DNA of 64,000 nt from Escherichia coli (GTDB taxonomy: Bacteria; Pseudomonadota; Gammaproteobacteria; Enterobacterales; Enterobacteriaceae). Shown here piece by piece: positions 1 through 64,000 of this stretch. The notes under the pieces were generated by a model. It saw only the letters and a list, made by a program, of their open reading frames with translations, did no database searches and had not been told where the DNA came from. How positions within the stretch are numbered: position 1 is the stretch's first letter; the number at the start of each line of letters is the position of its first letter. Made by a program: the position numbers and the translations under genes. The stretch is taken from the NCBI GenBank assembly GCA_020819635.1, contig GCA_020819635.1_4533.1; one strand, given 5' to 3'.

Positions 1-37
1 CAGATTAACAGAAGAGCAGAAAGCAGATATCCTTAGT

Positions 38-955
38 ATGAGTGCAGAGGGTATGTCTTCTCGCAATATTGCAGCAATTGTTTTAGGTAGTCCAACAAGA
101 AAAAGCACAGTGAACGATTTCCTTGCACGATTCGGAGCAAGTAAACAAGAGCCAGTTAAAAAGAAACAACCAGTTATTAAAATTATTGATGTTGAAACTG
201 CACCAGAGATTGCATATACTTTCCGTCGATTCAAAGCCTTCATTTCTCCAGATCAAGTAATTCGTAGGGGTTATTTGTTATCTTACTCTTCTGCCGACCT
301 GTATACTGGTGAAGTGGAAGGTAAGAACTTGTCTTCTTATCCTCTTTTTGATATTGATCATACAGATGATTGGGAGCTTTGCCAAGATCTTTGGAACCTT
401 CTGAATGAGGCAGATGTAGTTGTGGCACACAACGGATATAAGTTTGACCGTGCATACATTAACCAACGATTTGCATATCACGATATGGCTCCTCCTTCTA
501 ATTATGTAGTTGTTGATACATTGAAGGCAGCTAAGAAACAATTTGCACTTCCTTCCAACTCCCTTAAAGAAATGGGAGCATATTTCGAAACAGAAAGTGA
601 AAAACTGGATAACGAGGGGTTCCCTTTATGGAAAGCATGTTGTGAAGGTGATCGTGATGCTTTTGAACGTATGCAGATTTACAATGACGGTGATGTTGTT
701 TCACTCCGTGATTTGTATATGAAAATCCTTCCGTGGATTCCACAGCATCCTAACTTATCCGCTTATTACCCAGATGAGAAAGTCCGTTGTTCTCGTTGCG
801 GCAGTGATCATGTTCACGTTGTTACTGGTAAGCAATACCACACTGCGGTAAGTTCTTTCGATATCATTCGTTGTGAATCTTGTGGAGGTTTGTCACGTAG
901 TAGAGCAAACACCAGATCCAAAGATAAACGAGCAGCAACTATTATTGGAATCTAA
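38..955 (+). CDS. 3'-5' exonuclease, DEDD/DnaQ-like, with C-terminal Cys4 zinc ribbon
   Basis: Exo I-like IIDVETAP, Exo II-like VVAHNGYKFDRAYI, Exo III-like YNDGDVVSLRDLY; C-terminal CSRCGS...CESCGG. Confidence 0.5.
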   Translation: MSAEGMSSRNIAAIVLGSPTRKSTVNDFLARFGASKQEPVKKKQPVIKIIDVETAPEIAYTFRRFKAFISPDQVIRRGYLLSYSSADLYTGEVEGKNLSSYPLFDIDHTDDWELCQDLWNLLNEADVVVAHNGYKFDRAYINQRFAYHDMAPPSNYVVVDTLKAAKKQFALPSNSLKEMGAYFETESEKLDNEGFPLWKACCEGDRDAFERMQIYNDGDVVSLRDLYMKILPWIPQHPNLSAYYPDEKVRCSRCGSDHVHVVTGKQYHTAVSSFDIIRCESCGGLSRSRANTRSKDKRAATIIGI

Positions 956-960
956 TAATC

Positions 961-984
961 AGGGAGCTTATTGCTCCCTTTTTT
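961..984 (+). terminator. intrinsic terminator
   Basis: GGGAGC-ttatt-GCTCCC hairpin followed by TTTTTT. Confidence 0.6.
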
Positions 985-985
985 A

Positions 986-1014
986 TTGACAAAAATTTTA
1001 TATTAGTGTATACT
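986..1014 (+). promoter_or_regulatory. sigma70-like promoter
   Basis: TTGACA, 17-nt spacer, TATACT. Confidence 0.6.
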
Positions 1015-1041
1015 CTGCTAACCACAATAAAAGGAGGAAAT

Positions 1042-1269
1042 ATGAGCATTACATTAACAGGTAACGAAATTTTCGAACTGTTTGAAATGTTAGGTTTAAA
1101 CTATACCATCGAGAAAGACCCAGATTTACTTGACGTTAAAATAACAATTCAAGAAGATACAGCAATCTACAATGATGATGGTGATGTTATCTATCAAGGT
1201 AGGGTAGCTTATTACACAGATTACCCAGAAGAAGGCGCAGTAGGAATTCAGGAGGAAAATTATGTCTAA
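1042..1269 (+). CDS. hypothetical protein
   Basis: ORF starting MSITLTG with AAGGAGG RBS; the ORF-table start at 1006 lies upstream of the predicted transcription start. Confidence 0.45.
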   Translation: MSITLTGNEIFELFEMLGLNYTIEKDPDLLDVKITIQEDTAIYNDDGDVIYQGRVAYYTDYPEEGAVGIQEENYV

Positions 1270-1663
1270 TGCTTTTGATAATCAGGTTGACGGTGATCAC
1301 TACACAAAAATGGCAATGCAACCTATTGAACTAGCTTATTTGGTTGGTGGCACACCTTGTTTTTGCAAATTGGCAAAATACGCAACACGTATTAAAGGTG
1401 AACGTCAGATTAACCTAGATAAAGCTATTCATTGTATCGAACTAGAAAGAACCCTTATGCAAAATAACACGTATATGGTTCGTGAAAATTATCCATCTAT
1501 GACAAATGCAGCTAAACATGATCAAGCTATGCTTCTTATTGATTTCTTCACAAAAGATCCTTTAATCCGAGTGGCACTGAAACACATGTATAACTCTTCT
1601 TATGTAGATGCAATCGAAGCTATTAAACAACTTAAGGAACGTATTAGTGGCGAGCAATACTAA
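1262..1663 (+). CDS. hypothetical protein
   Basis: 133-aa ORF, overlaps the upstream gene stop. Confidence 0.5.
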   Translation: MSNAFDNQVDGDHYTKMAMQPIELAYLVGGTPCFCKLAKYATRIKGERQINLDKAIHCIELERTLMQNNTYMVRENYPSMTNAAKHDQAMLLIDFFTKDPLIRVALKHMYNSSYVDAIEAIKQLKERISGEQY

Positions 1664-1753
1664 ACAATATGGAGCAGGAGAAGTTTATAAAATATTCAAC
1701 CGAAAAGGTGATAAACTTTTACTAACTTTGACTATTCCAGAAACAATGTGCAA

Positions 1754-1781
1754 GGCGGGGTTAGACCGCCTTTTGTTTTTT
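1754..1781 (+). terminator. intrinsic terminator
   Basis: GGCGG-ggttaga-CCGCC hairpin followed by TTTTGTTTTTT. Confidence 0.55.
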
Positions 1782-1851
1782 AAACACAATATCCCACCAG
1801 GGGAATATACAGCTAAAAAGGTGAGCAATATTGGCAGGTGAACCAAAAATA

Positions 1852-2406
1852 ATGTGGGGTGAAGGAACACCCTGGAAAACACAAGCGGAATTTTATACTT
1901 ATCTTAGGGGATGTTTTAGAAAAGCATGGATGAGACACCCTAATAAAATTAAGGTTATCAATGCAAGGCGTTTTAAAGTTGATCGCGTAGATAAAGACGG
2001 CAATGTAATACTAGATAAGAAAACTGGAAAACCAAAACAAGTTTGGAATTGTGAGTGCGAAATATGTGGACATAGAGGAGGAATGAAAGACTTCCAAGTG
2101 GATCATATTCACGCAGCAAAACAACTTCAATGTTTTGATGATATTCCTCTTTTTGTTTTCCGTTTGATCTATGTGAAAGAAGAAGATTTGCGAATGGTTT
2201 GTAAATTGTGCAACTCTATTCTTGCTTATGCAGACAAGCAAGGCATATCTTTTGAAGAAGCAAAAGCTGAAAAAGAAGCGATAGCTTTGTGTAGAGCTAA
2301 GAAAGATAAAGCATGGCTGAAGAAGCGTAAAATAGAACCTGAAAGCACAGTAGCAAAACGCCGTAAACAAATAGTCAAAATCCTATTGCAGGAAATTGAA
2401 AGTTAG
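1852..2406 (+). CDS. HNH endonuclease, endonuclease VII-like zinc-binding type
   Basis: CECEICGH ... VDHIH ... CKLCNS motif arrangement; start uncertain (ORF opens at TTG 1831, first ATG at 1852). Confidence 0.5.
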   Translation: MWGEGTPWKTQAEFYTYLRGCFRKAWMRHPNKIKVINARRFKVDRVDKDGNVILDKKTGKPKQVWNCECEICGHRGGMKDFQVDHIHAAKQLQCFDDIPLFVFRLIYVKEEDLRMVCKLCNSILAYADKQGISFEEAKAEKEAIALCRAKKDKAWLKKRKIEPESTVAKRRKQIVKILLQEIES

Positions 2407-2442
2407 TATAAGATAACTATACTAAAAGAGAGAGGAGGTTTT

Positions 2443-3051
2443 ATGCAGATAGTATGTGATTGGGATTTAGTTGTGGCTCCGTTAGATGTTGCTTGGTTAG
2501 AATGGTTGAATAAGATTAGTGGCCTTGGTGTTAAAATCGACACATTCACAAAAAATGCAGATTATGATCTTACCAACTATTTTCCTGGTTTCAGGGAAGA
2601 GTTCAACATAGATCCTTACGGATTTCTGGATAATCCTCATCTCTACGATACAATGGGTTTTGTTCCAGGTATGCCAGATTTCTTAAAGTATGTTTCAAGG
2701 AAAGGTAGCAATCTTTTGATCGCGAGTGTGACAAAAGGTGGTCACTTAAGTTCTAAACATAAGCATGTTTTAAGAACATTAGATACGATTGATTTTAGCA
2801 AAGGATCTGGCAACGGCTTTTTTGCTACGAAAGAAAAATACTTATTGCCTTGTGATATAGCAATAGATGACAGGGCTGATAACCTACTATATTTTCCAGA
2901 TGAAGTGGTTAAAATATATTTTAATACGCCTTATAAAGATAACCATCTAGAAGAACTAAAGAAAAAACCAAATGTTGTGATCACAGGTTTAGAAGATCAG
3001 TGGCTAACATGTTTGGATGTTTTTAACACTTTGAACAATTTTAAAAACTAA
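2443..3051 (+). CDS. putative 5'(3')-deoxyribonucleotidase-like HAD hydrolase
   Basis: N-terminal CDWDLVVAP (DxD-like) and C-terminal IAIDDRADN resemble NT5C/HAD motifs; weak. Confidence 0.35.
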   Translation: MQIVCDWDLVVAPLDVAWLEWLNKISGLGVKIDTFTKNADYDLTNYFPGFREEFNIDPYGFLDNPHLYDTMGFVPGMPDFLKYVSRKGSNLLIASVTKGGHLSSKHKHVLRTLDTIDFSKGSGNGFFATKEKYLLPCDIAIDDRADNLLYFPDEVVKIYFNTPYKDNHLEELKKKPNVVITGLEDQWLTCLDVFNTLNNFKN

Positions 3052-3060
3052 GGAGAAAAA

Positions 3061-4059
3061 ATGACAAAACAGATTTCGGCTAGTATTATTGCGCATTCCA
3101 TCACTGAAGACGGAAAAGAGATTGTAACTTTTGAACTAGAATATCCACGTATTATTCATTCAGAATTGATGACTCACCGCCTGTTCAGTCGTAATGCTGC
3201 TTCTAGCCGTGCTATACCTGTTAAAACACTGATTGAAATGGTGCGAAATCAACCTGCTCGTCCTTATCGTTTTGGGGCTAACCAACCTGGTATGCAGGAT
3301 AAAGGTGTTGATCATGACGCTCTTATTGATGCAGGTTATACTGCTCAAGAGTGGTGGGATCTTGCCGCGCTTAGTGCAGCACGTTTTGCAGAAGAATTTT
3401 CTTTGGCAGGGTACCACAAACAAGTTGCAAACCGTCTTCTGGAACCTTTCCAACGAATTAAAACAGTTCTGACAGCAACAGAATATGAAAATTTCTGGTG
3501 GCTACGTGATGACAAAGAAGCCGATCCTACTATCGAAGCTTTGGCTAAAGAGATGCACAAAGAGTATGAAGGATCTACACCAGAAGTGCTGAAACCAGGG
3601 CAATGGCACACACCTTATGTAGACCATTTCTATGATACTATTGGCACAGAAGGTGACGATCATTTTGTTTTTGGTGGATACTACGTTCAAAATGAATCTG
3701 GAGAAGTCGTTGTGCTTACTTTGGAAGAAGCCAAAGCTATTTCAGCTTCGTGTTGTGCACAGGTTAGCTATCGTCGTTTAAATGCAACTAAAGATAAAGC
3801 TTTAGATATCTATGGTCGCTTGCTGACTGGGCGCAAGGTTCATGCTTCTCCGTTTGAACATCAAGCCACTCCAATGCAAGAAACATGCGAACAATATGGA
3901 GAGAACTGTTTTGAAGATTTGTTTATCAATGCTCCTTGGGATTTTAACTCTTGGGAACCAGGTATTACCCATGTAGATCGTAATGGTAAGTTTTGGTCTG
4001 GCAATTTCAAAGGCTGGATTCAACATCGTCAACTTTTAACAAATCATACTAAATGGTGA
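3061..4059 (+). CDS. flavin-dependent thymidylate synthase (ThyX)-like protein, divergent
   Basis: THRLFSRNAASSRA matches the ThyX signature RHR-x7-S...R, but the first Arg is Thr. Confidence 0.5.
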   Translation: MTKQISASIIAHSITEDGKEIVTFELEYPRIIHSELMTHRLFSRNAASSRAIPVKTLIEMVRNQPARPYRFGANQPGMQDKGVDHDALIDAGYTAQEWWDLAALSAARFAEEFSLAGYHKQVANRLLEPFQRIKTVLTATEYENFWWLRDDKEADPTIEALAKEMHKEYEGSTPEVLKPGQWHTPYVDHFYDTIGTEGDDHFVFGGYYVQNESGEVVVLTLEEAKAISASCCAQVSYRRLNATKDKALDIYGRLLTGRKVHASPFEHQATPMQETCEQYGENCFEDLFINAPWDFNSWEPGITHVDRNGKFWSGNFKGWIQHRQLLTNHTKW

Positions 4060-4075
4060 TCTGTTTAAATAGTTA

Positions 4076-4103
4076 TTGACTTTAGTATTAGTTTTAGTAT
4101 AAT
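4076..4103 (+). promoter_or_regulatory. sigma70-like promoter
   Basis: TTGACT, 16-nt spacer, TATAAT. Confidence 0.55.
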
Positions 4104-4157
4104 ATAGCACAATACTGGGAGGAGGTGAGTCCTCCCATTCAAAATGAAGGAGAAAAT

Positions 4158-4568
4158 ATGTCATTAGTAAATACTACAACTTGGGCTACCGTAAGCATGT
4201 CTACTGTAATGTCTACCCCTATCTGGAAACTAGAATCAAATAAACACAATGGCAATATCCCACACGAGAAACAAAATGCTGTTATTAGAGCGTCGCTTGT
4301 AATGCTGGGTATGGCTGAAGATTCACACTATTCTGTTGAGCGTAATGTGAATATCCGAAGCAATAACGATAAGCGAGTAGTGTTTGCAAATACAACGCTT
4401 TTCACTTTCCCTGTTTCACCTAATTGTGGTTTTAAACGAATCTATCAAGAAAATGATATTTTTCATTTTGGTGATGAAGAATTTACAGGTTGGGGTGCGT
4501 CACATATTAAGATGGATGATTTCGGTAACTCTTATGATCCTGCGAAAGCAGATGATACTAATCAATGA
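4158..4568 (+). CDS. hypothetical protein
   Basis: ORF from MSLVNTT with AAGGAG RBS. Confidence 0.45.
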   Translation: MSLVNTTTWATVSMSTVMSTPIWKLESNKHNGNIPHEKQNAVIRASLVMLGMAEDSHYSVERNVNIRSNNDKRVVFANTTLFTFPVSPNCGFKRIYQENDIFHFGDEEFTGWGASHIKMDDFGNSYDPAKADDTNQ

Positions 4569-4819
4569 GAGGGACAATGACTGATAATAAATATGAAGGC
4601 TGTGAAATCGAAGTCTATTTTGATGAAACTGTTGGTTGTAATGTAACTGTAATTCTAGACACTTCAAAACGTTTATCTCCTAAAAGACAAGAAGCAGACC
4701 GTCGAGCAAAAGCAAAAGGGTTTGATGACATAACTCATTTTGAAGGTTTTCTATATGCTAATGGACTTTTTAATGAAATGAAGTTCGGTTATGATGTAGA
4801 TGTTTTGAATATGCATTAA
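4565..4819 (+). CDS. hypothetical protein
   Basis: 84-aa ORF, ATGA overlap with upstream stop. Confidence 0.45.
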   Translation: MRGTMTDNKYEGCEIEVYFDETVGCNVTVILDTSKRLSPKRQEADRRAKAKGFDDITHFEGFLYANGLFNEMKFGYDVDVLNMH

Positions 4820-4835
4820 TAATAGGGAGGAGAAG

Positions 4836-7076
4836 TTGATTCGTTTTGTAACTAAATCTAATGGTAAGACAGAGGAGTTTAATCCAGAAAAACTTCGTAA
4901 GTGGTCTGAATTTGCAGCAGGTAAACTAAACTGGTCTGAAATTGAATTAGAAGCTGTGAAGCGGTGTTATGACGGTGTGTCTACACGTGATCTGCATAAA
5001 GCAATGATTGCAGCGTGTATTGACAAGAAAACACAAGCTTACAGTGATATGGCAGGAAGACTTCTTCTGGGTATGATTTACAAACAGGCTCATGGGGGAT
5101 ACCACAGTATCCCTTCACTGAATACCTTTTATCATGATATGGTAGAACGTGGACATTGGGCTAAAATGGATTATACCGATGAAGAGATCAAAGAAATCGG
5201 TAAGATTGTAAAGCATAATAAAAATCTAACTTATGGTTATTCTGTTTTACGTCAGATGGTAGATAAATATCTTATTCGAGATGCAGTAAACGATGTGGTG
5301 CATGAGTCTCCACAGTTTCTTTTCATTGGTATCGCAATGAAGGTTATGGAGATCCAACCAAAAGAACGCCGTATAGAAGATATTAAAAAACTTTATACTT
5401 ATGTTAGCGATCTTAAGATTAATCTGCCATCGCCGTATCTGACAACTCTACGAACTCCAATCAAAGGAAGTGCGTCTTGTTGTTTATTCCGTGCAGACGA
5501 TACGGCAGAGTCTTTAGCCATTGCTAATTACTTAGCTCATGAGTATACGTTGAATAACGCAGGTATTGGTGTTAATCTTCAAACTCGTGCCACAGGTCAA
5601 GGTGTTAAGAATAATCGTATTATTCATGGTGGTCTTCTTCCGTATCTGAAATGGATGGAAGATAGTGTTGGAGCTTCAAAGCAAGCAAGTCGTGGAGGTA
5701 GTGCTACAGTTACCTTTACCATACTTGAACCAGACTTCGACGATCTGATTCGACTGAAGAATCCAACAACACCTATAGATAAACGAGTAGACAAACTGGA
5801 TTATTCTATTGTTGTTAACCGTTCGTTCTTGCGTCGAGCAGCTAAAAACGAAGACTGGATGTTAGTTAGTTGTGATGATGCTCCTGAACTTTATGAAGCT
5901 TTGTATAAAAGTGAAGAAGAGTTTGATGCAGTTTATGACAAAGTAAGCCGACGTCGCATTAAGAAAAAATTCGTCAAGGCTCGTGATCTTCTTACAGAGA
6001 TTATTGTTCAACGTGCAGAAACAGGACGTATTTACATGTTCTTTGCTGACAACGTTAACAACCATACACCTTTCTTGGATACGGTGTATCAATCAAACCT
6101 GTGTCAAGAGATCTTCTTACCAACTAAAGCTTTCCACAGTATGCCGGATCTCTTTACTGGTGAAAATACAGAAGATCAAGAATTGGCTTTATGTTTCTTA
6201 TCTTCTATTGTTGCTGGTCGTGTATTACCTGAAGAATATGAGGATGTTGCATACTACACTGTATTGACAATTGACAACGTTATTGAAACAATGGATTATC
6301 CATTTAAACATAACGAAATAACTGCTAAAGCACGTAGATCTATTGGTGTAGGCATTACAAACTTAGCACATTACTTGGCAAGTAATTTTGTAAATTATTC
6401 AGATGATTATGCTAAAAAATTAATGCATGAACTTGCAGAACGTCATTACTTTTGGTTGGCAAAAGCCTCTTTGCGTCTGGCTAAGGAAAAAGGTAATGCA
6501 GAATGGATCGATAAGACCAAATGGCCTCAAGGTTGGCTACCAATTGACACCTATGCTAAAGCAGTAGATAGTGTCGGTAACTTTGATCTTAAAATGGACT
6601 GGGAAGGTTTACGTGCTGAAATCATTGAACAAGGTGGTATCCGTAATAGTGTCTTGGCTGCTATTGCACCTAATGAGTCCAGCAGTTTGGTAAGCAATAC
6701 TACTAACTCTCTGTACCCTGTTCGTGATACTATTATGTATAAACAAAGTCAGAAAGGTAGTGTATTATTTATTGTTCCAGACTACGAAAAACTGAAAATG
6801 TTCTACCAATCCGCCTGGGATACTCCGGCTAAAGATCTTGCAGAAATGTATGGTATCTTTACCAAGTTTACGGACCAAGGAATTTCTTGTGATTCTTGGC
6901 TAGATTATTCTAAATTGGTAGGTGGACGTTTATCAGTGAAAGCCGAGATGCAGTTTATTCTGAATTTTGCTAGATTGGGTGGCAAGTCATTGTATTACCT
7001 TAATAGTAGAACAAAATCAGCAGATTCTTTAGCACAAGAAGATTCTGATGGTGGTTGTGAAGCTTGCAAGATGTGA
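4836..7076 (+). CDS. nrdA: ribonucleotide reductase class I large subunit
   Basis: N-terminal ATP-cone-like region, active-site SNLCQEIFLP, C-terminal CEACKM cysteine pair; TTG start with GGGAGGAG RBS. Confidence 0.9.
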   Translation: MIRFVTKSNGKTEEFNPEKLRKWSEFAAGKLNWSEIELEAVKRCYDGVSTRDLHKAMIAACIDKKTQAYSDMAGRLLLGMIYKQAHGGYHSIPSLNTFYHDMVERGHWAKMDYTDEEIKEIGKIVKHNKNLTYGYSVLRQMVDKYLIRDAVNDVVHESPQFLFIGIAMKVMEIQPKERRIEDIKKLYTYVSDLKINLPSPYLTTLRTPIKGSASCCLFRADDTAESLAIANYLAHEYTLNNAGIGVNLQTRATGQGVKNNRIIHGGLLPYLKWMEDSVGASKQASRGGSATVTFTILEPDFDDLIRLKNPTTPIDKRVDKLDYSIVVNRSFLRRAAKNEDWMLVSCDDAPELYEALYKSEEEFDAVYDKVSRRRIKKKFVKARDLLTEIIVQRAETGRIYMFFADNVNNHTPFLDTVYQSNLCQEIFLPTKAFHSMPDLFTGENTEDQELALCFLSSIVAGRVLPEEYEDVAYYTVLTIDNVIETMDYPFKHNEITAKARRSIGVGITNLAHYLASNFVNYSDDYAKKLMHELAERHYFWLAKASLRLAKEKGNAEWIDKTKWPQGWLPIDTYAKAVDSVGNFDLKMDWEGLRAEIIEQGGIRNSVLAAIAPNESSSLVSNTTNSLYPVRDTIMYKQSQKGSVLFIVPDYEKLKMFYQSAWDTPAKDLAEMYGIFTKFTDQGISCDSWLDYSKLVGGRLSVKAEMQFILNFARLGGKSLYYLNSRTKSADSLAQEDSDGGCEACKM

Positions 7077-7084
7077 TGAAACTA

Positions 7085-7104
7085 GGGGCTTCGGCCCCTT
7101 TTTA
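7085..7104 (+). terminator. intrinsic terminator with UUCG tetraloop
   Basis: GGGGC-TTCG-GCCCC followed by TTTTT. Confidence 0.6.
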
Positions 7105-7120
7105 TTGAGGAGAATTTTAA

Positions 7121-8209
7121 ATGGCAGCAATTAATTTACACAATGAAGTTTACAAAACAGGAAAATATCCAGTATTTTTAGGGGAACAATTAGGGATTTT
7201 TGATTCTGTTAACGTAACTTATCCAGAGATGCACAAACTCTACAAACTTCAAAAAGCACAAGATTGGGATGAGAATGAAGTCAATCTGGATCAGACACGT
7301 AAAGATTTCGTAGCTTGTTCTAAAAACAATTATGATGTTATGATTAAAAACTTATCGTTCCAATGGGAAAATGATTCTCTTGCAAAATCAATCATCACTT
7401 TGTTCTCTCCATTCTTGAGTAACAATGAAGCCTGTGCTATGATGATGAAGCAGAGTGAAATGGAAGTTCTCCATGCGTTAACGTATTCTGAAATAATCCG
7501 TCAATGTACTCCAGATCCAATCGAAGTCATCAATCAGATTATGATTAATGATAAAATTTTCAATCGTATGGGTATCATTGCTGATATCATGGGTCAGTTG
7601 GAAGAAGCTGGTCATAAGTATGCTCTAGGATTGATTGAAGCTAACGATGAACTTCGACTGCTGATTCTTAAAGGGATGGTAGCCCTGATTGGATTAGAAG
7701 GTATTCAGTTTATATCTTCCTTCTCTGCTACTTTTGCTATGGCAGAACAACAACTGTTTGTTGGGGCTTGTAAACTGATCCAGAAAATTATGCTAGATGA
7801 AATCTTGCATGTTAAGATGGATTATGCTGTAATTGATGCATTGATGCATGACCCAATTTGGCGTAAAATTTACGAAGACAATATTGAAGAGTTGACTTTG
7901 ATCCTCGACACTGTTGTTGAACAAGAGGAACAGTGGTGTGACTACCTGTTTAGTGAAGGTCGTTTTATTGTAGGTCTTAACGCCGAATTGTCTAAACAGT
8001 GGGTTTATTTCAATGCTGCTCCTATTTATCGTCGATTGAAAATGAAAGCCAAGTTTAAAGCACCTAAACATAGCCCTTTAGCTTGGATGGAAAAATGGTT
8101 GAATCCTGATTTGATTCAGTCAGCAGCCCAAGAGATTCAGTTAACTAACTACAAATTGAATTCAGCTAACAAAGATCTCTCTGATGATGAGGAGCTTGAC
8201 TTCGAATGA
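7121..8209 (+). CDS. nrdB: ribonucleotide reductase class I small subunit
   Basis: Iron-ligand ExxH motif (SEMEVLHALTYSE); acidic C-terminal tail DDEELDFE typical of R2. Confidence 0.85.
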   Translation: MAAINLHNEVYKTGKYPVFLGEQLGIFDSVNVTYPEMHKLYKLQKAQDWDENEVNLDQTRKDFVACSKNNYDVMIKNLSFQWENDSLAKSIITLFSPFLSNNEACAMMMKQSEMEVLHALTYSEIIRQCTPDPIEVINQIMINDKIFNRMGIIADIMGQLEEAGHKYALGLIEANDELRLLILKGMVALIGLEGIQFISSFSATFAMAEQQLFVGACKLIQKIMLDEILHVKMDYAVIDALMHDPIWRKIYEDNIEELTLILDTVVEQEEQWCDYLFSEGRFIVGLNAELSKQWVYFNAAPIYRRLKMKAKFKAPKHSPLAWMEKWLNPDLIQSAAQEIQLTNYKLNSANKDLSDDEELDFE

Positions 8210-8415
8210 TTTTGAAATGTGTTGGTATAATCGACACATTCAAAGACGTTTTTGATAAAGGGGCTTCTTATGAAGCCTCTGAAATGAAGAATGGTTTTTG
8301 TGATGTATTCGGTAAACGCCTGAAGAAAAACGGCGATCCTTGGCTAGGAGTTATGTCTTGTGGTCATATTATTGTAAATGGTGTTGCCAAATTTGAAATA
8401 ATTAAGGAGGAATAG
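8206..8415 (+). CDS. hypothetical small protein
   Basis: 69-aa ORF overlapping nrdB stop. Confidence 0.4.
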   Translation: MILKCVGIIDTFKDVFDKGASYEASEMKNGFCDVFGKRLKKNGDPWLGVMSCGHIIVNGVAKFEIIKEE

Positions 8416-8567
8416 TGGCTGAAAAACTTATTTTTTGTCCTGTGTGCGGTGGGACGGGACAGATGGAAGTGGAAATTATGGTAACATTTCCTTGCCTGAA
8501 TTGTCATGGTGAGGGACGAGTAGTAGTCTTTGAAAAAGAAGGGTTGGAGGTAGAAGATGGAGAGTGA
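8415..8567 (+). CDS. small zinc-ribbon peptide (50 aa)
   Basis: GTG start after AAGGAGG; CPVCGG...CLNCHG. Confidence 0.3.
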   Translation: MAEKLIFCPVCGGTGQMEVEIMVTFPCLNCHGEGRVVVFEKEGLEVEDGE

Positions 8568-8710
8568 AAAAGAGTATGTTCGCATTCCACGAGAATTAAC
8601 AGATCACATTGCAGAAGCAATAGCTTTCGAAGCTAGATGTTGTGGAGGCATTGCTTACGATATTTATGAAGCAATTATTAAAGCTGCGCAAGAAGAGGAG
8701 GAGATGAAAA

Positions 8711-9037
8711 ATGGGTATTGATATCGAATGGCGTATGTTACAGGGTGCACCTTTTAATAAGTGGGAAGAGGCTGTAGGAGAAGATCCTAGAATTGAAGAA
8801 GAATTTGACGGAGATTTTAACTGGTTCTTACAAGAAGGTCTTGACTTAAGCCGCATCTCTCCTTTCTACGATGCGGATGAGTCTTATTGCATATATGGCC
8901 TTGATTTAGAAGGCGGAGAAGGAAGCATAGCTGTAGATCTTGAGCAATTGAATGAGAATGCAAAAGAAGCCTATGCAAAGCTACTTGAAAAATATAACAT
9001 TAAAACGGAAACTATTATTTCTCAACATGTCTGGTAA
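8711..9037 (+). CDS. hypothetical protein
   Basis: 108-aa ORF. Confidence 0.45.
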   Translation: MGIDIEWRMLQGAPFNKWEEAVGEDPRIEEEFDGDFNWFLQEGLDLSRISPFYDADESYCIYGLDLEGGEGSIAVDLEQLNENAKEAYAKLLEKYNIKTETIISQHVW

Positions 9038-9046
9038 GGAGAACTG

Positions 9047-10039
9047 ATGCGCTATCTGGTAACAGGTGGTCTTGGTTTTATTGGGAGTGCCGTGGTGCGC
9101 TCTCTTTGTCAAGATCCCAATAACGAAGTTTTTGTCGTTGATAAGATGGGCTATGCAGCAGATATTGAGAATGTAGGCGATATCACTCACGTTAAACTAA
9201 GCATAACAGATTTGGCAAACGAAACCCAGGTCAAAAGTTTAGTAGTAGAGTGCAATCCCGATTTCATCATTCACTTAGCGGCAGAGAGTCATGTGGATAA
9301 TTCTATCAAGAATCCACGAGTTTTCATCGACTCCAATATTATTGGTACATACAATTTATTGGAAGCTGCAAGGCTCCTCCCAAAAAATAAACTTAAGATG
9401 TTCGTACATGTCTCCACAGACGAAGTGTACGGCGATATGGCAGACTCTGGCGTTCCCTTTACCGAAGAGACAGCTTATGCCCCTTCAAGCCCGTACAGTG
9501 CGTCTAAGGCAGCATCTGACCATCTTGTGAAAGCTTGGTACCGTACCTACGGTTTACCTGTTGTGATAACCAACTGCTCCAATAACTTTGGACCTTATCA
9601 ACATCCAGAAAAGCTGATCCCAAAAATCATCACAAGTATCTTGACGAATAAAGAGATTCCGGTGTATGGTAAAGGCGATCAGGTGCGAGACTGGCTTTTT
9701 GTTGAGGATCATGCGCGAGCTATTCTTCAAGTGGCAACAGGTGGAGAACCAGGTCAAACGTATAATGTTGGAACACGTAATCCCAAAACCAATATGGAGA
9801 TCATCTATATGGTTTGTGACTACATGGATGCTGTACATCCAGAAGCAGGAACCTACCCTTCTTCCAACTTGATAACTTTTGTTGAAGATCGTAAAGGACA
9901 TGACTTGCGTTATGAAATCAATCCTTCTAAAATAGAGTCTGAACTGGGTTGGAGTGCAAACTCTACATTTGAACAAGATCTCTACTCAACGATTGAATGG
10001 TACTTAAACAACCCTCAATGGTGGAGTAAGAAGATTTAA
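9047..10039 (+). CDS. rmlB: dTDP-glucose 4,6-dehydratase
   Basis: N-terminal Rossmann motif [10 protein letters not shown]; family-typical [24 protein letters not shown]. Confidence 0.9.
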
Positions 10040-10047
10040 GGAGGGTT

Positions 10048-10926
10048 ATGAAAGGTATTATTTTGGCGGGAGGAAGTGGAACCCGCCTTCATCCGGTAAC
10101 ACGCAGTGTGAGCAAGCAATTGCTCCCTGTGTATGACAAACCCATGATCTACTACCCCTTATCGGTATTGATGTTGGCTGACATTAAGGATATCTTAATC
10201 ATCACCACACCAGGCGATCAGGAAGACTTTGAGCATCTTCTTGGAGATGGGTCTATGTTTGGGATAAAACTCACTTACGCAATCCAATCCGAGCCACGAG
10301 GTCTTGCGGACGCTTTCATCATCGGTAAAGATTTTATCGGAGAAGACTCTGTTGCTCTTATTTTAGGTGACAACCTATTCTTCGGACAAAGCTTTGGTAA
10401 ACTACTGATTAACGCTAGTGAGATGGTAGATGTTTGGGGCGGAGCTTGTATCTTCGGGTGTTTGGTGAAAGATCCTGAACGATTCGGTGTGGTTGAATTT
10501 GGGAGTAATCGTCAAGTTATTTCTATTGAAGAGAAACCTGAAAATCCTAAATCAGATTATGCTGTCACAGGTTTGTATTTCTATGATAACTCTGTTATTC
10601 AACGTGCATTAGAAGTAACCCCTTCCGCGCGTGGAGAACTGGAGATCACCGATATCAATCGCAGCTACCTCGAAGACAGGAAGTTACAAGTAGAAGTTCT
10701 CGGACGAGGATTTACTTGGCTTGACACAGGAACACACGCCAGTCTGATGGAAGCTGGTCAATTCGTGCAGACTATTGAGAACTGTCAAGGATTGAAGATT
10801 GCGTGCCTGGAAGAAATTGCTTTCAAAAAAGGGTGGATTTCTTTAGAGACTTTGGTCTACCATGGAAACTCACTGAAGAAAACAGAGTACGGGCAATACC
10901 TACTCAAATTAGCGGAGGGAAAATGA
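10048..10926 (+). CDS. rmlA: glucose-1-phosphate thymidylyltransferase
   Basis: [18 protein letters not shown] nucleotidyltransferase signature. Confidence 0.9.
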
Positions 10927-11489
10927 AAGTAGAAAAAACAAAAATTGAAGGTGCGGTAATTATCAAACCAGACGTTTATAAAGATGACCGTGGTTTCTTT
11001 TTAGAAACATATAATGAACAAAAATACGAAGATATCATTGGTAGACAAACTTTCGTTCAAGATAACATGTCTAAATCAAACTTCGGTGTTTTGCGAGGAA
11101 TGCACTTTCAAACAAATAATCCGCAAGGTAAGCTTGTTCGTTGTGTAAGTGGGGAAGTATTGGATTTCGCTGTAGACCTACGTAAAGATAGTCCTACTTA
11201 CGGTGCTTGGGACGGTGTTGTTCTTCGTGCACGACACCATACACAGTTCTGGCTTCCACCTGGTTTGGCACATGGTTTTATAGTGTTGAGTATGGATGCT
11301 ATCTTCGAATACAAATGCACAACTCCATACGACCCTTCCAGCGAACAAAGTTTACGTTGGGATGATCCTGATATAGGGATTGATTGGGGCTTCGATATGA
11401 TTTTTGACGAAGATTTTAAACCTATCTTATCAACAAAAGATGCAATGGCTAAGTCTTTTCAACAGCTACGTAGCGAGGGTGTATGCTAA
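10923..11489 (+). CDS. rmlC: dTDP-4-dehydrorhamnose 3,5-epimerase
   Basis: ATGA overlap with rmlA; cupin-type RmlC sequence (GMHFQ...); ORF-table start at 10803 is upstream extension. Confidence 0.85.
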
Positions 11490-12325
11490 CATATCTGGTA
11501 TTGGGTGGTAATGGACAACTGGGACAAGCTTTACGTAAAGTGGCTCCTTCAAATGTGTCTTTAATTTATCCTAAAGAACGTGTAGATATTACAAATTTTG
11601 AAGCTGTGCGAAACGCTATTATTGAAGATTATGTAGATGGTGTTATTAATTGCGCTGCTTATACGGCTGTAGATAAAGCAGAACATGATTTTGCTACTGC
11701 TTTGGCTGTTAATGCCTATGGCCCTGCAAATATTGCGGCAGTGTGCAGCAAACTTAAAATTGATTTTGTGCATATTTCTACAGACTATATTTTTAATTAT
11801 TCTCATCCTATTTTTGAAGATACTACACCTAACCCGATAAACAATTATGGGTATACGAAAGAACTCGGTGAAAAAATGGTGCGAGGAGTTAACCCGAACG
11901 CATATATTATTCGAACAGCGTCTGTATATAGTGAATTTGGAAATAACTTTCTAAAAACTATGTTGTCTCGCTATAATGATGGACAACGTGATTTTACTAT
12001 CGTTGCAGATCAGTTCTCTTGTCCAACATATGCCCCAGATTTAGCAGAAGCTATTTTTGAAGTATTAAAAACAGGTTGGTCAAGATCTGTAAAGACTTAC
12101 CATTTTGCAGGAAGCCATCTTATTTCTTGGGCGGAGTTTGCGGAAAAGATCTTGACACAGATGCCAGAACCTGTTAAGATATCGGCGGTATCAGCTTCAA
12201 CCTATAATGCTCCAGCAGCACGTCCGGTGAAGTCACAACTAGTAACCAGTCACTATCTTACAAAATCAGATTTAAATAAAGGTATTGAACGGTCTTTAGC
12301 AGTATTACTTAATAAGGAGAGGTAA
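11483..12325 (+). CDS. rmlD: dTDP-4-dehydrorhamnose reductase
   Basis: N-terminal LVLGGNGQLG Rossmann motif; position after rmlC. Confidence 0.85.
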   Translation: MLTYLVLGGNGQLGQALRKVAPSNVSLIYPKERVDITNFEAVRNAIIEDYVDGVINCAAYTAVDKAEHDFATALAVNAYGPANIAAVCSKLKIDFVHISTDYIFNYSHPIFEDTTPNPINNYGYTKELGEKMVRGVNPNAYIIRTASVYSEFGNNFLKTMLSRYNDGQRDFTIVADQFSCPTYAPDLAEAIFEVLKTGWSRSVKTYHFAGSHLISWAEFAEKILTQMPEPVKISAVSASTYNAPAARPVKSQLVTSHYLTKSDLNKGIERSLAVLLNKER

Positions 12326-12585
12326 TGGAATTTGTAATTTTTGGTAAACCTAACTGTCAATTTTGCGAAATGTCAAAACAACTATTAACCATGCGCAATA
12401 AACAGTTTGAATATTTAAGTCTTGACCAAGACTACGATTTAGAATCAATGACTAAAACAGTTGTTGATCTTACCGGAGTTCCTCCACGCACATTTCCACA
12501 AATTTTGTCTGAAGTGAACGGGGAGGTAACATACGTAGGCGGTTTTACCGAACTGCGTGATCTCATGGCTCAAATTGCGGAGTAA
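12325..12585 (+). CDS. glutaredoxin/NrdH-like redoxin
   Basis: 86 aa with CQFC active site; context next to RNR genes. Confidence 0.65.
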   Translation: MEFVIFGKPNCQFCEMSKQLLTMRNKQFEYLSLDQDYDLESMTKTVVDLTGVPPRTFPQILSEVNGEVTYVGGFTELRDLMAQIAE

Positions 12586-12747
12586 CAATTATGAAAAGTA
12601 AACAGAAACGTAAGATCTTTTCTCGTGCTTTGGCAAATGAGCTGAAGTCCAACATAAAGAAAACGAAACCAAAACGTGAAACTTCTCCAGAACATCTGTT
12701 GTTTAATGAGTTGGATCACGGAGTAGGAGACGACGAATAGGAAGTAA

Positions 12748-13248
12748 ATGGCTAAAGTAGTAGATGAGTTTGATATGCTACGAGTCGATGAAGGACTGAA
12801 GCTTACTGTTTATCAAGACCATCTTGGTTATTGGACAGTCGGCATAGGACACCTTCTGACTAAAATAAAAGATAAAGCAAAGGCTATTCAAATCTTAGAT
12901 ACTCTTCTTGGTCGTAAGACTAATGGAGTTATCACAGAAAAAGAAGCCCGTCAAATCTTTGCTGACGATGTTGCAAAAGTGAAGAGAGACATAAAAAACA
13001 GTACTATCTTATCACCAATCTATGATAAGGTTAGTGATACTCGTAAATTGGGAATAATCAACATGGTTTTCCAGTTGGGGTTAAAAGGTGCTGAAGGGTT
13101 TCAAAATAGCTTGACTTTAATCAGCAATGCATATTATACTCAAGCAGGTAAAAACATGCGTAAAAGCCGATGGTATAGCCAGACGCCAAACCGTGCTGAA
13201 CGAGTAATTAAAGTTCTGACTTCTGGAACTTTAGATGCTTACAACTAA
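12748..13248 (+). CDS. T4-type lysozyme (glycoside hydrolase family 24 endolysin)
   Basis: EFDMLRVDEGLKLTVYQDHLGYWTVGIGHLL closely matches the T4 e lysozyme N-terminus. Confidence 0.85.
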   Translation: MAKVVDEFDMLRVDEGLKLTVYQDHLGYWTVGIGHLLTKIKDKAKAIQILDTLLGRKTNGVITEKEARQIFADDVAKVKRDIKNSTILSPIYDKVSDTRKLGIINMVFQLGLKGAEGFQNSLTLISNAYYTQAGKNMRKSRWYSQTPNRAERVIKVLTSGTLDAYN

Positions 13249-13252
13249 TAAA

Positions 13253-13270
13253 GGGGCTTCGGCCCCTTCT
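13253..13270 (+). terminator. intrinsic terminator with UUCG tetraloop
   Basis: GGGGC-TTCG-GCCCC then TTCT. Confidence 0.5.
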
Positions 13271-13285
13271 AAAAGGAGTGCTACT

Positions 13286-14044
13286 ATGGGAAATAAAACC
13301 GCAGCTAAAACACAACGGCAGAAACTGGCTAATTCAGCAAAGATTGAAAGCCGTTATGCAGCAAAAGCGGTAGGTAATGACGATTACCGTTTAGATGAAT
13401 TTATGCCTGAAGGGGACCAAAATAAGATTGTTCAAAGCATGATTTGGAATGATCTGACTGTTGTAAATGCTCCGGCAGGGACTGGTAAAACCTCTGTTGC
13501 TTTATGGAAAGCTTTGCAGATGCTTCGTTCAGGAGACTTCCGTAAACTACTTTTTATCAAGAACCCTACTGAAGTCGGAGATGACCAGATTGGTTTCTTG
13601 TCTGGGGATAAAACAGATAAACTAGCAGCACACTATGAATCTACAAAACGTATTTTCCAGCAATTCATGACAGCCAACAAATTGGAAAACGATATTGGAT
13701 CAGGTAAGATCGAATTGAATATTCCTAACTATTTGTTGGGGGCTACCCTGGATAATACAATCGTCATTATTGACGAAGCACAACTTATGTCAACAGAAAC
13801 ACTTAAACTTCTTATTGAACGTGCAGGTATTAATACGCATGTTATTGTATTAGGCGATGTTCGCCAGACATATGCAATTAAAAAACGTAGCAATGGTCTG
13901 CATCAAATTTTGGAACTTTTATATCCAGAAAATGAAGAAGGTGTTCGTGAGCCAATTGTAGATTTTATTGGATACGTTGAACTGACAACGGACGATAATA
14001 AACGTGGACGTTTGTCTAAACTGATTACTGAAGTGTTTATTTAA
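13286..14044 (+). CDS. phoH: PhoH-like ATPase
   Basis: Walker A NAPAGTGKTS and IIDEAQLMS; start set at ATG after AAAAGGAG. Confidence 0.85.
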   Translation: MGNKTAAKTQRQKLANSAKIESRYAAKAVGNDDYRLDEFMPEGDQNKIVQSMIWNDLTVVNAPAGTGKTSVALWKALQMLRSGDFRKLLFIKNPTEVGDDQIGFLSGDKTDKLAAHYESTKRIFQQFMTANKLENDIGSGKIELNIPNYLLGATLDNTIVIIDEAQLMSTETLKLLIERAGINTHVIVLGDVRQTYAIKKRSNGLHQILELLYPENEEGVREPIVDFIGYVELTTDDNKRGRLSKLITEVFI

Positions 14045-14076
14045 TAATGTGGCAGGGAAGCCATTTATAAGGAGGA

Positions 14077-14580
14077 TTGATGGGTGTAGCAACAATAGCT
14101 ATCGGAAGAAGCGGTATAGATGAGTGCTATCAAACGGGACTCGTAAAACCTAACGAATTTCGTCAAATTTGTGTAAACCATATTGAAAAAGAGATTGCTC
14201 TTACTTTAGAGAATATGACCCTCCGAGATAAACTGGAAATGTTTAAATGTTGGTGTCTAGGAGAAGATTGGCTTTTAAACCATTTTCAAGAACTTTCTGA
14301 TAGTAAAGAAAGCTTGTTTGATTGTATAATAGGAATAGCTGGCTCCGATCCTAGCCTTCTGCACATAACAGAAGAAGAGGCGAAGTTACTGTTCTTAAGT
14401 AATTTGTTTAATAAGAAAGCACTGCTTGTTCGTGATTGTAGTGATCTTCTTAATAACCCGCTCGCAACGTCTGATCAAATTTTTGTTGACAAAGAGACAC
14501 TACGTGCGATAGAATACATCTGCAAATATGTGAATGGCGGGAAAGCGGTTCTTAAAACATTAACAGAGGAGGAAGAATAG
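14077..14580 (+). CDS. hypothetical protein
   Basis: 167-aa ORF. Confidence 0.5.
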   Translation: MMGVATIAIGRSGIDECYQTGLVKPNEFRQICVNHIEKEIALTLENMTLRDKLEMFKCWCLGEDWLLNHFQELSDSKESLFDCIIGIAGSDPSLLHITEEEAKLLFLSNLFNKKALLVRDCSDLLNNPLATSDQIFVDKETLRAIEYICKYVNGGKAVLKTLTEEEE

Positions 14581-15272
14581 TGACGACAATTATTGCAACC
14601 AAAAATAAGATTTTGAGTGACGGTAAGGTAACTTTTGGTGGACGTGTAGATTCTATTAATTTCAAAAAGGTCCGAAAAATTGGAGATTACCTTGTAGGTG
14701 GTGCTGGTCGTCTGACCTCCGTGCTTTCTTTCTTTCAATGGTTTGAACAAAATCTACAGTGCGAAGCAGCACGTGATGCTGTCCCTGGTTTGATGATTCA
14801 CTCTGATCCAGATAAAGAAGATGAAGAGTTTATTGCACTTGTTGTTCATCCAGACGGACGTATTTTCCTGCACGAAGGTAATAACCCAACACGTGCATAT
14901 CCGATTGATGAAGAATATTATGCGGTAGGAAGCGGGTCAGACTTTGCTTTAGCTGCTCTTGATGCAGGGGCAACACCAGAACAGGCTATGGAAGTAGCTA
15001 AAAAGCGAGATGCTTTTTCTGGTGGTGAAACATTTATTGAAGAACAAGACGAGATTATTGAATTAACAGATGATGATTTAGAAAACTTCTCCAAAGAAGA
15101 ATTGATCAATCTTTTGAAATTCGGTAATCCCTACGGTGAAGAAGAACCTCGTAACGTGGCAGGTAACGAGGCGGATACTGAAGAAAAATCTGTTGCAGAA
15201 AACAACTTGACTTCTAAATCTGAAAATATTAATCTCGTAAATGTGGCGGATTTCGAAGGAACCGCTATTTAA
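14580..15272 (+). CDS. HslV-like N-terminal-nucleophile peptidase with acidic C-terminal extension
   Basis: GTG start; TTIIATKNK after Met (Thr1 nucleophile), KKVRKI (Lys33 equivalent), AVGSGSDFALAA as in HslV. Confidence 0.6.
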   Translation: MTTIIATKNKILSDGKVTFGGRVDSINFKKVRKIGDYLVGGAGRLTSVLSFFQWFEQNLQCEAARDAVPGLMIHSDPDKEDEEFIALVVHPDGRIFLHEGNNPTRAYPIDEEYYAVGSGSDFALAALDAGATPEQAMEVAKKRDAFSGGETFIEEQDEIIELTDDDLENFSKEELINLLKFGNPYGEEEPRNVAGNEADTEEKSVAENNLTSKSENINLVNVADFEGTAI

Positions 15273-15277
15273 CAAAC

Positions 15278-15299
15278 TGCCCCTTCGGGGGCATTTCTT
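15278..15299 (+). terminator. intrinsic terminator
   Basis: TGCCCC-TTCG-GGGGCA followed by TTTCTT. Confidence 0.55.
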
Positions 15300-15317
15300 A
15301 AACATAGGAGATTAATA

Positions 15318-15752
15318 ATGTTACAAGTTCCTGCTAAGTTTGTTGAAGGCGCTATCCACTCTTACCGTCAAACATGTAAGAGGGCAAGAAACTGTTTAGA
15401 TGGTCTGGTGGCAAAAACCTATACTGTTGAAAAGAAGAAACGTTGGTTTGGCAAAGATGTTTACGAAGTTAATATTTTTGGTGAACATAAACTAAACCAC
15501 GATACTCCTGAAAACATGTTAGAAATATTTCTAAGAGATGACAAAATATCTCCTATGGATTACCAACTTTTAAAATTTTATGATTCTTCTTTGGCTATTG
15601 ATAAGTTTGTTGAAGATATTCTGTCTAGAAAAACAGATAAAAACACTTATCCTCTAGAGGCTGATCAAATAGGATTATTAAACGAGATTTCATCCTTTAA
15701 AGAGTTGGATAATATTACAAAAGAGGAGATTTTAGATGGCATTAGATTATGA
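15318..15752 (+). CDS. hypothetical protein
   Basis: 144-aa ORF. Confidence 0.5.
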   Translation: MLQVPAKFVEGAIHSYRQTCKRARNCLDGLVAKTYTVEKKKRWFGKDVYEVNIFGEHKLNHDTPENMLEIFLRDDKISPMDYQLLKFYDSSLAIDKFVEDILSRKTDKNTYPLEADQIGLLNEISSFKELDNITKEEILDGIRL

Positions 15753-16245
15753 TCGCCCAACGAGCGATTATTATCCGACACCGCAAAAAGCAATCAATAG
15801 TTTGTTTAGTGTTATAGATTTCAAAAATCTAAAGGAAGAAGGTTGGGTTTTTGCAGAACCTTGCAGAGGTGAAGCTGAAGCGATTTATCGCCATTTTCCT
15901 GAAGGTTCAGAATATTGCGAACTTGAAGAAGGTAAAGATTATTTTAGTCATGAATGGGAAAATCGTCCCGACATTATAATCACAAATCCTCCATTTAAGT
16001 TAGCAATGGAGTTCTTGGAAAAGAGCTTAAAAGAGGCGGATGTTTGTATTTATCTTCTTCGGTTGGGCTTCTTGGAGTCAAAGAAACGACGAGAGTTCCA
16101 TCAAAAGAATCCACCAACAAACCTTATAGTCCTTTCAGAACGGCCTTCGTTTGTTGCAGGTGGAACAGATAAGACAGCATACGCTTGGTATGTATACGAC
16201 CCAAAGAATCGTTTGGGCCTCTCTCAACCATTTTATTTTGTTTAA
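15736..16245 (+). CDS. putative SAM-dependent methyltransferase, N6-adenine MTase-like, minimal size
   Basis: motif I-like FAEPCRGEAEA followed by motif IV IITNPPF; only 169 aa. Confidence 0.4.
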   Translation: MALDYDRPTSDYYPTPQKAINSLFSVIDFKNLKEEGWVFAEPCRGEAEAIYRHFPEGSEYCELEEGKDYFSHEWENRPDIIITNPPFKLAMEFLEKSLKEADVCIYLLRLGFLESKKRREFHQKNPPTNLIVLSERPSFVAGGTDKTAYAWYVYDPKNRLGLSQPFYFV

Positions 16246-16257
16246 GGAGTGTGAACT

Positions 16258-16494
16258 ATGGGTAAACTAATTATGACAGTGGCTATTGATTTTGATGAAG
16301 TAGATGAAAGCCTCAACCTTTCACTTTCTACTGACGTAGATGGCGAAATGGATAATATTGAAGCAGCTACTGCTCTTTTCTTCAAAAAAGCCATTGAAGT
16401 TTATGCCGAACATGCTGCAAATCAGGCAGTAGATTACGGTGGTATCGTGCGAGCTTTAGTTCACTCTACCGAGGGCAATGACTGGGAAGATTAA
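16258..16494 (+). CDS. hypothetical acidic protein
   Basis: 78-aa ORF. Confidence 0.4.
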   Translation: MGKLIMTVAIDFDEVDESLNLSLSTDVDGEMDNIEAATALFFKKAIEVYAEHAANQAVDYGGIVRALVHSTEGNDWED

Positions 16495-16697
16495 TGGCTT
16501 ACAATTATTACTGCATTTATGCACATGAAAAGAAAAAAGGTGACACTGGGACTAACGTTTATGCAGAGTCCGAATCTCATGCAAAAGAGATTGGTGCTAT
16601 CCTTTTATCACGTTGGACTGGAAATAATTACAGTGCAGAAGATATGTTTGCAGAAGTGGATTCTAGTATCCAAGAAGACAACATAACAACTACGTGA
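16494..16697 (+). CDS. hypothetical protein
   Basis: 67-aa ORF. Confidence 0.4.
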   Translation: MAYNYYCIYAHEKKKGDTGTNVYAESESHAKEIGAILLSRWTGNNYSAEDMFAEVDSSIQEDNITTT

Positions 16698-16705
16698 TAT
16701 ACTTA

Positions 16706-16733
16706 TACTCCCTTTTCGGAGGGAGTATTTTAA
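16706..16733 (+). terminator. intrinsic terminator
   Basis: ACTCCC...GGGAGT hairpin followed by ATTTT. Confidence 0.5.
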
Positions 16734-16742
16734 GGAGGGATT

Positions 16743-16937
16743 ATGCAGAGCGGAGAAGAACTTTTAGAGAAACAATTCTCAACGCGTCAACAAGCTTTAA
16801 GTTACATGGTTTTTCTAAGCAATCTTGATGTGAATGAGATACTTTTACGGCGCGAAGGTAATTTCTGGAGCGTTAAATATCATGCAACAAGGTCTGTAAT
16901 CTACCTGGAAGAGGCGGAATTCTCTTTGGTAGAATGA
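16743..16937 (+). CDS. hypothetical protein
   Basis: 64-aa ORF after GGAGGGA RBS. Confidence 0.4.
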   Translation: MQSGEELLEKQFSTRQQALSYMVFLSNLDVNEILLRREGNFWSVKYHATRSVIYLEEAEFSLVE

Positions 16938-16951
16938 TCCGAGGAGTAGTT

Positions 16952-17524
16952 ATGCGTTCAACTTTCACTGGCAAAATAAATGCTGGTTTGATTTTTACAG
17001 CAGTAAGCATTCTTAGCAAAAAGTTTAAAGTTGTTAACTTACCTGTGTGTGTCGATTTCGATCATGTTTTTGATCCTTCGAACCCCACTCGTTGCATAGT
17101 AAGGAGTAATGTTGAAAACCCAACAGAAAATCTTTTTTATGTAACAAAACCATCTCAAAGCATACTTAACCAGGTTGAGGCGAAATTGATACCTAACGGT
17201 AAATATTACTCCTTTTTACCTTGTAAGTCGGTTGAAGTAGAGAATAGCAATACTTTCGCTAATAACTTGTCTGTATTCGTTTTCTTTGTTTCACAGGAAG
17301 ACGAAACAGATGAAATGGTAGCAACAGTGAGATCACTTTATGACTCTTTAGGGGTTGTTTATAGTCAACAGGTGTGCGAAAATAATAAATCCTGTGTAGA
17401 TTTCATTATCAACGGTATTTGTGTTTGTAGAGTAGAATCTTTTTGGCTGCACGATACATATGTGACTGTAGCAGAGGTTATATCTGAACCAAGATTTAGT
17501 CATGCGGTTTCGTTAATAATTTGA
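16952..17524 (+). CDS. hypothetical protein
   Basis: ORF from MRSTFTG after GAGGAG RBS. Confidence 0.45.
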   Translation: MRSTFTGKINAGLIFTAVSILSKKFKVVNLPVCVDFDHVFDPSNPTRCIVRSNVENPTENLFYVTKPSQSILNQVEAKLIPNGKYYSFLPCKSVEVENSNTFANNLSVFVFFVSQEDETDEMVATVRSLYDSLGVVYSQQVCENNKSCVDFIINGICVCRVESFWLHDTYVTVAEVISEPRFSHAVSLII

Positions 17525-17534
17525 GGAGGAAGGA

Positions 17535-17864
17535 ATGGAAATTACTACAGAACAAGCCCTTATCGACGAGGGTCGTAAAATCTTAGAAAAGTATTTAGGG
17601 GAGATTCATAAAACCCCTGGCTATTTGGGTTGGAGAATTGTTGAAGCTGTAGATTTCCTTCCTCGTAACAGTAAAAGCGTCGAAATGCGATCTCTTTTCT
17701 TATTAGTAAAGGTGGATGGGGATACACCTTTTAAAGATGCCGCAGAACATATTGAAAAAGTTGAAGAGAAAGCTTATGCAGAATTTGCCGATCTTGTTTT
17801 AGAACAAGAGATTGAAGGAAAGGTGAATATTTTTATTTTCTTAGATTTTGAGGAGGATAAGTGA
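17535..17864 (+). CDS. hypothetical protein
   Basis: 109-aa ORF. Confidence 0.45.
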   Translation: MEITTEQALIDEGRKILEKYLGEIHKTPGYLGWRIVEAVDFLPRNSKSVEMRSLFLLVKVDGDTPFKDAAEHIEKVEEKAYAEFADLVLEQEIEGKVNIFIFLDFEEDK

Positions 17865-18604
17865 TCATACACAGAGAAATTACTGTTAAAAGCGATCAAG
17901 ATCTTTTTATAATTGGAGATCTACACGGTTGTTATAATTTGTATGAAAAAGGAAAGGCAAAGTTAGGTATCCGAGATACAGATGTGGTTGTATCTCTAGG
18001 AGATCTTACTGACCGTGGAAAGCAAAACTTTCGTTGTGTTTTAGAATTTACTCGTAAACACAATCGCTACGCTATTCGTGGCAATCATGAAGACATGATG
18101 ATTAAAGGTATGCTGGAAGGAGATCGTAGCTACTACGAGTGTTGGTATCAAAATGGAGGATATACGGTCTTTGAAGAATGTGGTGAAGAAGGAGCTACAG
18201 CCTTAGCAATGATGACAGAAGATTTACCTGTTGTTCTCATTGTTAACTACAGAGGCATGAAACTTGCGTTTATTCATGGTGGGTATCCATCTTCTTTGGA
18301 ATATCTCCCTGTAACAGATATTCCAGAATACATTTCGAAGATGACAAAAACACAGGAAAACCGTTTTGCTGAAGCACTTATGTGGGACAGAGATATGGTA
18401 GACTGTGCTAAAGAGGGAATGAAACTTCCTGTTGTGATGGGTGTGGATTATGTGTTTCATGGACACTCTTATGTAAAAACACCTATTATCAATGCGAATC
18501 GTGTTTATATGGATACTGGATCTGTGTTCAATAATAACTTAACATTTGCTTATTTCGATATGGACGGTGGTCTTCAATTTTATTCAACTCTTGAGGAGGA
18601 TTAA
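17861..18604 (+). CDS. Ser/Thr protein phosphatase (calcineurin-like metallophosphoesterase)
   Basis: GDLHG and GNHE metal-binding motifs; GTG start. Confidence 0.75.
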   Translation: MIIHREITVKSDQDLFIIGDLHGCYNLYEKGKAKLGIRDTDVVVSLGDLTDRGKQNFRCVLEFTRKHNRYAIRGNHEDMMIKGMLEGDRSYYECWYQNGGYTVFEECGEEGATALAMMTEDLPVVLIVNYRGMKLAFIHGGYPSSLEYLPVTDIPEYISKMTKTQENRFAEALMWDRDMVDCAKEGMKLPVVMGVDYVFHGHSYVKTPIINANRVYMDTGSVFNNNLTFAYFDMDGGLQFYSTLEED

Positions 18605-18912
18605 TGTATAAGATTACAATTATTCAAAGTGTAGGTAATATCCGTAAAGAAGTTATCTTAGAAACAGAAGATGTTAATCTTGTTCGTGAGATTGTTCTTA
18701 AGGAAGATAACCTGCAAGCTGTAGAATCAGATGCACCGAATCTTATGGTGGATCAAGAATATTCTGAACTTCGTCGTATTTTTGAAGAGATTCAGAAGAA
18801 AGAAACACAACCGACCATAAAACCTTTTGGTCCTTATGATCCGAGCAATCCTAGCAGTCCTTGGATCATGAGAAATACGGAACCGTATACACCTTTTGAA
18901 ATTACTTGTTGA
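18604..18912 (+). CDS. hypothetical protein
   Basis: 102-aa ORF. Confidence 0.45.
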   Translation: MYKITIIQSVGNIRKEVILETEDVNLVREIVLKEDNLQAVESDAPNLMVDQEYSELRRIFEEIQKKETQPTIKPFGPYDPSNPSSPWIMRNTEPYTPFEITC

Positions 18913-18919
18913 GGTGATT

Positions 18920-19501
18920 ATGGCAGAACTGTTCTATACGGGAGTTGGAAGTAGAGACATATCCGAAGAAGAGTGGGCTTTGATGGTAGGCATAGGGAAA
19001 TGGCTTTCAAACCTTGGGTTTAAATTAAGGTCTGGGAAGGCAGAGGGTAGTGATTCTGCTTTTGAAACAGGTGTCCAAGAGTCTGAAAATCCTACTAACA
19101 AGGAGATTTATGTTCCTTGGGAAAATTTCAAAGGTAATCAGATTCCAGGGGATGTTATTGTTCTTGCAAAACCAGATACAATGAACTATGCTATCTCTGT
19201 GCAATGGATCAAAGATGTTCACCCAGCCTATGAAAAGCTTAAGCAGGGTGCTAGAAAATTGCACCAACGTAATGTGCATCAAGTGTTAGGTAGAGATTTG
19301 GAGAATCCTGCTCCATCATGTTTCTTGTTGGCTTGTGCTAATACTGATAAACATGGAGATGCAAAAGGTGGAACAGCTACGGCTTGGAAGATAGCTAAAG
19401 CCAATAATGTTCCTTGTTTAAACATTCGTGGGAAAACAAAACAAGAGATTTACGATTTTCTACGACCTTTGGTAATGAGGGCAATAACAAGTGATTCCTA
19501 A
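18920..19501 (+). CDS. hypothetical protein
   Basis: ORF from MAELFYTG after GAGGTGA RBS. Confidence 0.45.
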   Translation: MAELFYTGVGSRDISEEEWALMVGIGKWLSNLGFKLRSGKAEGSDSAFETGVQESENPTNKEIYVPWENFKGNQIPGDVIVLAKPDTMNYAISVQWIKDVHPAYEKLKQGARKLHQRNVHQVLGRDLENPAPSCFLLACANTDKHGDAKGGTATAWKIAKANNVPCLNIRGKTKQEIYDFLRPLVMRAITSDS

Positions 19502-20003
19502 ACGTAAACGTGGTGAACAAAGAACAAACTTGGCAGAAATCTTAGATTACAACATGGTTAATGATGTGACAAAAGAAATTCTGCCTGTTGTAGAAGATAT
19601 TCTTCAAAGAGGGTTACGATTCTGCTCGGATCGGGTGCATTTCATGTGGACACATAAAAGTGACTCCGCTTTGAATTTCTATCCTTTGGATTATACTCTG
19701 AACAATACAGAGATGAAAGATATCAACAAATACTTAATGGGATATAAAGATATAACCGAAACCGTTCTTGGAGAATTGGCAGAAATCTTGGCTAACGATA
19801 TCCTTAGAAATATTAATAAGGCTCTTGACAGAAGCCCAGCAGGAGTAGTAGTATCTTTTGCTGTGCCAGATATGGTTAAATATGAGTCTACAATACCTAA
19901 TAAAGCTTATGCCTTTCTTCGGAGAGACGTTCGTGGAAATGTGTTGGAGATGGAGTCAAACTACAAGATTGAGGAGGTTTTATGGCAGAGTTCAGATCAG
20001 TAA
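19491..20003 (+). CDS. hypothetical protein
   Basis: 170-aa ORF, GTG start. Confidence 0.45.
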   Translation: MIPKRKRGEQRTNLAEILDYNMVNDVTKEILPVVEDILQRGLRFCSDRVHFMWTHKSDSALNFYPLDYTLNNTEMKDINKYLMGYKDITETVLGELAEILANDILRNINKALDRSPAGVVVSFAVPDMVKYESTIPNKAYAFLRRDVRGNVLEMESNYKIEEVLWQSSDQ

Positions 20004-20272
20004 CAAGTTTTGAAAGTAACTTCGTTACCGCTTGGGAAGCTTGGGATGAAATGGGTGTTGGGGAACTTTATTTTTACAATGTAACACTACGTCCAGAGTA
20101 TGCTTACCTGGTACCAGAAGGAACAGTTCAAATTGGCATGTATCTGTCTTCTCAAGACGGTGTTGTTCAATTTGAGTTTTATTCAAACACAACGGACAAC
20201 GAATTTACATATCGTGCATTTCATGTCAACATGTCTTTAGGAGAGGAGAAATTTTATGACGACCAAGTTTAA
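19982..20272 (+). CDS. hypothetical protein
   Basis: 96-aa ORF. Confidence 0.4.
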   Translation: MAEFRSVTSFESNFVTAWEAWDEMGVGELYFYNVTLRPEYAYLVPEGTVQIGMYLSSQDGVVQFEFYSNTTDNEFTYRAFHVNMSLGEEKFYDDQV

Positions 20273-20453
20273 AACAGTAGAAGAAGCCGTAAAAGCAGCT
20301 TATGAGGCTTTAGCGGAAGCAGAGCAGTTAGCAGATGAGACTGGTAAAGGTTTCCGTTTCTCCCCTGAATATGGGATGGGTGGCTATTATGATCCAGAAG
20401 ATGAAAATGAGAATACTGGAACAAATTGGCATCCATCTTCTTTAAGTTGTTAA
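20256..20453 (+). CDS. small acidic protein, C-terminal W-x-SS-x-SC tail (paralog group of three)
   Basis: ends ...NWHPSSLSC. Confidence 0.4.
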   Translation: MTTKFKTVEEAVKAAYEALAEAEQLADETGKGFRFSPEYGMGGYYDPEDENENTGTNWHPSSLSC

Positions 20454-20464
20454 TAGGAGGTAAA

Positions 20465-20740
20465 GTGGGAATCGAAGATATCAAAGGTTATAAGGCGCAT
20501 ACTGACGATAAGATTGGCAAGGTTAACGCTATTAAAGATGCAGAAGAGCGTTTAGGTTTAATCTTCAAAGCTTTAGAGGAAGAGTATTGTGAAGCATATC
20601 ATGGGTATTTTGACGGCACAGAAAAAGAATTAGATCTTGCATACGAACGTATTGATCAAATCCGTTGTGCTATTAAACATTTAAAAGAAGCTAGTATGTG
20701 GGCTTGTCGTTCAGTTTTCCAACCAGAGGAGAAATACTAA
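20465..20740 (+). CDS. hypothetical protein
   Basis: GTG start after TAGGAGGTAAA. Confidence 0.4.
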   Translation: MGIEDIKGYKAHTDDKIGKVNAIKDAEERLGLIFKALEEEYCEAYHGYFDGTEKELDLAYERIDQIRCAIKHLKEASMWACRSVFQPEEKY

Positions 20741-20958
20741 TGAGTGATCGTAATGTTGAAGAATTAACTGAAAAAGCCCAAGCTATTATGGCTTTAGTGG
20801 ACGAACTTACAAAAGAAGCTGAAGATGCTGGTTTTGGTCTTAGTTTAGAAAATGACGCAATCTGTTTTGAAGATTGGCAATCCTCTTCTTGTTATGGTGA
20901 AGGTGATGATGGTTTCGTCGTTAATTCTCAAGGCGTTTGGCACAGTAGTAGCTGTTAA
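20740..20958 (+). CDS. small acidic protein, C-terminal W-x-SSS-C tail (paralog group of three)
   Basis: ends ...GVWHSSSC. Confidence 0.45.
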   Translation: MSDRNVEELTEKAQAIMALVDELTKEAEDAGFGLSLENDAICFEDWQSSSCYGEGDDGFVVNSQGVWHSSSC

Positions 20959-20967
20959 GGAGAGATT

Positions 20968-21240
20968 GTGGAGTCTGAAGGCGAACTGCTGATAAAAAAG
21001 AAAGTTAAAGAGATGGAACAAGCACAAAGAAAGTTTCGTAAGGAGATTGAAGAACTTTGTGAACAGTTTCAGGAACAAGCTTGGATAGGCGACTACGGTA
21101 ACGGAGAAACTTATTACCCTACAGGAACGCCAGCCGCAGATCACTATATTGATTTCATTTGTGAAGATTATGGTGTAGAGTTGGATGAAAATGGTTTAAC
21201 CACAAGAGGTGTTTGGATCTCTTCTTCCTCAATGTGTTAG
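20968..21240 (+). CDS. small acidic protein, C-terminal W-x-SSS-x-C tail (paralog group of three)
   Basis: ends ...GVWISSSSMC. Confidence 0.45.
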   Translation: MESEGELLIKKKVKEMEQAQRKFRKEIEELCEQFQEQAWIGDYGNGETYYPTGTPAADHYIDFICEDYGVELDENGLTTRGVWISSSSMC

Positions 21241-21248
21241 TAAATAAT

Positions 21249-21271
21249 AACCCGCTTCGGCGGGTTTTTTA
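21249..21271 (+). terminator. intrinsic terminator
   Basis: AACCCGC-TTCG-GCGGGTT followed by TTTTTT. Confidence 0.6.
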
Positions 21272-21300
21272 TTGACAGGAATCTGGAAGCTTGATAAACT
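21272..21300 (+). promoter_or_regulatory. sigma70-like promoter
   Basis: TTGACA, 17-nt spacer, TAAACT. Confidence 0.5.
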
Positions 21301-21330
21301 TAACCTATCAACCAATAGAGGAGAAATATT

Positions 21331-22272
21331 ATGGTGTTAATTGGTAGCCGTGCATTGCAAATTCATGCTATGGACATGGGAAAAGACTTGTATCGCCCTT
21401 GTGTAGATTTAGATTACCTGTGTACAGAACAAGAGTGGGAAGAATTATCAAAAATGTTCTCTCAAGAGGAGTTTGTTGAACTTGTAGAACGTAAAGGAAA
21501 CAAAGGCCATGTCAAAATGATAGCTGGTGCACATTTGGAATACGATATTGCTTCTCAAGGAGATAGCACAGAAGCTTTGATTAGTTATTGTGAAGATTCT
21601 GATGATGTTCGTCGAACTTACGCTGGACATGTTGTTGCTCCTTTAGATGTGCTCTACCTTCTTAAAATGAGTCATCGTTTTAAAAAGGATAGTCCTCACT
21701 TCTTTAAAACTATGAAAGATATTCATTTCATGCGGTCACTGGGCGCAAAGATCCCAGAAAATCTTAAGAGTATTTATGAGTTGCGTGAGAAAGAAACATA
21801 CACTTACTCTCATCCGAACTTAAACGTAAAAAGTAAAGACTTTTTTAAAGGTGATGAGGTTCCGTATGTTTATGATCATGATTCTATCCATGAAGCAATC
21901 GCGGTAATGGATGCTCCGGCATATAAATCTTATATGAAAGATGGAAGTGAAGTTATGACCAGCAAAGAAAAGTTTTTTGCTCAACCAAAACATGTGCGCC
22001 TGTTAGGTGTTTATGAAGAAGCGTGTGTTTTGGCTTTGGAACGTTCACAAATTCCTTTCGGTGGAGAGATCGGAGGTCCAACCCCTAAGCAAAGTTTTAT
22101 AATGGCTTTATCTAAAGTCTGCACATCCATCACTAGTGGTTGGTTTAGGGAATATGCTTGGGAAAACTTTTATGTTGTTATTAAGCTATATGAAAACATG
22201 GGCGAAAACGACTATGTTGAACGTTTTAAAGCTAATCAACATGTAGTAAAGCCTTTTGAAGGAGGTTATTAA
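21331..22272 (+). CDS. hypothetical protein, possible nucleotidyltransferase-like N-terminus
   Basis: 313 aa; LIGSRAL...DLD loosely resembles a Pol-beta-type GS...DxD motif; weak. Confidence 0.45.
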   Translation: MVLIGSRALQIHAMDMGKDLYRPCVDLDYLCTEQEWEELSKMFSQEEFVELVERKGNKGHVKMIAGAHLEYDIASQGDSTEALISYCEDSDDVRRTYAGHVVAPLDVLYLLKMSHRFKKDSPHFFKTMKDIHFMRSLGAKIPENLKSIYELREKETYTYSHPNLNVKSKDFFKGDEVPYVYDHDSIHEAIAVMDAPAYKSYMKDGSEVMTSKEKFFAQPKHVRLLGVYEEACVLALERSQIPFGGEIGGPTPKQSFIMALSKVCTSITSGWFREYAWENFYVVIKLYENMGENDYVERFKANQHVVKPFEGGY

Positions 22273-22273
22273 T

Positions 22274-22669
22274 ATGTGTGGATATCTTTCAGAAAGTTAT
22301 TTCAAAGTGACGCACGAGGATTTAGAAAAAGCACGATTGAAACTGACAGCTATTATTGAATACTCTAATACTGTTGATCACAGATTAAAGACTACTAAAG
22401 TATCTGTTCCTTGTTGGTTAGGTTTACGGCATAAAATAATGTCTCAACATGACCATGTTGTTCGAGAGATGCATGGTTGGTGTTGGTTTCACGATGTGGC
22501 TCTGCATTTTGGTTATATTACAGAAGAAGAGCATAGATTCTGTGAACTAACGTATCGTATTCCAACCCTTCACGATTTAGATTTGTGGAAGAAAGCAAAC
22601 GAGATTTTTCTTACAGAAAGTGATTGGCGTAAAGTTATGGCTTGTCTTGAATGGAGGGGTAATGAGTAA
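22274..22669 (+). CDS. hypothetical protein
   Basis: ORF from MCGYLSE after GAAGGAGG RBS. Confidence 0.45.
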   Translation: MCGYLSESYFKVTHEDLEKARLKLTAIIEYSNTVDHRLKTTKVSVPCWLGLRHKIMSQHDHVVREMHGWCWFHDVALHFGYITEEEHRFCELTYRIPTLHDLDLWKKANEIFLTESDWRKVMACLEWRGNE

Positions 22670-23345
22670 AACAGTTTTGTCTATGTTTGACGGATCTGGG
22701 ATCATGGTGTTACGTTATGCCGAAGCAGGTCACAAGTGTTTTTGTGTAAACGCTGATGAAGGGGATCACGGTAAATACGAGGTTAGGATGGAGCACCCAA
22801 ACATAACCTATGTTAATGCCTGGATAGATTCTACATTCAACCCTGAAGATCATGGGATACCTAAACCCGATATTATTTTTGGATTTCCACCTTGCACTAT
22901 GTTAGCAGGTAGTGGTAGCAAACACGAACGCAGCACAGAGGAATTGGATGAAGCTTTAGCTAATATTCGTGTAGTGGAAGCTTTGGGTAACAAATATAAT
23001 GTTCCTTGGATGATTGAGAACCCAGTAGGTAAACTTTCAACCTTATGGCGTAAACCCGATTTTTACTTTGATCCTTATGAGTATGGTGGGTATTTGTTTG
23101 AAGAGGAAGGAAGCTTTCATCCTAAAATGCCTACCCGTGATGGGTATACAAAGAAAACTTGTATTTGGCACGGCAATGGTTTTGTTCAACCAGTGAAGAA
23201 ACCAGTAGATCATATAGGCTGCTTCTGGGGTTGGAAAAGCTTAGGTGGAGCTAGTGCAAAAACAAAACAACTTAGATCACTAACCGCACGTGGTTTTGCT
23301 CGTGCAGTGTTTTTGTCTAACAATATTCTAGATAAGGAGAAATAA
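22662..23345 (+). CDS. C5-cytosine methyltransferase-like protein, minimal (catalytic core only)
   Basis: motif I-like LSMFDGSG, catalytic PC motif GFPPCT, ENV-like WMIENPVG; only about 228 aa, no recognisable target-recognition domain or motifs IX/X. Confidence 0.5.
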   Translation: MSKTVLSMFDGSGIMVLRYAEAGHKCFCVNADEGDHGKYEVRMEHPNITYVNAWIDSTFNPEDHGIPKPDIIFGFPPCTMLAGSGSKHERSTEELDEALANIRVVEALGNKYNVPWMIENPVGKLSTLWRKPDFYFDPYEYGGYLFEEEGSFHPKMPTRDGYTKKTCIWHGNGFVQPVKKPVDHIGCFWGWKSLGGASAKTKQLRSLTARGFARAVFLSNNILDKEK

Positions 23346-23998
23346 TGTTAAATTCAAAACCAGTGGTTGCTTATCAAGTAGATCGTAATGATGGTGAAGG
23401 AAGTGTTGTTATTTTCAGTACACACGGTCTTGAGGCTCGTCGAAAAGGTGCATATCGTTTAGAATGTGAGTTTGAAGACTGCACAAGCCACCGTGTCAAA
23501 CAATTCGATCAATATGCTGATAAAGGCTTCGTCCCTATCAAAGCGTTACTGGAAGATGGTTGGTGGGTATATTCTGCTTTTGATTACTCAAAACTGGAGG
23601 AGTCAGCTTCGTGCGCCTCCGAGATCGAATATGATGATTACTATGACACTCTATACCTTCCAGAATGGCTTGTCTTTTCTCCTGATGAGAGAAGTGTCTG
23701 GAAAACGTGGGAAGAAATGGAGAGACATGCGTATAGCATCAATGAAGCTTTAGATCGTAAAGCTTGGTTTATTGAGGCAGTAAAGGCGGCATACCCCCAA
23801 TTCTCATTCTGTGATTTCACTGGCGGCCCAGGATACATTACACATACAGCCTCTTTTGAGTTTCCTGGTTCACGTTATAAGGGTAATGTTTATTGGGACT
23901 GGGATGAAAATAAACAACCTTCGGCTCAAGACTTCCGTTGCTATGTTTGTCAAGGCGATCAAGAAGCCCTTGACAAATACCTACAAAGTCTGGTATAG
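23345..23998 (+). CDS. hypothetical protein
   Basis: 217-aa ORF, ATGA-coupled to upstream MTase-like gene. Confidence 0.5.
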   Translation: MLNSKPVVAYQVDRNDGEGSVVIFSTHGLEARRKGAYRLECEFEDCTSHRVKQFDQYADKGFVPIKALLEDGWWVYSAFDYSKLEESASCASEIEYDDYYDTLYLPEWLVFSPDERSVWKTWEEMERHAYSINEALDRKAWFIEAVKAAYPQFSFCDFTGGPGYITHTASFEFPGSRYKGNVYWDWDENKQPSAQDFRCYVCQGDQEALDKYLQSLV

Positions 23999-24015
23999 TG
24001 CCAGCATCTGAACAA

Positions 24016-24046
24016 AGCCTCCTGTTTCAGGGGGCTTTTCTTTTAT
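24016..24046 (+). terminator. intrinsic terminator
   Basis: AGCCTCCTG...CAGGGGGCT imperfect hairpin followed by TTTTCTTTT. Confidence 0.5.
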
Positions 24047-24056
24047 AGGAGGGAAT

Positions 24057-24542
24057 ATGTTTCAAGTAAATGTCAATGTGCATAATAGTTACTCTGATTG
24101 TGAAACGTGTGGCTATAATTCATCTAATGTTATTCGTATTAGTGGCGATTTAGGAGAAGCTTCTTTTGGAGAAGAAGCAAGTTGCTTTAGTGGTATGGAT
24201 GCAGAATGGAATGATATTGCACATTGGTTAGTGAGCAAACTAAAAGAAAAAGAGAAACCATTTCCTACTCTGCTTGATCGTTCTCTTGTGGAAGATGCAG
24301 GTAAAGCATATGCAGACTATGCGTATGCAGACGGGAAATATTTGGAAGATGATAAGGCTAACCATTTGCTTTATGTTTACTATGAAGCTGAATCTGCCTA
24401 CGATAATTATTACAGCATGTCTAACATCCTACGTCTGTTTGCAGAGTTTGATATTTATTTCGAAGTAGAATTTTCAGAAGATGATACTTACGAGTACAAT
24501 TCTTATGATCCATTTGAGGAGGAAGAATGCCAAGACGAGTGA
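24057..24542 (+). CDS. hypothetical acidic protein
   Basis: 161-aa ORF, D/E/Y-rich. Confidence 0.45.
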   Translation: MFQVNVNVHNSYSDCETCGYNSSNVIRISGDLGEASFGEEASCFSGMDAEWNDIAHWLVSKLKEKEKPFPTLLDRSLVEDAGKAYADYAYADGKYLEDDKANHLLYVYYEAESAYDNYYSMSNILRLFAEFDIYFEVEFSEDDTYEYNSYDPFEEEECQDE

Positions 24543-25342
24543 TTTTTGTAAGCGGTGCAGGTTTAAGTGCAGACAGTGGGATTCGAACATTTAGAACAGA
24601 CACAGATAGTGGTCGTGCTTTATGGGAAGAATATGATTTAGAAGAGGTCTGCGATATTGGAGCTTTCCAAGCAGGTTATCGTGTTAGAACATCTCCAGAT
24701 CTTCCAGTGGTCGGTGGTGTAGACGAGAACGGTATGGATTTGTATGCCAAAACACACGAATTTTATAACAAAAGACGTGTTGAGCTTAAAGATGTACAAC
24801 CTAATGCTGCACATATTCAAATAGCAAAGTGGTTTAAGGAATATCCTAACCAAATAGTAAACTTGACAACAAACGTTGATGATCTACTAGAGCGAGCAGG
24901 TGTAGACAGAGATTCTGTTATTCACGTACACGGATATCTTCCTGAAGTAGTTTACCGTATGCATCCTGGAGATTACAAAACACTGGTAGATATTGGTTAC
25001 AATAGTATAAACATAGATGATTATAACTGGGTGAAGCCTAATGTTGTATTTTTTGGTGAGGCTGCACCTTTGTATGCAGATATGGCTCACTTGTTCGATA
25101 CTTTGACCATGCAAGATTTGGTTGTAGTAGTAGGATGTTCAAACCAAGTTATCAATTTTAATTGGGAATTATTTCCTGCACTTAGTATGGGTACAAAAAT
25201 GGTTGTAGTTAACCCTGGAGTTAATTACGAAGAAACACTTCTCTATGAAGATCGTGGAGTTTTTGTTTACCGAGAAAAAGCTGCAACAGCCTTCAGCAAT
25301 GAAGGTTTCATTAAAATGGTCGAAGACCACTTAAACAAATAA
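24527..25342 (+). CDS. Sir2-family (sirtuin-like) NAD-dependent protein, lacking zinc ribbon
   Basis: GAGLSADSGIRTFR, TTNVDDLLERAG, HVHG, VVFFGE motifs match the Sir2/CobB catalytic core; no CxxC...CxxC zinc module. Confidence 0.75.
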   Translation: MPRRVIFVSGAGLSADSGIRTFRTDTDSGRALWEEYDLEEVCDIGAFQAGYRVRTSPDLPVVGGVDENGMDLYAKTHEFYNKRRVELKDVQPNAAHIQIAKWFKEYPNQIVNLTTNVDDLLERAGVDRDSVIHVHGYLPEVVYRMHPGDYKTLVDIGYNSINIDDYNWVKPNVVFFGEAAPLYADMAHLFDTLTMQDLVVVVGCSNQVINFNWELFPALSMGTKMVVVNPGVNYEETLLYEDRGVFVYREKAATAFSNEGFIKMVEDHLNK

Positions 25343-25351
25343 ACCACTCAA

Positions 25352-25373
25352 GGGGCTTCGGCCCCTTTCTTAT
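25352..25373 (+). terminator. intrinsic terminator with UUCG tetraloop
   Basis: GGGGC-TTCG-GCCCC followed by TTTCTTATT. Confidence 0.6.
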
Positions 25374-25385
25374 TAGGAGAATAAA

Positions 25386-25658
25386 ATGACTGAAGAAATC
25401 CGTGATTACTACCTTGCACATTACGTTTACTACTTTGCCAATGCTACACAAAAAGGGGAAGGTAATCTTTACTTGGCAACAGGACATGGAACAGGCGTTA
25501 GGAAATCAAATATTGATAATGCCTTGGCTCAAGTGGCTGCGGGGCTAGAAGATAAACTTCAAACACCTGTAGTTGTAGTGATGCAAAATATAAGTTACCT
25601 AGCAAGTTGTACTGAAACCGAATTTAACGCGTCTGAGACGCAATCTAACGAAGAATAA
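25386..25658 (+). CDS. hypothetical protein
   Basis: 90-aa ORF, last plus-strand gene of block. Confidence 0.45.
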   Translation: MTEEIRDYYLAHYVYYFANATQKGEGNLYLATGHGTGVRKSNIDNALAQVAAGLEDKLQTPVVVVMQNISYLASCTETEFNASETQSNEE

Positions 25659-25662
25659 AACA

Positions 25663-25695
25663 AAGGCACCCACTTGGGTGCCTTTTCTATTTTAG
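25663..25695. terminator. bidirectional intrinsic terminator at convergent block boundary
   Basis: GGCACCCA-cttg-GGTGCC flanked by A-run upstream and T-run downstream. Confidence 0.6.
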
Positions 25696-25727
25696 AGCGT
25701 CTCTGTTCGATTTAGGTGGGTTCTAGC

Positions 25728-25958
25728 TTACTTGTGTAGTGCTCTCTCGTATAACTCAATGATCAATTCATCCTCTACTGTAATACGCGCCATTTGATCC
25801 GTCTTAAGTATTGTTGGTTGGTAGTGGTGCATTTCACTATTGATACTACAATCCCATTCGTCATAACCTAAATACTCTCCTACATGGACCTTAACCATAA
25901 AGGGAAACGGGTTATCTACCAAAAATGCCATACAACCTTCTTCGATTTTATTTAACAC
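25728..25958 (-). CDS. hypothetical protein
   Basis: 76-aa ORF. Confidence 0.4.
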   Translation of the reverse strand: MLNKIEEGCMAFLVDNPFPFMVKVHVGEYLGYDEWDCSINSEMHHYQPTILKTDQMARITVEDELIIELYERALHK

Positions 25959-25987
25959 ATGACCTCCTATTACTACAGATATGAAAA

Positions 25988-26007
25988 AACCCGCCGAAGC
26001 GGGTTCT
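25988..26007 (-). terminator. intrinsic terminator
   Basis: minus strand AACCCGC-TTCG-GCGGGTT followed by TTTTTT. Confidence 0.55.
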
Positions 26008-26049
26008 ATTGCTACGATAGGATCACTATCCTATAGTATTGTTTCTGTG

Positions 26050-26331
26050 TCAAGCCTTAGCGTAGAAAAACTTCTCATATTCAGATTTTGTTACGATTGT
26101 GGGGCAACCTTTTGTTCCATCCTCGATAACAGGGGCTTCTACCATTCTGGTGTTGAATAAGCAATAAGTTCCACGCATGTAAATACCCAGTTTTGTTTCT
26201 ACGATGTGCTCTTTACTTACGCTTGAAAACTTAATCTCACCATCAGAGTCTCTTATAGCAATAAGTGCATGTTCGGGCCAATCTTTTCCTTTTGCTCCTA
26301 AAGCATTATACAATTCTTGAACGAGTTCCAT
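26050..26331 (-). CDS. hypothetical protein
   Basis: 93-aa ORF. Confidence 0.45.
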   Translation of the reverse strand: MELVQELYNALGAKGKDWPEHALIAIRDSDGEIKFSSVSKEHIVETKLGIYMRGTYCLFNTRMVEAPVIEDGTKGCPTIVTKSEYEKFFYAKA

Positions 26332-26343
26332 ATGACCTCCTTA

Positions 26344-26517
26344 TTAAATAACAAATTTTTCTTCTTCTGGCTTATCGTAATCTGGAGAATAAACATGTGC
26401 GGGATTAAAACCTTTAAAATTTCCGCGACCTTTACGTGGACAGTTGAATGTGCGAGCTTGATGATCCCCAAAAGATTTCCCACAATGCATACATTTAAAA
26501 TCAGTGCGTTTAGTCAT
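26344..26517 (-). CDS. small zinc-finger protein
   Basis: MTKRTDFKCMHCGK...FNCPRKG; AAGGAG RBS. Confidence 0.45.
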   Translation of the reverse strand: MTKRTDFKCMHCGKSFGDHQARTFNCPRKGRGNFKGFNPAHVYSPDYDKPEEEKFVI

Positions 26518-26570
26518 GCCATATCTCCTTTTAAAAGGCTGCACCTATTGAAGATGCAGCTTTGATAGAT

Positions 26571-26672
26571 TATTTAGATGAGTCTAAAATGTCTTTTACT
26601 TTTGCCGTGATAACGTCTTGATATTTGTTAATAAGATAGCCTACAACTACACCTACGATAAATGAAACCATT
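26571..26672 (-). CDS. small hydrophobic peptide (33 aa)
   Basis: MVSFIVGVVVGYLINK after GGAGAAATA RBS; below ORF-table size cutoff. Confidence 0.3.
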
Positions 26673-26680
26673 ATTTCTCC

Positions 26681-27289
26681 TTATTTAAGTGGTGAGAGAA
26701 CAATCTCTCGGTTTTTTAAGAACCAAAGCATGTCATCTTGATCATAGTCTGATCCCTCTGTAGTAGAATTTTTGATAGAATCAAAAAACCAACGAGGTAT
26801 ACCAAAACAACTTCCAGATGACTGCATGTCTTTCTGCGACATTTTAAATGTGATTGGAAAATCACAATTATCAATCTCTCGGATATCTGCTGAAGATAAG
26901 ATTGTAACTTCAACCAGTTCGTCGTTAGATGTAGTATCGTTGTCTTCCTGAATAATGTCAAATGCTTTTTGCACATCTTTTGCATCTAATGTTAAACCTG
27001 TGGCTTTCTGAAAAGCCGAAACAAAAATTAGAGCTTCTTCAGAGCAAGGGGCTTCCAGCAAATGAGCCATAATAGGTGACAAGCAAATGTTAAGATCTTT
27101 GTCATACCAACGAACAATCCACACAGGCGTTGCTCCGTTTTGTTTGTCACGAGCCAAAATTGTAACGTGCTGGCCTTCTTCTGGTATATGATACAAACCA
27201 GAAAAACCAGGACCTGTAGTAGATTTTTTGACACGTGCTACGTGTCCAACTTCTAAAGGATCTTTACCATCCCAAATCTTCTCTTCCAT
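26681..27289 (-). CDS. hypothetical protein
   Basis: 202-aa ORF. Confidence 0.5.
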   Translation of the reverse strand: MEEKIWDGKDPLEVGHVARVKKSTTGPGFSGLYHIPEEGQHVTILARDKQNGATPVWIVRWYDKDLNICLSPIMAHLLEAPCSEEALIFVSAFQKATGLTLDAKDVQKAFDIIQEDNDTTSNDELVEVTILSSADIREIDNCDFPITFKMSQKDMQSSGSCFGIPRWFFDSIKNSTTEGSDYDQDDMLWFLKNREIVLSPLK

Positions 27290-27297
27290 ATAACCTC

Positions 27298-27561
27298 CTA
27301 AATAACATCTTTGAAATAGTGAATCACTTCAATATTATGGTACAAAGTGCTTCGCTCTTTTGTGTACTCTGTTTTAGTAACAAACACTTTTGCAATACCG
27401 TACTTATGTGCTGGTAGGTTTGGATTGGTTTGCATAATTTCTTTCACTACACTTATAGTTTCGTGCTCGGATTCCCAATAAGTGAAGTAACCCTCACTAT
27501 CAACGATTAAAGACTCGTTTTCAAGATCTACAAAACAGAAAAATATTGACGGATGGCTCAT
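27298..27561 (-). CDS. hypothetical protein
   Basis: 87-aa ORF. Confidence 0.45.
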   Translation of the reverse strand: MSHPSIFFCFVDLENESLIVDSEGYFTYWESEHETISVVKEIMQTNPNLPAHKYGIAKVFVTKTEYTKERSTLYHNIEVIHYFKDVI

Positions 27562-27721
27562 TCTTTTTCTTCAACCTTCCTCAAAGCTTTTTGATCGAAT
27601 ATAGCGTGTTGCAACTCCCCGTTTTCATCAAACCAAGTTACTTTACAAGATTCACCATAACTTTCTATTACTGTCATTTGTTTGTTTGCACCTTTAAGAC
27701 AAACCACATCACCTACTTGCA

Positions 27722-28171
27722 TCATGATTGAGTTCCTTTTTGTTTTTCAATAGCTGCACGAATTTCTGCTAAAGGCTCTGCTACCAGATCTTCAACTTCT
27801 TGGATTTGTTCATTCATTACGTCACGAACCATTTGAATCCGCTCTTCAAGGGAAACAGCAAGTTCATCTGCATAAGCCATATTAAGAACGTGGTAGAAAT
27901 TTTCTTGTGCACTTAAAGCACCAGATAACAAATAATCCTGATCTTCCTCTGGTAAAAGCATGTGTTGCTCATATTCAGCAAAAGTGTTTTTGTTAATCTC
28001 AAGCAAAGCACCCATCATAACATCATACTGATAATCTTTATGACCAGGATTGTTTAAAATAACATCTTCAAAGATATTAAGAAGAATCTTAGTAACAAAA
28101 GCATTGTTTTCGGCACCTTCCATCTGACGGATTACCGTGATTACTTCTTTTTCTTTAGCGTTTTGGCTCAT
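27722..28171 (-). CDS. hypothetical protein
   Basis: 149-aa ORF. Confidence 0.5.
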   Translation of the reverse strand: MSQNAKEKEVITVIRQMEGAENNAFVTKILLNIFEDVILNNPGHKDYQYDVMMGALLEINKNTFAEYEQHMLLPEEDQDYLLSGALSAQENFYHVLNMAYADELAVSLEERIQMVRDVMNEQIQEVEDLVAEPLAEIRAAIEKQKGTQS

Positions 28172-28361
28172 AGTGTTTCTCCTCTGATTCTATTTGGATA
28201 TAACCTGTGGTTTTGCACGGGTTACACTCGTAAATTTGACCTACATCCGCCATAACATATCCTGCACCACCACAATAGGGGCAAGGCATAGGAGGACAAG
28301 GTATGGACGTAGTGATTGTTACGACATTATCAATTTTCAACATTTTCGCCATTATTACCAT
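28155..28361 (-). CDS. small zinc-ribbon protein
   Basis: CPPMPCPYCGG...CNPCKTTG. Confidence 0.4.
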   Translation of the reverse strand: MVIMAKMLKIDNVVTITTSIPCPPMPCPYCGGAGYVMADVGQIYECNPCKTTGYIQIESEEKHYEPKR

Positions 28362-28603
28362 TCCGCTATTAACGTCAAACCAAGTGCATCGTTAAAACGC
28401 TCAACATTTGAGTATAGGTATGGAGGGGTTATTTGCTCTAAAATTTGTGCTGCTTCCACTTGGTGCTCTATGTTTTGAGAAGTTCGGGCATAAACTAAGA
28501 CACCCATTTTATTCAAAATAAAAACAGAATCAGACCCATCTAGCTTATCAACGGCTGCATACATTTTAGTCATATCTTCTCCTGGATTACCATTCAGCAA
28601 CAA
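28355..28603 (-). CDS. hypothetical protein
   Basis: 82-aa ORF. Confidence 0.4.
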   Translation of the reverse strand: MLLNGNPGEDMTKMYAAVDKLDGSDSVFILNKMGVLVYARTSQNIEHQVEAAQILEQITPPYLYSNVERFNDALGLTLIAEW

Positions 28604-28802
28604 GACTAGGATTCATAGCAAAAGCTTTGAAAGTTGTTATGTCATGACTAACATTAAAACTAACACCTTTTACTTTCTCTAGTATTTGAACTTTCGTCTC
28701 TCCGTCCCACGGTAGGATGATAACACCATCTTCTGTGATCAACCACCAGTGGTTCTCTCCATCTCGTGAATCTTTTGCTTTGTATAGAAAATTGGAACTC
28801 AT
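28587..28802 (-). CDS. hypothetical protein
   Basis: 71-aa ORF. Confidence 0.4.
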   Translation of the reverse strand: MSSNFLYKAKDSRDGENHWWLITEDGVIILPWDGETKVQILEKVKGVSFNVSHDITTFKAFAMNPSLVAEW

Positions 28803-29162
28803 TCTTCCTCCTGTTTGGTATTATTCACTTGTGAGACACAATGTAACATAAGCTTTGTGAGTTTGTCAAGGATCTAATTACATTCTACAGAAGAAGAGGG
28901 TTAATAACTATAGGAATAGTCTTACTATAGGTGCAATACTAGTTAAGAGTTAGATTGATAGGTAAGACTTATCTTAAACAGATAATTGATAGGTGAATCA
29001 GCATTGACTTTTTCAAAAAAATATGGTACCCTAAACATATGTTTACGAGCGATAGCGAGTAGTAGATTTCTATATAATAATGTTTCATGTTACTCACGAT
29101 AGTGAGGTATGAAACGTAAGTGAAGGTAGATAAACTATGATCATCTATCTACCATCTATTAA

Positions 29163-29372
29163 TCAATATAGATCTAATGTTAGACTAACAGTTATCCAAC
29201 AAACAATAGCAGTCCATATAACAAGTAATGATCTACAAACTACATCCCATTCAAATACATTGTATGTTAACCATTCTCCCATCACAACAGAAGAACCCAA
29301 CCAACATCCAACAACAACTATAATCCAATAAAAGAATCCTACAGTAGAGTATACAGCAAAAGCTTTTAACAT
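29163..29372 (-). CDS. small membrane protein
   Basis: 69 aa, two hydrophobic segments; GGAGGAAAG RBS. Confidence 0.45.
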   Translation of the reverse strand: MLKAFAVYSTVGFFYWIIVVVGCWLGSSVVMGEWLTYNVFEWDVVCRSLLVIWTAIVCWITVSLTLDLY

Positions 29373-29785
29373 CTTTCCTCCAGAAGTTGTTCAACAGTTT
29401 GACGAGTATGATTGTCCCAGTAAACCTTAGTGAAGTCAAGAGTTCCTTGTTTGTTTCTCTTAGTTTCGAAGAAGTATCCGCCTTCTCTTTCTACTCTGTC
29501 TCTAATGTGCTCTATGAGGTGCTTTTTACAAGATGCTGATAAACAATAGTCATACTCCCCACGAAGCAATGCTATAGCTGCAAGTCTGTTATCACCAACT
29601 TGGGATATTGTCCAAGAAAGCATACTACCTTCTATACCTAAAGGTGTTTGTCGAATGGAATATCCACCATGCCGACTGATAGAAATTATGGCAAGTGGTT
29701 CTCCTGTTAGAGATCTTCCTAATGCACCTTCTGTTGGACTTCCTTCAATAATACGTTTGAAAAAAGCTTTGATCTTACCTAACAT
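29366..29785 (-). CDS. hypothetical protein
   Basis: 139-aa ORF. Confidence 0.5.
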   Translation of the reverse strand: MLGKIKAFFKRIIEGSPTEGALGRSLTGEPLAIISISRHGGYSIRQTPLGIEGSMLSWTISQVGDNRLAAIALLRGEYDYCLSASCKKHLIEHIRDRVEREGGYFFETKRNKQGTLDFTKVYWDNHTRQTVEQLLEERC

Positions 29786-29929
29786 AAGTCCCCCTTAAAA
29801 ATTTACTTGTTTAAAGTATCTCTTACTTGTTCTGCTTGACGTTTAGTAATAAAAGTCCCAACCGAAACGTTAAACTCATTGACTACAGAGAACGATCCAT
29901 CACGATTCTCACGAATATTAAACAATTTC

Positions 29930-30133
29930 TTACTCATTTCTACCTCCTCCGATGCTTTGTGCAGTACCATCCCAAGCCATTAGAATATTTGCCAATAGTT
30001 CACGAGGCTCTTTAAACCAAACTTCCATTTCATCAAGAATCTCGTCCGTGTCGTAAGTATAACCTGGAACACCAAGTTCCCATTTCTTAATATAACTTTC
30101 TAACCAATGGTGATAATTCTTAACCCCATTCAT
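29930..30133 (-). CDS. hypothetical protein
   Basis: 67-aa ORF. Confidence 0.4.
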   Translation of the reverse strand: MNGVKNYHHWLESYIKKWELGVPGYTYDTDEILDEMEVWFKEPRELLANILMAWDGTAQSIGGGRNE

Positions 30134-30458
30134 ACTGTGCTACCTTTTCTTTTACCCAATCTACGCGATCTTTGTCATAATGTTGAGTGCCAAGAAAAAG
30201 ACCGTTGTGGAAGCTTTCAGCACCGAAAGGATAAATTGGATCTAAACCATCTTCTTCAAATAACATTTTTAATCTGTTTGATGTAGATTTCTTAGTTTCT
30301 GAATCGTAGCTTGTGGTTATAAGCCAATCTTCCAAACAACGACATAACCCTTGACGAGAATCCCAAGGAAAAACACAATCTCCAACAGGAGCTTTTTCCG
30401 CCCATTCTAACCAGCCTTTAAAAAAGTTATACAGTATGTAGTCTTCAGTGTAATACAT
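30120..30458 (-). CDS. paralog-family protein, member 7 (unknown function)
   Basis: shares GLC...PF...R(V/I)xWVK(D/E)(R/K)(I/V) motifs with six other ORFs; AAGGAGG RBS. Confidence 0.55.
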   Translation of the reverse strand: MYYTEDYILYNFFKGWLEWAEKAPVGDCVFPWDSRQGLCRCLEDWLITTSYDSETKKSTSNRLKMLFEEDGLDPIYPFGAESFHNGLFLGTQHYDKDRVDWVKEKVAQYEWG

Positions 30459-30510
30459 TAGCGCCTCCTTTACATATACAATAACACCCCCGCAGAACGG
30501 GGTGCAACTG

Positions 30511-31122
30511 TTATTTAATCTGTTTGAAAATTTCGTTTGGAACGGTACCGTTTAAAATACCTTCTACGATCTCTTGTGCAGATGTGTAAGAGAGTCCAAA
30601 AGAAGCTACGCCTAAAATTGCCTCCTTCAAAGGATCTGGTAAGGGTTCAAAATTACCTGCAACAAATCCTCCCGCACAAGCAGCACCTTCATCATCCCAG
30701 AAAACAACTGCTACTTCATTACCATGTGAAGTTGTGCGATGTGCAAGAACTTCAACTTCAGTACCTTCTTTAGGAATAGAATAAGAGGTGTCCCAGGAGT
30801 ATCTTTCCAAATCGGGGACAAAAATAACCTTCTCACCTACTGGCGGCAGTTCACAACGATAATACCAAGAATTTTTTTCGTTCATTGTTTTATTTTCCTC
30901 CACGTCTTCAAAAGTAACGATCCAATCATAACCGTAAGAAAACGGATATTTTAGATCTAAAGAATAAGTTTGACCTAGATCGTCCTCAACAAGAACCATC
31001 CTGTCAAAGTTTGCGATGTTAGGATTATGTTTAATGACAGGGTATGTTTCCCCTACAGTAAATTGTCCCAAATGGTAAAGTTCGTCTCTCCAAGTGATTT
31101 TGATACGAGTGCATTGAATCAT
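30511..31122 (-). CDS. hypothetical protein
   Basis: 203-aa ORF. Confidence 0.5.
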   Translation of the reverse strand: MIQCTRIKITWRDELYHLGQFTVGETYPVIKHNPNIANFDRMVLVEDDLGQTYSLDLKYPFSYGYDWIVTFEDVEENKTMNEKNSWYYRCELPPVGEKVIFVPDLERYSWDTSYSIPKEGTEVEVLAHRTTSHGNEVAVVFWDDEGAACAGGFVAGNFEPLPDPLKEAILGVASFGLSYTSAQEIVEGILNGTVPNEIFKQIK

Positions 31123-31126
31123 AAAA

Positions 31127-31399
31127 TTACCCCCAAGAAATAGCTATGTATCTTACAATGTTTGCACTGTCTAAAGCCATGTTTGCACCACACCCACGCT
31201 CGCGCCAGTAACTAACAATACCTTCACAAATACTCTCTTGCATCTTCTTATCATTTGGCATTTCTAGTATAAGACTTGGGTTGTGGATGTTTATGTTATA
31301 ATATCCTTCCTCTGCGGCTTGAGCTACCAATTTACTCACTTTTTCAAAGTACGGGGAATTAGTGGCATCTGCCATTGTTTTTAAGGTTTGTCTATCCAT
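31127..31399 (-). CDS. hypothetical protein
   Basis: 90-aa ORF. Confidence 0.45.
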   Translation of the reverse strand: MDRQTLKTMADATNSPYFEKVSKLVAQAAEEGYYNINIHNPSLILEMPNDKKMQESICEGIVSYWRERGCGANMALDSANIVRYIAISWG

Positions 31400-31764
31400 T
31401 ATTCTGCCTCATCATAAAAGAAATCCAACTCTTGTTCCAGTTGTTTAACTCGATCTTTAACCCACTGTATACGTTTTTCATTAAACATGCAACGTTTTTC
31501 CTTACACTCTTGCTCAAAAGATTTTGCTGTGTTAAACGGGAAAGTTGTATCTAAACCAGCGTTTTCAAAACTGGCTAATTGCATACCATAAACAGAATAT
31601 GCTAAAGAATGCTCGGCCCGAAATTCATCGCTTATATACATACGTAGACCTCGGCATAAGCCAACATCAGCGTAACCACTTTCTCTTGGAAAGAGACGGA
31701 GGTGTTCTAACCAATTATTATAGAAATCTAAAAGAATCCTCTTACACTTCAAATCGATTGTCAT
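31399..31764 (-). CDS. paralog-family protein, member 6 (unknown function)
   Basis: LLDFYNNWLEH...GLCRGL...TFPFN...KRIQWVKDRV; start set at MTIDLK after GAAGGAGAAA RBS. Confidence 0.55.
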   Translation of the reverse strand: MTIDLKCKRILLDFYNNWLEHLRLFPRESGYADVGLCRGLRMYISDEFRAEHSLAYSVYGMQLASFENAGLDTTFPFNTAKSFEQECKEKRCMFNEKRIQWVKDRVKQLEQELDFFYDEAE

Positions 31765-32164
31765 AAAAAGTTTCTCCTTCATCGAACAAGTTGGCAAGAT
31801 TGTTCACGGCAATCTGGGTGGAAAGAAGACAACTGTTTGCAGACACATAAGCACGAGCTATTTTGTAAACATAGGCTTTCGTATTACAATTGTCTAGGAT
31901 CGGAAGACTTTCGTCGATAGCATCTATAACACTAAACATCACATCTAAAACTTTAATGGTGAGTGTTGTATTTGTATCTTCGTAACCTTTTTCAATCCGA
32001 CCTGAATAGAAAGCATAGTCCTCAACAGTTCGTCGTTTAAACTGGCGCATAAAATCGGAACCATCTGTAGCAGAATTGAACAAATTTTCAAAAAATACGT
32101 CCCATCCGGCAAAAAGGGCTGACAGCATGATTAAGTGATCTACAGATTCATTTTCTTGTTTCAT
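31742..32164 (-). CDS. hypothetical protein
   Basis: 140-aa ORF. Confidence 0.5.
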   Translation of the reverse strand: MKQENESVDHLIMLSALFAGWDVFFENLFNSATDGSDFMRQFKRRTVEDYAFYSGRIEKGYEDTNTTLTIKVLDVMFSVIDAIDESLPILDNCNTKAYVYKIARAYVSANSCLLSTQIAVNNLANLFDEGETFYDNRFEV

Positions 32165-32172
32165 ATCCTCTC

Positions 32173-32844
32173 CTATTTAATGTTCAGTCTGGCACACAAA
32201 CGAGAAACAGTTTTAGCATCCCATTTACCACCACGTGCTGTTGCTATTTTCTTACTATTGAATTTTTCAGCAATAGTTTTGTAAGGTGTATTTAAATCTC
32301 TAAGGATCTCCAAGCGTTCACGGAATGTCTCTGCAAAAGCGTCTGCTTTAACAGAATTGTATTCCATTTTTCCTTTTCTACGTGCAGCGGCAGTTTTAGG
32401 ATTAGCACTGCCTAATAAAACACCTTTGCTTTTTGCTACAGCAAGACCCTTTTTAATACGATCAGCAATACCTCTAACTTCTTGTTCAGCCAGAACAGAC
32501 AGAAGCTGTATAACCATTTTATCTGCGTCTGGCATGATGGCTATCTTAACATCGATCATTTCTAGAAGAGTTGCTACAGAGGCGTTGTTACGACCCAAGC
32601 GGTCAACTTTAGCTACCAATAAAGTTGCTCCGGTAGCTTTACACATTTCAACCGCTTTAACCAGTTCCTTACGTTGCTTCCAATCGCCCTTGCCCGAATA
32701 GTATTCAGAAAATTGACCAATAACTTCCGCATCAGGCACAGAGTCTAAGAAGTAACGGATATCATTCTCTTGGCTCTCCATACCATATTGTGCCTCACCT
32801 TTTTTCTGTTTAGAAAGACGACTGTAAACAACAAACTTTTTCAT
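32173..32844 (-). CDS. small serine recombinase (resolvase/invertase family)
   Basis: catalytic VYSRLSKQ (Ser nucleophile), VDRLGRN, C-terminal HTH ATARGGKWDAKTVSRL; own TTGACA-17-TAAAGT promoter upstream. Confidence 0.75.
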   Translation of the reverse strand: MKKFVVYSRLSKQKKGEAQYGMESQENDIRYFLDSVPDAEVIGQFSEYYSGKGDWKQRKELVKAVEMCKATGATLLVAKVDRLGRNNASVATLLEMIDVKIAIMPDADKMVIQLLSVLAEQEVRGIADRIKKGLAVAKSKGVLLGSANPKTAAARRKGKMEYNSVKADAFAETFRERLEILRDLNTPYKTIAEKFNSKKIATARGGKWDAKTVSRLCARLNIK

Positions 32845-32914
32845 AACCACTCCTAAACCATTGCTGTATTCTCACTTTACAAAACGAATAAACACTTGTC
32901 AAGGTATTTATTAT

Positions 32915-33127
32915 TTACAGCCATTCTACTCTTAAGCAGTATTCCTCGACATGTTGTTTACGCTTGTTTTTGTCTATGTAAGTGTATTCAACAAATGTCC
33001 CAAGATAGTCCTTGTCTACATTGTGTGGGCTATTGATTGGACATTTAGTACGACAAACCCGTTGCCACTGACGAAGAATTACGGTTTTGTTTTTAGGATC
33101 AAAGGGATGAGGGTAATGTACCTTCAT
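32915..33127 (-). CDS. hypothetical protein
   Basis: 70-aa ORF. Confidence 0.4.
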   Translation of the reverse strand: MKVHYPHPFDPKNKTVILRQWQRVCRTKCPINSPHNVDKDYLGTFVEYTYIDKNKRKQHVEEYCLRVEWL

Positions 33128-33451
33128 TCACGCCCCCTGTTTTAGTCGAAAAATATTTTGAATAACTAGAGATGTATAGTTATCACCTAGTCCCATAAGT
33201 TGTACTTCCAAGTTTCGAATATCTTCCACCGTAGGAGGATATGTTGGTAAAAATGCTTGAGCATTGCCAGATCCAACCTCATTGCTGTAAGCAGTTGTAA
33301 AATTGTAAGATACAAAACATGAAACACCTTTTTGTCGGTACCCGATTAATCGACGAATACACCAGATAAGAGCCAAACCTATGAGAACACCTCCTAAACC
33401 AGCTAACAAAAAGGATAAGTTCATAATAGCTTCGTTAACAACTGCTTGCAT
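33128..33451 (-). CDS. membrane protein
   Basis: 107 aa with a hydrophobic helix LSFLLAGLGGVLIGLALIWCI. Confidence 0.45.
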   Translation of the reverse strand: MQAVVNEAIMNLSFLLAGLGGVLIGLALIWCIRRLIGYRQKGVSCFVSYNFTTAYSNEVGSGNAQAFLPTYPPTVEDIRNLEVQLMGLGDNYTSLVIQNIFRLKQGA

Positions 33452-33461
33452 TCTTTTCTCC

Positions 33462-33761
33462 TTAGTTATGTAAACCCAAATGTGCTACAACTTCTCTACG
33501 ATAAGATAACTGCATAGCGATTTTATAGCCAGGATGAAAACCATTTACATCAATGTCATCAAACCAAACCTCAAACGAACCGTGCTTAAGAGTCATTAAG
33601 TTGATATACCATTCGATAATATAATGATCGTCAGCAATACCTTCGATGTAAAATTCTCGGCAACAGTGAGATAGGTCTTCACTTGTTTCACGTTTCCAGT
33701 CCTTGATAGCACCTTTCTCTTTAGCTTCATTCAAAATTTTGATCAGGTCTTCAACTTGCAT
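33462..33761 (-). CDS. hypothetical protein
   Basis: 99-aa ORF. Confidence 0.45.
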   Translation of the reverse strand: MQVEDLIKILNEAKEKGAIKDWKRETSEDLSHCCREFYIEGIADDHYIIEWYINLMTLKHGSFEVWFDDIDVNGFHPGYKIAMQLSYRREVVAHLGLHN

Positions 33762-33814
33762 ATCTATCTCCTTTGTGGTTAATCTTTATATTTTAAATAT
33801 TGTACCGTCTTCGC

Positions 33815-34228
33815 TCAAATAGCCTCTTTCTCTAAAACAACTCTTTGGATCACAACATCTTCAATGTTTGCCAAACAATGACCCAAAGTCAATCCCGCCT
33901 TGAAAGGTGCTTGTAGTTTGGATTCAGCTTCTACGCGAATAGAATGTTCCGCTCCGCACATGGTGTAATCTACACGGTAAACGTTTAAACCTAAGAACAT
34001 AGATTCTTCTTCCTCACAACAAGGATTGAGTTCAGCCCATTCCCAAGCATCTCCTTCTAAAGCAAACGGAGTGTTGTAATTGAAGAAAGTGCAGCGCGGA
34101 TATTCCCCGTTGAAAGAATCTTTCAGCAAAATATACTTCTTACCGTTTGCGTGGAATAGTTCTCCTTTGATAACCTTACCTACAAGGATATCACTGTTAG
34201 TGGAACGGGTGCAAATAAACTTTTTCAT
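33815..34228 (-). CDS. hypothetical protein
   Basis: 137-aa ORF. Confidence 0.5.
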   Translation of the reverse strand: MKKFICTRSTNSDILVGKVIKGELFHANGKKYILLKDSFNGEYPRCTFFNYNTPFALEGDAWEWAELNPCCEEEESMFLGLNVYRVDYTMCGAEHSIRVEAESKLQAPFKAGLTLGHCLANIEDVVIQRVVLEKEAI

Positions 34229-34282
34229 GATTTTCTCCTCTTTGTTTCGATGAGATGATTATGACAAAGACAGATCCTTCTG

Positions 34283-34603
34283 TCAACTATTTATTTCTTC
34301 TGCTACACGTTCTTTTACCCAGTTCACACGATCCACATTCAAGTGACAGCGGCTTTTTTCCGCTTCTAAGGTGTACTTTCCAAAATTACTGTTGAAAGGC
34401 AACACCATAACCAAATCTTTGCGGTAGAACTGCTCATGCATTTCATCCAGTACTGGTTCGTATCGTTCGCTTTCACCCATATCATAAAAATCATAGAGGT
34501 TCGAGCACAAACCTGTGCAACGGGTGAACGGTTCACCTTCAGGAGCACCAGCTTCCAACCATGCCAAATACGTGCGGTAAAATGTTAATAGTTCTTCGCT
34601 CAT
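34283..34603 (-). CDS. paralog-family protein, member 5 (unknown function)
   Basis: FYRTYLAWLEAGAP...GLCSNL...LPFN...CHLNVDRVNWVKERV. Confidence 0.55.
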   Translation of the reverse strand: MSEELLTFYRTYLAWLEAGAPEGEPFTRCTGLCSNLYDFYDMGESERYEPVLDEMHEQFYRKDLVMVLPFNSNFGKYTLEAEKSRCHLNVDRVNWVKERVAEEINS

Positions 34604-34812
34604 TTCCCCTCTCCTTCGTGATAGTAAACCTCAAAAGAATAGTAAGTGAACATGCTCATCGTGACACCTGCCATTTCTGGATCAACGGAAGTGTTGTTAT
34701 ACATGTCAACTACTGCCTGACCCGCTGCTTTGGCATGTGCTGCCGAATCACAGGCACAAACATCTTTCTCCCACGGAAACTTGCCATCATACTTAAGACG
34801 GACAATCCACAT
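34600..34812 (-). CDS. hypothetical protein
   Basis: 70-aa ORF. Confidence 0.4.
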   Translation of the reverse strand: MWIVRLKYDGKFPWEKDVCACDSAAHAKAAGQAVVDMYNNTSVDPEMAGVTMSMFTYYSFEVYYHEGEGK

Positions 34813-34814
34813 GT

Positions 34815-35042
34815 TTATTCCTCCATCTTAAACCATTCAGGGAACACTTTGTGGAAGACACGAGTTGTTTCCAAAAGGAATTCCAATTCTTTTTCCTGAT
34901 CTGTGTCCCAACCATTTATTTTAACACGGTTTGCTAATGCACTTGCACGATGACTCAACTCTTGACAAATCGGATCACGCAAGAATATTGCATCATAAAA
35001 CTGACAAACAGCTTCAAGTTCATACCAATTATAAGCAGCCAC
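34815..35042 (-). CDS. hypothetical protein
   Basis: 75-aa ORF. Confidence 0.4.
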   Translation of the reverse strand: MAAYNWYELEAVCQFYDAIFLRDPICQELSHRASALANRVKINGWDTDQEKELEFLLETTRVFHKVFPEWFKMEE

Positions 35043-35368
35043 TATTCATTCTCCTCTGCAATACGATCTTTCACCCAATTAATCCTGTCCACGTTCAGGT
35101 GACAGGCATCTGCGTCTGACTCTAAAACATATGCATCATAGTTCTCATTGAAAGGGAGTTCTTGACTCAACCCTTTATAGTGGAACTGCGCGTGCATTTC
35201 ATCTGATAAGGTCGTTATAATGGGGTTGTAATTGTCTCTGTGCACATAATCGAACAAGTTGGCACACAAACCGCAATCCCGCCGAAAAGGTTTACCATCA
35301 GGAGCACCAACATCAATCCATGCTAGATAAATTTTATAAAACTCCATCAACCTTGCGCTTGTTTTCAT
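35042..35368 (-). CDS. paralog-family protein, member 4 (unknown function)
   Basis: FYKIYLAWIDVGAP...GLCANL...LPFN...CHLNVDRINWVKDRI. Confidence 0.55.
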   Translation of the reverse strand: MKTSARLMEFYKIYLAWIDVGAPDGKPFRRDCGLCANLFDYVHRDNYNPIITTLSDEMHAQFHYKGLSQELPFNENYDAYVLESDADACHLNVDRINWVKDRIAEENE

Positions 35369-35606
35369 TTAGCCACCTCGTTAGTTTTTCTTGCTCTTTG
35401 TTTGCGCGTTCTAAGTTTCTAAACTTTAAACAAAGGGAACGAGAATCCCTACCCATGCACAAGCTTTCATCTAAGCTGTGCTCCCCAACCAACCAAAGAG
35501 AATATGTTTGAACATCTAACCCATAGTTTCTGTCTTTCCATAATCTCACCCCAAGAACATCAAAAGGCGCTTCCGCGACTAAAGAAAGAAACCGATCTTT
35601 ATTCAT
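35334..35606 (-). CDS. hypothetical protein
   Basis: 90-aa ORF. Confidence 0.4.
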   Translation of the reverse strand: MNKDRFLSLVAEAPFDVLGVRLWKDRNYGLDVQTYSLWLVGEHSLDESLCMGRDSRSLCLKFRNLERANKEQEKLTRWLNENKRKVDGVL

Positions 35607-35668
35607 ATTACACCACCTTGCTCACGTTGATAATGTATGTATACCATACATAAAATAAATGTCAAGGC

Positions 35669-35869
35669 TTATCGACACAGATAGTTGTAACGATCTGCTT
35701 TATCCTCTGCTTCAGCAAAGTCAGCAATCAAGGAAGTTTTGAGTTCTTCCAACTCTTTCACCCAAGAGTCGTAATCGTCCTGTGTTTCTCCAATAGTTTG
35801 GAGAAAACAATCGTCGTAGCCAATAGACATGGCTAACTCGATAATACGTTCCAGTTTTTCTTCCATCAC
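35669..35869 (-). CDS. hypothetical acidic protein
   Basis: 66-aa ORF. Confidence 0.4.
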   Translation of the reverse strand: MMEEKLERIIELAMSIGYDDCFLQTIGETQDDYDSWVKELEELKTSLIADFAEAEDKADRYNYLCR

Positions 35870-36228
35870 TTCTCTCCTTCTACAGACTTCTGTTTAACAT
35901 AAAAGTAAGCACCGCGAGCAAGATACAAATCATGTTCAATATCGCTCACAGGAAAACCATCTGGATTTTTAAAACCATCTTCTACAGCCAAAATGAGAGA
36001 TCGTAAACTAATAGCTAACAACTCCATTTGATCTTGTAGTTTTCTATTTTCTGCATAAAGGTTTTTGCATTTTTGTTCTGCATTTTTCCATTGTTCTAAT
36101 GCATGATCATAGCGGTGCATAAGAATAGCTTTTTCTTGTTCACGCTTAAAAGTTTCTTCACAAATGAAACCCGTGCCTAAACCAGTTTCTTCATCTTTGA
36201 CAAATACTTCAACAAAATCTTTAGACAT
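35866..36228 (-). CDS. hypothetical protein
   Basis: start set at MSKDFVEV after AGGAGA RBS; longer ORF-table version overlaps upstream gene. Confidence 0.45.
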   Translation of the reverse strand: MSKDFVEVFVKDEETGLGTGFICEETFKREQEKAILMHRYDHALEQWKNAEQKCKNLYAENRKLQDQMELLAISLRSLILAVEDGFKNPDGFPVSDIEHDLYLARGAYFYVKQKSVEGEK

Positions 36229-36229
36229 A

Positions 36230-36493
36230 TTATCTCCTATTTGCTTTTGGATACTCCCAACCCTCTGGGAGATCTTCTTTACACATCCACTCAAAAGGCC
36301 AGCGACAATAACTATGCCACTTCCCATCAAGATACAAGCAATCTTCATCTACTGGTCCACAAGGGTTGATAACTACAACACACCCTTTCGCTCGCCAATA
36401 TTGAACTATTTCAGGGTAAAAACAAGAAACGTCGGTCCACTCCCAAATACGCTCATCATTCAAACGATATGCTGCTGGCAATGTTTCTTCCAT
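36230..36493 (-). CDS. hypothetical protein
   Basis: 87-aa ORF. Confidence 0.45.
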   Translation of the reverse strand: MEETLPAAYRLNDERIWEWTDVSCFYPEIVQYWRAKGCVVVINPCGPVDEDCLYLDGKWHSYCRWPFEWMCKEDLPEGWEYPKANRR

Positions 36494-36497
36494 ATTA

Positions 36498-36956
36498 TTA
36501 AACCTCTGTCAAAGAGAAACGCCAATTACGGCTGTCTCCTTCTCCTAAATACCAACAATCTGCAACATTGATTACTTCATAAGGAATACGCCAAGCATGA
36601 ACGAAATCTGGAATCTCTGGCTTATGACTGTAACCATAACGATCACCACTTGAATCTGTTGTAATATAATTAACAAATTCAGGAACATCTAGAGTTTCAC
36701 CTTGATATTGCACACGCTTAAACCCTTCTTCTACCTCCTTTGGCAAACCTTCTACTAGACAAGCAAGAAGTTGAATGTGAGGGCAAGTGAAGTCTTGTCC
36801 TGGATAACGTGAACGAATATCGTCTAACAATGCGATCACAGCATCTAATAATTCTTTATAATCCTCGTATCTTACAAATGTCCCTTCTGTAGGGTCATCT
36901 TTACATAGAGGCCAAGCATCACTCCAATTTACACCATAATGTTTAACTTTAGACAT
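36498..36956 (-). CDS. hypothetical protein
   Basis: 152-aa ORF. Confidence 0.5.
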   Translation of the reverse strand: MSKVKHYGVNWSDAWPLCKDDPTEGTFVRYEDYKELLDAVIALLDDIRSRYPGQDFTCPHIQLLACLVEGLPKEVEEGFKRVQYQGETLDVPEFVNYITTDSSGDRYGYSHKPEIPDFVHAWRIPYEVINVADCWYLGEGDSRNWRFSLTEV

Positions 36957-37043
36957 TTAAACTCCTATTCATAAACTAAGCTACCTAAAAGAAATATACA
37001 CACAGTGAAAAATATGATTTCGAACATCTTACGGTGAACTCTC

Positions 37044-37442
37044 TTAGTGTTGAGTACAATCAGCTTCTAGAGTAAGAACATTTGTTATTGTTTTATCATT
37101 TTTAAGAAATGCAAACCAAGCTAAAGTGTCCCGATATTCTGTGCGTAGCATAACCACTTCAGTGGTGCCAATAAACTGTTGTGAACCGTACATAGCACTA
37201 CCATCTTTACTCTTTTCTCCTGTGTGTTGCAGAACACCACTCATCAAAGCACCACCTGAATTTTTAAGGATAAAGGAGTTATCTTTATTAATGACAACAG
37301 AAGCCATTTTCTTAGGACCAGAAATCACTTCACCTTTCAGATTTTTAACAACCACATCTGACACACACTCATAAACTTGAGACGCATTTGCTGTTCCAAG
37401 TGATGCGATGAGTAACAAGAAACCTACGATGATCTTTTTCAT
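37044..37442 (-). CDS. secreted protein with signal peptide
   Basis: MKKIIVGFLLLIASLGTANA signal-peptide-like N-terminus. Confidence 0.5.
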   Translation of the reverse strand: MKKIIVGFLLLIASLGTANASQVYECVSDVVVKNLKGEVISGPKKMASVVINKDNSFILKNSGGALMSGVLQHTGEKSKDGSAMYGSQQFIGTTEVVMLRTEYRDTLAWFAFLKNDKTITNVLTLEADCTQH

Positions 37443-37537
37443 ATAAACTCTCCTCTTTATTTACCCGACGCGCCCCTGTTGGGCGGAAAGGGTTGTACGC
37501 AAAATTTTTAGCTCCAATCGTCGGGTGTCCCGACTCC

Positions 37538-37744
37538 TTACGCTTTTAATGTTTTAACAGAATGACAAGCTTTGCAAACAATAACCGGAACAAGTTCATC
37601 TCCATTATCTGCATAAATCACTGTTTTCTTCATTCTGCCACCACATGAACAATACTCTGTATGATCTGCTGGAATATTAAATATTCCGTAATCACTTTCA
37701 TACTGTTTCTTACATACGGACACTGCTTTTGTAAAACAAGACAT
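37538..37744 (-). CDS. small Cys-rich protein
   Basis: CKKQ...CSCGG...CKACH. Confidence 0.4.
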   Translation of the reverse strand: MSCFTKAVSVCKKQYESDYGIFNIPADHTEYCSCGGRMKKTVIYADNGDELVPVIVCKACHSVKTLKA

Positions 37745-37746
37745 AC

Positions 37747-37968
37747 CTACTCCGCAAGAACATTCACTTCGTCAGAGAAAAATACGTAATCACAACCTTC
37801 CCAAACATCTTCTTCAAACCACTCCCATCCCTCAACTTTGGACATTTCTTCTATCGTAACAAAGAATGTTGTCATATCATCACTAACAAGATGTGCTTCA
37901 ACAATAAAAGGAATCTGAACATTCTCAAAACCAACATAACCCAATACATCACAAACTCTAATTTTCAT
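37747..37968 (-). CDS. hypothetical protein
   Basis: 73-aa ORF. Confidence 0.4.
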   Translation of the reverse strand: MKIRVCDVLGYVGFENVQIPFIVEAHLVSDDMTTFFVTIEEMSKVEGWEWFEEDVWEGCDYVFFSDEVNVLAE

Positions 37969-37969
37969 A

Positions 37970-38170
37970 TTATGCTCCTTTGTAGATTATGTTGGTGCGT
38001 TCACACTCTGCCACCAGCAAGCGATTCGCAATGTTATCCATAGGAACATCAATCTCTACGCTCCAGGCATTGATATACACTTCTTCAATTTTTGCTCCAA
38101 ACGTTTGTGCGATCAAGGCAACAGCCCCGGCATATTCAAGTTTAATCTCAATTACCATTTTGCACCTCAA
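37970..38170 (-). CDS. hypothetical protein
   Basis: 66-aa ORF. Confidence 0.4.
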   Translation of the reverse strand: MRCKMVIEIKLEYAGAVALIAQTFGAKIEEVYINAWSVEIDVPMDNIANRLLVAECERTNIIYKGA

Positions 38171-38172
38171 GG

Positions 38173-38409
38173 TTATTTATCTTGCTTGTATCTTACAAGG
38201 CGATCACACTCCAGGTCAAGAAATTTCTCCGCATTTCGTTCATGTTTGAGCACAATACATTGTTCTTTCCAGTCTGTAGCTCTTTGCTGCGCTGCTCCTG
38301 GGTCAAAATCCCAAAGCCATGCTGCGAAAAGAACAACTATAACAATTACCAAGAAACTAAACACTATTGGCATTGCACATCCTCCTGTGTAGCATGATCT
38401 TTTACCCAT
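38173..38409 (-). CDS. small membrane protein
   Basis: hydrophobic IVFSFLVIVIVVLFAAWLW segment. Confidence 0.4.
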   Translation of the reverse strand: MGKRSCYTGGCAMPIVFSFLVIVIVVLFAAWLWDFDPGAAQQRATDWKEQCIVLKHERNAEKFLDLECDRLVRYKQDK

Positions 38410-38678
38410 TTTATACGGGCAGCATTCAAATGCAATAGCCCGTTTCTTTGTGCAAAATCATATTTAAACCAATCTCCGTCATCAAACGGGTATTCTTCAG
38501 ACAATCCTGCCTCACGGAATTGCATTTGCATTTCATAATTTAGATCATCGTAACCACCAGTCCAAAGGTAGAGGCAACTACATAATCCTTTATCATGCCA
38601 GAAAGGATTATTATCTGGAGCACCAGCTAATAGCCAGTTATGATATGCCTGATAAAATTCTTTAAGTTCCTCTGACAT
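38364..38678 (-). CDS. paralog-family protein, member 3 (unknown function)
   Basis: FYQAYHNWLLAGAP...GLCSCL...YPFD...ARIKWVKDH. Confidence 0.55.
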   Translation of the reverse strand: MSEELKEFYQAYHNWLLAGAPDNNPFWHDKGLCSCLYLWTGGYDDLNYEMQMQFREAGLSEEYPFDDGDWFKYDFAQRNGLLHLNAARIKWVKDHATQEDVQCQ

Positions 38679-38870
38679 TTAACCTCCTGTATACAGTGTT
38701 GAAAGATACGCAGCAAAAGCATTCTCGGCTGTTTTCACCTCCTCTTCAAGATCTTCACGCTCTGCTGGCGTTAATGCATTCCGCACAGCAGCGTCTGCTT
38801 CTCGGATTTTTCTTACTAAACGTGAAACATCTTTCAATTGTTGAAAAGTAGCCATAATCTTTCTCCTGTT

Positions 38871-39155
38871 TTAGTGAGTATCACGCCATTCGGCAATCTC
38901 TTCGGCTAAACGATCACAAGAATCGAAAGCCACTTTACCTTTAGTCTGATTTTCATATCGTACTTCCTTCAATGCGAGTAATGCATTCACCAGATTATCA
39001 ACACCTTGATCATCCAGTGCAATAACATCAAAGTTAAACCCTGTATCAGTTGGGACTTTACGTTTTATGGTGTAATAGTCTCCTTCATGACGTTCAACAT
39101 CCGCGTATGGGTAACTGCTGTTTGGATCATGTTTTACGCGAATAGATGTTTTCAT
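38871..39155 (-). CDS. hypothetical protein
   Basis: 94-aa ORF. Confidence 0.45.
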   Translation of the reverse strand: MKTSIRVKHDPNSSYPYADVERHEGDYYTIKRKVPTDTGFNFDVIALDDQGVDNLVNALLALKEVRYENQTKGKVAFDSCDRLAEEIAEWRDTH

Positions 39156-39170
39156 GTTTTGTTCTCCTCT

Positions 39171-39404
39171 TTAATCAAACCAGTTGTATTCGGAAGGGTA
39201 ACGAGCGTAGTTTGGCTTATACCCCAGCCTTTTCATCTTAACAGACATACGAGTGAAGCCAAAGGTTGTTTTGCCCTTAGACATAAACTTCTTCCCACTC
39301 TTCATTGGCTTCTTAGGGTCTTTGATCGTCTGGTGTAACGCTCGCGCAAGCCACAAAGTGTATGCACTCGGCACTTGATTAACTTTCATCTTATTACCTT
39401 TCAT
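39171..39404 (-). CDS. small basic protein
   Basis: start set at MKGNKMKV after AAGGAGG RBS; K/R-rich. Confidence 0.45.
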   Translation of the reverse strand: MKGNKMKVNQVPSAYTLWLARALHQTIKDPKKPMKSGKKFMSKGKTTFGFTRMSVKMKRLGYKPNYARYPSEYNWFD

Positions 39405-39414
39405 CGAAACCTCC

Positions 39415-39642
39415 TTAGTGAACTTCGTGCCAAGTGCCAAACTCTTCTGCTGATACTTTAGGAACGGCATGAGTTTCTCGATATTTGTTTAAAGCTTTCT
39501 CAATGGCTGTAGCAAAAACATCTTGTGATTTATAAGGCATATAATAAGAGCGTCCCATGTATGCCACTGCATCACGTAATTCTTCTGCTTGCTCTTGTGT
39601 AACTGTCAATGTGATAGTAACCATTATTTCACCTCCGACCAA
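39415..39642 (-). CDS. hypothetical protein
   Basis: 75-aa ORF. Confidence 0.4.
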   Translation of the reverse strand: MVGGEIMVTITLTVTQEQAEELRDAVAYMGRSYYMPYKSQDVFATAIEKALNKYRETHAVPKVSAEEFGTWHEVH

Positions 39643-39923
39643 TCAATAGTGATCCACTCGTATGCCCCGTTCAGATCCATTTCTTTATAAACAATAAGCC
39701 CACGCTCACGAAGAATTGCTACTGCTTCATCCATCCACTTCACCTGATTGTAGATCTCCCCTGGGTGGGTAGGGGAATTATCCAGACCAAAATCAGATGG
39801 CGTGAAATTTCTTGAAGAGTTTCCCGCTCGTGCTTCAGCAAAACATGTCTCGATCACTTCTTCAACAGGGAAGTTGAAGGAAGCTTCTTTTGCAATACGG
39901 CGTAACTGTTCGGTCAGATTCAT
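39624..39923 (-). CDS. hypothetical protein
   Basis: 99-aa ORF. Confidence 0.45.
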   Translation of the reverse strand: MNLTEQLRRIAKEASFNFPVEEVIETCFAEARAGNSSRNFTPSDFGLDNSPTHPGEIYNQVKWMDEAVAILRERGLIVYKEMDLNGAYEWITIDWSEVK

Positions 39924-39950
39924 CTTATTCTCCTTTCGTTGTGCGAAACA

Positions 39951-40388
39951 TTATAACAGATCTAATGCTTTCAACTCTTCTTTTAATGATTCAGGCAGGT
40001 CACATTCAATGTCAATCAGAGATAACAAGTGACCAACAATGCCTTCCAGATGTTGATACTCACTATAACTTATAAATTCAGAATTGTAAACAGAAACATC
40101 CTTAGTTTCTTTCACAACTTCCCCCGCAGACACGCACATAAAAAAGTTACGCTCTCCGCGAGCTAACAATATCTCCCAACTCCTGAACGGATACTGTCCA
40201 GCTTCAATAATATCCCCGCTGTCCAATAAAGTCAATGAGCAAACAGACCCTGATTCACTAACATCTTCGACGCGGAAACAAGACCCTTCAATCAAAGCTG
40301 CCATTTTGAAATTTTCATCAGAGATCATAGAGAAAGCTTCACAGGCAGCTTTACTTTTGAAACAGTAAACAGCATTAACTTTAAACAT
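39951..40388 (-). CDS. hypothetical protein
   Basis: 145-aa ORF. Confidence 0.5.
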   Translation of the reverse strand: MFKVNAVYCFKSKAACEAFSMISDENFKMAALIEGSCFRVEDVSESGSVCSLTLLDSGDIIEAGQYPFRSWEILLARGERNFFMCVSAGEVVKETKDVSVYNSEFISYSEYQHLEGIVGHLLSLIDIECDLPESLKEELKALDLL

Positions 40389-40400
40389 AACATTCCCCTT

Positions 40401-40859
40401 TTAAACAAAAGATACACCGATGGTAGCAACAACCATACGTTTATAAACTTCAACCTCTTCTGTAGGATTAGCCATTTTATGCTCTGCTGCTTCTTTCAAA
40501 GCTTCTTCATAACTTTGAGATCCAGAGATACAGGTGTCACCAGTCATTACAACATACCACTCTTCTTTTGTTGTATCAATAGGTTCTTCTTGGGGTTTTC
40601 CACGACCACCACGAACACCACCGTCAACAAAATAATCTATATGAGCAGAATTGATTACGTAACGATCCCCATCACCAGCAGTGATAATACCGTCTCTCAT
40701 ACCTATTACAACCATTGACAAGATATTACCATTTGCATCAGTGCTCAACACCTCGAAAAAATTCTCTCCAATGATAGCAGCAATACTGTTATCAAAGGTA
40801 GAATATAGTCGCATATAATCTTCATCCTGGAAACGGTAGACATGACCTTCTTTAAACAT
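40401..40859 (-). CDS. hypothetical protein
   Basis: start set at MFKEGHV after AAGGAG RBS. Confidence 0.5.
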   Translation of the reverse strand: MFKEGHVYRFQDEDYMRLYSTFDNSIAAIIGENFFEVLSTDANGNILSMVVIGMRDGIITAGDGDRYVINSAHIDYFVDGGVRGGRGKPQEEPIDTTKEEWYVVMTGDTCISGSQSYEEALKEAAEHKMANPTEEVEVYKRMVVATIGVSFV

Positions 40860-41046
40860 GATGTGCTCCTTCTTGTTCAAGAGTAAAAGGAATGATTTCA
40901 CCGTAGCTGTATCGCATAGCATCAACTTCTGCTTCTGCACGTTGTGCTAATTCCAGTGTTGCACAGATTTTATATGGAGTTGTTGTGCACTGACTCCAAC
41001 CTGGGGTGTTCTTAGTCACTAAATATACAGTAGTTCCTTTATTCAT
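40852..41046 (-). CDS. hypothetical protein
   Basis: 64-aa ORF. Confidence 0.4.
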   Translation of the reverse strand: MNKGTTVYLVTKNTPGWSQCTTTPYKICATLELAQRAEAEVDAMRYSYGEIIPFTLEQEGAHHV

Positions 41047-41500
41047 AACTTTCTCCTCCTAGTTCATCATACCATTTCAAAGCGTCTTTTGGAAGCATAC
41101 CAAAATCTTCTTTTAGTTCTTTTTCAATCTCTTCTTTCAGTTCATTCAACACTTGTAGTTGGCGTATTTTCTTCCGTAACAAAGCTTCCTGCTCACTGTT
41201 GTTTGGCGTTACTTCGTTTGCTGTTACCATTACATATCCTGTCGGAGAGCAAGGAAGATAATCATCAATATTTTCTAAAGCATAACGATAATTGGAGTCC
41301 AGGAAGTTTACATGCACTCGATCACATCCAAACAACGTGGCACGAAATACTTCATAACGAGTTTCAGATAAGATATGTTGCACACAGACAATACCTACAT
41401 CGTTTTGCACTGCACAGGTTACATTCAACAAACTTGAGTGTTCTTTGACATAATCTACAACACATTGCACATGCGCTTCTAGTATAGATAGTTGTCTCAT
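41039..41500 (-). CDS. hypothetical protein
   Basis: 153-aa ORF. Confidence 0.5.
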   Translation of the reverse strand: MRQLSILEAHVQCVVDYVKEHSSLLNVTCAVQNDVGIVCVQHILSETRYEVFRATLFGCDRVHVNFLDSNYRYALENIDDYLPCSPTGYVMVTANEVTPNNSEQEALLRKKIRQLQVLNELKEEIEKELKEDFGMLPKDALKWYDELGGESYE

Positions 41501-41736
41501 TTTCTACCTCCCCATAATGCTAACATTTTATTGAAAATGGAAACGCGTCGTGCGCGAGATGCTAATGTTATATTATCTTCCTCGGCACGTTGCAAGTAGC
41601 GATCACACTTAATCAAAGCTTGCGTCTTCTCTTTTAAAGTTTGCGTGTTCATCCACTCTGTCTCAGAGTAGTGATTGTAGAAGTATTCTGTATCCAGAAC
41701 ATTCATAGCTATCTCATTATCTACTGGAAGGATCAT
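41497..41736 (-). CDS. hypothetical protein
   Basis: 79-aa ORF. Confidence 0.4.
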   Translation of the reverse strand: MILPVDNEIAMNVLDTEYFYNHYSETEWMNTQTLKEKTQALIKCDRYLQRAEEDNITLASRARRVSIFNKMLALWGGRK

Positions 41737-41954
41737 TGTACCTGCTCCGCATCCTTCAAGTTTTTAATGAAGTAACGACCAACCGGATTCCCTCGGAAGT
41801 ATTCGTTAATGAAATCGATAACACACGTTTCACTGCCTGTCACAACGGACGGCTTAAAGTTTTGGAATTCTACAGCTACACGGCTGGCTTTAGCCAGTGC
41901 TTGCACACGTGTAGGATTAGTCAAGAACATTGTGACAGTTTTCAAATTCTTCAT
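41733..41954 (-). CDS. hypothetical protein
   Basis: 73-aa ORF. Confidence 0.4.
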   Translation of the reverse strand: MKNLKTVTMFLTNPTRVQALAKASRVAVEFQNFKPSVVTGSETCVIDFINEYFRGNPVGRYFIKNLKDAEQVQ

Positions 41955-42003
41955 TTCATCTCCTCATTGGCTATCTGTTATGTCATCCATTATACAAACA
42001 TCT

Positions 42004-42372
42004 TTATTCAATGCAAGCATTATTTGCATCTTCAATGCGATCTTTCACCCACTGAATACGTAACTCGTTGGTATGACACGCCAAGTTTATACACTCTGAA
42101 AGGTAATCCATGCAATCTGCATTGAACGGAAGATTGTAGTCCAGCCCTGCACATGTAAATTGTTTCCTCATTTCATATTTCAAACGGTCTAACAAATGAT
42201 CACGCCATCTTCTATCTTCTTCTCTAGTTGTCTCACCAACAAAATCATCTATATAGTCTACCAGACAACCACATAAGCCACTCGTTGTGCGATTCATTGC
42301 AGGATAGTTGGCAATCCATGCTTTATAGAAGCGAAGCAATGTTGCACTGCTCAACGGAATACTATTTGTCAT
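42004..42372 (-). CDS. paralog-family protein, member 2 (unknown function)
   Basis: FYKAWIANYP...GLCGCL...LPFN...CHTNELRIQWVKDRI. Confidence 0.55.
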   Translation of the reverse strand: MTNSIPLSSATLLRFYKAWIANYPAMNRTTSGLCGCLVDYIDDFVGETTREEDRRWRDHLLDRLKYEMRKQFTCAGLDYNLPFNADCMDYLSECINLACHTNELRIQWVKDRIEDANNACIE

Positions 42373-42706
42373 TTTTCTCTCCTTCGTAATCTTGAATTCT
42401 ATCTAGCACCCATTGTATACGATGTTTATTTTTATGGCAAATATGTTTTTTATGTTCGAAGGTGTATTCCTCATAACCACCTTCATTAAACGGGAAATTG
42501 TAATCCAATCCTGCACTAATAAACTGTGATTTCATCTCCTGTTGTAGACGAGGTAACAGTTCATCAGGATATGTTCCCTCTACATACTTAATCAAACATA
42601 TGCACAAACCACTCGTTGTGTGACCTTCTACCTCACCAGCAAGCCAAGCTTTGTAAAACTTCATTAGACGTAAACTACTCAACGGAACATTTTTACTCTT
42701 TTGCAT
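42362..42706 (-). CDS. paralog-family protein, member 1 (unknown function)
   Basis: FYKAWLAGEV...GLCICL...FPFN...CHKNKHRIQWVLDRI. Confidence 0.55.
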   Translation of the reverse strand: MQKSKNVPLSSLRLMKFYKAWLAGEVEGHTTSGLCICLIKYVEGTYPDELLPRLQQEMKSQFISAGLDYNFPFNEGGYEEYTFEHKKHICHKNKHRIQWVLDRIQDYEGEKNDK

Positions 42707-44250
42707 GACAATCTCCTCTCATCGTTAGCCATCTTTCATGGCAATCATCAATCACCAACATCATACGATCAATCTTAGGGAATTACAATCGAATTATCAT
42801 AGGGGATTCCTATCAATTATCCCATATATACCGATTATTTTTGACACCCCACTCTTGTATAAAAAGTAACCCAAAATATCTACGGGGAGAGATTATTTCG
42901 ACACACCCTGTTTCATGGCAATCGTGGCAAGAATATCTAATAGAATCAATATCATATGGCAATAATCATGGCGTATACGTAAGAAGTGCTTAACGCGAAT
43001 TTTCGGGCCGTCAGGTCCACGCAGCGACAATTCCCAAATATCATGAGAATGAGAATAATTATCATTCGTATTCAATGACTTATGCAAGGCTCATGCCAAC
43101 ATAGCGACAAGGTGGGCCACTTGATTATAAATCACACAAACACTTATTTATCAATGGTTTGGCAACTTCATCATATGACGGAACAATGTCAACCGATCCT
43201 GCTCATGACAAGCAGACTATTATTTATATGAGAATGATTATTATTTAAACGTTTATTAACATAAAAGCCAAAATAAATCAAGAATTTTCTGATTTTATTT
43301 ACGTTTAAGAGAACGTGCTCAACATATCGCTACGCGATAGTATTCGCCCCCAAAAGATTAGCCTTTATTTTCTTATATGTTTATACACTATGTGCACACT
43401 ATGCAACCTGTCGCTATTCGCTCATGTTGCTACGTGCAATTATTCATCTTGCTAATGATTTCATCTTGTAATTACCACAATGATTATTGTTATTGCGCTA
43501 ATGTTATGATCTTGGTAATTACATATAATGCTAATAATAAGCCAGCGCAATAAGTGTAAGCGTCATTACGCTTGCAATTATTGCAAGCTACGCAGTAACA
43601 AGAAATAACCGTCACCGATGGTTATGATTGTTGGGGTGTAGTTGGCTTATTATTAGCTCGCTATGTGTCCGGCATAGCGTGCTAATGATGACTCTATGAA
43701 TGATTCGTTTTGTAATGATTTCATTCAGGCACTATTATGGCAATAGTTATTATTTTAATGGTTTCGTTTGTTATTGTTCGTTAGTTGGTTGTTTTGTCGT
43801 GTTATCGTTATCCTGCTTAGTATTCATCATGGTTTGATTGTTTGTCGTTATCAATCATCTTGCTACTATTCCTTTGATTATGATTAGTTTGCTTATTGTT
43901 TTACGTTGTTTGTTGGTTAGTTGTTGCGAACTATTATCAACATTATAGTTATGCGCTTATATTGCATAGATAATCATGGATAGATGATAATGGTTATCAT
44001 TGCACTAGAAAGGAGGTAAAAGGGTGTTTTTGATGGTTTGTTGTTGGTTGTTGATCGATTTTAACCGCTCTAAATAGCTCTCTAACAGTTTGTTACCCTG
44101 GGAGGTATGGTTATTCGTTTAATGGTTGATTAGCTCGATACCGCGATTTATTCAGTTTTGTTCTGTGTCGGTTTTTCATAGGCGAAAGCTATCAACATTA
44201 TTCGGGCAAAAAGAAAGGGCGCTTGATGCGCCCCCTTATTTTGTTGTCGA
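42707..44250. other. non-coding AT-rich island with short palindromes and strand-skewed GT-rich tract
   Basis: no ORF of 60 aa or more over about 1.2 kb; palindromes TTGCAATTATTGCAA, CGCTATG...CATAGCG; three copies of the AGAAT(C/G)A..TCAT motif also found at 55.7 kb. Confidence 0.5.
44214..44245 (-). terminator. intrinsic terminator
   Basis: minus strand GGGCGC-atcaa-GCGCCC followed by TTTCTTTTT. Confidence 0.55.
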
Positions 44251-44670
44251 TTATAACGCTTCATAGATTGAGTAGATCCGGTTTGCCAGGTCATTACGAA
44301 AGCGGAATTTTTCATCACGTTTGATCATCAGATCCTTAAAACCGCATTCTTTCAAGGCTTCATTAACTTTATGGCGGCAAACGTTCATATTATCCTGCGC
44401 GTCACCAATAAACTTATTGCTGTGATGCATTGCTTTGATCTCTTCCTCTAATACCAGGGCAACTACACGGACCGGATCAAGCTGATATGCGGTAACATCC
44501 ATGCGGCATTGTAAACGGCTTTTAACATCGTTTACCGGATATACTGCAACCTCTTCCCCGTCAACGTTCACGATAACCAATTTACCATCGATTTCGAAGC
44601 CTTTGGCGGCGCTACCGTGACAAAAAGCGTTATCGAAGGAGTAAGCTGGATTATTTGATTTAATGTTCAT
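44251..44670 (-). CDS. hypothetical protein
   Basis: 139-aa ORF. Confidence 0.5.
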   Translation of the reverse strand: MNIKSNNPAYSFDNAFCHGSAAKGFEIDGKLVIVNVDGEEVAVYPVNDVKSRLQCRMDVTAYQLDPVRVVALVLEEEIKAMHHSNKFIGDAQDNMNVCRHKVNEALKECGFKDLMIKRDEKFRFRNDLANRIYSIYEAL

Positions 44671-44781
44671 GGTGTTGTCCTTTGTTTCGTTTCGTTGTTT
44701 GCTGCCAGTGAGTTAAATATAATATAACGCCGATCCCCTGTCAATAGGGGATAGCGCATTATTTACATTTCTTTACGTTAA

Positions 44782-44810
44782 AGGGCGCTTAGTGCGCCCC
44801 CTTGTATAAT
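44782..44810 (-). terminator. intrinsic terminator
   Basis: GGGCGC-actaa-GCGCCC hairpin with flanking T-run. Confidence 0.5.
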
Positions 44811-44811
44811 C

Positions 44812-45180
44812 TTACTTTGTGCGGTTGTGAACGTTATCGCGTTCAACCATCAGGGCAAGGCGGATCAGTTGATCAGTTGTATCGCGTAAATTGTCGGGCC
44901 ATGTTTTACTGTTCCAGCTATCCAGGTTTGATTGTATATAGGTTTCAATGGCTTGATCCATATTATCAAACAAGTTTTCCTCCAGGCTCTCGGCTGTTTC
45001 ACACTGGAAAGCATTAGCGACACTATTAATCAATAAGCAAGCCAGTAAATCAGCATTGCGCCAATTTTTACGGATAGTTTCATCTGTCAGATAACCGATC
45101 AGATTAACCTTTGCGCCAGTGGTAGACGTTGCGATCACTTCTTGCGCTTTTTCAACTGCTTTAATTGCTGATTTGCTCAT
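44812..45180 (-). CDS. hypothetical protein
   Basis: start set at MSKSAIK after AAGAGGAAAA RBS; ORF-table N-terminus translates the promoter cassette. Confidence 0.5.
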   Translation of the reverse strand: MSKSAIKAVEKAQEVIATSTTGAKVNLIGYLTDETIRKNWRNADLLACLLINSVANAFQCETAESLEENLFDNMDQAIETYIQSNLDSWNSKTWPDNLRDTTDQLIRLALMVERDNVHNRTK

Positions 45181-45197
45181 CTTCTTTTCCTCTTTGT

Positions 45198-45258
45198 GGG
45201 CTTGCTGTATTGCTCGCCCTACGTGATAAATAATAATGTAAGCGTGATCCGGTGTCAA
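45198..45258 (-). promoter_or_regulatory. promoter plus stem-loop cassette (PeSL-like), degenerate copy
   Basis: minus strand TTGACA, 17-nt spacer, TATTAT, then GGGCGAGC...GCAAGCCC. Confidence 0.5.
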
Positions 45259-45564
45259 TAGGTAGAATTGTAAAGATTTGATAGTTTGTTCCTTTGATGT
45301 TTTGTTGTTTGATAGGCGTTAGTTATCAATATATAGCGGGGTCGTCCGGTGATTATCTTCCCCTGTTTCCAGGTGCCGCCCGTTCAATAAGTATAACAAA
45401 AAACAGGACAAAAACAAGCCCTGTTTATTTATCTTAAAACCAGTTGCCAACCGTTTCCAATAGGTCACTGACTACCAGGACAACATTGATCAGCACATGT
45501 TCAACCATGAAGGGGATAAGCGCCAGCGTTGCTACTACGATCCCCATTGTGATGATTACCTTTC

Positions 45565-45855
45565 TCATTGTTGGCGGTTTACGTAAGCTTTACCGTTTAC
45601 GGTCATCGGCATGGCCTCAAGGTCTGGATCTTCCTTAAGGTCGCGTGAAAGCTCACCGCAGCGGATACCCTCGAATCCGTAGTACTCTGTTGTGCCGTCC
45701 TGGAAAGTTTTAGCGGCAAGGCATAGGCGATAATTAACACCGATCCGGTTTACCGCGTTGATATCGGTTAACGTGATGGATTCAGGCAACTCCTTAGCTA
45801 TTACAGGCGCGTTAATACCAACAACCAGGGCAACTACTGCGATCATCTTTTTCAT
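45565..45855 (-). CDS. secreted protein with signal peptide
   Basis: MKKMIAVVALVVGINAPVIA. Confidence 0.5.
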   Translation of the reverse strand: MKKMIAVVALVVGINAPVIAKELPESITLTDINAVNRIGVNYRLCLAAKTFQDGTTEYYGFEGIRCGELSRDLKEDPDLEAMPMTVNGKAYVNRQQ

Positions 45856-45885
45856 GCTTTCTAGCCTCTTCCTATTGCGTTTAAT

Positions 45886-45903
45886 GGGGCGTTACCGCCC
45901 CGC
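45886..45903 (-). promoter_or_regulatory. 5'-UTR stem-loop (hairpin-only copy)
   Basis: GGGGCG-ttac-CGCCCC between genes, no clear -35. Confidence 0.4.
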
Positions 45904-45910
45904 TTATGGT

Positions 45911-46147
45911 TTATTGATTGATGTTATAATGAAAGTTATTTTCTTCAATTGCTTTTAAAATAAAAGCTGTGATCGCTTTCGTGTCTACTTGTTCGAACGT
46001 ATCAGAATAGCACCAATAATGATCATCCCCTACTTTCGGCGGGTAAACCTGGACAAGGAGATCGCCACCTGGTTGATCTATAATCTCAACATGTAAGCCG
46101 GATGATTCAGCGGTTTTAACGGCGGTTAATACTGTTGCAACACTCAT
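45911..46147 (-). CDS. hypothetical protein
   Basis: 78-aa ORF. Confidence 0.45.
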   Translation of the reverse strand: MSVATVLTAVKTAESSGLHVEIIDQPGGDLLVQVYPPKVGDDHYWCYSDTFEQVDTKAITAFILKAIEENNFHYNINQ

Positions 46148-46166
46148 AATCTTTTCCTTTCTGATG

Positions 46167-46184
46167 TGGGGGCGTTGCCGCCCC
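46167..46184 (-). promoter_or_regulatory. 5'-UTR stem-loop (hairpin-only copy)
   Basis: GGGGCG-ttg-CCGCCCC. Confidence 0.4.
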
Positions 46185-46192
46185 TTTGTTGA

Positions 46193-46492
46193 TTAGATCG
46201 CTGTTTCCAGTAGTTCGGCTAACGTCTTACCGCCTGATAGTTGGTCTAACGTTTGCTGTTCCGGCAAGAAATTAGCTGATATTAATCCGACTTGATTCCC
46301 TTTGTGCCAATTAGCTTGACGGATGATTCCATCCTTTAAGGATTTTACCGCCATTGTGCAACCGTCGCCAAATGATTCATTTTTATGATCCATCACTTCA
46401 TAAGCGCCCAGCTTGCTGCTGTTAGGTACCATTAACGCGAATACATCACCAACAACCAGTTTTTCTACGGTAACAATAGCGATAGTTTCCAT
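46193..46492 (-). CDS. hypothetical protein
   Basis: 99-aa ORF. Confidence 0.5.
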   Translation of the reverse strand: METIAIVTVEKLVVGDVFALMVPNSSKLGAYEVMDHKNESFGDGCTMAVKSLKDGIIRQANWHKGNQVGLISANFLPEQQTLDQLSGGKTLAELLETAI

Positions 46493-46510
46493 TTTATTTT
46501 CCTCATTATC

Positions 46511-46567
46511 GGCGGCACCATTGCCGCCCTACGTGGTAAATATTATCACACTGGCGATCCGTGTCAA
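46511..46567 (-). promoter_or_regulatory. promoter plus stem-loop cassette (PeSL-like)
   Basis: minus strand TTGACA, 16-nt spacer, TAATAT, then GGCGGCA-ATGG-TGCCGCC. Confidence 0.6.
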
Positions 46568-46573
46568 TACTTT

Positions 46574-46960
46574 TTATTCAATATAAATCAAATTATCTTC
46601 ACCAATGTAAGCCGACACGTTCGGCATAAACTTAGCTGCATTGGTTAAGCGGTTGGCTGTGTTAGTGGTGTATATTTCAGGGCGATCCCAAAATCCTACG
46701 CCGTGACCGTTACGGGTAAAATGTAAATCATTCCCGATTTGGTTGGCTGTAGCGCCGTCGCTCATTGCCTCAGAGATAGCGGCAAGATTAGCATTAATAA
46801 AGGCTGTTACATCCTGGGCGATCCGTTGATGGGCTTGATCTGAAAAATCATAATCAGTCATGTCATCTATAAAATTACCTTTGTGATCCCTGGCTGATTC
46901 AGCAAAAATAAAGGCTTCTTTGTAGCCGTTGATGATTTCAATAATGATTTCTGTTTTCAT
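46574..46960 (-). CDS. hypothetical protein
   Basis: 128-aa ORF. Confidence 0.5.
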   Translation of the reverse strand: MKTEIIIEIINGYKEAFIFAESARDHKGNFIDDMTDYDFSDQAHQRIAQDVTAFINANLAAISEAMSDGATANQIGNDLHFTRNGHGVGFWDRPEIYTTNTANRLTNAAKFMPNVSAYIGEDNLIYIE

Positions 46961-47181
46961 GCTGTACGCTCGACAATAATAATAGTTTGCGGGATCTCGT
47001 TTTCTACTACTAACAAGGCTTTTTTCTGCGTAATAGATATTTTAACACGTTGTAACGTGGCGGTAAAGTCTTTCATCTCATTATGCGCGGATTTAGTGCA
47101 ATGCCATATTTCAGGTTTACCAATTTGCAAGCCGCGTAAAAATTCTGTTTTACCTGTCTTATTCGTGATCATTTGATTCAC
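46957..47181 (-). CDS. hypothetical protein
   Basis: 74-aa ORF. Confidence 0.4.
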   Translation of the reverse strand: MNQMITNKTGKTEFLRGLQIGKPEIWHCTKSAHNEMKDFTATLQRVKISITQKKALLVVENEIPQTIIIVERTA

Positions 47182-47307
47182 CTTAACCGATACCGTGGGA
47201 AGATAGGATCATGTTAGCCATAGTTGCAACCACTCCAACCGATAACGCCAGGCCCACTATTACAACCGTGAAAATTTTCTCTAACATGATTCTACCCTCA
47301 TTAATGG

Positions 47308-47350
47308 GCGTTGCCTTATTGCCCCGCCCTATTGACGGCGGGGAATACTC
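47308..47350 (-). promoter_or_regulatory. tandem GC-rich stem-loops (hairpin-only copy)
   Basis: GGGCG...CCGCCC and GGCGGGG...CCCCGCC; coordinates approximate. Confidence 0.35.
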
Positions 47351-47365
47351 CCCCCGCCTCATTAA

Positions 47366-47572
47366 TTATTCTTCATCGTCGCCGTTATAGTATTCAATGC
47401 CGTTTTCATCGGTTACAGTGATGTTAACGCCACCGATAGCAACACGATCACGGGCAAACGTCATAGCTTCATTTAAATCTTCAGACCAAAAAATATTGTG
47501 ACCTTTGCGCGATACATAAAACATAGTCGGGATCATGATTTGTTTCTCTTCTGTTGTGAGCGGCTGGACCAT
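47366..47572 (-). CDS. hypothetical protein
   Basis: 68-aa ORF; start uncertain (ATG lies inside the cassette hairpin). Confidence 0.4.
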   Translation of the reverse strand: MVQPLTTEEKQIMIPTMFYVSRKGHNIFWSEDLNEAMTFARDRVAIGGVNITVTDENGIEYYNGDDEE

Positions 47573-47622
47573 TCCGCCGCTCTATGTAATAAACTTTACT
47601 ACGTTGTTTGCCTACTGTCAAA
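47559..47622 (-). promoter_or_regulatory. promoter plus stem-loop cassette (PeSL-like)
   Basis: TTGACA, 17-nt spacer, TAAAGT, then GAGCGGC...GCCGCTC. Confidence 0.5.
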
Positions 47623-47907
47623 TTATTTTTTAATGTTTTGCCCTACAAAATTGATCACTTCCTTAAGCTGTCTCTCTGTCATGATCGTACCTGGTAATTC
47701 TTCTTTTATTTCTTCCGGTAAATAGATATTACCGCGCCAGGTTAACAAACAACCGTTTTGATCTTCGCAGATAGAATAAGAAAACATCCATTCGCAATCA
47801 TTTTCAAGCTCCCAAAAACACAAAAAGTCTTCTTTCCCTAAGTTTTCAACGGTTAAACATAATCCGCGACGTGCTGCATAATTAGTTAGGCTTTTTGTGA
47901 TTTTCAT
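47623..47907 (-). CDS. hypothetical protein
   Basis: start set at MKITKSL; ORF-table extension translates the hairpin. Confidence 0.45.
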   Translation of the reverse strand: MKITKSLTNYAARRGLCLTVENLGKEDFLCFWELENDCEWMFSYSICEDQNGCLLTWRGNIYLPEEIKEELPGTIMTERQLKEVINFVGQNIKK

Positions 47908-47928
47908 GATTTTTCTCTCTTCTTGTGA

Positions 47929-47985
47929 GCGGCACCATTGCCGCCCTACAAGATACATATTACCAGACTACGCGGACTTGTCAAA
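47929..47985 (-). promoter_or_regulatory. promoter plus stem-loop cassette (PeSL-like)
   Basis: TTGACA, 16-nt spacer, TAATAT, then GCGGCA-ATGG-TGCCGC. Confidence 0.6.
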
Positions 47986-48105
47986 CTATTTTTTCTTTTT
48001 CTTTGCTTCCAACCGTCTAAGGTTACGGCTTGACTTATTGCGCAAGGCGCTTAGATCATCATACCCTTTCCAGGCTTGCATGTCTTTCGGATTCATGTTA
48101 TCCCC

Positions 48106-48384
48106 TTAACGGTTGTAAATATTGTGGATAGTGATAAAGGCGCTACGGTCATAAGCTGCCAAATCAGGATTGATCCAAGTGTTATCTAACAGTGTTTCAA
48201 GGATAATCGAATCATCATGAATAGCATCATAAAAATCGGGGCTAACAATAGTGTCAATATCATTTTCCGTTAATTCTGCATTCAGCTTGCAAACCGCTTG
48301 CAAATCTGCTTCACGCTTCCAATCTTGCAGATTAGTAGTCAGCACTTGTTCGATTTCTTCGGTGGATAATTTGGTGATGGTCAT
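48106..48384 (-). CDS. hypothetical protein
   Basis: 92-aa ORF. Confidence 0.5.
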   Translation of the reverse strand: MTITKLSTEEIEQVLTTNLQDWKREADLQAVCKLNAELTENDIDTIVSPDFYDAIHDDSIILETLLDNTWINPDLAAYDRSAFITIHNIYNR

Positions 48385-48403
48385 GATTCTATCTCTCTGT
48401 TAG

Positions 48404-48460
48404 GCGGGGCGCTTGTCGCCCCTATGTGATACATCTTATCAGGTTGATTCAGCTTGTCAA
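48404..48460 (-). promoter_or_regulatory. promoter plus stem-loop cassette (PeSL-like)
   Basis: TTGACA, 16-nt spacer, TAAGAT, then GGGGCG-acaag-CGCCCC. Confidence 0.6.
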
Positions 48461-48461
48461 G

Positions 48462-48662
48462 TTATTTGTTAGCCGGATTATATGCCAGGATCGCGCCACT
48501 TGCTTTCACGCTTTCCGTTTCATAGCTGCGCAAGTTGTCTTCTGTAAGATTGAGCGCGATCACTTCCTCGATCTCAACGTCAGCGGCAAGGGCGATCTCT
48601 TTGATAATGTCTGTTGTTTTCATAGTATGTACCTTATAAGATGATTGATAAGATAGTGACAA
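48462..48662 (-). CDS. hypothetical protein
   Basis: 66-aa ORF. Confidence 0.45.
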   Translation of the reverse strand: MSLSYQSSYKVHTMKTTDIIKEIALAADVEIEEVIALNLTEDNLRSYETESVKASGAILAYNPANK

Positions 48663-48777
48663 CGAAAGCGATTATACTGATGGCAAATGTCATCTTTTTA
48701 CCTTCGGATACTGCCGGATTTTCTACCGTGTATTCTACTGTGTACTTGCTCATCGTGTAATCCTCTCGTTTGCTTTG

Positions 48778-48833
48778 GGAACTATTCCCGCCGCCTTATG
48801 AATTAAATATACACTATCTCAAAATTATTGCAA
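48778..48833 (-). promoter_or_regulatory. promoter plus stem-loop cassette (PeSL-like)
   Basis: TTGCAA, 16-nt spacer, TATATT, then GGGAA-tag-TTCCC. Confidence 0.5.
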
Positions 48834-48848
48834 GCCTTTTCTAAATTT

Positions 48849-49133
48849 TTATGCAGTAAACAAACCATCATTTACAACGGCGGCGATGATCTCCCGTGCC
48901 ATTGATTCAGGGAAAGGGGCGCTATAGTCCTGGCTTGTCTCGTCGGTATCAGTGATCCAATGATAAGCTAACGAGTAAAAGCCTTTACTAACTGTTTTCA
49001 GTGAGATGATGATCACTCGGTCAAGCTTATTGGTGAATGTTGCCGTTAATGTGTTACCCTCCTGCGTCATGTTGGACAAGTAAGCGGGATCATTAATCAG
49101 GGAAAACATTAGCACGGTGTTAGCTTTACTCAT
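48849..49133 (-). CDS. hypothetical protein
   Basis: start set at MSKANTV. Confidence 0.45.
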   Translation of the reverse strand: MSKANTVLMFSLINDPAYLSNMTQEGNTLTATFTNKLDRVIIISLKTVSKGFYSLAYHWITDTDETSQDYSAPFPESMAREIIAAVVNDGLFTA

Positions 49134-49149
49134 GATTGCATCCTCAAAT

Positions 49150-49168
49150 GGGCGCGGCACCATTGCCG
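49150..49168 (-). promoter_or_regulatory. 5'-UTR stem-loop with weak upstream promoter
   Basis: GGCGGCA-ATGG-TGCCGCGCC; -35 not canonical. Confidence 0.4.
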
Positions 49169-49204
49169 CCCTACACGATAACTATAACACAATGTAAAAC
49201 AGGA

Positions 49205-49411
49205 TCAACCTTTATTTTTCCACGGTGTCAGTTTGTTAATCATTGGTGATAAATAACGTTTACCAACGTAAAACAGCACGCCAACTGATGCAACGGCGGC
49301 GATCTCATGCATAGCCGACGGGAAACGGGTATCATAATAAGATCCAATAATAGCAATAGCGGCAACGGCTGCAACGTCGATAATGATTTTTTCTTGTTTT
49401 GCGGTGATCAT
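49205..49411 (-). CDS. small membrane protein
   Basis: 68 aa, hydrophobic AAVAAIAIIGSY segment. Confidence 0.45.
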   Translation of the reverse strand: MITAKQEKIIIDVAAVAAIAIIGSYYDTRFPSAMHEIAAVASVGVLFYVGKRYLSPMINKLTPWKNKG

Positions 49412-49433
49412 AATATTTACCTTTTTGTATGGT

Positions 49434-49490
49434 GGGGAACTATTCCCCGCCTGATGTAATACAGTTTAACAGGTCCGGTTATGGTGTCAA
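49434..49490 (-). promoter_or_regulatory. promoter plus stem-loop cassette (PeSL-like)
   Basis: TTGACA, 16-nt spacer, TAAACT, then GGGGAA-tag-TTCCCC. Confidence 0.6.
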
Positions 49491-49496
49491 CCACTT

Positions 49497-49682
49497 TTAA
49501 AGATATTTTATACTGATAACGTTTTCCGGTTTAACCTTGTTGTGATGTGCATCAACATAGATCAAACCATCGTCAGAAAAGCCCAGGATCACGCCCTGCG
49601 CAATAAAACCGTATTCGTCACGGTAACGCACGGCTATTTTTAATGTTGCGTTGTAGGCTGTTTTAAGCTCGTTTAAAGTCAT
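49497..49682 (-). CDS. hypothetical protein
   Basis: 61-aa ORF. Confidence 0.4.
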   Translation of the reverse strand: MTLNELKTAYNATLKIAVRYRDEYGFIAQGVILGFSDDGLIYVDAHHNKVKPENVISIKYL

Positions 49683-49702
49683 TTTTGTTTATCCTCTACA
49701 TG

Positions 49703-49735
49703 TAAAAAGAAAGGGCGCTAGATGCGCCCTTGTTA
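49703..49735 (-). terminator. intrinsic terminator
   Basis: GGGCGC-atcta-GCGCCC hairpin with flanking T-run. Confidence 0.5.
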
Positions 49736-49902
49736 TGTTAATCCTCTAAATCCATCCAATTATATTTGTCACTCTTCCCGCGCTTTGTTTTATTGCGCTT
49801 GTCGCCTTTGCGGATCACTTCCTCATTCCAGGCCTTGCGGATCTTGGAAGATTGAATTTTTTCTGCGCGATTAGATGTATTCATTTTGTTTCCTCTTTAT
49901 AT

Positions 49903-49957
49903 GAGCGGCACCATTGCCGCTATATTATTAATTTAAACTGTTTTGTAAAATTGTCAA
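49903..49957 (-). promoter_or_regulatory. promoter plus stem-loop cassette (PeSL-like), compressed
   Basis: TTGACA, 16-nt spacer, TAAATT, hairpin GCGGCA-ATGG-TGCCGC. Confidence 0.5.
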
Positions 49958-49963
49958 GGTTTA

Positions 49964-50317
49964 TCATTCATAAGAGCAAGCAAGGATCACGCCTGCAATA
50001 TAAAGCCAATAATTTTCCCTTTCTCGTTGGATTTTATCATCGCTGCTATTCTCTTTAATGTATCCCCAGGATGTTAACAAGCGATCCACTTCCCAATATT
50101 CGAAAGCGATATTAATGTCTGATGGCAAACCTTGTAACCATGATGCAAGTGCTTTAACAATACTATAATTAAAACGTGATTGGTTATCAGGGTACCAGTA
50201 TTCGGAATTAAAACGGCGCATCAATTCCGCGATCTTCTCTTTTTCGGTTGTAATACCATAATCATTAAAATCGATAGCGGCAAGGATGTACTCTTTAATT
50301 GCATTTTGTGCTTTCAT
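49964..50317 (-). CDS. hypothetical protein
   Basis: 117-aa ORF. Confidence 0.5.
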   Translation of the reverse strand: MKAQNAIKEYILAAIDFNDYGITTEKEKIAELMRRFNSEYWYPDNQSRFNYSIVKALASWLQGLPSDINIAFEYWEVDRLLTSWGYIKENSSDDKIQRERENYWLYIAGVILACSYE

Positions 50318-50336
50318 GGTCTTTCTCTCTTTTTTA

Positions 50337-50393
50337 GCGGGAACTCTTCCCGCCCTATGTGTAACAGTTTACTGAAAATTAAATCTGTGTCAA
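50337..50393 (-). promoter_or_regulatory. promoter plus stem-loop cassette (PeSL-like)
   Basis: TTGACA, 16-nt spacer, TAAACT, then GCGGGAA-gag-TTCCCGC. Confidence 0.6.
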
Positions 50394-50396
50394 GTT

Positions 50397-50618
50397 TTAT
50401 TTTGTTACTACCATTTGGTACCCTGTTTCAATGTTGCTAAACACTGTTATCCCGTCCTGGCGTTCACTCATTAGCATACAAGGCGCTAACATCCTTTCTA
50501 CTGCCTTGCACTCGTTGTAAACGGCGGTTATATCTCCTGCTGCCTTGTCTTCTGTAGTAAATGTCTCATTTACGTAAACTTGACCAGCGACAACGGCGAC
50601 AATAGCAAAAGTGATCAT
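50397..50618 (-). CDS. hypothetical protein
   Basis: 73-aa ORF. Confidence 0.45.
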   Translation of the reverse strand: MITFAIVAVVAGQVYVNETFTTEDKAAGDITAVYNECKAVERMLAPCMLMSERQDGITVFSNIETGYQMVVTK

Positions 50619-50691
50619 GATGTTTTTCTCTTTATGTGTTTCGATTAGTTGATATTACAGCAATTCACAGATTAGTTTTTAGCAATTCGTG

Positions 50692-50910
50692 CTATTTACT
50701 CATAACAGTATCGAAAACAAATTTTTCTTTGTTGTCAAAGCTCACGTATCCGATTCGACCACGCAAGCCGCGAGTAGTGCCGTATTCGTAACCGTCAAGA
50801 CCTTTAACCTTCCAATCCACGCCCATTAAAACCGCATTATATTTCTGACCAACTACAAACGCGCCACCAGTTGATTCAATGCAAACAACTTTAATTTTAC
50901 GGATTGCCAT
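50692..50910 (-). CDS. hypothetical protein
   Basis: 72-aa ORF. Confidence 0.45.
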   Translation of the reverse strand: MAIRKIKVVCIESTGGAFVVGQKYNAVLMGVDWKVKGLDGYEYGTTRGLRGRIGYVSFDNKEKFVFDTVMSK

Positions 50911-50950
50911 TTTCTTTCTCTCTTTCTGGTGATTGGTTTCTCTTCTCTAT

Positions 50951-50985
50951 AGCGCCCATTATAAGGCGCTATAACGAAAAGTCAA
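50951..50985 (-). promoter_or_regulatory. sigma70-like promoter with -10 inside a palindrome
   Basis: TTGACT, 16-nt spacer, TATAAT; the -10 sits in the loop of TATAGCGCC...GGCGCTATA. Confidence 0.55.
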
Positions 50986-51178
50986 CGATTATTTTTAAGG
51001 CTTAAAGTACCTAACTTGTCAGCATGACGCAGACCAGGGAAGATCCATTTTCCTGATTCATCTTTTACAGGGGCTTTAAGCGTAGCGCCTAGGTTGGCGG
51101 CGTTAACTTTACGTGCAACGTTGCGAGCGGCTTCACGGGTAGCGAAAGTGATCATGGTGTTTTCCTCTTCTCTTTGTT

Positions 51179-51241
51179 AGGCGGTGGACCATTCCGCCGC
51201 CTTGATGTAATACAGTTTACTTTATTTTTGCAGTATTGCAA
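51179..51241 (-). promoter_or_regulatory. promoter plus stem-loop cassette (PeSL-like)
   Basis: TTGCAA, 16-nt spacer, TAAACT, then GGCGGCGG...CCACCGCC. Confidence 0.55.
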
Positions 51242-51247
51242 GCGGTT

Positions 51248-51460
51248 TTATGAAATAATCGTCAAAGTAAAATTGTAATCACCTGATTGATATAATACTT
51301 TATCACCGAACGTTCCAACACGTTTAACATTGCAATATATACCCATAACACTTTTTACATCTTTGATATTCTTCACGCCTGTAATGTCTTTATTGAAATA
51401 CTCGTCATCTGAAAATAAAACTTGACTTGCATTTTTTAACAGTGTGCGGATATTAGCCAT
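51248..51460 (-). CDS. hypothetical protein
   Basis: 70-aa ORF. Confidence 0.45.
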   Translation of the reverse strand: MANIRTLLKNASQVLFSDDEYFNKDITGVKNIKDVKSVMGIYCNVKRVGTFGDKVLYQSGDYNFTLTIIS

Positions 51461-51483
51461 CGTAATAATCTCTCTTCTGTTGT

Positions 51484-51541
51484 GAGCGGCACCATTGCCG
51501 CCCTATGTAATACAGTTTACTCTTTTTCTTTCCGGTGTCAA
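51484..51541 (-). promoter_or_regulatory. promoter plus stem-loop cassette (PeSL-like)
   Basis: TTGACA, 16-nt spacer, TAAACT, then GCGGCA-ATGG-TGCCGC. Confidence 0.6.
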
Positions 51542-51550
51542 CAATCTTTT

Positions 51551-51778
51551 TCAGATCAATTCATCCAGGCATAACAGGCGATCAACGTTGAGATCGGTTA
51601 GGCTGATGGTTGGCACCTGGTAGGATTCGATGTACTCGACGCTTGCATATTCCCCAAAATTAGCAATAGCCCACTTATTCAAGATCTCACATACATCATT
51701 AATCTTTTTGTTTGTTACAACTGCAATAACCTGGGAAGTGCCAACGGTGCCGGATACGCGAACAATATTGATAGCCAT
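51551..51778 (-). CDS. hypothetical protein
   Basis: 75-aa ORF. Confidence 0.45.
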   Translation of the reverse strand: MAINIVRVSGTVGTSQVIAVVTNKKINDVCEILNKWAIANFGEYASVEYIESYQVPTISLTDLNVDRLLCLDELI

Positions 51779-51799
51779 AATCTTTAATCTCTCTGTTGT

Positions 51800-51859
51800 T
51801 GGCGGGAAACCACTTCCCGCCCTATGTGATACATCTTACACTAATTTTAAACGTTGTCA
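51800..51859 (-). promoter_or_regulatory. promoter plus stem-loop cassette (PeSL-like)
   Basis: TTGACA, 16-nt spacer, TAAGAT, then GCGGGAA-gtggt-TTCCCGC; near-identical to the copy at 54746. Confidence 0.6.
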
Positions 51860-51869
51860 ACTGTTTTTA

Positions 51870-52109
51870 TTACATTCCAACCATTGCAGCACGGATCGCC
51901 GTAGTGCTATACTTGAATCCGTCCGGCGTTGTAGTAGTACCGTTGGCTTTTAATCTGCGGTACATACATTCCGCAGCAATATCTTTAGTTCTACTTTGTG
52001 CGATGCAACTTTGAGCAAGCCGATACAATGACTCACCGTTATTAATCCATAAGGAAACATTCCAATGAGTTTTGTTTTTGTGACCTAAGAACATTTTAGA
52101 TTTAGCCAT
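51870..52109 (-). CDS. hypothetical protein
   Basis: 79-aa ORF. Confidence 0.45.
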   Translation of the reverse strand: MAKSKMFLGHKNKTHWNVSLWINNGESLYRLAQSCIAQSRTKDIAAECMYRRLKANGTTTTPDGFKYSTTAIRAAMVGM

Positions 52110-52132
52110 GATTTTTCTCTCTTTTTCAGTGA

Positions 52133-52192
52133 GGCGGGAAGTGTTCCCGCTCTCTATGTAATACAGTTTACTCTTTTTATTGGTGCTGTCAA
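52133..52192 (-). promoter_or_regulatory. promoter plus stem-loop cassette (PeSL-like)
   Basis: TTGACA, 16-nt spacer, TAAACT, then GCGGGAA-cac-TTCCCGC. Confidence 0.6.
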
Positions 52193-52198
52193 TGCTTT

Positions 52199-52564
52199 TT
52201 ATAAATCTTTTTTACGTTTAACATCGCTCGCATGACTGTATACAGTGATCCCATTGTCACGGCAAAAACGGGAAAGATACGCGCCGCGTGAAAACTCTTT
52301 ACCTTCCATATTAATAACCTTGCTAAACTCTTCCAGGGCGACGGTATCAAAATGATCACCATAGCCATATTGAAACGGAACGTTAACCACCTCGATCAGT
52401 TTACCGCCGATCTCAACGTCAACCATTAAAGAAAAATATGTGTTACCGTAGGACTGTTGAAACCAGCGACGGGCGCTAATATGCACCGCCTCAATGCTGG
52501 ATAATTCAATTTTAGCCGTGTTAGCCAGGGTAGCATAAGCGGAAACATTGATATTAATAGCCAT
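52199..52564 (-). CDS. hypothetical protein
   Basis: 121-aa ORF. Confidence 0.5.
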   Translation of the reverse strand: MAININVSAYATLANTAKIELSSIEAVHISARRWFQQSYGNTYFSLMVDVEIGGKLIEVVNVPFQYGYGDHFDTVALEEFSKVINMEGKEFSRGAYLSRFCRDNGITVYSHASDVKRKKDL

Positions 52565-52590
52565 GGTGTCACTCTCTCTTTTTGGTTAGT

Positions 52591-52642
52591 GGGAAGTATT
52601 CCCGATAAAAGTTATTATGCTTATACTATCACTCATTGTCAA
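52591..52642 (-). promoter_or_regulatory. promoter plus stem-loop cassette (PeSL-like)
   Basis: TTGACA then CATAAT/TAATAA -10 region, hairpin GGGAA-tac-TTCCC. Confidence 0.5.
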
Positions 52643-52870
52643 TAGTATAAGACTAAAACTTTTAACGATAATCGTTATAGGCTTTATTGACCTGGCGAAT
52701 GTAACATTCGAAAGCAAGATCAATGTATTCGTATTCACGCACATAATCACCATAGGTCACTACATACATTTTTAAAGTTTCCTCATAAGCCAGGAGGATC
52801 GAATCTAAACCTATAATCTCAGTTTTTGCAATGATAGCCATGATGTTAACCTTTTATTGTTGGCGGCACC

Positions 52871-52927
52871 ATTGCCGCCCTACGTGATAAACTATACCAG
52901 AAGTTTAAACAGTGTCAACCGTTTTTA
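52871..52927 (-). promoter_or_regulatory. promoter plus stem-loop cassette (PeSL-like)
   Basis: TTGACA, 16-nt spacer, TATAGT, then GGCGGCA-ATGG-TGCCGCC. Confidence 0.6.
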
Positions 52928-53287
52928 TTCGTAAATTTTACCGCTTTCGGCCCATACCATAACGCGGCGCATACTATCCCAAGTGTTTTGATCCAGGTTT
53001 AAGCCGTGCAACTCTTCGGTACTTCCCAGACCAGGTACCGCCTTGTTATAAGTTGCATATAAGCGCCCTTGATACTCATACGCTAGGGTGAGATCCGTTT
53101 GAATCATCTTTTTAAGCATAGCATTAAGCATCGTGTTAGCGGCATATTGATCACGTTTTAGCGGTAACATGTCAATAAGGGCGCGATAAGCTGAAACATG
53201 AATATCAACCGTTTCACGTGGTAAATTTTTCATATCGTCGCGGAAAGATACCAGATTAAACATGATAGTATTGATTTGCTTGCTCAT
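52925..53287 (-). CDS. hypothetical protein
   Basis: 120-aa ORF. Confidence 0.5.
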   Translation of the reverse strand: MSKQINTIMFNLVSFRDDMKNLPRETVDIHVSAYRALIDMLPLKRDQYAANTMLNAMLKKMIQTDLTLAYEYQGRLYATYNKAVPGLGSTEELHGLNLDQNTWDSMRRVMVWAESGKIYE

Positions 53288-53308
53288 TGTGTTACCCTTT
53301 TTTGTTTT

Positions 53309-53369
53309 GGCGGGGAAGTATTCCGCCGCCCTATGTGATACATCTTATCAGATTAAAAAACGTTGTCAA
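53309..53369 (-). promoter_or_regulatory. promoter plus stem-loop cassette (PeSL-like)
   Basis: TTGACA, 16-nt spacer, TAAGAT, then GGCGGCGGAA-tac-TTCCCCGCC. Confidence 0.6.
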
Positions 53370-53501
53370 GAATATTTTTTAGAAAATAATAGCCGCTACT
53401 ACAACCCAAAATGGAACGGCGAAAATGATAGCGTTAATCGTTCCAACCGTCAAGCTATTTTCTTTATTAATCATTGTAAACCTCTTGCATAATTTCACTA
53501 T

Positions 53502-53560
53502 GAGCGGCACCATTGCCGCCCTACGTGGTAAATATTATGCCAGTGGCGGCGATATGTCAA
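53502..53560 (-). promoter_or_regulatory. promoter plus stem-loop cassette (PeSL-like)
   Basis: TTGACA, 17-nt spacer, TAATAT, then GGCGGCA-ATGG-TGCCGC. Confidence 0.6.
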
Positions 53561-54123
53561 AGACTATTTTCAAAGTTTTCTAGTGCGATCCTTTTTTCTT
53601 CCTCTGTCGGCTGATAATCAGGAAAAGCATCAACACACAACAACGGCGGGATCTCTTCGTACTCTTCCTCTTCCGTTGTCTCCTCGTCTTCCTCCTGGGC
53701 TATGGCTGCAATTTTGGCTAATTTTCTTTCAGCTTGAATCAATTTACCATCAAGTACGTTTTTTGCCATGTTGTAAGCGGTCCAGGTGATGCGCTTACTT
53801 TCCAATGCTTCATCAAGCGCCGCTATCTTGCTGGGGTATTCATCCAGGACACGAAAAGCCGGATCAATTTTGTACAAAGGATTATCTTTCGCGCCGTCGC
53901 TCGCATCTTCCGCACTGGATAAATCAGCGTTACCATTTGCCAGCCAACCAGGGCGCACATAACGCGCTTTTACGTTGCCGTTACTACGTGCTAATCTGTT
54001 ACCTATTTGCTCACCGCTATATCCCGTGGATTCATCGATAAGATGATCGGGAATGATGCGCGGATCATCTGCTTCATGTTTTACCCAAGACTGGATCACA
54101 TATTCGCGGCCCATATTAACCAC
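53557..54123 (-). CDS. hypothetical protein with acidic C-terminal region
   Basis: 188-aa ORF; start uncertain. Confidence 0.5.
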   Translation of the reverse strand: MVNMGREYVIQSWVKHEADDPRIIPDHLIDESTGYSGEQIGNRLARSNGNVKARYVRPGWLANGNADLSSAEDASDGAKDNPLYKIDPAFRVLDEYPSKIAALDEALESKRITWTAYNMAKNVLDGKLIQAERKLAKIAAIAQEEDEETTEEEEYEEIPPLLCVDAFPDYQPTEEEKRIALENFENSL

Positions 54124-54373
54124 CTTTTTTCAACAATTGGCATACTTTAAAAAGACTTGCTGAATCCTTGCAAGGGTAGAAAGATGTACGATAATCACGT
54201 ACGCCAACCTTGCGGATCTCGATGTTTTCGCATGTTGTTTGATCAAAGATATTTATTTCATCACGCCCCCTTATATAAACATAGTGGGGATGTATTAACG
54301 CATATTTTGCTAATCTGTAAAAAGCGTTATCTTTGAACGCGATCACGTGACCTTTTAATTTGATGTAAAACAT
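54116..54373 (-). CDS. hypothetical protein
   Basis: 85-aa ORF. Confidence 0.45.
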   Translation of the reverse strand: MFYIKLKGHVIAFKDNAFYRLAKYALIHPHYVYIRGRDEINIFDQTTCENIEIRKVGVRDYRTSFYPCKDSASLFKVCQLLKKGG

Positions 54374-54390
54374 TCTACCACCTTACAAAT

Positions 54391-54446
54391 AGCGGGAACT
54401 ATTCCCGCTTTATGTAACATATTAACAAATTATTCGTTAATGTCAA
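54391..54446 (-). promoter_or_regulatory. promoter plus stem-loop cassette (PeSL-like)
   Basis: TTGACA, 16-nt spacer, TAATAT, then GCGGGAA-tag-TTCCCGC. Confidence 0.6.
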
Positions 54447-54449
54447 GCC

Positions 54450-54722
54450 TTAAAGCAAAAACGCTACATCTTGCGCTTTTAGTGTAGTATCAACCATTTT
54501 TGGGCTTTTATAATCAACAAAGCGCGCGGTTTTTTCAATAGCGAAACCGAGATAATCTTGTTTATTGAATTTACATTCTTTCTTAAATGTTTCCCGCGCC
54601 ACGGTGATCGCTGCGTCCAGGGATAAACGCCCGTCAATGTTGATGTTAGCGAAAGATCCGCCACCGCTCATAGGTTTACCAGTTGTGCCAGCTACGATCA
54701 TTGTTGCGCTATATGATGCCAT
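54450..54722 (-). CDS. hypothetical protein
   Basis: 90-aa ORF. Confidence 0.45.
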   Translation of the reverse strand: MASYSATMIVAGTTGKPMSGGGSFANINIDGRLSLDAAITVARETFKKECKFNKQDYLGFAIEKTARFVDYKSPKMVDTTLKAQDVAFLL

Positions 54723-54745
54723 GATGATAATCTCTCTTCTGTTAC

Positions 54746-54806
54746 GAGCGGGAAACCACTTCCCGCCCTATGTGATACATCTTATCAGGTTGTTGTTTGT
54801 TGTCAA
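54746..54806 (-). promoter_or_regulatory. promoter plus stem-loop cassette (PeSL-like)
   Basis: TTGACA, 16-nt spacer, TAAGAT, then GCGGGAA-gtggt-TTCCCGC. Confidence 0.6.
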
Positions 54807-54812
54807 TAGTTT

Positions 54813-55012
54813 TTATTCTATTCCTGCGATTTGATTAACGCGCTTGCATTTTGTAGCGTGCTGGTCTTCTGTAATGACTCCCATTTCTAACAGGGAATCA
54901 ATGAAAGATAAAACCGTTTCATGATCATCCTGGGGGTGACTGAACTCAGTAAAACCGTTTACCACTACGTTGATTTGTCCAGCTTTCGCCACAATGTGCA
55001 ATGTTGCCATGA
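54813..55012 (-). CDS. hypothetical protein
   Basis: start set at MATLHIVAK; ORF-table extension (LVGRQWCRS) translates the hairpin. Confidence 0.45.
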
Positions 55013-55028
55013 TCTTAACTCCAAATAG

Positions 55029-55088
55029 TGAGCGGCACCATTGCCGCCCTACAAGATGAATACTACGCCGCCGCCTGGTTAACGTCAA
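55029..55088 (-). promoter_or_regulatory. promoter plus stem-loop cassette (PeSL-like), first of array
   Basis: TTGACG, 17-nt spacer, TAGTAT, then GGCGGCA-ATGG-TGCCGC. Confidence 0.55.
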
Positions 55089-55196
55089 CCATTTTTCAAT
55101 CTTTTTTATTTTCTTTTTGCTTGCTATATATAAAGAAAAGGGCTATTATCTTTCTACCGCGCCAACCAGGGCGCACAACAAAGAAAGGGCGATATC

Positions 55197-55463
55197 ATGA
55201 CAAATACTACATTACACCTTATGCACTCATTGGGCTGGCAAGGCGGCACGGTGCACCAGGTAGCAAGCGCAACGGGCTTAAAGGTTGAAACCGTTCTCAA
55301 CCTGGGCGATCATAAGGTGGAAGAGATAGATCATTTTGATACGTTCGCAAATGGTTATCTATGGGCTTGCAGTGGCGGCGGGGAAAGCAAGATACCACCA
55401 GGGGCGCGGGGCGATATGTATTTTTGGTTAGGTGTCCTATCCTGGCAAGAAAACAAAAAATAA
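55197..55463 (+). CDS. hypothetical protein (isolated plus-strand ORF)
   Basis: 88-aa ORF with AAGGG RBS; GC-richer than surroundings; reality uncertain. Confidence 0.3.
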   Translation: MTNTTLHLMHSLGWQGGTVHQVASATGLKVETVLNLGDHKVEEIDHFDTFANGYLWACSGGGESKIPPGARGDMYFWLGVLSWQENKK

Positions 55464-55465
55464 TC

Positions 55466-55494
55466 TTGACAAGCCCAGGGATCGGGCTTATACT
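55466..55494 (+). promoter_or_regulatory. strong sigma70-like promoter
   Basis: TTGACA, 17-nt spacer (itself an AGCCC...GGGCT inverted repeat), TATACT. Confidence 0.5.
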
Positions 55495-55499
55495 GTTTT

Positions 55500-55700
55500 A
55501 CATACAGAAGAGGAAGCGCCACCCCACGGCGTAAAGGCGGGGCTAACATACCAGGGGGCACTGGTTGGAAGGTTGATCGCCGGTAGGCTGGGTGCTATAT
55601 ATTTGTAAAGAAATGTAAAGATAAAATAATCGCTTGCTTTCCTGGCTGGATCTGTTATTCTTATTACATGGCGAGGGGACACGGGAGCGCGAGACAAACA
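55500..55700 (+). ncRNA. candidate small non-coding RNA, GC-rich and structured
   Basis: directly downstream of a consensus promoter; no plausible ORF; locally GC-rich in an AT-rich genome; only Pro/Arg-rich antisense ORFs. Confidence 0.2.
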
Positions 55701-55722
55701 CCGCCCCTGCGCGTCATTCTCT

Positions 55723-55838
55723 AAATGAGAATGATTGTCATTTACCTTATTAAATAAGAATCAATCTCATTTATAAACTTAAATGCGAATCATTATCATT
55801 TGCATTTCCATATGAGAACTCTTCTCATTTTCACCTGC
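55723..55838. repeat. four tandem 29-bp repeats with palindromic core (operator or iteron-like)
   Basis: copies start at 55723, 55752, 55781 and 55810 (exact 29-bp period); core aAATGaGAATnaTtnTCATTT with inverted-repeat symmetry. Confidence 0.6.
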
Positions 55839-55851
55839 ATAAAAATTTTTG

Positions 55852-55910
55852 TAAACTTTAAATTTTGCTTTTGTACTTTCATTTTTGTAAAAGCAAAAAA
55901 ACTTTAAATA
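55852..55910. repeat. AT-rich direct repeat, copy A (about 58 bp)
   Basis: TAAACTTTAAATTTTGCTTTTGTACTTTCATTTTTGTAAA...ACTTTAAATA; about 85% identical to copy B. Confidence 0.5.
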
Positions 55911-55989
55911 CTGTGGGCGCGCAAAATTTTTAAAATTTTCCTTGACTTTTGAGTTTTGTTTTGTATCTAACATTTTAAGATAATTTTCC

Positions 55990-56047
55990 TAAACTTTAAA
56001 TTTTGGTTTTCAACTTTCACTTTTGTAAATTCTTAAAAAGTTTAAAT
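55990..56047. repeat. AT-rich direct repeat, copy B
   Basis: TAAACTTTAAATTTTGGTTTTCAACTTTCACTTTTGTAAA...GTTTAAATA, 138 bp downstream of copy A. Confidence 0.5.
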
Positions 56048-56177
56048 AATTTGAGGGATTTTTGAGATAAAAGATAGTGGGAATTTGATATAACCTTTAA
56101 TCTTATTGGTAAACCTTCAGGAACCCACTCAGATCGAATCCTAGTGATGCAAACTGAAAAAGACAAGGGTTTGTATA

Positions 56178-56216
56178 GGACAAAATAACAGGCTCTCTAC
56201 GGTGCTGTAGGAGCCT
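56178..56216 (-). terminator. intrinsic terminator of the minus-strand operon
   Basis: minus strand AGGCTCCTACAGCACCGTAGAGAGCCT hairpin followed by GTTATTTTGT. Confidence 0.5.
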
Positions 56217-56271
56217 TATTTCTGTGCTACAAAGTGACACCTTTGTTCTAAAAATGAAAAAAGTTAAAATA

Positions 56272-56814
56272 TCACAAATATCGTCTTTGCGGTATTTTGT
56301 CTGGGAAAAGTATTTCGATCAGTTTATTATGATATTTGCCTAAAAGATTCTGCCCTTTCCAGGTAGCAGGGTTTAGCACCCCTGGTTCATACATTCCCAT
56401 TCCAATACCGTAAACCTTATCGTAAGGACTTGCTTCAACAAACGTTTTGTATTGGTAAAGGTGTAAATCTGCATACAAATCTGGATTCTGTACATATTTC
56501 AAGCATAAGCCTCGCATAACAATACGCTCACGGTTCTCTTCCCACATATCATTATTAAAACCAGATACCGCTCGACCCATACGTTTGTAGTATGCTTGTT
56601 TCCTCTCGTTGTCACGTATAGTTGAGTGATCAAGGATAGCTGCTGCAATCGCATGATCCTTGAACAGCAAAGCCTTACGCCACATCATATATTGCTCAAC
56701 ACAACAGAAAGTCTCATTGTAACCTGGTTCAGTTTCTGTAAAGGGTGCAATATACCAATTACTAAACACATCTTTATGTGAAAAGAAGAATACATATTCA
56801 TCAGTTATTCTCAT
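56272..56814 (-). CDS. NADAR-domain protein (YbiA-like)
   Basis: VFFFSHKDVFSNWY and VEQYMMWRKA match NADAR family hallmarks. Confidence 0.75.
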   Translation of the reverse strand: MRITDEYVFFFSHKDVFSNWYIAPFTETEPGYNETFCCVEQYMMWRKALLFKDHAIAAAILDHSTIRDNERKQAYYKRMGRAVSGFNNDMWEENRERIVMRGLCLKYVQNPDLYADLHLYQYKTFVEASPYDKVYGIGMGMYEPGVLNPATWKGQNLLGKYHNKLIEILFPDKIPQRRYL

Positions 56815-57026
56815 TTTTTCATGCCTTCTAAAACTTTAGCTTGCCCGTCTTGAAAAGCTTTCATCAGAACTATCTTAAGATTGACTTCCAAACGTTCTTC
56901 ATCCTCTCTATAACAATCCAACACTGCTTTAAGTTCATCATAGTGGTTCAGAATAGGTTTAAAGATTTCATGATCTGCTAAACGTGCCATAGTTTCTCCT
57001 TTGTTAGTCCATCCACCAGTAGCCAT
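56811..57026 (-). CDS. hypothetical protein
   Basis: 71-aa ORF. Confidence 0.4.
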   Translation of the reverse strand: MATGGWTNKGETMARLADHEIFKPILNHYDELKAVLDCYREDEERLEVNLKIVLMKAFQDGQAKVLEGMKK

Positions 57027-57369
57027 AAACTGCGTCTGCGTCGATGAGTTTGTGTTTGTTGTTCCGCATGTAGTCTAAGATAAGTAGACGTTTATTGTAT
57101 CTGGAGAGATTATGACCCTCTTTTCCGCCATAGTCAAAATATTTTGCAAGATCTTTACACTCAAACAAAATCAGTTCGGGAGTTTCTTCACACTGGTCTG
57201 TCTGGTACACTTGACGAATGATCATGTATACATCGTCGTCTTCCGCTAAATGCTCTACTGGTCCACATCCAGCAGGAACAAATTCATAGTCCCATCTGAT
57301 CAGATGTTTCTCTACTGCTTCAAAGAAGTCCATTCTTTCGTTGCGCATAATTTGAACGTCAACTAACAT
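57004..57369 (-). CDS. hypothetical protein
   Basis: 121-aa ORF. Confidence 0.45.
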   Translation of the reverse strand: MLVDVQIMRNERMDFFEAVEKHLIRWDYEFVPAGCGPVEHLAEDDDVYMIIRQVYQTDQCEETPELILFECKDLAKYFDYGGKEGHNLSRYNKRLLILDYMRNNKHKLIDADAVYGYWWMD

Positions 57370-58823
57370 GTTTCCTCCTCTCTCATTATTCCACCTGCTT
57401 GGTTGATAGCACTTAAGACGATAGCCAAATCCTCGCGCAGGAAGGTTTCACTATGACCATCTTTCATGTGCAAGCGTTCTACACAGCCAATAGACGGTAG
57501 AATCTGATCAGTCTTAGACTTTAGCTTACTCTCTAACGCCCTGCAAGCTTGGTAGGACGGCAGATCGAACAATGCTATACGGCGCATAGAGTAATTGTTG
57601 TTTGCATTCTGCCCTTTGATCCTGATATCACTGTCCTTTGCAATCCCCAACTTGTAAGCTCCCGTGTCTTCTCCGTACTCATCAAGAATAATATTGATGT
57701 AAAATTCTTGCATATTTCTGTTCTTACAGCCTGGACAACCTTTCCCATTGAGATAATCGGTAGGTGTGATCGTTTGCTCTCCATGCTCCCTACATAGATA
57801 TTTAAACTTGCTGTTATTGCTTACCTTATCAATGAATCCTATAAATTGATCCCCTCGTTCCTGGCAAGCTTTGGTCATACGGTAGGCCCATTGTTCAGGA
57901 GTGTAATGATAATATTTAGAACAACGGCAAGGAAGGCCACCCCTTTTCAAATGACTCATCTTCATCTCAAATTTATTATCGCATAAGCCTTCTTTACAAT
58001 AATCATCCTCTGCACATATAGGACATTCTACAATCCAGTAAACCTGACGACCTAATCTATCTACTCTATCGCTACGATAATATTTACGCTCTACATTATC
58101 AGGACAAGCTTTTATAAAATCTTCAACATGTTGTTTATCCTCCATTGTATTCCTTTGTTTCGTCATTTCTCTTTGACAACTGTAGCATCCAGTCCCTTGT
58201 TTAGCACTGTTTACAGTGGTAGTGCACCATTGACCATGAACCTTACACTCACAAATCAACTTAGTGCGGGAACCGTTCCACGGTTCCACATAGCCTCTAA
58301 CAATCCAGGGTTTTTCTTTATAAGCTTCTTCTACTTCTTCTTTATGTTTCTCCCATGCAATCGATGTTCTTTCTCTGTTTGCTTCTCCCATACACTTCCT
58401 GCATCCACTCCCGTTTTTCGCAGAAGATATAGAAGTAGACCTCCACTCCCCATGTAAAGCACAACAACAAACCAGTTTAGTATTCCATCCTTTCCATTCT
58501 CCGTGCCATCCTGTAACAGTCCAAAACTTACCTGCCTGATTGTAAGTGGTTTGCACTTCTTCTTTATATTGCTCCCAGGTTTTTGATTTGTTTATAGATA
58601 CTGCTTTACTTATAATCTCCCTACCGCATTCTGGACAACCCCTCCCTAGTTTAGCGGTATTTATGCTTGTTGTTTTCCATTCTCCATGCAGAGCACAGAT
58701 GCATCTAAGTTTAGTTTTATTGCCGTTCCACGGCTCAATATAATCTACAACAGTCCAAGACTTACCTTGATAAGCTTGTTTTATATCTGTTTTATATTGT
58801 TCCCAAGTGACTATTTTTGGCAC
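57363..58823 (-). CDS. Cys-rich protein with three tandem zinc-ribbon-like repeats and a possible GIY-YIG/T5orf172-like C-terminal region
   Basis: three ~60-aa repeats W..Y...W...W.G..TKL.C.C..HG.W..T......K.G.GC..C; C-terminal YKLGIAKDSDIRIKGQN; putative homing-endonuclease-like. Confidence 0.4.
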   Translation of the reverse strand: MPKIVTWEQYKTDIKQAYQGKSWTVVDYIEPWNGNKTKLRCICALHGEWKTTSINTAKLGRGCPECGREIISKAVSINKSKTWEQYKEEVQTTYNQAGKFWTVTGWHGEWKGWNTKLVCCCALHGEWRSTSISSAKNGSGCRKCMGEANRERTSIAWEKHKEEVEEAYKEKPWIVRGYVEPWNGSRTKLICECKVHGQWCTTTVNSAKQGTGCYSCQREMTKQRNTMEDKQHVEDFIKACPDNVERKYYRSDRVDRLGRQVYWIVECPICAEDDYCKEGLCDNKFEMKMSHLKRGGLPCRCSKYYHYTPEQWAYRMTKACQERGDQFIGFIDKVSNNSKFKYLCREHGEQTITPTDYLNGKGCPGCKNRNMQEFYINIILDEYGEDTGAYKLGIAKDSDIRIKGQNANNNYSMRRIALFDLPSYQACRALESKLKSKTDQILPSIGCVERLHMKDGHSETFLREDLAIVLSAINQAGGIMREEETC

Positions 58824-58911
58824 ACCTCCCCCTTTAGCTATTAGTGCGAGCCTACAACAAAAGAATAACTAAAATCCCTCCATAACAAATGCCCCTTGCG
58901 GGGCATCTTTA

Positions 58912-60051
58912 TTAGAACACGCTACCAAGTGTAGTGGAACGTTGTGTTACAGGCTCCAGCACCACTCGCAAAGTGTTTCCTGGTGTAGTGCTCATAACCA
59001 GAATCTTACCACCTTCAATCAGATCACAAGTTAGACCATCAGCCGTTGCACATAGATCAATATGTGGATCACCATCTTCATCCAGGATAACATAACTGTT
59101 GGTTTCCATTGCTTCCACTTCATCATCTTTCAAACTTTGTAGATAGATGTTCAGGGAACAAGCGCCCGACAAAAACTTAGTAGGGGTGAAGTCGTGCCAG
59201 TTATTGATCCAATTCACCTTCAAGGTTTTGCCATTAGCTACGATAGAAGCCACATTCCATTTAGCATCGTTCCCTAAAGAAATACCCATCATTTCAAGAC
59301 ATTCTTTAAAAGTCATTTTTGGATAGAAATTCAATTCTTCTACAATGCCTTGAATAACATCGAAAGACAACTCTGTGCTAACATCCCATAAACGTTGGAA
59401 GTTATCTACGTGCTTTTTATTTACCAAGTTCTTATCCAAGTAATCTAACATAGTTTCACTAGACAGTTTATCGTAATTGAAACTGTAGTAGATACGACTA
59501 GGACGGTTTACAAAATATTCCGAGATATAACCACTATTTTTAGTGAGGATGTAAAGTTTATTCCCACTTCCTGTTCCATCCAACAAGGTCAACAGTGCTT
59601 CCTGATCTTCTTTCTTAGCGTACACTTTATCAAATTCGTCAAATAAAACAACAGCACGATCTGTAATTTTACTCATAAATTCTAAGAAGCCAGCATCTGT
59701 GTAAGGCTGTGTAACCAAAATGGTTGGAATACCTAAACCTTCTGTGGACATTAGAGACATGCTAATTAGTTTAGCTAACATCGTCTTACCACTGCCTTTT
59801 GTCCCTGTCAGTAACACCCCAGTATTTTTACCTTCTTTACTACGACGAGCAAATGTTTTAATAACATGTGCGGCGCGATCTTTAGTTTCCCCATAAAGAG
59901 TGTTCGGAAGAGAGAAACTTTCACCACGCACTAAAGAGTAGTTACCGTGCGGATCGCAGTTGACAACCCAAACTCCAGCAGGAAGTTTATTAGCTTCAAC
60001 GCCATATTCCTTATTTACAACAGCTACATCTCCAAAAATAGTGTATTTCAT
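58912..60051 (-). CDS. AAA+/P-loop ATPase
   Basis: Walker A GTKGSGKT and Walker B VVLFDEFD. Confidence 0.6.
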   Translation of the reverse strand: MKYTIFGDVAVVNKEYGVEANKLPAGVWVVNCDPHGNYSLVRGESFSLPNTLYGETKDRAAHVIKTFARRSKEGKNTGVLLTGTKGSGKTMLAKLISMSLMSTEGLGIPTILVTQPYTDAGFLEFMSKITDRAVVLFDEFDKVYAKKEDQEALLTLLDGTGSGNKLYILTKNSGYISEYFVNRPSRIYYSFNYDKLSSETMLDYLDKNLVNKKHVDNFQRLWDVSTELSFDVIQGIVEELNFYPKMTFKECLEMMGISLGNDAKWNVASIVANGKTLKVNWINNWHDFTPTKFLSGACSLNIYLQSLKDDEVEAMETNSYVILDEDGDPHIDLCATADGLTCDLIEGGKILVMSTTPGNTLRVVLEPVTQRSTTLGSVF

Positions 60052-60407
60052 TAGAACGTTTCTCCTTTTAAAATAATTACTGTAAACTTTGCAGTTTTTT
60101 CACTCTTAATATTCTTGACTAATAAGTATTCTCCTCCAGGGGCATCTTTGTATTGTTTAATAGCTACTATTTCATTTTTGCAAGTAGCTATAATCGAATA
60201 AAAAGGACGTTCCGTGTTATCTTCTTTTCCCGTATATGCCTCAACATCTTTACACTCTTCTAGAACACCATTCCCAAGTGTATAGTAAAACTTGTTGCCT
60301 GTGATCACAACATCTTTACCAATATCTGTTTTAACTGCTACAAATTTTTGAGCGTAAGTGGTGAAGCTTACGGTAGCCAGCAATGTGGCTAAGATTAGTT
60401 TTTTCAT
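60051..60407 (-). CDS. secreted protein with signal peptide
   Basis: start set at MKKLILATLLATVSFTTYA after AGGAGGGAAG RBS. Confidence 0.5.
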   Translation of the reverse strand: MKKLILATLLATVSFTTYAQKFVAVKTDIGKDVVITGNKFYYTLGNGVLEECKDVEAYTGKEDNTERPFYSIIATCKNEIVAIKQYKDAPGGEYLLVKNIKSEKTAKFTVIILKGETF

Positions 60408-60418
60408 AAACTTCCCTC

Positions 60419-60583
60419 CTATTCCCACAACATACAAATCGCAGCGACAAACATATTAGCAATAGCCGCACCAAGAACTATAAACATCGCCAGTTCAGAA
60501 CAATATTCACCAACCAAAGGGGATACTATTGCACAGAGTAACCCCAATGTCAAACACAAGTTGATGATGAAGTTTAAAATCAT
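60419..60583 (-). CDS. small membrane protein (54 aa)
   Basis: MILNFIINLCLTLGLL... after GGAGAGAAT RBS; below ORF-table cutoff. Confidence 0.3.
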   Translation of the reverse strand: MILNFIINLCLTLGLLCAIVSPLVGEYCSELAMFIVLGAAIANMFVAAICMLWE

Positions 60584-60592
60584 ATTCTCTCC

Positions 60593-60784
60593 TTACAACC
60601 AACCTTTTGCCTGATAGCCTTTAGAAAATCCATCTTCCCATTCTTCGAATTCCTTTTTGTGTGTCATTGGACAATATGGATTTACTTTATTAAACATACC
60701 AAACTTGAACCCTGCGGTATACCCCTTCTTAAAAGCTATTGATTCTAAAGAGATCATATTCTTTCTCCTCTTAGAACTCGACAA
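60593..60784 (-). CDS. hypothetical protein
   Basis: 63-aa ORF. Confidence 0.4.
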   Translation of the reverse strand: MSSSKRRKNMISLESIAFKKGYTAGFKFGMFNKVNPYCPMTHKKEFEEWEDGFSKGYQAKGWL

Positions 60785-61022
60785 TGATTTTGTCTAAGTG
60801 TTCTGCTTCAACTTGGGATAATGTTAACACCTGCACCAAACCTCTGTCAATACCAATTTTAATGACTTGCAAATAATCACCAAAAAGATCTGATAAAGAA
60901 ATAGCATGTTCCGTAACTACAATAACTTCATTACCTTTAGTGTATTCTTTCCACACCCGACCACATTTATAAATGTAATCTTTTTGATCTTCAGTAATCA
61001 TTTTAGGTTTGATACTTAACAT
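60771..61022 (-). CDS. hypothetical protein
   Basis: 83-aa ORF. Confidence 0.45.
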   Translation of the reverse strand: MLSIKPKMITEDQKDYIYKCGRVWKEYTKGNEVIVVTEHAISLSDLFGDYLQVIKIGIDRGLVQVLTLSQVEAEHLDKIIVEF

Positions 61023-61387
61023 TACATACTCCCGTATTCTGGTTCAATATTATGTTTACGACAAATGGTATCCCAACGTTCATTACCAAAACTTCTTCCA
61101 TGTAGAGCGTTAAATGCGAAATGCTCTGCCAACCACAATACTACATCATCAGGATCTGTGTCAAGAGGAATTCTAAACTCTCGATCATAACGCATACGCA
61201 GAATAAAATCCTTATCATCTTCAAGGAGATACATGTGACTTTTAGCCCGTGATGCCAAATCAAAGAAAGGAGGCTCATCTTTCCAAACGTGACGCTCAAC
61301 TTCAACACCATGATCTACTACCAGAGTAGCGATCACCTCTCTCATTTCTTTACTAAACATATTACCTCCATTAACCAATGAGTTCAA
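61022..61387 (-). CDS. hypothetical protein
   Basis: 121-aa ORF. Confidence 0.5.
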   Translation of the reverse strand: MNSLVNGGNMFSKEMREVIATLVVDHGVEVERHVWKDEPPFFDLASRAKSHMYLLEDDKDFILRMRYDREFRIPLDTDPDDVVLWLAEHFAFNALHGRSFGNERWDTICRKHNIEPEYGSM

Positions 61388-61559
61388 CTGCTTTGCAGAT
61401 GTAGATCCAAACCGGAGTGAGCATAAGAGCTATACCGAATGCACAATTCCACTTAATTCCCATTTCCTCTATTAGAGACATGATTAAGCCAACAGCACTA
61501 ATAATCAGATAGATCCCTAAGAAAGCCATTGTGAAGAATTCAGACATATTTAGCTCCAA
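61371..61559 (-). CDS. small membrane protein
   Basis: 62 aa, hydrophobic. Confidence 0.4.
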   Translation of the reverse strand: MELNMSEFFTMAFLGIYLIISAVGLIMSLIEEMGIKWNCAFGIALMLTPVWIYICKAVELIG

Positions 61560-61906
61560 AGATTATCAAAATAACTAGCGAATAAAAGACGGCCCTCTAA
61601 CCGTGCCTTCCTTTGATCTTCAGCATACACGATTTCTGGATTACCACTATCAATAAAAGCATTCTCCATCTTTTCTAAAATATTTAACCACTCTCTTCTA
61701 CCTGTCTCCTCTTCTTCATCTGTATACGGCGCACTTCTATTTGGATACAAAACACGCATCAGTTTAGTGGGGATCATGACAAACGTGCTATTGTTTGCCT
61801 TCTCACGGAAGGCTTTAATTCCTGCATAGATTACCTTCCCCAAAGCTGCATCCAAATCCATCAGGTCACTTTCTTCTATTTGAATTTCATCGTGTACAAT
61901 TTTCAT
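61550..61906 (-). CDS. hypothetical protein
   Basis: 118-aa ORF. Confidence 0.5.
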   Translation of the reverse strand: MKIVHDEIQIEESDLMDLDAALGKVIYAGIKAFREKANNSTFVMIPTKLMRVLYPNRSAPYTDEEEETGRREWLNILEKMENAFIDSGNPEIVYAEDQRKARLEGRLLFASYFDNLWS

Positions 61907-62190
61907 CGTGCCTTCTCCCGATCTGCGTCCAATTTCAACAAGAAGGTTGCATACTCTTCTGAGCCTTGATGCAAGAACATACGATAAGAACTTACCAGTT
62001 TCTTGGTCGTTGTATAACGTTCCATTTCCCCAACAACACCTCCACCCAGGGTGTAGAGCACAACACCCTCAAACCCAACATGAGTTACTACTTCAACCAA
62101 GTCTGTGTTATCCCAATGGTAGTTAGGTGACACAATAAGATCGCCAACTGCCAGTTTAATGTTTGCTACTTCATTTTGTGAATAATACAT
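61903..62190 (-). CDS. hypothetical protein
   Basis: 95-aa ORF. Confidence 0.45.
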   Translation of the reverse strand: MYYSQNEVANIKLAVGDLIVSPNYHWDNTDLVEVVTHVGFEGVVLYTLGGGVVGEMERYTTTKKLVSSYRMFLHQGSEEYATFLLKLDADREKAR

Positions 62191-62202
62191 TTGGTTCTCC
62201 TC

Positions 62203-62496
62203 TCACATTAAGACACGTTTTGTATCGATGGGTGCATTATCAAACATGTTAAGAACATTGTCAAGCAGTTTTACTAATTCATTTGTAATTTGTTCTTTTG
62301 AACGGGAGGAAGTGAGCACTTTGCTTTCACCAACGATATGCATAACTTTTATAGGAGCATCTAAAATAATGTTGTGCTGACGATCCTCTTCAAAAGAAGC
62401 CAACCATTTCTCGTTGTTACCGTGTAAGGCTACAATGACACCAAAACCGTTAATTGTCTCAGAAATATTCTTAGTTGCTAAAGTAATGTTCATCAT
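62203..62496 (-). CDS. hypothetical protein
   Basis: 97-aa ORF, first gene of minus-strand block. Confidence 0.45.
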   Translation of the reverse strand: MMNITLATKNISETINGFGVIVALHGNNEKWLASFEEDRQHNIILDAPIKVMHIVGESKVLTSSRSKEQITNELVKLLDNVLNMFDNAPIDTKRVLM

Positions 62497-62552
62497 CTAC
62501 CTCTCTTGTTAATGTTCATATATGATACCTGAAAATAATTTCAGATCAAGTA

Positions 62553-62580
62553 TTGACATGCTTTTTAGTCCTGTTAAGAT
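62553..62580 (+). promoter_or_regulatory. sigma70-like promoter in divergent region
   Basis: TTGACA, 16-nt spacer, TAAGAT. Confidence 0.5.
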
Positions 62581-62610
62581 CAACTCATACAAAACAAGAG
62601 GAGAAAACAA

Positions 62611-63045
62611 ATGCAAAACATCAAACTGACTTGGACCGAAGCTAAAGAAGCAATGAAGGAAGGTAGACGTGTTGAGCACAGTTATTTTTGCGGTGGTGAA
62701 TGGTTTGAGATGCGAGATGGTGTTATTCTCGACGAACAAGGTTATAACATGGAAACTTGGTTCAGAGGGGAAGCTTGGCAGGAAGAGGGTTGGTCTGTAA
62801 TTGAAAAAGAAGACAGTAAGGAAGAAGGCGTGTTGTCTAATGTAGAACGCAAGATGAGGGAAACAAAGATACCTGCTTTGGATTTTGTATACCTGGAAGA
62901 ACTTGTGGCAGCATCTTTTGTAGCAGGAAATCTTTGGAATACACCTGTTAGCCGACTGGAGAACCAAAATAACCCATCTGCTCGTAATCACAAGCTTTAT
63001 AAGGGTAAAGGTCACAACAAATTAAAGAAAGGAAAGAAGAAATGA
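62611..63045 (+). CDS. hypothetical protein with basic C-terminal tail
   Basis: 144-aa ORF after GAGGAGAAAA RBS. Confidence 0.5.
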   Translation: MQNIKLTWTEAKEAMKEGRRVEHSYFCGGEWFEMRDGVILDEQGYNMETWFRGEAWQEEGWSVIEKEDSKEEGVLSNVERKMRETKIPALDFVYLEELVAASFVAGNLWNTPVSRLENQNNPSARNHKLYKGKGHNKLKKGKKK

Positions 63046-63188
63046 TCTACAAAAACAAGTTCACTGGTTGTCTCCGTAAATTTATCGATAAGAAAGGGTA
63101 TGTTTCTCTTGACAACGGGGTTACATGGACAGAGAATGGCACTTCAGAACAGCTGATCAAAGCTTTGCCTTACTACGAGGAGGTTTAA
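63042..63188 (+). CDS. small hypothetical protein (48 aa)
   Basis: ATGA-coupled ORF MIYKNKFTG...; below ORF-table cutoff. Confidence 0.3.
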   Translation: MIYKNKFTGCLRKFIDKKGYVSLDNGVTWTENGTSEQLIKALPYYEEV

Positions 63189-63512
63189 ATGTCAAACAGT
63201 TTGTTTAGCGTGTCAATTGCACCACGTGTCAACATCCGTTGTCAGTTTGTTACTTTACCTGGTGTAACGCATATCACATTAGAATACGATCCTCGCTCAC
63301 GAGACAACCCAATCACAGGGAAAATTGATTGTGCTTATGGAGACTTTGTTATGGATCACCAAACCCTCTTATGCTGTGTGCAACGCTTACAGGCAGGATC
63401 TTTATACATCTTTAAGAAAACAGTGTTCCAAGAGATTGCTCAAGCAGTTGAAAGCGGTATGGAGACTCTTAACGTTATGATTGAAGCAGCCAACCAGAAG
63501 GAGGTTTTATGA
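63189..63512 (+). CDS. hypothetical protein
   Basis: 107-aa ORF. Confidence 0.45.
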   Translation: MSNSLFSVSIAPRVNIRCQFVTLPGVTHITLEYDPRSRDNPITGKIDCAYGDFVMDHQTLLCCVQRLQAGSLYIFKKTVFQEIAQAVESGMETLNVMIEAANQKEVL

Positions 63513-63766
63513 CACTTTATCACGTAACCACTGAAGGCGATACCGAAGGTCGTACTACGAAAGATTTAGGGTATGTTGAAGCAGATTCCCCTGAACACGC
63601 AATTAAGTATTTGCATTCCATCGGTAAATATGCGACTTATGAATATACTATCTACAAGGTTGAAGTTAGCCCTATACAAGTGGCAACTCCTATGGTAGAG
63701 TTGAAACATCTTAAGGCAAAAGTAAGACCTGGTATAGTGTCCGATTACAAAGGGGAAGTAAAGTGA
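63509..63766 (+). CDS. hypothetical protein
   Basis: 85-aa ORF. Confidence 0.45.
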   Translation: MTLYHVTTEGDTEGRTTKDLGYVEADSPEHAIKYLHSIGKYATYEYTIYKVEVSPIQVATPMVELKHLKAKVRPGIVSDYKGEVK

Positions 63767-63975
63767 GTGGATGGATTAAAGTATCTGGTACCGAGGATGT
63801 TCCTATCGGAGAGTGGCTTGTAATCATGGCAAACGGCAAGAAGGGATTCTGTGAAGTTAACAAAACACGCAATGGCACGATAGCTGTTATCAATGGTCAT
63901 TTTTATTTTGACTTGGCACCTGTGATCGCATACCATGCACTACCAACATATGAAGAGGAGATTAACAATGGCTAA
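63763..63975 (+). CDS. hypothetical protein
   Basis: 70-aa ORF. Confidence 0.4.
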   Translation: MSGWIKVSGTEDVPIGEWLVIMANGKKGFCEVNKTRNGTIAVINGHFYFDLAPVIAYHALPTYEEEINNG

Positions 63976-64000
63976 CAAAGAACCACATGTATACACTGCA

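Follow-up and report, generated by a model that had tools for sequence, protein, structure and literature searches.

A phage dTDP-L-rhamnose operon with a constant rmlC-rmlD core, and a glycosyltransferase cluster that may use its product

Organization of the rml locus

The stretch of DNA analyzed here (the window; 64,000 nucleotides) derives from a Phapecoctavirus (phAPEC8-like) genome, that of a large E. coli phage. Four same-strand ORFs at 9047-12325, exactly where the original prediction placed them, encode RmlB, RmlA, RmlC and RmlD. They follow nrdA-nrdB (4836-8209), which encode a class Ia ribonucleotide reductase, and precede a glutaredoxin/lysozyme/phoH cluster; these flanks, as first described, match both the ORFs and the annotation.

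4836-7076, + strand: nrdA (ORF; annotation of a 98.96% identical record; conserved synteny)
7084-7099, + strand: terminator-like hairpin between nrdA and nrdB (consensus scan)
7121-8209, + strand: nrdB (ORF; annotation of a 98.96% identical record; conserved synteny)
8711-9037, + strand: h108, encoding a 108-aa protein, directly 5' of rmlB (phrog_15453, category unknown function)
9047-10039, + strand: rmlB, dTDP-glucose 4,6-dehydratase (330 aa; TIGR01181)
10048-10926, + strand: rmlA, glucose-1-phosphate thymidylyltransferase (292 aa; TIGR01207)
10923-11489, + strand: rmlC, dTDP-4-dehydrorhamnose 3,5-epimerase (188 aa; TIGR01221)
11483-12325, + strand: rmlD, dTDP-4-dehydrorhamnose reductase (280 aa; TIGR01214)
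12325-12585, + strand: glutaredoxin/thioredoxin-fold gene (phrog_22, thioredoxin domain)
12748-13248: lysozyme gene, downstream of rml
13235-14044: phoH, downstream of rml

For rmlC the start codon taken is ATG 10923, whereas the program-made ORF list opens this frame at an upstream GTG (10803). The genes had been described as joined by ATGA overlaps, which is correct for the rmlA/rmlC junction only: rmlB and rmlA are separated by an 8-nt spacer containing GGAGG, and rmlC and rmlD overlap by 7 nt (ATGCTAA). The rmlD stop and the glutaredoxin start overlap by 1 nt (TAATG). A terminator is annotated in the Schickermooser record at the position matching the 7084-7099 hairpin, and the next strong terminator-like hairpin on the + strand lies at 15278-15293 (consensus scan). 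This spacing suggests that nrdB, the rml genes, grx, lysozyme, phoH and hslV are co-transcribed as a single unit.

Deposited and annotated phage genomes contain the rml stretch with 100% identity, and the pathway was noted in PMC7552041 and PMC8594841, two papers that term it peculiar; the phage rml operon as such is therefore already known. In the literature found on phi92, phAPEC8 and the Stephanstirmvirinae, rhamnose and glycosyltransferases (GTs) are mentioned at the level of annotation only. New here are the recognition of rmlC-rmlD as a constant core, the location of a GT cluster outside the window, and the genomic contexts of GT-module homologues in other phages.

Identity and integrity of the four enzymes

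Gene identity was judged against curated NCBIfam equivalog cut-offs, which all four proteins exceed: RmlB with 429.9 bits (TIGR01181, cut-off 365.1), RmlA with 461 (TIGR01207, 360.7), RmlC with 225.4 (TIGR01221, 155.8) and RmlD, by a narrow margin, with 238.8 (TIGR01214, 224.1). Pfam assignments agree. Catalytic residues are also kept in all four proteins when compared with solved structures. RmlB, for which the closest structure is that of S. enterica RmlB (1g1a, E 7e-111), retains the NAD motif G7-G-L-G-F-I-G13, and its T124-D125-E126 and Y150/K154 correspond to 1g1a residues T133-D134-E135 and Y167/K171. In the alignment of RmlA with its closest structure (4ho0, E 8e-124), G8-G-S-G-T-R-L14, K23-Q24, D108, K163 and D226 are conserved. 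H61, K70, Y130 and D173 of RmlC align with His63, Lys73, Tyr133 and Asp170 of S. enterica RmlC (1dzr), and RmlD, closest to 3sc6 and 1vl0, keeps G8-x-x-G11-x-x-G15, T100 and Y122/K126. Equivalog scores, Pfam assignments and catalytic residues agree on a complete pathway from glucose-1-phosphate and dTTP to dTDP-L-rhamnose, as was first proposed from the DNA; the activities themselves are predicted from sequence. All four genes are under purifying selection, with dN/dS of 0.04-0.11 for rmlB, 0.03-0.11 for rmlA, 0.01-0.19 for rmlC and 0.06-0.14 for rmlD (overall 0.01-0.19).

rmlC-rmlD is the constant core of the operon

Both rmlC and rmlD are present in every relative examined, including several that carry them without rmlB-rmlA (ESCO37, iGC_PHA_EC001, WPEC1/2, dw-ec, SF1-1 and others); isolates of this kind are likewise recorded in PMC10269720. 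The rmlC and rmlD genes of ESCO37 are still constrained (dN/dS 0.02-0.06). In Klebsiella phage KP13-26, where rmlA and rmlB are absent, the order is nrdB-h108-rmlC-rmlD-grx, and in one metagenomic relative (IMG/VR locus L097) only rmlB is absent. A second rmlA/rmlB pair (ESCO5_00182/183, PMC10269720) proved to be the same genes, with locus tags reversed in the current record.

The surroundings of the operon are similarly stable. The order NT5C-ThyX-NrdA-NrdB-h108-RmlB-A-C-D-Grx-lysozyme-PhoH-HslV is kept in relatives whose RmlD is just 42% identical; h108 is co-syntenic with rml in relatives with identity as low as 46%, and it lies directly 5' of rmlC where rmlB-rmlA are missing, and a glutaredoxin gene always adjoins rmlD. 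Since its nearest cellular homologues are only ~40-43% identical, and it forms a clade found on ~150 kb contigs, rmlD is an old phage gene rather than a recent capture.

A glycosyltransferase cluster outside the window

The absence of a visible transferase from the window was borne out by tblastn, which found no homologue of the phage's four GTs there, and by a Pfam scan of ten of the larger unannotated window ORFs, which found no glycosyltransferase domain. A search of the rest of the genome, which the original prediction had proposed, located a conserved cluster of four consecutive GT genes, at a distance of ~70 kb in the complete genomes of close relatives (Schickermooser 103701-106845). 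It comprises two GT-B (GT4-like) and two GT-A (GT2-like) enzymes and adjoins helicase, Dam-like methylase and DNA polymerase genes rather than structural genes. The cluster occurs in 134-140 phage records, from the same phage group as rml; matches beyond the phAPEC8/phi92-like phages and their Klebsiella relatives were only weak (~26% identity) and came from an uncultured phage and from a phage of Streptomyces. The GT cluster and the rml operon occur together on two metagenomic contigs (141 kb and 153 kb), the 141-kb one with a GT191 55% identical and an RmlD 42% identical. Because the cultured phages with both belong to one lineage, co-occurrence of rml and GT genes is weak as independent evidence.

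Structure comparison was tried as a way to read the acceptor. Both models were confident (that of GT192 is based on a shallow alignment of 14 homologous proteins only), and they gave generic matches to GT4/GT2 enzymes of every acceptor class, so the folds are uninformative on both donor and acceptor. We infer that the GTs use dTDP-rhamnose as donor. UDP-sugars could instead be their donors, in which case the rhamnose would have another destination.

In other phages, at least 565 IMG/VR stretches contain the GT192/GT191/GT193 module, often between capsid and connector genes. Eight IMG/VR loci sharing one HK97-like siphophage gene order have the GT trio between the major capsid and head-tail connector genes, and Pseudomonas prophages have a GT192-like/GT191-like pair between holin and terminase. 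A tie to 6-deoxyhexose metabolism is seen in a prophage of Enterobacter huaxiensis and in one IMG/VR locus (L017), where an RmlB-like 4,6-dehydratase gene lies between GT193-like and GT192-like genes. GT genes inside or beside the structural module were thus seen in unrelated phages, namely the HK97-like contigs and the prophages of Pseudomonas and Enterobacter, but not in the phAPEC8 group. Direct adjacency of rml and GT genes is rare: across 79 IMG/VR loci, the only rml gene within 10 kb of the GT module was the RmlB-like dehydratase of L017.

Proposed role and alternatives

In enterobacterial hosts, RffH and RffG always provide dTDP-4-keto-6-deoxyglucose for the synthesis of enterobacterial common antigen (ECA), but many of these hosts are without the last two steps to dTDP-rhamnose. 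We consider it probable that the rml operon supplies a sugar donor for the phage's own GTs, with RmlC-RmlD indispensable and RmlA-RmlB optional. During infection, RmlA, RmlB, RmlC and RmlD would in turn convert glucose-1-phosphate and dTTP to dTDP-L-rhamnose, which would serve as donor substrate of the four-GT cluster; RmlC-RmlD would be the essential part, since host RffH/RffG can supply dTDP-4-keto-6-deoxyglucose, and RmlA plus RmlB would act as an optional flux booster. The candidate acceptor is most likely protein, possibly a virion component, followed by a host envelope glycan, with bulk DNA the least likely. The placement of GT-module homologues in morphogenesis gene blocks of other phages speaks for a virion protein; the position of the phAPEC8-group cluster beside replication genes speaks against it. 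More tentatively, the operon and the GT cluster may build a rhamnose-containing glycan on phage proteins, possibly those of the virion, and GT192/GT191/GT193 may be a widespread, unrecognised virion-glycosylation cassette; this fuller reading is possible rather than probable. The 2026 phi92 cryo-EM paper nowhere mentions glycans, which argues weakly against heavy virion glycosylation.

The original prediction named three roles, rightly offered as conjecture: sugar supply for DNA or protein glycosylation, alteration of host surface polysaccharide, and drawing on the dTTP pool. DNA glycosylation proved the least supported among them, and a dTTP drain leaves unexplained why rmlC-rmlD, and not rmlA, are invariant. 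If phage GTs transferred rhamnose to a phage DNA base bearing a hydroxyl or hydroxymethyl group, restriction could be evaded, as with glucose in T4 and arabinose in RB69. Such a DNA-modification role for rml was proposed by Olsen et al. 2020 (PMC7552041), and RB69 and DLP3 do glycosylate their DNA with sugar nucleotides from pathways that the phages encode (PMC13326640). The setting would suit it, with rml in a nucleotide-metabolism module and the GT cluster adjoining helicase, Dam-like methylase and DNA polymerase genes, and GT192 gives weak matches over ~40 residues to TAGT (E 1e-3) and to the T-even beta-glucosyl-HMC alpha-glucosyltransferase (E 5e-6). Against it, no ThyA-family hydroxymethylase or hydroxylase was found, a ThyX-type enzyme alone being annotated or detected (very distant homologues could escape); E. 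coli ThyA searched by tblastn against Schickermooser positions 1-150000 (of a 151,194 bp record) gave only a match with E 0.014 that is spurious, lying on the non-coding strand with four stop codons. The phi92-like sister genus is moreover reported to be exceptionally susceptible to restriction-modification systems (PMC8594841), and we regard DNA hypermodification as decidedly unlikely. Remodelling of the host envelope, in which the GTs would add rhamnose-containing units to an undecaprenyl-phosphate-linked or LPS-core acceptor and so exclude superinfection or protect progeny from debris, is somewhat less improbable, though still doubtful: a strictly lytic phage would have little time to replace outer-membrane glycan, the annotation shows no flippase, polymerase, ligase or membrane-spanning partner close to rml or the GT cluster, and temperate relatives carry the GT module in a late morphogenesis operon rather than a lysogenic-conversion locus.

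One further reading dispenses with a phage transferase. dTDP-4-keto-6-deoxyglucose is the branch point of dTDP-rhamnose and dTDP-Fuc4NAc synthesis, and RmlC-RmlD act on this shared intermediate; they could drain it from ECA synthesis, or RmlA could buffer dTTP, with the end product unimportant, and the location among dNTP-supply genes would fit. However, RmlA and RmlB are also encoded by most members and would replenish the drained pool. A dTTP sink is at odds with what the phage invests nearby, through ThyX and Nrd, in supplying dTTP, and the receptor of phi92-like phages that depends on wecB is now assigned to the NGR glycan, not ECA. Diversion would also leave the conserved GT cluster unexplained, and we give it very little credence. 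It is just as improbable that the genes are dispensable passengers without a role in the infection cycle: isolates without rmlB and rmlA are viable, and many isolates were grown on K-12 strains (record host fields), but all four genes are under strong purifying selection, their position and catalytic residues are kept across relatives down to 42% identity, and rmlC and rmlD are never absent from the relatives examined.

Donor supply for the phage's own GTs, the reading we prefer, has practical bearing in that phapecoctaviruses and phi92-like phages are broad-host-range therapy candidates against pathogenic E. coli. Humans do not make rhamnose, and natural anti-rhamnose antibodies are common; were a virion or host component rhamnose-coated, immune recognition, stability and host range would be affected. 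If true, phage protein glycosylation would extend beyond the mycobacteriophages, to our knowledge the only ones in which virion glycosylation has been shown experimentally. The rmlC-rmlD core and the located GT cluster make an old annotation curiosity experimentally testable.

Comparison with known systems

The same operon, annotated as rml, is found in deposited Stephanstirmvirinae genomes (phAPEC8, ESCO5/13, Schickermooser, phi92 gp64-67), and the window belongs with them, showing no difference; nucleotide identity of the operon is 97-100% within Phapecoctavirus and ~66% to phi92-like phages. Bacterial rfb/rml operons (Salmonella enterica, E. coli, Pseudomonas aeruginosa) have the same four enzyme families, catalytic residues and predicted chemistry, and are likewise tightly packed in one transcriptional direction. 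The phage operon differs in its order (B-A-C-D) and in lacking an adjacent transferase, flippase or polymerase. Its neighbours encode ribonucleotide reductase, thymidylate synthase and glutaredoxin, where the bacterial operons sit in O-antigen or capsule loci.

T4 (glucosyl-hmC) and RB69/DLP3 (arabinosyl-5-hydroxycytosine, from a phage UDP-arabinose pathway) resemble the present phages in having a sugar-nucleotide pathway and several GTs among nucleotide and replication genes; here, in contrast, the ThyA-family enzyme was not found, and the phi92-like sisters are reported to be restriction-sensitive. We know of no DNA modification with a dTDP-6-deoxyhexose donor. Mycobacteriophages (Che8 and relatives) offer another parallel, as their GTs are proposed to decorate virion proteins, and homologues of the GTs described here sit in the capsid/tail blocks of other phages. 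Capsid and tail proteins of mycobacteriophages have been shown by experiment to bear glycans (Freeman et al. 2023, cited in PMC11256854). In the phAPEC8 group, virion glycosylation is a prediction, and the GTs lie outside the structural module.

Giant viruses glycosylate virion proteins with their own activated rhamnose and their own GTs (UDP-L-rhamnose synthesis in Mimivirus; capsid glycosylation in chloroviruses). Their route is the eukaryote-type one through UDP-rhamnose and takes two enzymes, whereas this phage encodes the bacterial dTDP route, with four.

Structure of the rml operon

The rml operon, originally predicted to encode a complete route to dTDP-L-rhamnose, is real, intact and functional-looking. 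It consists of four ORFs:

9047-10039, plus strand, rmlB
10048-10926, plus strand, rmlA
10923-11489, plus strand, rmlC (start at the ATG at 10923)
11483-12325, plus strand, rmlD

RmlA, RmlB, RmlC and RmlD all score above the curated thresholds of their respective NCBIfam equivalog models, with concordant Pfam matches, and in alignments to solved structures every catalytic residue checked is present: GGLGFIG, T124-D125-E126 and Y150/K154 in RmlB; G8-GSGTRL, K23, D108, K163 and D226 in RmlA; H61, K70, Y130 and D173 in RmlC; GxxGxxG, T100 and Y122/K126 in RmlD. The full pathway therefore stands, and its product is very likely dTDP-L-rhamnose.

The predicted flanks, nrdA-nrdB upstream and glutaredoxin (grx), lysozyme and phoH genes downstream, were also recovered. 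The genes are as compactly arranged as proposed, but the ATGA overlaps thought to couple them reduce to one, at the rmlA/rmlC junction; rmlB and rmlA are separated by an 8-nt spacer containing GGAGG, rmlC and rmlD overlap by 7 nt, and rmlD and grx by 1 nt. Terminator-like hairpins located by a consensus scan (7084-7099 and 15278-15293) bracket nrdB through an hslV-like gene, which suggests that these genes may form a single transcription unit.

Relation to deposited genomes

The rml stretch matches Escherichia phage vB_EcoM_3A1_SA_NWU at 100% identity. Dozens of Phapecoctavirus genomes, phAPEC8, ESCO5/13 and Schickermooser among them, match it at 97-99.9% identity, and in these the genes are annotated as rml enzymes. 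Olsen et al. (2020) reported the complete dTDP-rhamnose pathway in phapecoctaviruses and phi92-like phages, called its position “peculiar” and speculated on a role in DNA glycosylation (PMC7552041); Maffei et al. (2021) found these phages exceptionally susceptible to restriction-modification ‘despite a putative dTDP glycosylation machinery’ (PMC8594841). Given these annotations and remarks, the operon was already known; our analysis sharpens the question of its role by identifying rmlC-rmlD as the core and a defined four-gene transferase cluster as the probable consumer of the product.

Some records deserve comment. In PV191315.1 (P3322) and OR352955.1 (AV125) the 3279-nt query is matched over 3278 nt, and rmlD of P3322 is annotated in two pieces, suggesting a one-base indel that reflects either faulty sequencing or a frameshift. 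Four records labelled as Campylobacter or Acinetobacter phages match the operon or the transferase cluster at Phapecoctavirus level (MG065650.1, OP562383.1; 96.6-98.8% identity) or phi92-like level (MG065656.1, MG065645.1; 66-69%); at such E. coli Stephanstirmvirinae-level identity, their host labels look doubtful.

The window aligns to Schickermooser from 44111 down to 1, and then to the end region of that record down to 128937 (98.96% identity over window 1-33774). At ~25000-27000, genes switch orientation and the GC skew changes sign (positive to ~26 kb, negative beyond), in agreement with the divergent transcription point annotated in a related genome. Elsewhere in the window are a 313-aa protein with DUF7277 and DUF7275 (21331-22272; E 7.5e-76), a nearby ORF (24527-25342) whose counterpart in a related record is annotated as a SIR2-like NAD-dependent deacetylase, and, on the minus strand at 57363-60051, a 485-aa protein carrying five CapR-homology repeats (Pfam PF21817, E 1e-28), adjoined by a 379-aa ORF at the position where a related record has a gene annotated as a putative AAA ATPase.

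Age of the operon and its rmlC-rmlD core

All four rml genes have dN/dS of 0.01-0.19 in pairwise comparisons with phAPEC8, ESCO37 and phiWec179. The gene order NT5C-like, ThyX-like, NrdA, NrdB, h108 (a 108-aa gene), RmlB, RmlA, RmlC, RmlD, Grx, lysozyme, PhoH, h167, HslV is conserved on IMG/VR contigs, even where RmlD is 42% and NrdA 73% identical. RmlD homologues of >50% identity sit on contigs of ~110-157 kb, where the longest contig is informative, while the nearest cellular RmlD proteins are ~40-43% identical. The operon is therefore long-standing and vertically kept in this phage lineage, not newly acquired from an enterobacterial host. Every relative examined keeps the NT5C-like/ThyX-type pair (window 2443-4059) upstream of nrdA; the pair comprises a 202-aa 5'-nucleotidase (Pfam E 9e-6) and a 332-aa protein with a partial Pfam Thy1 match (E 5e-8, residues 22-174) and a strong phrog_85 match, the latter encoded by the sole thymidylate-synthase-like gene found in the genome.

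Both rmlC and rmlD occur in every relative examined. Some Phapecoctavirus isolates, including ESCO37, iGC_PHA_EC001, ABPW7, WPEC1/2, ECO340P2, dw-ec and SF1-1, match the query only at 1868-3279, that is, rmlC and rmlD. In ESCO37, the 108-aa gene is followed directly by rmlC, an arrangement without rmlB-rmlA mentioned in PMC10269720, and rmlC and rmlD are still under purifying selection. Klebsiella phage KP13-26, a distant subfamily member, has the order nrdB-h-h108-rmlC-rmlD-grx, and one IMG/VR locus (L097) is missing rmlB alone. Relative to phiWec179, RmlB/RmlA show 94-97% protein identity with dS of 0.56-0.70, versus 63-65% and 1.5-2.0 for RmlC/RmlD; to judge from the sequences, the two pairs differ in history, a pattern that recurs in locus L094. 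This suggests that rmlB-rmlA may move among these phages by recombination. For phiWec179 (L110) and L094 compared with the window (RmlB/RmlA 92-97%, RmlC/RmlD 63-66% identical), the breakpoint is the rmlA/rmlC junction.

Every member of the Enterobacterales is known to produce dTDP-4-keto-6-deoxyglucose, through RffH and RffG, as a precursor of enterobacterial common antigen; RmlC and RmlD, by contrast, are known only from strains with rhamnose-containing glycans. Selection thus appears to keep the capacity to finish dTDP-L-rhamnose. Host RffH/RffG likely complement phages with rmlC-rmlD as the core, and RmlA and RmlB would raise flux to the product. The dispensability of RmlA argues against a pure dTTP sink, one of the roles first suggested for the operon; simple precursor depletion by RmlC-RmlD is disfavoured because most members add two enzymes that refill the precursor.

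A glycosyltransferase cluster outside the window

As the original prediction had it, no glycosyltransferase (GT) was found in the window, either by tblastn with the four GTs described below or by Pfam scans of ten of the larger unannotated ORFs. A search of the remaining genome was positive, yielding a cluster in the related complete genome of Schickermooser:

Schickermooser 103701-106845, four consecutive GT genes (GT190-GT193) between the helicase-primase gene and a small-gene block

GT190 and GT191 are GT-B type paralogues (41% identical; phrog_7162) with weak Pfam Glyco_trans_1 matches, and GT192 is a GT-A enzyme with a DDD motif (phrog_2456). GT193 (phrog_14179) matches no Pfam family; we take it to be a putative second GT-A-like protein from its D-T-D (DxD-like) motif. 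Between 134 and 140 phage records on deposit contain the cluster; beyond the phAPEC8/phi92-like group and its Klebsiella relatives, a search of deposited records gave only weak matches (~26% identity), to an uncultured phage and a Streptomyces phage. Two metagenomic contigs (153 kb and 141 kb) carry both the cluster and the rml operon, the latter contig with GT191 55% and RmlD 42% identical.

The cluster is the probable consumer of the rml product: dTDP-L-rhamnose quite probably feeds it, and the combined reading, in which the operon makes the dTDP-L-rhamnose that the cluster uses and the acceptor is left open, is only a little less probable. Near the cluster, at ~108-118 kb of Schickermooser (MK373788; L002 8169-18054), TerD, vWA-TerF-like, TelA, TerC, PRTase and HAD-phosphatase domains are annotated. 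This block is reminiscent of the Ter-associated neighbourhoods of ‘nucleoside-like metabolite’ genes that Anantharaman, Iyer and Aravind reportedly predicted.

Candidate acceptors

With dTDP-rhamnose as donor, GT4 and GT2 enzymes classically act in O-antigen and core synthesis, so remodelling of the host envelope is conceivable, but it is made unlikely by a cycle that is strictly lytic and by the absence of membrane partners. Still less likely is transfer of rhamnose to DNA. In all characterised DNA glycosylation systems the first step is taken by a hydroxymethylase or hydroxylase of the ThyA superfamily (PMC13326640), whereas only a ThyX-type enzyme was found in this phage; a tblastn search for ThyA over Schickermooser 1-150000 gave a spurious match only, and the phi92-like sister phages, whose rml and GT genes are homologous, are sensitive to restriction in vivo (PMC8594841). 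Nor was a ThyA-superfamily enzyme seen in the flanks of the related GT modules of small temperate phages.

Glycosylation of a virion or other protein is our leading, if tentative, guess, tempered by a recent phi92 cryo-EM paper in which glycans are nowhere mentioned. By analogy, the contexts of GT modules in other phages would point to a protein as acceptor, perhaps one of the virion; the argument is indirect because the cluster adjoins replication genes in the phage group of the window. GT191-like genes are widespread on viral contigs, confirmed in no fewer than 565 stretches of IMG/VR, and 28 of 31 moderately related loci have an adjacent GT192-like gene (19 of the 31 also a GT193-like gene). 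In an Enterobacter huaxiensis prophage and IMG/VR locus L017, the GT193-like and GT192-like genes flank a gene for an RmlB-like 4,6-dehydratase that has the TDE and YxxxK motifs, apparently linking the module to 6-deoxyhexose metabolism. The GT pair of Pseudomonas prophages lies between holin and small terminase subunit, and the module of the Enterobacter prophage immediately precedes terminase. Eight IMG/VR loci (L024-L029, L036, L038) share one HK97-like siphophage order: terminase, portal, prohead protease, major capsid protein, GT192-like, GT191-like, GT193-like, head-tail connector, tail tube, tape measure. One example is:

L029 8839-10915, GT192/GT191/GT193-like trio between the HK97-type major capsid and head-tail connector genes

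This capsid-connector trio may be an unrecognised virion-glycosylation cassette. On a Burkholderia dolosa contig (L092 3025-8440), a 411-aa GT191 homologue is encoded downstream of genes for an invasin/intimin-type adhesin and a 571-aa protein of unknown function, an arrangement reminiscent of adhesin-glycosyltransferase pairs.

Follow-up and report, generated by a model that had tools for sequence, protein, structure and literature searches.

A proteasome-like threonine peptidase gene of phAPEC8-like coliphages and its relation to HslV and compact phage proteasome homologs

HslV (ClpQ) is a dodecamer composed of two hexameric rings, and its activity is stimulated by HslU and ATP. The HslU tail is held in HslV by the residues F54, F57, A79, K80, and Q114 (PMC6429459). 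BPH (betaproteobacterial proteasome homolog, PDB 5OVS/5OVT) is described as belonging to the group I proteasome homologs of bacteria; it assembles as a double ring, for which no unfoldase is known (PMC5777263). The proteasome-like family also includes the archaeal connectase, which is a monomeric ligase, and the architecture of many homologs may preclude ring formation (PMC8665760). Within this family, the absence of helix H2 is the stated hallmark of PPH and RPC (PMC8665760), and the representative of the published PPH set is WP_042125023.1 (Fuchs et al. 2021). Proteasome-like peptidases of lytic phages are common, and no experimental work on a phage HslV-like or PPH protein was retrieved in a literature search. 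The role of such a viral mini-proteasome, once shown, would add a new kind of tool for host takeover or anti-defence, and would shed light on how self-compartmentalising proteases without a dedicated unfoldase have evolved.

The peptidase gene and its distribution

The window (i.e., the whole stretch of 64,000 nucleotides that was analysed) belongs to a Phapecoctavirus, a phAPEC8-like coliphage. The peptidase gene and its flanking signals are located as follows.

14580..15272 (+): gene for a proteasome-like (apparently PPH-type) threonine peptidase of 230 aa, stop included in the coordinates, from the ORF list
14566..14572 (+): ribosome-binding site GAGGAGG, 7 nt 5' of the GTG start codon, read from the sequence
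15278..15293 (+): GC-rich, terminator-like hairpin directly 3' of the peptidase stop, from a terminator scan

This open reading frame is a real gene and is already annotated in phages. The same gene is present in more than 60 GenBank genomes, many of which label it "peptidase HslV family", and the RefSeq records of near-identical phages carry this label as well. The start codon is GTG; relatives have ATG at the equivalent site and likewise begin with MTTII. The ribosome-binding site is also kept in phi92, PsgM04F, and Citrobacter phage Tr1, and the stem of the 3' hairpin is retained with differing sequences in phi92 and Tr1. A sigma-70-like promoter at 14486..14515 (11/12 matches) is not relied on here because its -10 hexamer varies among relatives.

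Homologs of the peptidase were found in 234 phage records, including those of Vibrio (36), Caulobacter (28), and Rhizobium (10) phages, and the family profile matches 11,045 representatives of 50%-identity clusters at E <= 0.001. Among bacterial species-representative genomes, no close relatives were detected, save one 425-bp contaminant contig. In the viable phage VEcB, PhoH and the peptidase are fused in frame with deletion of the catalytic N-terminus, and the peptidase gene is most likely accessory rather than essential. A role as a prohead protease was rejected, since in a related genome an S78-type protease domain is encoded separately, adjoining the portal gene, and the peptidase gene sits in a block for metabolism and replication.

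Catalytic residues, fold and affiliation

Three motifs are recognizable in the peptidase, namely TTIIAT after the initiator, KKVRKI with K30 as the Lys33 equivalent, and GSGS at residues 117-120. Conservation was assessed in an alignment of the peptidase with E. coli HslV and 21 homologs (A1) and in an alignment of 57 representatives of 50%-identity clusters of the extended form (A3). The columns T2, D14, K30, G43, and G117-S118-G119 are invariant in A1, and the catalytic positions are encoded as follows.

14583..14585 (+): codon for residue 2, the Thr predicted to be the nucleophile (Thr1 after loss of Met), invariant in A1 and A3
14619..14621 (+): Asp14, equivalent of Asp17 in HslV and the proteasome, invariant in A1, conserved in at least 90% of A3, aligned with D17 of E. 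coli HslV
14667..14669 (+): Lys30, equivalent of Lys33, invariant in A1, A3, and a further alignment (A4)
14928..14936 (+): GSG motif Gly117-Ser118-Gly119 (Ser124 of HslV, Ser129 of the proteasome), with G117 and G119 invariant and S118 conserved in at least 90%

The Thr1, Lys33-equivalent, and GSGS motifs, on which a first-pass annotation had based its reading of the gene as an orphan HslV-like peptidase, hold up in the alignment with E. coli HslV and the 21 homologs. Methionine aminopeptidase clips an initiator Met that precedes Thr.

The similarity of the peptidase to proteasome and HslV proteins is far beyond chance. Pfam Proteasome (PF00227) is matched with 25.6 bits (E 1.1e-5), above its gathering cut-off of 22.4, PHROG 1040 "peptidase HslV family" is matched with an E of 1.6e-63 (residues 1-229 covering positions 14-247 of the profile, which has 277), and the top PDB sequence match is T. 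maritima HslV (E 4.9e-9). An AlphaFold2 (AF2) model (mean pLDDT 82, core above 90) has the alpha-beta-beta-alpha fold of Ntn hydrolases, and Foldseek aligned it with HslV, BPH, and 20S beta subunits with E values of 1e-10 to 1e-8 and a TM score of approximately 0.65 on the target. As judged by sequence and fold, the peptidase is a member of the HslV/proteasome-beta superfamily (MEROPS T1, Ntn hydrolase) with a complete predicted catalytic set.

The peptidase is not a canonical HslV, and the label "HslV" is correct at the superfamily level only. HslV shares with it the fold, the catalytic residues, the Met-Thr-Thr start, and a core of similar size, and HslV proteins are its top PDB sequence matches. 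The peptidase differs in the absence of helix H2 from its AF2 model (a predicted monomer), in the absence of an hslU gene, and in the possession of a C-terminal extension. Its identity to E. coli HslV is 27-28%, and against the NCBIfam HslV equivalogs TIGR03692 and NF003964 it scores 31.4 bits versus a cut-off of 157.75 and 32.2 bits versus a cut-off of 137, whereas E. coli HslV reaches 288 and 304 bits in the same search. Therefore, the HslV-like identity proposed in the first pass stands for the superfamily and the catalytic set; as a strict assignment to HslV, it is contradicted by these bit scores, by the lack of H2, and by the pocket residues discussed below.

The closest relatives are phage proteasome homologs of approximately 140 aa, which apparently correspond to the PPH of Fuchs, Alva and Lupas 2021; here, the published cluster was matched by description, and 57 proteins of 137-156 aa from phages or metagenomes served as a proxy. 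The family profile matches the profile of these short homologs with an E of 1.6e-54, and in single-sequence scores the Caulobacter phage CcrPW gp060 reaches 155 versus 98 for E. coli HslV. Features in common with PPH are the occurrence in tailed phages, the MTT start without a propeptide, the full Thr/Asp/Lys/Gly/Ser set, and a compact core without H2; in addition, a short S1-S2 hairpin, the absence of an H3/H4 insert, and D..SGG near the end of the core are shared with PPH as opposed to HslV. In contrast to PPH, which have approximately 140 residues and no extra domains, the peptidase has 230 residues (a core of approximately 155 and an extension of approximately 75), and its core carries a 16-residue loop where H2 would be. 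RPC, compared here by description, likewise combine a PPH-like core without H2 with added C-terminal sequence of unknown fold, but are listed for Proteobacteria only and for no phages. BPH matches the peptidase structurally on a par with HslV; however, it has H2, a long acidic pore loop, and heptameric rings, and its sequence similarity to the peptidase is marginal (E of approximately 1).

As a non-degradative Ntn enzyme, the peptidase would perform site-specific processing, act as a connectase-like ligase or transpeptidase, or serve as a small-molecule amidohydrolase. The inclusion in the family of connectase and of homologs possibly unable to form rings (PMC8665760) is consistent with such a function, the lack of H2 and the added C-terminal part might change how the protein assembles, and one GenBank Vibrio phage homolog is labelled "nucleophile aminohydrolase". 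However, the connectase-type S3-S4 insertion is absent, and the top sequence and fold matches are the ring-forming HslV, BPH, and 20S beta proteins, and we consider a non-degradative function quite improbable.

A decoy function, which was suggested in the first pass, would imply that HslU or a different AAA+ protein of the host is titrated without cleavage. The surface of the peptidase is superficially HslV-like, and its acidic disordered tail could mimic a substrate; however, the far tail lacks sequence conservation, and nowhere does the protein resemble HslV less than in the HslU-docking elements. A decoy is very unlikely because the catalytic residues, dispensable for such a role, show no or almost no variation among the 57 representatives; the Thr1, Asp17, and Lys33 equivalents and the GSG motif are conserved to this degree in the short phage homologs as well.

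HslU docking and candidate ATPase partners

The part of HslV that is replaced in the peptidase contributes to the pocket for the HslU tail.

14781..14828 (+): Pro- and acid-rich loop in place of HslV helix H2, residues 68-83, coil in the AF2 model with a block pLDDT of 79-86

Pro69 and Pro77 of this loop are part of the majority consensus of A3. HslV A79, K80, and Q114 align to D76, P77, and P108 of the peptidase, so that three of the five residues of the HslU-tail pocket are replaced, and the pocket positions in H1 stay hydrophobic (F54 to L49 and F57 to F52). The first-pass annotation had proposed that the peptidase could use host HslU; as far as can be judged from the model and the alignment, docking of host HslU by the known mode appears doubtful because A79, K80, and Q114 are replaced by D76, P77, and P108. 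If the peptidase nevertheless borrowed host HslU, its hexameric rings would be capped by HslU, and ATP-dependent degradation would be redirected in the infected cell. The homology to HslV, the hydrophobic positions kept in H1, and the lack of a co-occurring phage unfoldase are compatible with such borrowing, and to our knowledge every known host genus of the phages with the peptidase (proteobacterial) encodes HslUV. The absence of H2 from the model and the D, P, and P replacements in the pocket argue against it, as do the low identity to E. coli HslV and the scores far under the equivalog cut-offs; moreover, the nearest relatives are compact phage homologs without known HslU dependence. The use of host HslU is thus regarded as unlikely, and HslU dependence should not be assumed for the peptidase at 14580..15272 in experiments.

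An HslU encoded by the phage itself was rejected, since tblastn (E <= 10) with E. coli HslU as the query found no HslU homolog in the window, nor in the 150,000 bp searched of the near-identical complete Schickermooser genome (151,194 bp), and a check of the annotation found no gene labelled HslU. These searches extend to the window and the near-identical genome the first-pass observation that no HslU-like AAA+ gene is adjacent, with which the ORF list and the neighbouring annotation agree. No AAA+ gene adjoins the peptidase in the window, and none lies near the homolog in seven other phages or in the Stephanstirmvirinae loci examined. Mimicry of the HslU tail (...SRFIL) by the far C-terminus of the peptidase was considered and rejected, as this sequence differs even among close relatives.

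Three other phage genes were considered as partners of the peptidase.

13235..14044 (+): gene for a PhoH-like P-loop ATPase, 1-4 genes upstream of the peptidase
14077..14580 (+): gene X, 167 aa, PHROG 14834, the stop of which overlaps the peptidase start by 1 nt
58912..60051 (-): gene for the sole AAA-type ATPase of the genome, 379 aa, PHROG 2376 (Pfam AAA, E 8.7e-7)

The AAA ATPase at 58912..60051 was missed in the first-pass annotation, and it does not co-occur with the peptidase across other phages. Its top PDB matches are weak and of the Rix7/Cdc48 type, not HslU. AAA proteins of the PHROG 2376 type occur in 395 records of phages, chiefly those of Enterococcus, Bacillus, Staphylococcus, and Lactobacillus (mostly Gram-positive hosts); these four genera are missing from the top-10 organism names of the peptidase, and Vibrio, Caulobacter, and Rhizobium are missing from those of the AAA family. 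As an unfoldase partner, this ATPase was rejected owing to the discordant phylogenetic profiles and to its C-terminus, SVF, which is neither HbYX nor HslU-like.

Gene X may be a clade-specific partner of the peptidase. It lies at the same place in phi92, PsgM04F, Tr1, and two metagenomic phages with 30-34% identity, and is undetectable in the Vibrio and Aeromonas phages that have the peptidase; being homologous within the enterobacterial-type clade only, it was rejected as a universal partner. A confident all-alpha model of its product gave no PDB match. PhoH lies 1-4 genes 5' of the extended peptidase in every phage examined (E. coli, Vibrio, Aeromonas, and metagenomic phages), which is a matter of synteny only, and no PhoH gene was found near the short homologs of Caulobacter, Rhizobium, and Rhodobacter phages. 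The PADLOC defence and anti-defence models had no match for the peptidase, gene X, or the downstream ORF.

Taken as an alternative, a phage ATPase would power the peptidase, either the AAA ATPase or PhoH together with gene X as a three-part machine. The AAA ATPase belongs to the classic clade that includes the proteasomal ATPases, and both the recurrent position of PhoH and the overlap of gene X with the peptidase start are compatible with such a machine. On the other hand, the AAA gene is 44 kb off on the opposite strand and differs from the peptidase in organism distribution and in its C-terminal end, gene X is undetectable in the Vibrio and Aeromonas phages, the short homologs have no PhoH nearby, and the synteny of PhoH is explicable by the common descent of these myophages. 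Consequently, a phage-encoded ATPase partner seems quite improbable.

Proposed mode of action and the C-terminal extension

We favour, with moderate confidence, the reading that the protein is an accessory, self-assembling Thr peptidase of a phage-specific compact lineage, which works without canonical HslU docking. In this mechanism, the host would remove the initiator Met to expose Thr1, and Asp14, Lys30, Gly43, and Ser118 would complete the active site. The subunits would probably assemble into rings enclosing the active sites, by analogy with HslV and BPH. As there appears to be no dedicated phage unfoldase and the H2 side of the HslU-tail pocket is missing from the model, the peptidase would most likely work without canonical HslU docking. 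Its substrates may be peptides, proteins in an unfolded state, or particular proteins of the host or the phage, and the location of the gene within the nucleotide-metabolism and replication block suggests that it would act in the early to middle phase.

The C-terminal extension comprises approximately 70-75 aa past the core (residues ~156-230) and consists of two parts.

15045..15122 (+): acidic linker followed by a conserved helical hairpin (162-181, LTDDDLENFSKEELINLLKF), residues 156-181, from the AF2 model
15123..15269 (+): variable, disordered, acidic tail, residues 182-230, with pLDDT below 50 at 189-229

An acidic tail of about 80 aa had been described in the first pass; an extra acidic extension is indeed present, but it is slightly shorter and more structured, with a conserved hairpin preceding the variable tail. 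Residues 161-230 have a net charge of -13, and the whole extension is net negative in 56 of 57 relatives. Compared with relatives, the tail at 182-230 has 16-19% identity with poor coverage. A Pfam search of ten longer relatives found no known domains in their C-terminal extensions, and a profile of the hairpin motif gave nothing significant against PDB sequences (top match, the MafG extended homology region, E 0.087).

In the favoured mechanism, the hairpin and the acidic disordered tail would project from the particle and most likely recruit or regulate. More speculatively, the extended form may be an unfoldase-independent protease with built-in targeting, in which the hairpin docks a host or phage protein or gates the ring, the tail acts as a mimic of nucleic acid or substrate, and a defined host factor is destroyed early; we hold this to be rather unlikely. 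If it were true, the factor that a lytic phage removes at an early stage of infection could be, for example, a nucleoid protein or one involved in defence. More boldly still, the targeting proposal would unite PhoH, gene X, and the peptidase in a new three-part ATP-dependent protease.

The helices of the hairpin are predicted at residues 164-169 and 172-181 (pLDDT 80-88 in the AF2 model), and its motif, [LI]T.E.[LA]..[ML][ST]K[EK][EQ][LI][LI]..[LI][FL], is present in 55 of the 57 cluster representatives. The hairpin at residues 162-181 would therefore provide the most specific handle for a partner search.

Relationship of the peptidase to HslV and the proteasome superfamily

The peptidase, a 230-aa HslV/proteasome-like protein, is encoded in the window as follows.

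14580..15272, + strand: peptidase ORF, 230 codons, GTG start

GAGGAGG lies 7 nt upstream of the GTG start in the window sequence. The product begins with MTTIIATKNK and contains KKVRKI (K30) and AVGSGS (G117-S118-G119); the first-pass annotation had correctly placed an HslV-like ORF with the Thr, Lys33-equivalent and GSGS motifs here. PHROG 1040 ("peptidase HslV family") matches the protein over its full length (E 1.6e-63), the Pfam Proteasome match exceeds the gathering score, and the top PDB sequence matches are HslV proteins (T. maritima, E 4.9e-9). Therefore, the likeness to HslV/proteasome proteins is far beyond chance. An alignment including E. coli HslV revealed that the Thr1, Asp17, Lys33, oxyanion Gly and GSG serine positions are all invariant, indicating at the sequence level that the Ntn-Thr active site is complete and strictly conserved, with no propeptide. 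A role as a decoy is highly improbable, because invariant catalytic residues would be superfluous in a decoy. An Ntn enzyme with non-degradative chemistry is also considered improbable, though less so.

The HslV label is valid at the superfamily level only. Against the NCBIfam HslV equivalogs, the peptidase scored 32.2 and 31.4 bits versus cut-offs of 137 and 157.75, whereas E. coli HslV reached ~300 bits in the same search. Compared with HslV, the peptidase lacks four residues in the first hairpin and nine residues between H3 and H4; both deletions and a D..SGG motif are common to it and to phage proteins of ~140 aa. A profile of the extended family (phage relatives with a C-terminal extension) aligned with a profile of 57 short phage proteins over the whole core (E 1.6e-54, 36% identity), and against single sequences it gave 155 for Caulobacter phage CcrPW gp060 (142 aa) versus 98 for E. 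coli HslV. In the AlphaFold2 model (mean pLDDT 82, core >90), a single long helix H1 (45-67) is followed by a Pro- and acid-rich loop (68-83) in place of HslV H2, and the predicted fold is compact and proteasome-like, without H2. In the family description by Fuchs, Alva and Lupas (2021; PMC8665760), a compact core without H2 is a stated hallmark of two proteasome-homolog groups, PPH (phage proteins of ~140 aa) and RPC (a PPH-like core with a C-terminal extension). The predicted features match that account exactly, making both groups candidates by family description rather than by reference sequences. RPC is listed there for Proteobacteria only, and the lack of close bacterial relatives of the peptidase speaks against RPC. 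The earlier reading as an orphan HslV-like peptidase is thus partly right: it holds for superfamily membership and the missing HslU, not for identity as a canonical HslV.

Confinement of the peptidase to phages

Over the 4 kb around the gene, identity is 100% to Escherichia phage vB_EcoM_3A1_SA_NWU and >99% to 58 further records of Phapecoctavirus, the phAPEC8-like genus of the subfamily Stephanstirmvirinae. RefSeq labels the gene in those phages "peptidase HslV family", "putative ATP-dependent protease subunit" or "putative 20S proteasome". By tblastn, homologs occur in 234 phage records (Escherichia, Vibrio, Caulobacter, Aeromonas, Klebsiella, Rhizobium, Shewanella and others). A search with a family profile among 1.84 billion cluster representatives yielded 11,045 matches at E <= 0.001; the 60 at E <= 1e-30 nearly all carry C-terminal extensions, and the next are mostly proteins of 137-156 aa. 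No close relative was found in bacterial species-representative genomes except on a contaminant contig, and the peptidase is confined to phages. That contig (JAPMLR010000072.1, 425 bp, "Lysobacteraceae bacterium" assembly) matches the peptidase gene at 100% identity and is probably phage contamination.

The host labels of phage records MG065650.1, MG065645.1, MG065639.1, OP562383.1 and OR584014.1 call for caution. Campylobacter phage B15 (99.8% DNA identity) and Acinetobacter phage ABPW7 (99.7% ATPase identity) show coliphage-level matches, the identities of Campylobacter phages A145 and A150 equal those of Justusliebigvirus coliphages, and Pseudomonas phage PsgM04F is more remote (86% peptidase identity). 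In the GenBank record of Escherichia phage vB_EcoM-Ro121c4YLVW, the gene is annotated from internal Met72 onward as a "hypothetical protein" of 159 aa, which drops the catalytic Thr, Asp and Lys and thereby hides the family assignment.

Both the gene and its family already have annotations and a description. The literature found on phage HslV-like/PPH proteins comprises the family survey (Fuchs et al.) and passing remarks in genome papers, with no experimental work, and PADLOC has no model matching the peptidase.

Gene neighbourhood and dispensability

The elements flanking the peptidase gene are as follows.

14077..14580, + strand: gene X, 167 aa, PHROG 14834; its stop codon overlaps the peptidase start codon
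14486..14515, + strand: promoter match, sigma-70-like, within gene X and 65 nt before the peptidase start
15278..15293: GC-rich hairpin directly 3' of the peptidase stop codon

Genes run in a conserved order from NrdAB through glutaredoxin, lysin and PhoH, followed by between one and three small genes, to the extended peptidase. Stephanstirmvirinae and two metagenomic phages share this order, as do Vibrio phages VnaP and 1.193.O and Aeromonas phage phiA019; descent of these 115-155-kb myophages from a common ancestor may be the explanation. Homologs of gene X occur in the enterobacterial-type clade (the most distant share 30-34% identity); none was detectable in the Vibrio and Aeromonas phages examined. 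The AlphaFold2 model of gene X is all-alpha and confident (pLDDT 92, pTM 0.83), with no PDB match at E <= 0.001 in Foldseek; several Cys, Lys-Pro-Asn-Glu and Asp-Lys-x-Thr positions are invariant. The promoter match (TTGACA, 18 nt, TAGAAT; 11/12 matches) has a -35 hexamer conserved in two of the three relatives compared and a -10 hexamer that is not conserved. The hairpin resembles a conserved terminator or an element for RNA stability, since the stem is retained in phi92 and Citrobacter phage Tr1 despite differing sequence; the record of phage Schickermooser carries no terminator annotation there.

In the viable Escherichia phage VEcB (a Justusliebigvirus; NC_052663.1, ~21483..21962), a natural fusion makes the locus one ORF of 267 aa, in which PhoH residues 1-113 run in frame into the peptidase from ~residue 65 (the C-terminal two thirds). 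Lost in this fusion are the PhoH C-terminal part, gene X and the catalytic segment with Thr, Asp and Lys. The peptidase is therefore dispensable, and its gene is accessory under laboratory conditions.

Collinearity with Schickermooser places a full dTDP-rhamnose pathway (RmlA, B, C and D homologs) at ~9000..12325 (+), immediately before the block with glutaredoxin, lysozyme, PhoH and the peptidase; the RmlD-like ORF at 11483..12325 (+) is the sole one observed directly in the window. A role of the pathway in modifying DNA or surface glycans is conceivable. NC_048196.1 63491..63970, which closely follows the portal gene, is called "DNA methyltransferase" in RefSeq, with a note of a Peptidase_S78_2 domain in the record, and is probably the prohead protease under a wrong name.

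Unfoldase partners and the C-terminal extension

The proposed absence of HslU, the AAA+ unfoldase partner of HslV, was borne out by the suggested homologue search: with an E-value limit of 10, tblastn with E. coli HslU detected nothing in the window, nor across 150,000 bp of the collinear Schickermooser genome (151,194 bp in total; mostly 87-99% identical to the window). The peptidase has no cognate unfoldase, and no AAA+ gene lies near its homologs in the Vibrio, Caulobacter, Rhizobium, Rhodobacter and metagenomic phages examined. Vibrio phage VnaP has an annotated ClpP-like protease subunit gene (10869..11465 of locus L015) ~4 kb from its proteasome-like gene; some phages thus encode two different self-compartmentalising peptidases.

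The one AAA-type ATPase annotated in Schickermooser has a counterpart at 58912..60051 (-), a 379-aa classic-clade AAA protein (PHROG 2376) weakly similar to Rix7 and Cdc48, not to HslU or ClpX. PHROG 2376 occurs in 395 phage records, outside Escherichia mainly in Enterococcus, Bacillus, Staphylococcus, Lactobacillus and Lactococcus phages; Vibrio, Caulobacter and Rhizobium, with 74 peptidase records together, are absent from its top-10 organism names. The two genes therefore do not co-occur, and this differing distribution ruled out the ATPase as a co-evolving partner. A phage ATPase partner, either the AAA protein or PhoH with gene X, is improbable. The PHROG 2376 records span coliphages, jumbo phages (GAP32, Serratia BF), Bacillus/Enterococcus/Staphylococcus/Lactobacillus myophages and crAss-like phages, some labelled "FtsH-like protease" or "ATPase or Zn metalloprotease".

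The HslV pocket for the HslU C-terminus is described as F54 and F57 (helix H1), A79 and K80 (helix H2), and Q114 (PMC6429459). In the profile alignment, these become L49, F52, D76, P77 and P108 of the peptidase, P77 being part of the extended-family majority consensus. HslV K28, which we take to pair with the HslU carboxylate, lies opposite S25, a variable position, by residue count on this alignment. The H1 side of the pocket is still hydrophobic; canonical docking would be unlikely, because the H2-side residues and Q114 are replaced. Borrowing of host HslU is accordingly doubtful, and HslU dependence should not be assumed.

The C-terminal end was described at first as an extra acidic tail of ~80 aa. 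It is indeed acidic (net charge -13 over residues 161-230), with a length of 70-75 residues, and has two parts by sequence and model, a conserved hairpin and then an acidic tail. The motif [LI]-T-x-E-x-[LA]-x-x-[ML]-[ST]-K-[EK]-[EQ]-[LI]-[LI]-x-x-[LI]-[FL] at residues 162-181, preceded by an acidic linker, is kept in 55 of 57 cluster representatives (50%-identity clusters; 28-57% identity to the window protein) and modelled by AlphaFold2 as two short helices (164-169 and 172-181; pLDDT 80-88). The sequence that follows the motif varies (16-19% identity) and is predicted to be disordered. Extensions range from 13 to 195 residues and are net negative as a whole in 56 of the 57 proteins (-2 to -35). 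Those of ten longer relatives matched no Pfam family, the hairpin-motif profile matched no PDB sequence, and the last residues of the peptidase, not conserved even in close relatives, show no likeness to the HslU tail.

Taken as a whole, an active, ring-forming Ntn-Thr peptidase without canonical HslU docking is the explanation we favour, by a little over even chances. A host aminopeptidase would expose Thr1, and the peptidase would assemble into rings by analogy with HslV and the betaproteobacterial proteasome homolog BPH, acting in the early to middle phase. In proteasome-like proteins as described in PMC8665760, the C-terminal appendage points away from the ring; that of the peptidase may recruit or regulate, and the conserved hairpin inside the tail is the best lead to partners.

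Follow-up and report, generated by a model that had tools for sequence, protein, structure and literature searches.

A compact, putative orphan C5-cytosine methyltransferase gene in a four-gene unit of a Phapecoctavirus

Organization of the locus

The window, a stretch of 64,000 nucleotides deposited under an Escherichia coli assembly (GCA_020819635.1, contig GCA_020819635.1_4533.1), consists of Phapecoctavirus (phAPEC8-like) coliphage DNA. A consensus scan revealed that the methyltransferase-like gene and the adjacent 217-aa reading frame (ORF217), both of them called in the first-pass annotation, are members of one four-gene unit with terminator-like hairpins on both sides (Table 1). In phage Schickermooser, ARNOLD terminators are annotated at the same place as the upstream hairpin and at the position equivalent to the downstream one.

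Table 1. Features of the four-gene unit and its borders (positions in the window)
Feature	Position	Strand	Description	Basis
Terminator-like hairpin, end of preceding transcription unit	21249..21266	+	7-bp stem, 5 G-C pairs, then T run	consensus scan
Candidate sigma-70-like promoter of the unit	21272..21300	+	TTGACA-17-TAAACT, TG extended; 10/12 matches, a consensus match only, the regional count of such sites not exceeding that in shuffles	consensus scan
Gene 1	21331..22272	+	313-aa DUF7277/DUF7275 protein, PHROG 2141	Pfam and PHROG
Gene 2	22274..22669	+	131-aa protein, PHROG 16551	
Gene 3	22662..23345	+	compact C5-cytosine methyltransferase-like protein, 227 aa, PHROG 757	
Gene 4 (ORF217)	23345..23998	+	217-aa protein, PHROG 8514	
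Intrinsic terminator-like hairpin, end of the unit	24014..24038	+	11-bp stem, 6 G-C pairs, T-rich tail	

The 313-aa product of the first gene matches DUF7275 (E = 7.5e-76), DUF7277 (E = 1.1e-13) and PHROG 2141 (E = 8e-127), and its N-terminal GS...DxD pattern suggests a nucleotidyltransferase fold. The second gene, for which an alternative TTG start at 22256 would give 137 aa, overlaps the start of the methyltransferase-like gene by 8 nt. The junction between the latter and ORF217 is a TAATG with 1-nt overlap rather than the ATGA coupling described earlier, and an AAGGAG at 23334-23339 provides ORF217 with a Shine-Dalgarno sequence of its own. Accessory or counter-defence-type genes encoding Sir2-like, NADAR and Acb2/Tad1-hairpin proteins are also found in the window. 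No tRNA genes occur in it, the tRNA cluster of the phage being located elsewhere in the genome.

The sister genus Justusliebigvirus (phi92-like) has a 25% identical homologue of the 131-aa protein (p131) in the same position, but the slot between it and the ORF217 homologue holds a canonical, Dcm-like PF00145 methyltransferase of 329 aa with its own target-recognition domain (TRD), such as bas61_0190 of phage EmilieFrey (PF00145, E = 1.7e-43). Like the gene of the compact protein, the gene of this enzyme is followed by the p161 and sirtuin genes; the enzyme is, however, full-length and non-orthologous, with 26% identity over the N-terminal 128 residues. Judged by the shared slot, the two genes may be functionally equivalent.

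Motifs and fold of the compact protein

The core motifs of C5-methyltransferases noticed in the first-pass annotation (FDGSG, GFPPC and ENPVG) are all present and follow each other in C5-methyltransferase order, in a protein which is indeed small, although it counts 227 rather than about 228 residues. Motif I (F9DGSG13) occupies the SAM-binding loop position after strand 1; its G11 and G13 are invariant in the close family, while in the wider family the motif loosens to [FYC]-D-x-x-G. Motif IV (F75-P76-P77-C78) follows strand 4, with P76 and C78 invariant or at least 90% conserved and a variable residue (P/D/S/E/V among relatives) just before the catalytic Cys. Motif VI (E119-N120-P121-V122), located after strand 5, exceeds ENV by one inserted Pro residue; all of 72 representatives share E119 and P121, and at least 90% of them N120. 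C78, E119 and N120 are invariant in relatives of 60-74% identity and invariant or at least 90% conserved in those of 32-58% identity, which may be read as selection on catalytic residues. A conserved Y162-T-K164-K-T166 precedes the strand at residues 166-171, where the QxRxR of motif VIII is expected, and the arginines of this motif appear to be replaced by Y-T-K-K-T. In place of a TRD, a conserved segment of only ~27-30 residues (172-198) links strand 7 to the C-terminal helices, and the protein carries the C-terminal motif LRSLTARGFARAVF. The family shows one single C-terminal motif, (I/L)RSxTPRGFAxAV, which may correspond to either motif IX or motif X, and apparently has no separate motif IX; the tail comprises 15 residues versus 42 in canonical enzymes, and the median distance from ENP to the C-terminal motif is 86 versus 161.

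Canonical C5 DNA methyltransferases of PF00145 (M.HhaI, M.HaeIII, E. coli Dcm) are larger, with about 327-472 aa, and have a small/TRD domain which the compact protein lacks, the latter being ~75 residues shorter from motif VI to the C-terminal motif and ~27 residues shorter in its tail. Other differences are ENPV for ENV, T for Q after the Cys, and YTKKT where QxRxR would be expected. The catalytic domains of DNMT3A and DNMT3B, with which the compact protein shares 19% sequence identity, differ from it by a TRD loop of ~50 residues, by assembly into DNMT3-DNMT3L or homo-tetramers and by N-terminal regulatory domains.

The fold is that of a class-I methyltransferase with C5-methyltransferase topology. 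In the structural comparison DNA enzymes rank first, and RNA m5C methyltransferases reach lower scores over fewer aligned residues. The PF00145 score of 11.6 bits (E = 0.18) lies below the gathering cut-off of 22 bits, NCBIfam gives no match for the 227-aa protein, and only 2 of the 72 family representatives reach PF00145 with E ≤ 0.01. Profile alignment with hhalign to canonical C5-methyltransferases gave a probability of 42% and E = 2.7e-4, covering motifs I-IV only, and searches of PDB sequences (phmmer/hmmsearch) returned weak matches, DNMT2 among them. Assignment from sequence alone was therefore abandoned, since Pfam, NCBIfam, PDB searches and hhalign against both Dcm and a canonical profile all stay weak and only motifs I-IV or I-VI align; for this reason, the case for membership rests on fold and motif conservation. 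In contrast to these models, the PHROG 757 profile matches over the full length (E = 1.6e-84, residues 1-225 on profile positions 13-223 of 247). The identical gene is named 'DNA methyltransferase' or 'Dcm' in deposited records. Taken together, fold, motif order, conservation of the Cys and Glu, and length support a C5-methyltransferase-like catalytic domain without canonical TRD, in agreement with the earlier remark that no target-recognition domain is obvious.

That the 227-aa protein persists without catalytic activity, as a relic or as a decoy that binds SAM, and acts in some other way such as SAM depletion or host-factor binding, is highly improbable. The failure of the curated family models, the degeneration of motif I in the wider family and the absence of a TRD and, apparently, of the motif VIII arginines would fit such a protein; conservation of the nucleophilic Cys, of Glu-Asn in motif VI and of an acidic or amide residue closing strand 2 nevertheless extends through the whole family, down to ~32% identity, a pattern that would be expected of an active enzyme.

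Distribution of the PHROG 757 family

The methyltransferase family comprises 871 clusters and is present in ~3% of sequenced phage genomes and in about 1,500 sequenced phages, including rV5-like, RB49-like, T1-like, Felix O1-like and lambdoid coliphages, as well as in prophages from Proteobacteria to Bacteroidota. Compact length is the family norm, with 107 of the 150 best representatives measuring 200-260 aa (median 226), and the sequence is unusually well conserved (at least 60% identity) among phages with many different hosts. The gene is found as a module of its own in unrelated surroundings: it adjoins replication genes in the ~50-kb contigs forming the bulk of the viral sample, is flanked by genes for an HNH protein and a UvrD-like helicase in locus L003, and adjoins a CI-like repressor gene in Hymenobacter prophages. 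When the ORFs up to 3 kb away on either side in 80 viral loci, and those in the ±4-kb flanks of 39 bacterial loci, were clustered, no neighbour common to all contexts emerged, and no restriction endonuclease or Vsr partner was found in these same loci. The family is widely annotated, but a literature search yielded neither biochemical nor methylome evidence for any compact member; the 'Dcm' of KP15/KP27 is a different enzyme of roughly 300 aa.

ORF217 is probably not a methyltransferase subunit

In the split methyltransferase M.AquI (alpha and beta subunits), the catalytic motifs reside on one polypeptide and the remainder is supplied by the adjacent gene, whose product has recognizable TRD and motif IX-X sequence. 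By analogy, the 227-aa protein could be a catalytic subunit and ORF217 could provide target recognition or the missing motifs, in line with the earlier proposal that it supplies missing functions. The 1-nt gene overlap and the common unit bounded by terminators fit this two-subunit model, as do five related loci in which an ORF217 homologue, down to 31% identity, is kept ~0.7-0.9 kb downstream of the methyltransferase gene, and the proximity of an ORF217 homologue to a methyltransferase gene in Justusliebigvirus too. The enzyme which the homologue adjoins in that genus is, however, complete and has its own TRD. ORF217 is predicted to comprise two domains with an acidic linker of low confidence between them (residues 87-102) and to adopt a generic cystatin/NTF2-like roll, and shows no Pfam, PDB-sequence or methyltransferase-fold similarity. 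Its family is narrow, with 14 clusters versus 871 for the methyltransferase; it stands beside the latter in 5 of the 80 viral loci and in none of the 39 bacterial loci searched, and in Vibrio and Pseudomonas phages its distant homologues stand without a methyltransferase gene nearby. A two-subunit enzyme would call for an adjacent, co-inherited gene whose product carries the TRD and/or motifs IX-X; unlike the second M.AquI polypeptide, ORF217 does not resemble these regions, and it does not co-distribute with the methyltransferase. The two-subunit model is therefore very unlikely, and ORF217 was rejected as TRD or partner on the grounds of distribution, fold and the swap of the methyltransferase slot. 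ORF217 is best explained as a separate, lineage-restricted accessory protein encoded in the same unit.

Restriction-site avoidance and the question of DNA hypermodification

Palindromes, C-containing ones included, are strongly avoided in the window: of 56 palindromic hexamers, 12 do not occur at all (Mann-Whitney p = 4e-9). Strong avoidance concerns GGCC, CCGG, GTAC and many palindromes of 6 bp, and CTAG is avoided too, whereas CCWGG, GATC, GCGC, CGCG, ACGT, TCGA, AGCT and TGCA are not. Because hexamers containing non-avoided cores (AGCGCT, GGCGCC, CAGCTG, CTGCAG, GTCGAC) are themselves absent or rare, no target site could be named from word statistics. Comparing avoidance across genera was rejected as an approach, since deamination of 5mC and relief from restriction have opposite effects on word counts. 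Given the avoidance of GGCC, CCGG, GTAC and many hexamers, any protection must be narrow. GpC- or CpG-wide methylation by the 227-aa protein is unlikely, since few words in the window are avoided more than GGCC and CCGG.

The first-pass annotation had also speculated on a pyrimidine hypermodification pathway formed with the ThyX-like, deoxyribonucleotidase-like and rml genes, and Olsen et al. (2020) speculated in the same sense on these phages. The methyltransferase-like enzyme would then initiate the pathway, 5mC or a related handle being oxidized and subsequently rhamnosylated with the help of the rml operon and glycosyltransferases. A complete rmlB/A/C/D set is indeed encoded in the window, about 11-13 kb from the methyltransferase gene. 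No glycosyltransferase was found in the window; the replication module of the same genome, outside the window and >80 kb from the methyltransferase, contains four glycosyltransferase-like genes, one of which has a weak 42-residue match (E = 4e-6) to the T-even beta-glucosyl-HMC glucosyltransferase PHROG. Nevertheless, Pfam analysis of the ~100 ORFs of the window and 37 further ORFs of the genome detected no hydroxymethylase and no TET/JBP or other 2OG dioxygenase. The distances of the rml and glycosyltransferase genes contrast with known C5-MT/TET/GT clusters, in which no more than about five genes separate the members (Burke et al. 2021), and an arrangement with TET/JBP within a few genes and tailoring genes alongside does not occur here. 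Moreover, the near-identical phage anhysbys has lost neither the methyltransferase nor ORF217 but is missing rmlB and rmlA, the palindromes are avoided as described above, and phi92-like relatives equipped with sugar machinery reportedly show high sensitivity to restriction. Hypermodification can therefore hardly be credited, and the ThyX, NT5C and rml genes are best explained as unrelated modules of nucleotide and sugar-nucleotide metabolism.

Predicted function of the compact enzyme

Gene 3 probably encodes an orphan m5C DNA methyltransferase that stands alone and has a narrow specificity; it belongs to a large and very divergent phage-borne clade (PHROG 757). According to this reading, the 227-aa protein would bind SAM and flip a cytosine out of duplex phage DNA, whereupon Cys78 would attack C6, Glu119 would protonate N3, and the methyl group would be transferred to C5. 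The enzyme would act alone or as a homo-oligomer, and its short conserved FWGWK...KTK loop, together with the catalytic loop, may confer a narrow, family-wide specificity. One class of host restriction sites could in this way be masked on newly replicated phage DNA, like with other orphan phage methyltransferases. We counted in favour of this assignment the conservation of catalytic residues, the self-sufficiency of the gene, the equivalence of the Justusliebigvirus slot and the accessory or counter-defence gene context, and against it the failure of PF00145 and NCBIfam, the profile similarity to canonical enzymes that covers motifs I-IV only, the apparent change in motif VIII, the apparent lack of a separate motif IX, the palindrome avoidance and the results of Maffei et al. 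The latter found methyltransferase genes not to be linked to restriction resistance in Drexlerviridae, many of which have the compact family, and found the Vequintavirinae, also carriers of the family, to be very restriction-sensitive.

Several of these observations would also fit C5-pyrimidine chemistry on another substrate, namely tRNA or other RNA (as in DNMT2), single-stranded DNA, or a free or cyclic nucleotide, with a role other than restriction evasion. The TRD is absent and the motif VIII arginines are apparently replaced; sequence identity stays at 60% or more in phages infecting many different hosts, which would suit a universal substrate better than restriction sites that vary; the window still shows strong avoidance of such sites, and methyltransferase genes do not correlate with restriction resistance in published work. 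DNMT2 is among the weak PDB sequence matches, and the neighbouring genes encode putative nucleotidyltransferase-like and Sir2-like proteins. Such a substrate is nonetheless unlikely, as DNA enzymes surpass RNA m5C methyltransferases in the structural comparison and a canonical DNA C5-methyltransferase fills the same slot in the sister genus. DNMT2, moreover, retains a full TRD, so that loss of this domain is not a signature of RNA specificity, and no SAM-dependent C5-methyltransferase is known to act on free nucleotides. Locally encoded tRNA was dropped as a candidate substrate, the window having no tRNA genes.

For this window, the analysis is a clarification: the gene pair constitutes neither a new two-component enzyme nor evidence for hypermodified DNA. 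The remaining interest lies in the family itself, composed of TRD-less proteins of 200-260 aa missed by Pfam and NCBIfam. Tentatively, and with considerable doubt, PHROG 757 might comprise the smallest natural C5-methyltransferases (~200-230 aa, without TRD), with an undescribed mode of target recognition or a substrate other than duplex-DNA cytosine; in that case, a very common phage gene would carry the label 'Dcm' without being one. Candidate recognition modes include the aromatic/basic loop of ~30 residues, obligate homo-oligomerization and structure-specific recognition. If active alone, such a protein would be a minimal unit for sequence-directed cytosine-5 methylation and might be put to use as a compact module for methylation; should it act on something other than DNA, thousands of annotations would have to be corrected. 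The specificity of the family would also help to explain the missing correlation between methyltransferases and resistance in BASEL phenotyping.

As a putative orphan, the compact protein resembles M.CviPI (GpC), M.SssI (CpG) and the phage GpC[C/T] enzymes of Burke et al. (2021), which are stand-alone, virus-borne and without cognate endonuclease. They presumably serve to shield viral DNA. All these enzymes differ from the compact protein in being full-length PF00145 members with TRDs.

Gene layout of the methyltransferase locus

The 4.1-kb region surrounding the compact methyltransferase gene and ORF217, the gene directly 3' of it, is 100% identical in Escherichia phage vB_EcoM_3A1_SA_NWU and at least 99% identical in about 26 further Phapecoctavirus (phAPEC8-like, Stephanstirmvirinae) genomes. 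These records name the methyltransferase gene 'DNA methyltransferase', 'Dcm', 'putative site-specific DNA methylase' or 'hypothetical protein', and ORF217 is a 'hypothetical protein' in all of them. The two genes are the last of a tightly packed four-gene unit, flanked by hairpins whose positions match terminators annotated in the record of phage Schickermooser. The second gene of the unit, encoding a 131-aa protein, runs 8 nt into the methyltransferase gene, and the methyltransferase and ORF217 genes overlap by 1 base; the junction reads TAATG and not ATGA, as given in the first-pass annotation. Given the flanking hairpins, the promoter-like site and the close packing of the genes, such tight coupling is not peculiar to this pair. 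The N-terminus of the DUF7277/DUF7275 protein (LIGSRAL...VDLDYL) resembles a minimal nucleotidyltransferase signature, and its gene accompanies methyltransferase and Sir2 genes in four of five syntenic loci. Two proteins kept in phi92-like phages are encoded by the next unit: p161, which is acidic, Cys-rich and 161 aa long (PHROG 9509; 'putative aminoacyl-tRNA synthetase' in one BASEL record), and a Sir2-family protein of 271 aa (Pfam E=1.9e-22).

Coordinates of the features discussed (window positions unless another record is named)
Feature	Position	Product	Remark
ThyX-like protein	3061-4059	332 aa	
Segment differing in phage anhysbys	9047-10926		~1.9-kb difference; rmlB and rmlA
Second 'DNA methyltransferase'-annotated ORF	15736-16245	169 aa	PHROG 799
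Terminator-like hairpin	21249-21266		before DUF7277/DUF7275 gene (starts 21331)
Promoter-like site	21272-21300		before DUF7277/DUF7275 gene
DUF7277/DUF7275 protein	21331-22272	313 aa	first gene of the methyltransferase's transcription unit
Compact methyltransferase gene	22662-23345 (+)	227 aa	ATG start, GGAGG 4 bases upstream
ORF217	23345-23998 (+)	217 aa	own AAGGAG 5 bases before ATG
Strong terminator-like hairpin	24014-24038		3' of ORF217
Next unit	24057-25342		promoter-like site 23970-23999, terminator 25350-25367
Slot pair	22662-23345 vs Escherichia phage EmilieFrey (MZ501063; L084) 2391-3380		flanking genes conserved
Resolvase-domain gene	32176-32850 (-)		
NADAR-domain gene	56275-56814 (-)		E=3e-35
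CapR-homology-repeat protein	57366-58823 (-)	486 aa	
AAA/STAND-like NTPase gene	58915-60051 (-)		
Glycosyltransferase-like and Ter-type genes	OR062524.1 104738-107882 (L088 11419-14563) and ~112500-119700		outside window

The compact methyltransferase is a family without a target-recognition domain

The catalytic motifs noticed initially (FDGSG, GFPPC and ENPVG) were recovered as F9DGSG13, G74FPPC78 and E119NPVG123, in correct order and spacing, and PHROG 757 ('DNA methyltransferase') matched the protein end to end (E=1.6e-84). The Pfam PF00145 score was 11.6 bits against a cut-off of 22, the NCBIfam search gave no match, and the top PDB sequence match was M.HaeIII (E=0.08), with FxGxG and PC in register. 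Residues 1-126 matched models from PADLOC, for type II methyltransferases and for the DruM cytosine methylase (E=1e-4 to 4e-3). The confident AlphaFold model (29 homologues, pLDDT 85, pTM 0.85) shows a seven-stranded Rossmann-type methyltransferase core, according to which the entire protein is predicted to be essentially a single C5-methyltransferase catalytic domain. Just ~27-30 residues separate the last core strand (166-171) from the C-terminal helices, which bears out the suspected lack of a target-recognition domain (TRD); the gene is real, and its description as a minimal C5-methyltransferase is accurate.

In the compact family a median of 86 residues separates ENP from the conserved C-terminal motif, against 161 between ENV and motif IX in canonical enzymes, and the tail past the motif measures 15 and 42 residues, respectively. 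Profile alignment of both groups by hhalign joined motifs I-IV alone (probability 42%, E=2.7e-4). A conserved Y-T-K-K-T seems to stand for the QxRxR of canonical motif VIII, and a single C-terminal motif, (I/L)RSxTPRGFAxAV, is carried by the compact family. Conservation of Cys78, Glu119, Asn120, Pro76 and the Asp/Asn ending strand 2 extends to ~32% identity and speaks for an active enzyme.

The compact methyltransferase belongs to a large, already annotated phage family. A protein search at the 90%-identity level yielded 871 clusters; the best 120 are all 210-267 aa long, at least 60% identical and derived from phages or prophages of many enterobacteria. An exhaustive search of 50%-identity representatives gave 964 at E<=0.001; among the best 150 of them, 107 measure 200-260 aa (median 226) and six exceed 300 aa. 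By tblastn the family is present in 1,488 of 50,697 phage records, including Klebsiella T1-like Webervirus and other ~45-50-kb siphoviruses, RB49, rV5 and other Vequintavirus, a Felix O1-like phage, lambdoid mEp515, P1-like D6 and an Azospirillum phage. Bacterial homologues (Yersinia, Serratia, Photobacterium, Bradyrhizobium, a PVC-group genome and ~14 Hymenobacter species) adjoin a CI/LexA-type repressor within prophage-like early regions, with no recurring restriction endonuclease or Vsr gene beside them in the bacterial loci examined. Compactness and the lack of a TRD are thus a stable property of a large and mobile single-gene family and no truncation confined to this phage. The Hymenobacter homologues (~203 aa, 32-37% identity), located in a conserved prophage-like early region, extend the family into Bacteroidota. 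In a limited literature search no member proved to have a published biochemical test, and the remaining interest is that of a very common TRD-less family, outside curated models and apparently uncharacterised.

Slot exchange and the proposed function

Phage EmilieFrey, of the sister genus Justusliebigvirus, keeps the order 131-aa homologue, methyltransferase, ORF217 homologue, p161 homologue and sirtuin, but its methyltransferase is a canonical enzyme of 329 aa (PF00145 E=1.7e-43), whereas that of Phapecoctavirus is the compact one; the two share only 26% identity, over the N-terminal 128 residues. The exchange marks this position as a 'methyltransferase slot' and so favours a role of the compact enzyme as a DNA methyltransferase. 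We regard the main rival explanation, a substrate other than cytosine in duplex DNA, as rather unlikely. Considering its modelled fold, motif order, conserved catalytic residues, mobility as a single gene and exchange with a canonical enzyme, the protein is probably an orphan m5C DNA methyltransferase that acts on its own and with narrow specificity. Such an enzyme would use SAM and flip the target base of a DNA substrate, the target possibly being read by the conserved FWGWK...KTK loop together with the catalytic loop, and it may have an anti-restriction role.

ORF217 is probably not a partner subunit

ORF217 is a real, conserved gene of a narrow family (PHROG 8514, E=5e-89), comprising 14 clusters in the protein collection and 159 phage records. 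It was found in five of the 80 viral loci retrieved with the compact methyltransferase and in none of 39 bacterial loci searched. A Sir2-like gene lies downstream in all five positive loci and a DUF7275 gene upstream in four, indicating lineage synteny. Searches of Pfam, NCBIfam, PADLOC and PDB sequences gave no match; the moderate-quality model (pLDDT 71) shows two domains with an acidic linker between them, and BFVD gave a single full-length match at E<=0.001, to an uncharacterised protein from Pseudomonas phage PaMx11. The canonical enzyme of EmilieFrey shows that ORF217 sits equally well by a TRD-bearing methyltransferase, and distant homologues in PaMx11 and Vibrio phage MAR have no methyltransferase nearby. 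We therefore do not see ORF217 as the source of the missing methyltransferase functions, contrary to the earlier proposal; these data suggest a small binding or regulatory accessory protein at most.

Hypermodification and restriction sites

The upstream genes invoked for a pyrimidine hypermodification pathway were correctly identified. The ThyX-like protein clearly belongs to PHROG 85, a family of phage thymidylate synthases (E=3e-108; Pfam E=5e-8), retaining a THRxxSxxxxSSR version of the ThyX motif; it is long, and THR replaces the first RHR (THRLFSRNAASSR). Together with an NT5C-like nucleotidase, a class I ribonucleotide reductase and complete rmlB/A/C/D, it forms a separate block 10-20 kb upstream of the compact methyltransferase; in characterised C5-MT/TET/GT clusters the genes lie within ~5 genes of one another (Burke et al., 2021). 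The pathway itself was not substantiated. Pfam searches of essentially all window ORFs of at least 90 aa and 37 further genome ORFs detected neither a 2OG dioxygenase, of the TET/JBP or any other type, nor a ThyA-type hydroxymethylase. The near-identical phage anhysbys dispenses with rmlB and rmlA, keeping rmlC and rmlD, and retains both the compact methyltransferase and ORF217.

Short palindromes are also strongly avoided. Observed against expected counts in the window are 27 vs 83 for GGCC, 33 vs 77 for CCGG and 69 vs 178 for GTAC, these and CTAG standing at 0.33-0.48 of expectation (1-64000), and 12 of 56 palindromic hexamers are absent, including GGATCC, CTGCAG, CGATCG, GGCGCC, GCATGC and TCCGGA. 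Palindromes are rarer than other words (Mann-Whitney p=6e-5 for tetramers, 4e-9 for hexamers), with no avoidance of GATC, CCWGG, GCGC or TGCA in the window. This depletion argues against broadly masked DNA, and GpC-wide or CpG-wide methylation is unlikely because GGCC and CCGG are avoided. Restriction-modification systems are reported to act exceptionally well on Vequintavirinae and phi92-like relatives despite putative dTDP-sugar machinery, and in Drexlerviridae methyltransferase genes show no simple link with restriction resistance (Maffei et al., 2021).

Four adjacent glycosyltransferase-like genes lie elsewhere in the phage genome, in the replication module between primase/helicase and endolysin genes; genes for an N6-adenine methyltransferase and DNA polymerase I are close by. 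Over 42 residues, one of the four weakly matches the T-even beta-glucosyl-HMC glucosyltransferase PHROG. The phage thus has a sugar-transfer pathway, but nothing links it to the compact methyltransferase or, so far, to DNA; rhamnose glycosylation had already been raised for such phages (Olsen et al., 2020). The same genome encodes a Ter-type cluster (TerD, TelA, vWA-TerF, ComF-like PRTase, cREC_REC and Macro).

Other genes

The second small ORF annotated as 'DNA methyltransferase' (PHROG 799 E=2.8e-59) had no Pfam match and a weak PADLOC type II methyltransferase match at residues 68-110 only. The four minus-strand genes (Table) belong to a block of small early genes, in which Pfam also identified an Acb2/Tad1 hairpin domain (E=2e-16), a phage Tudor domain and DUF7325.
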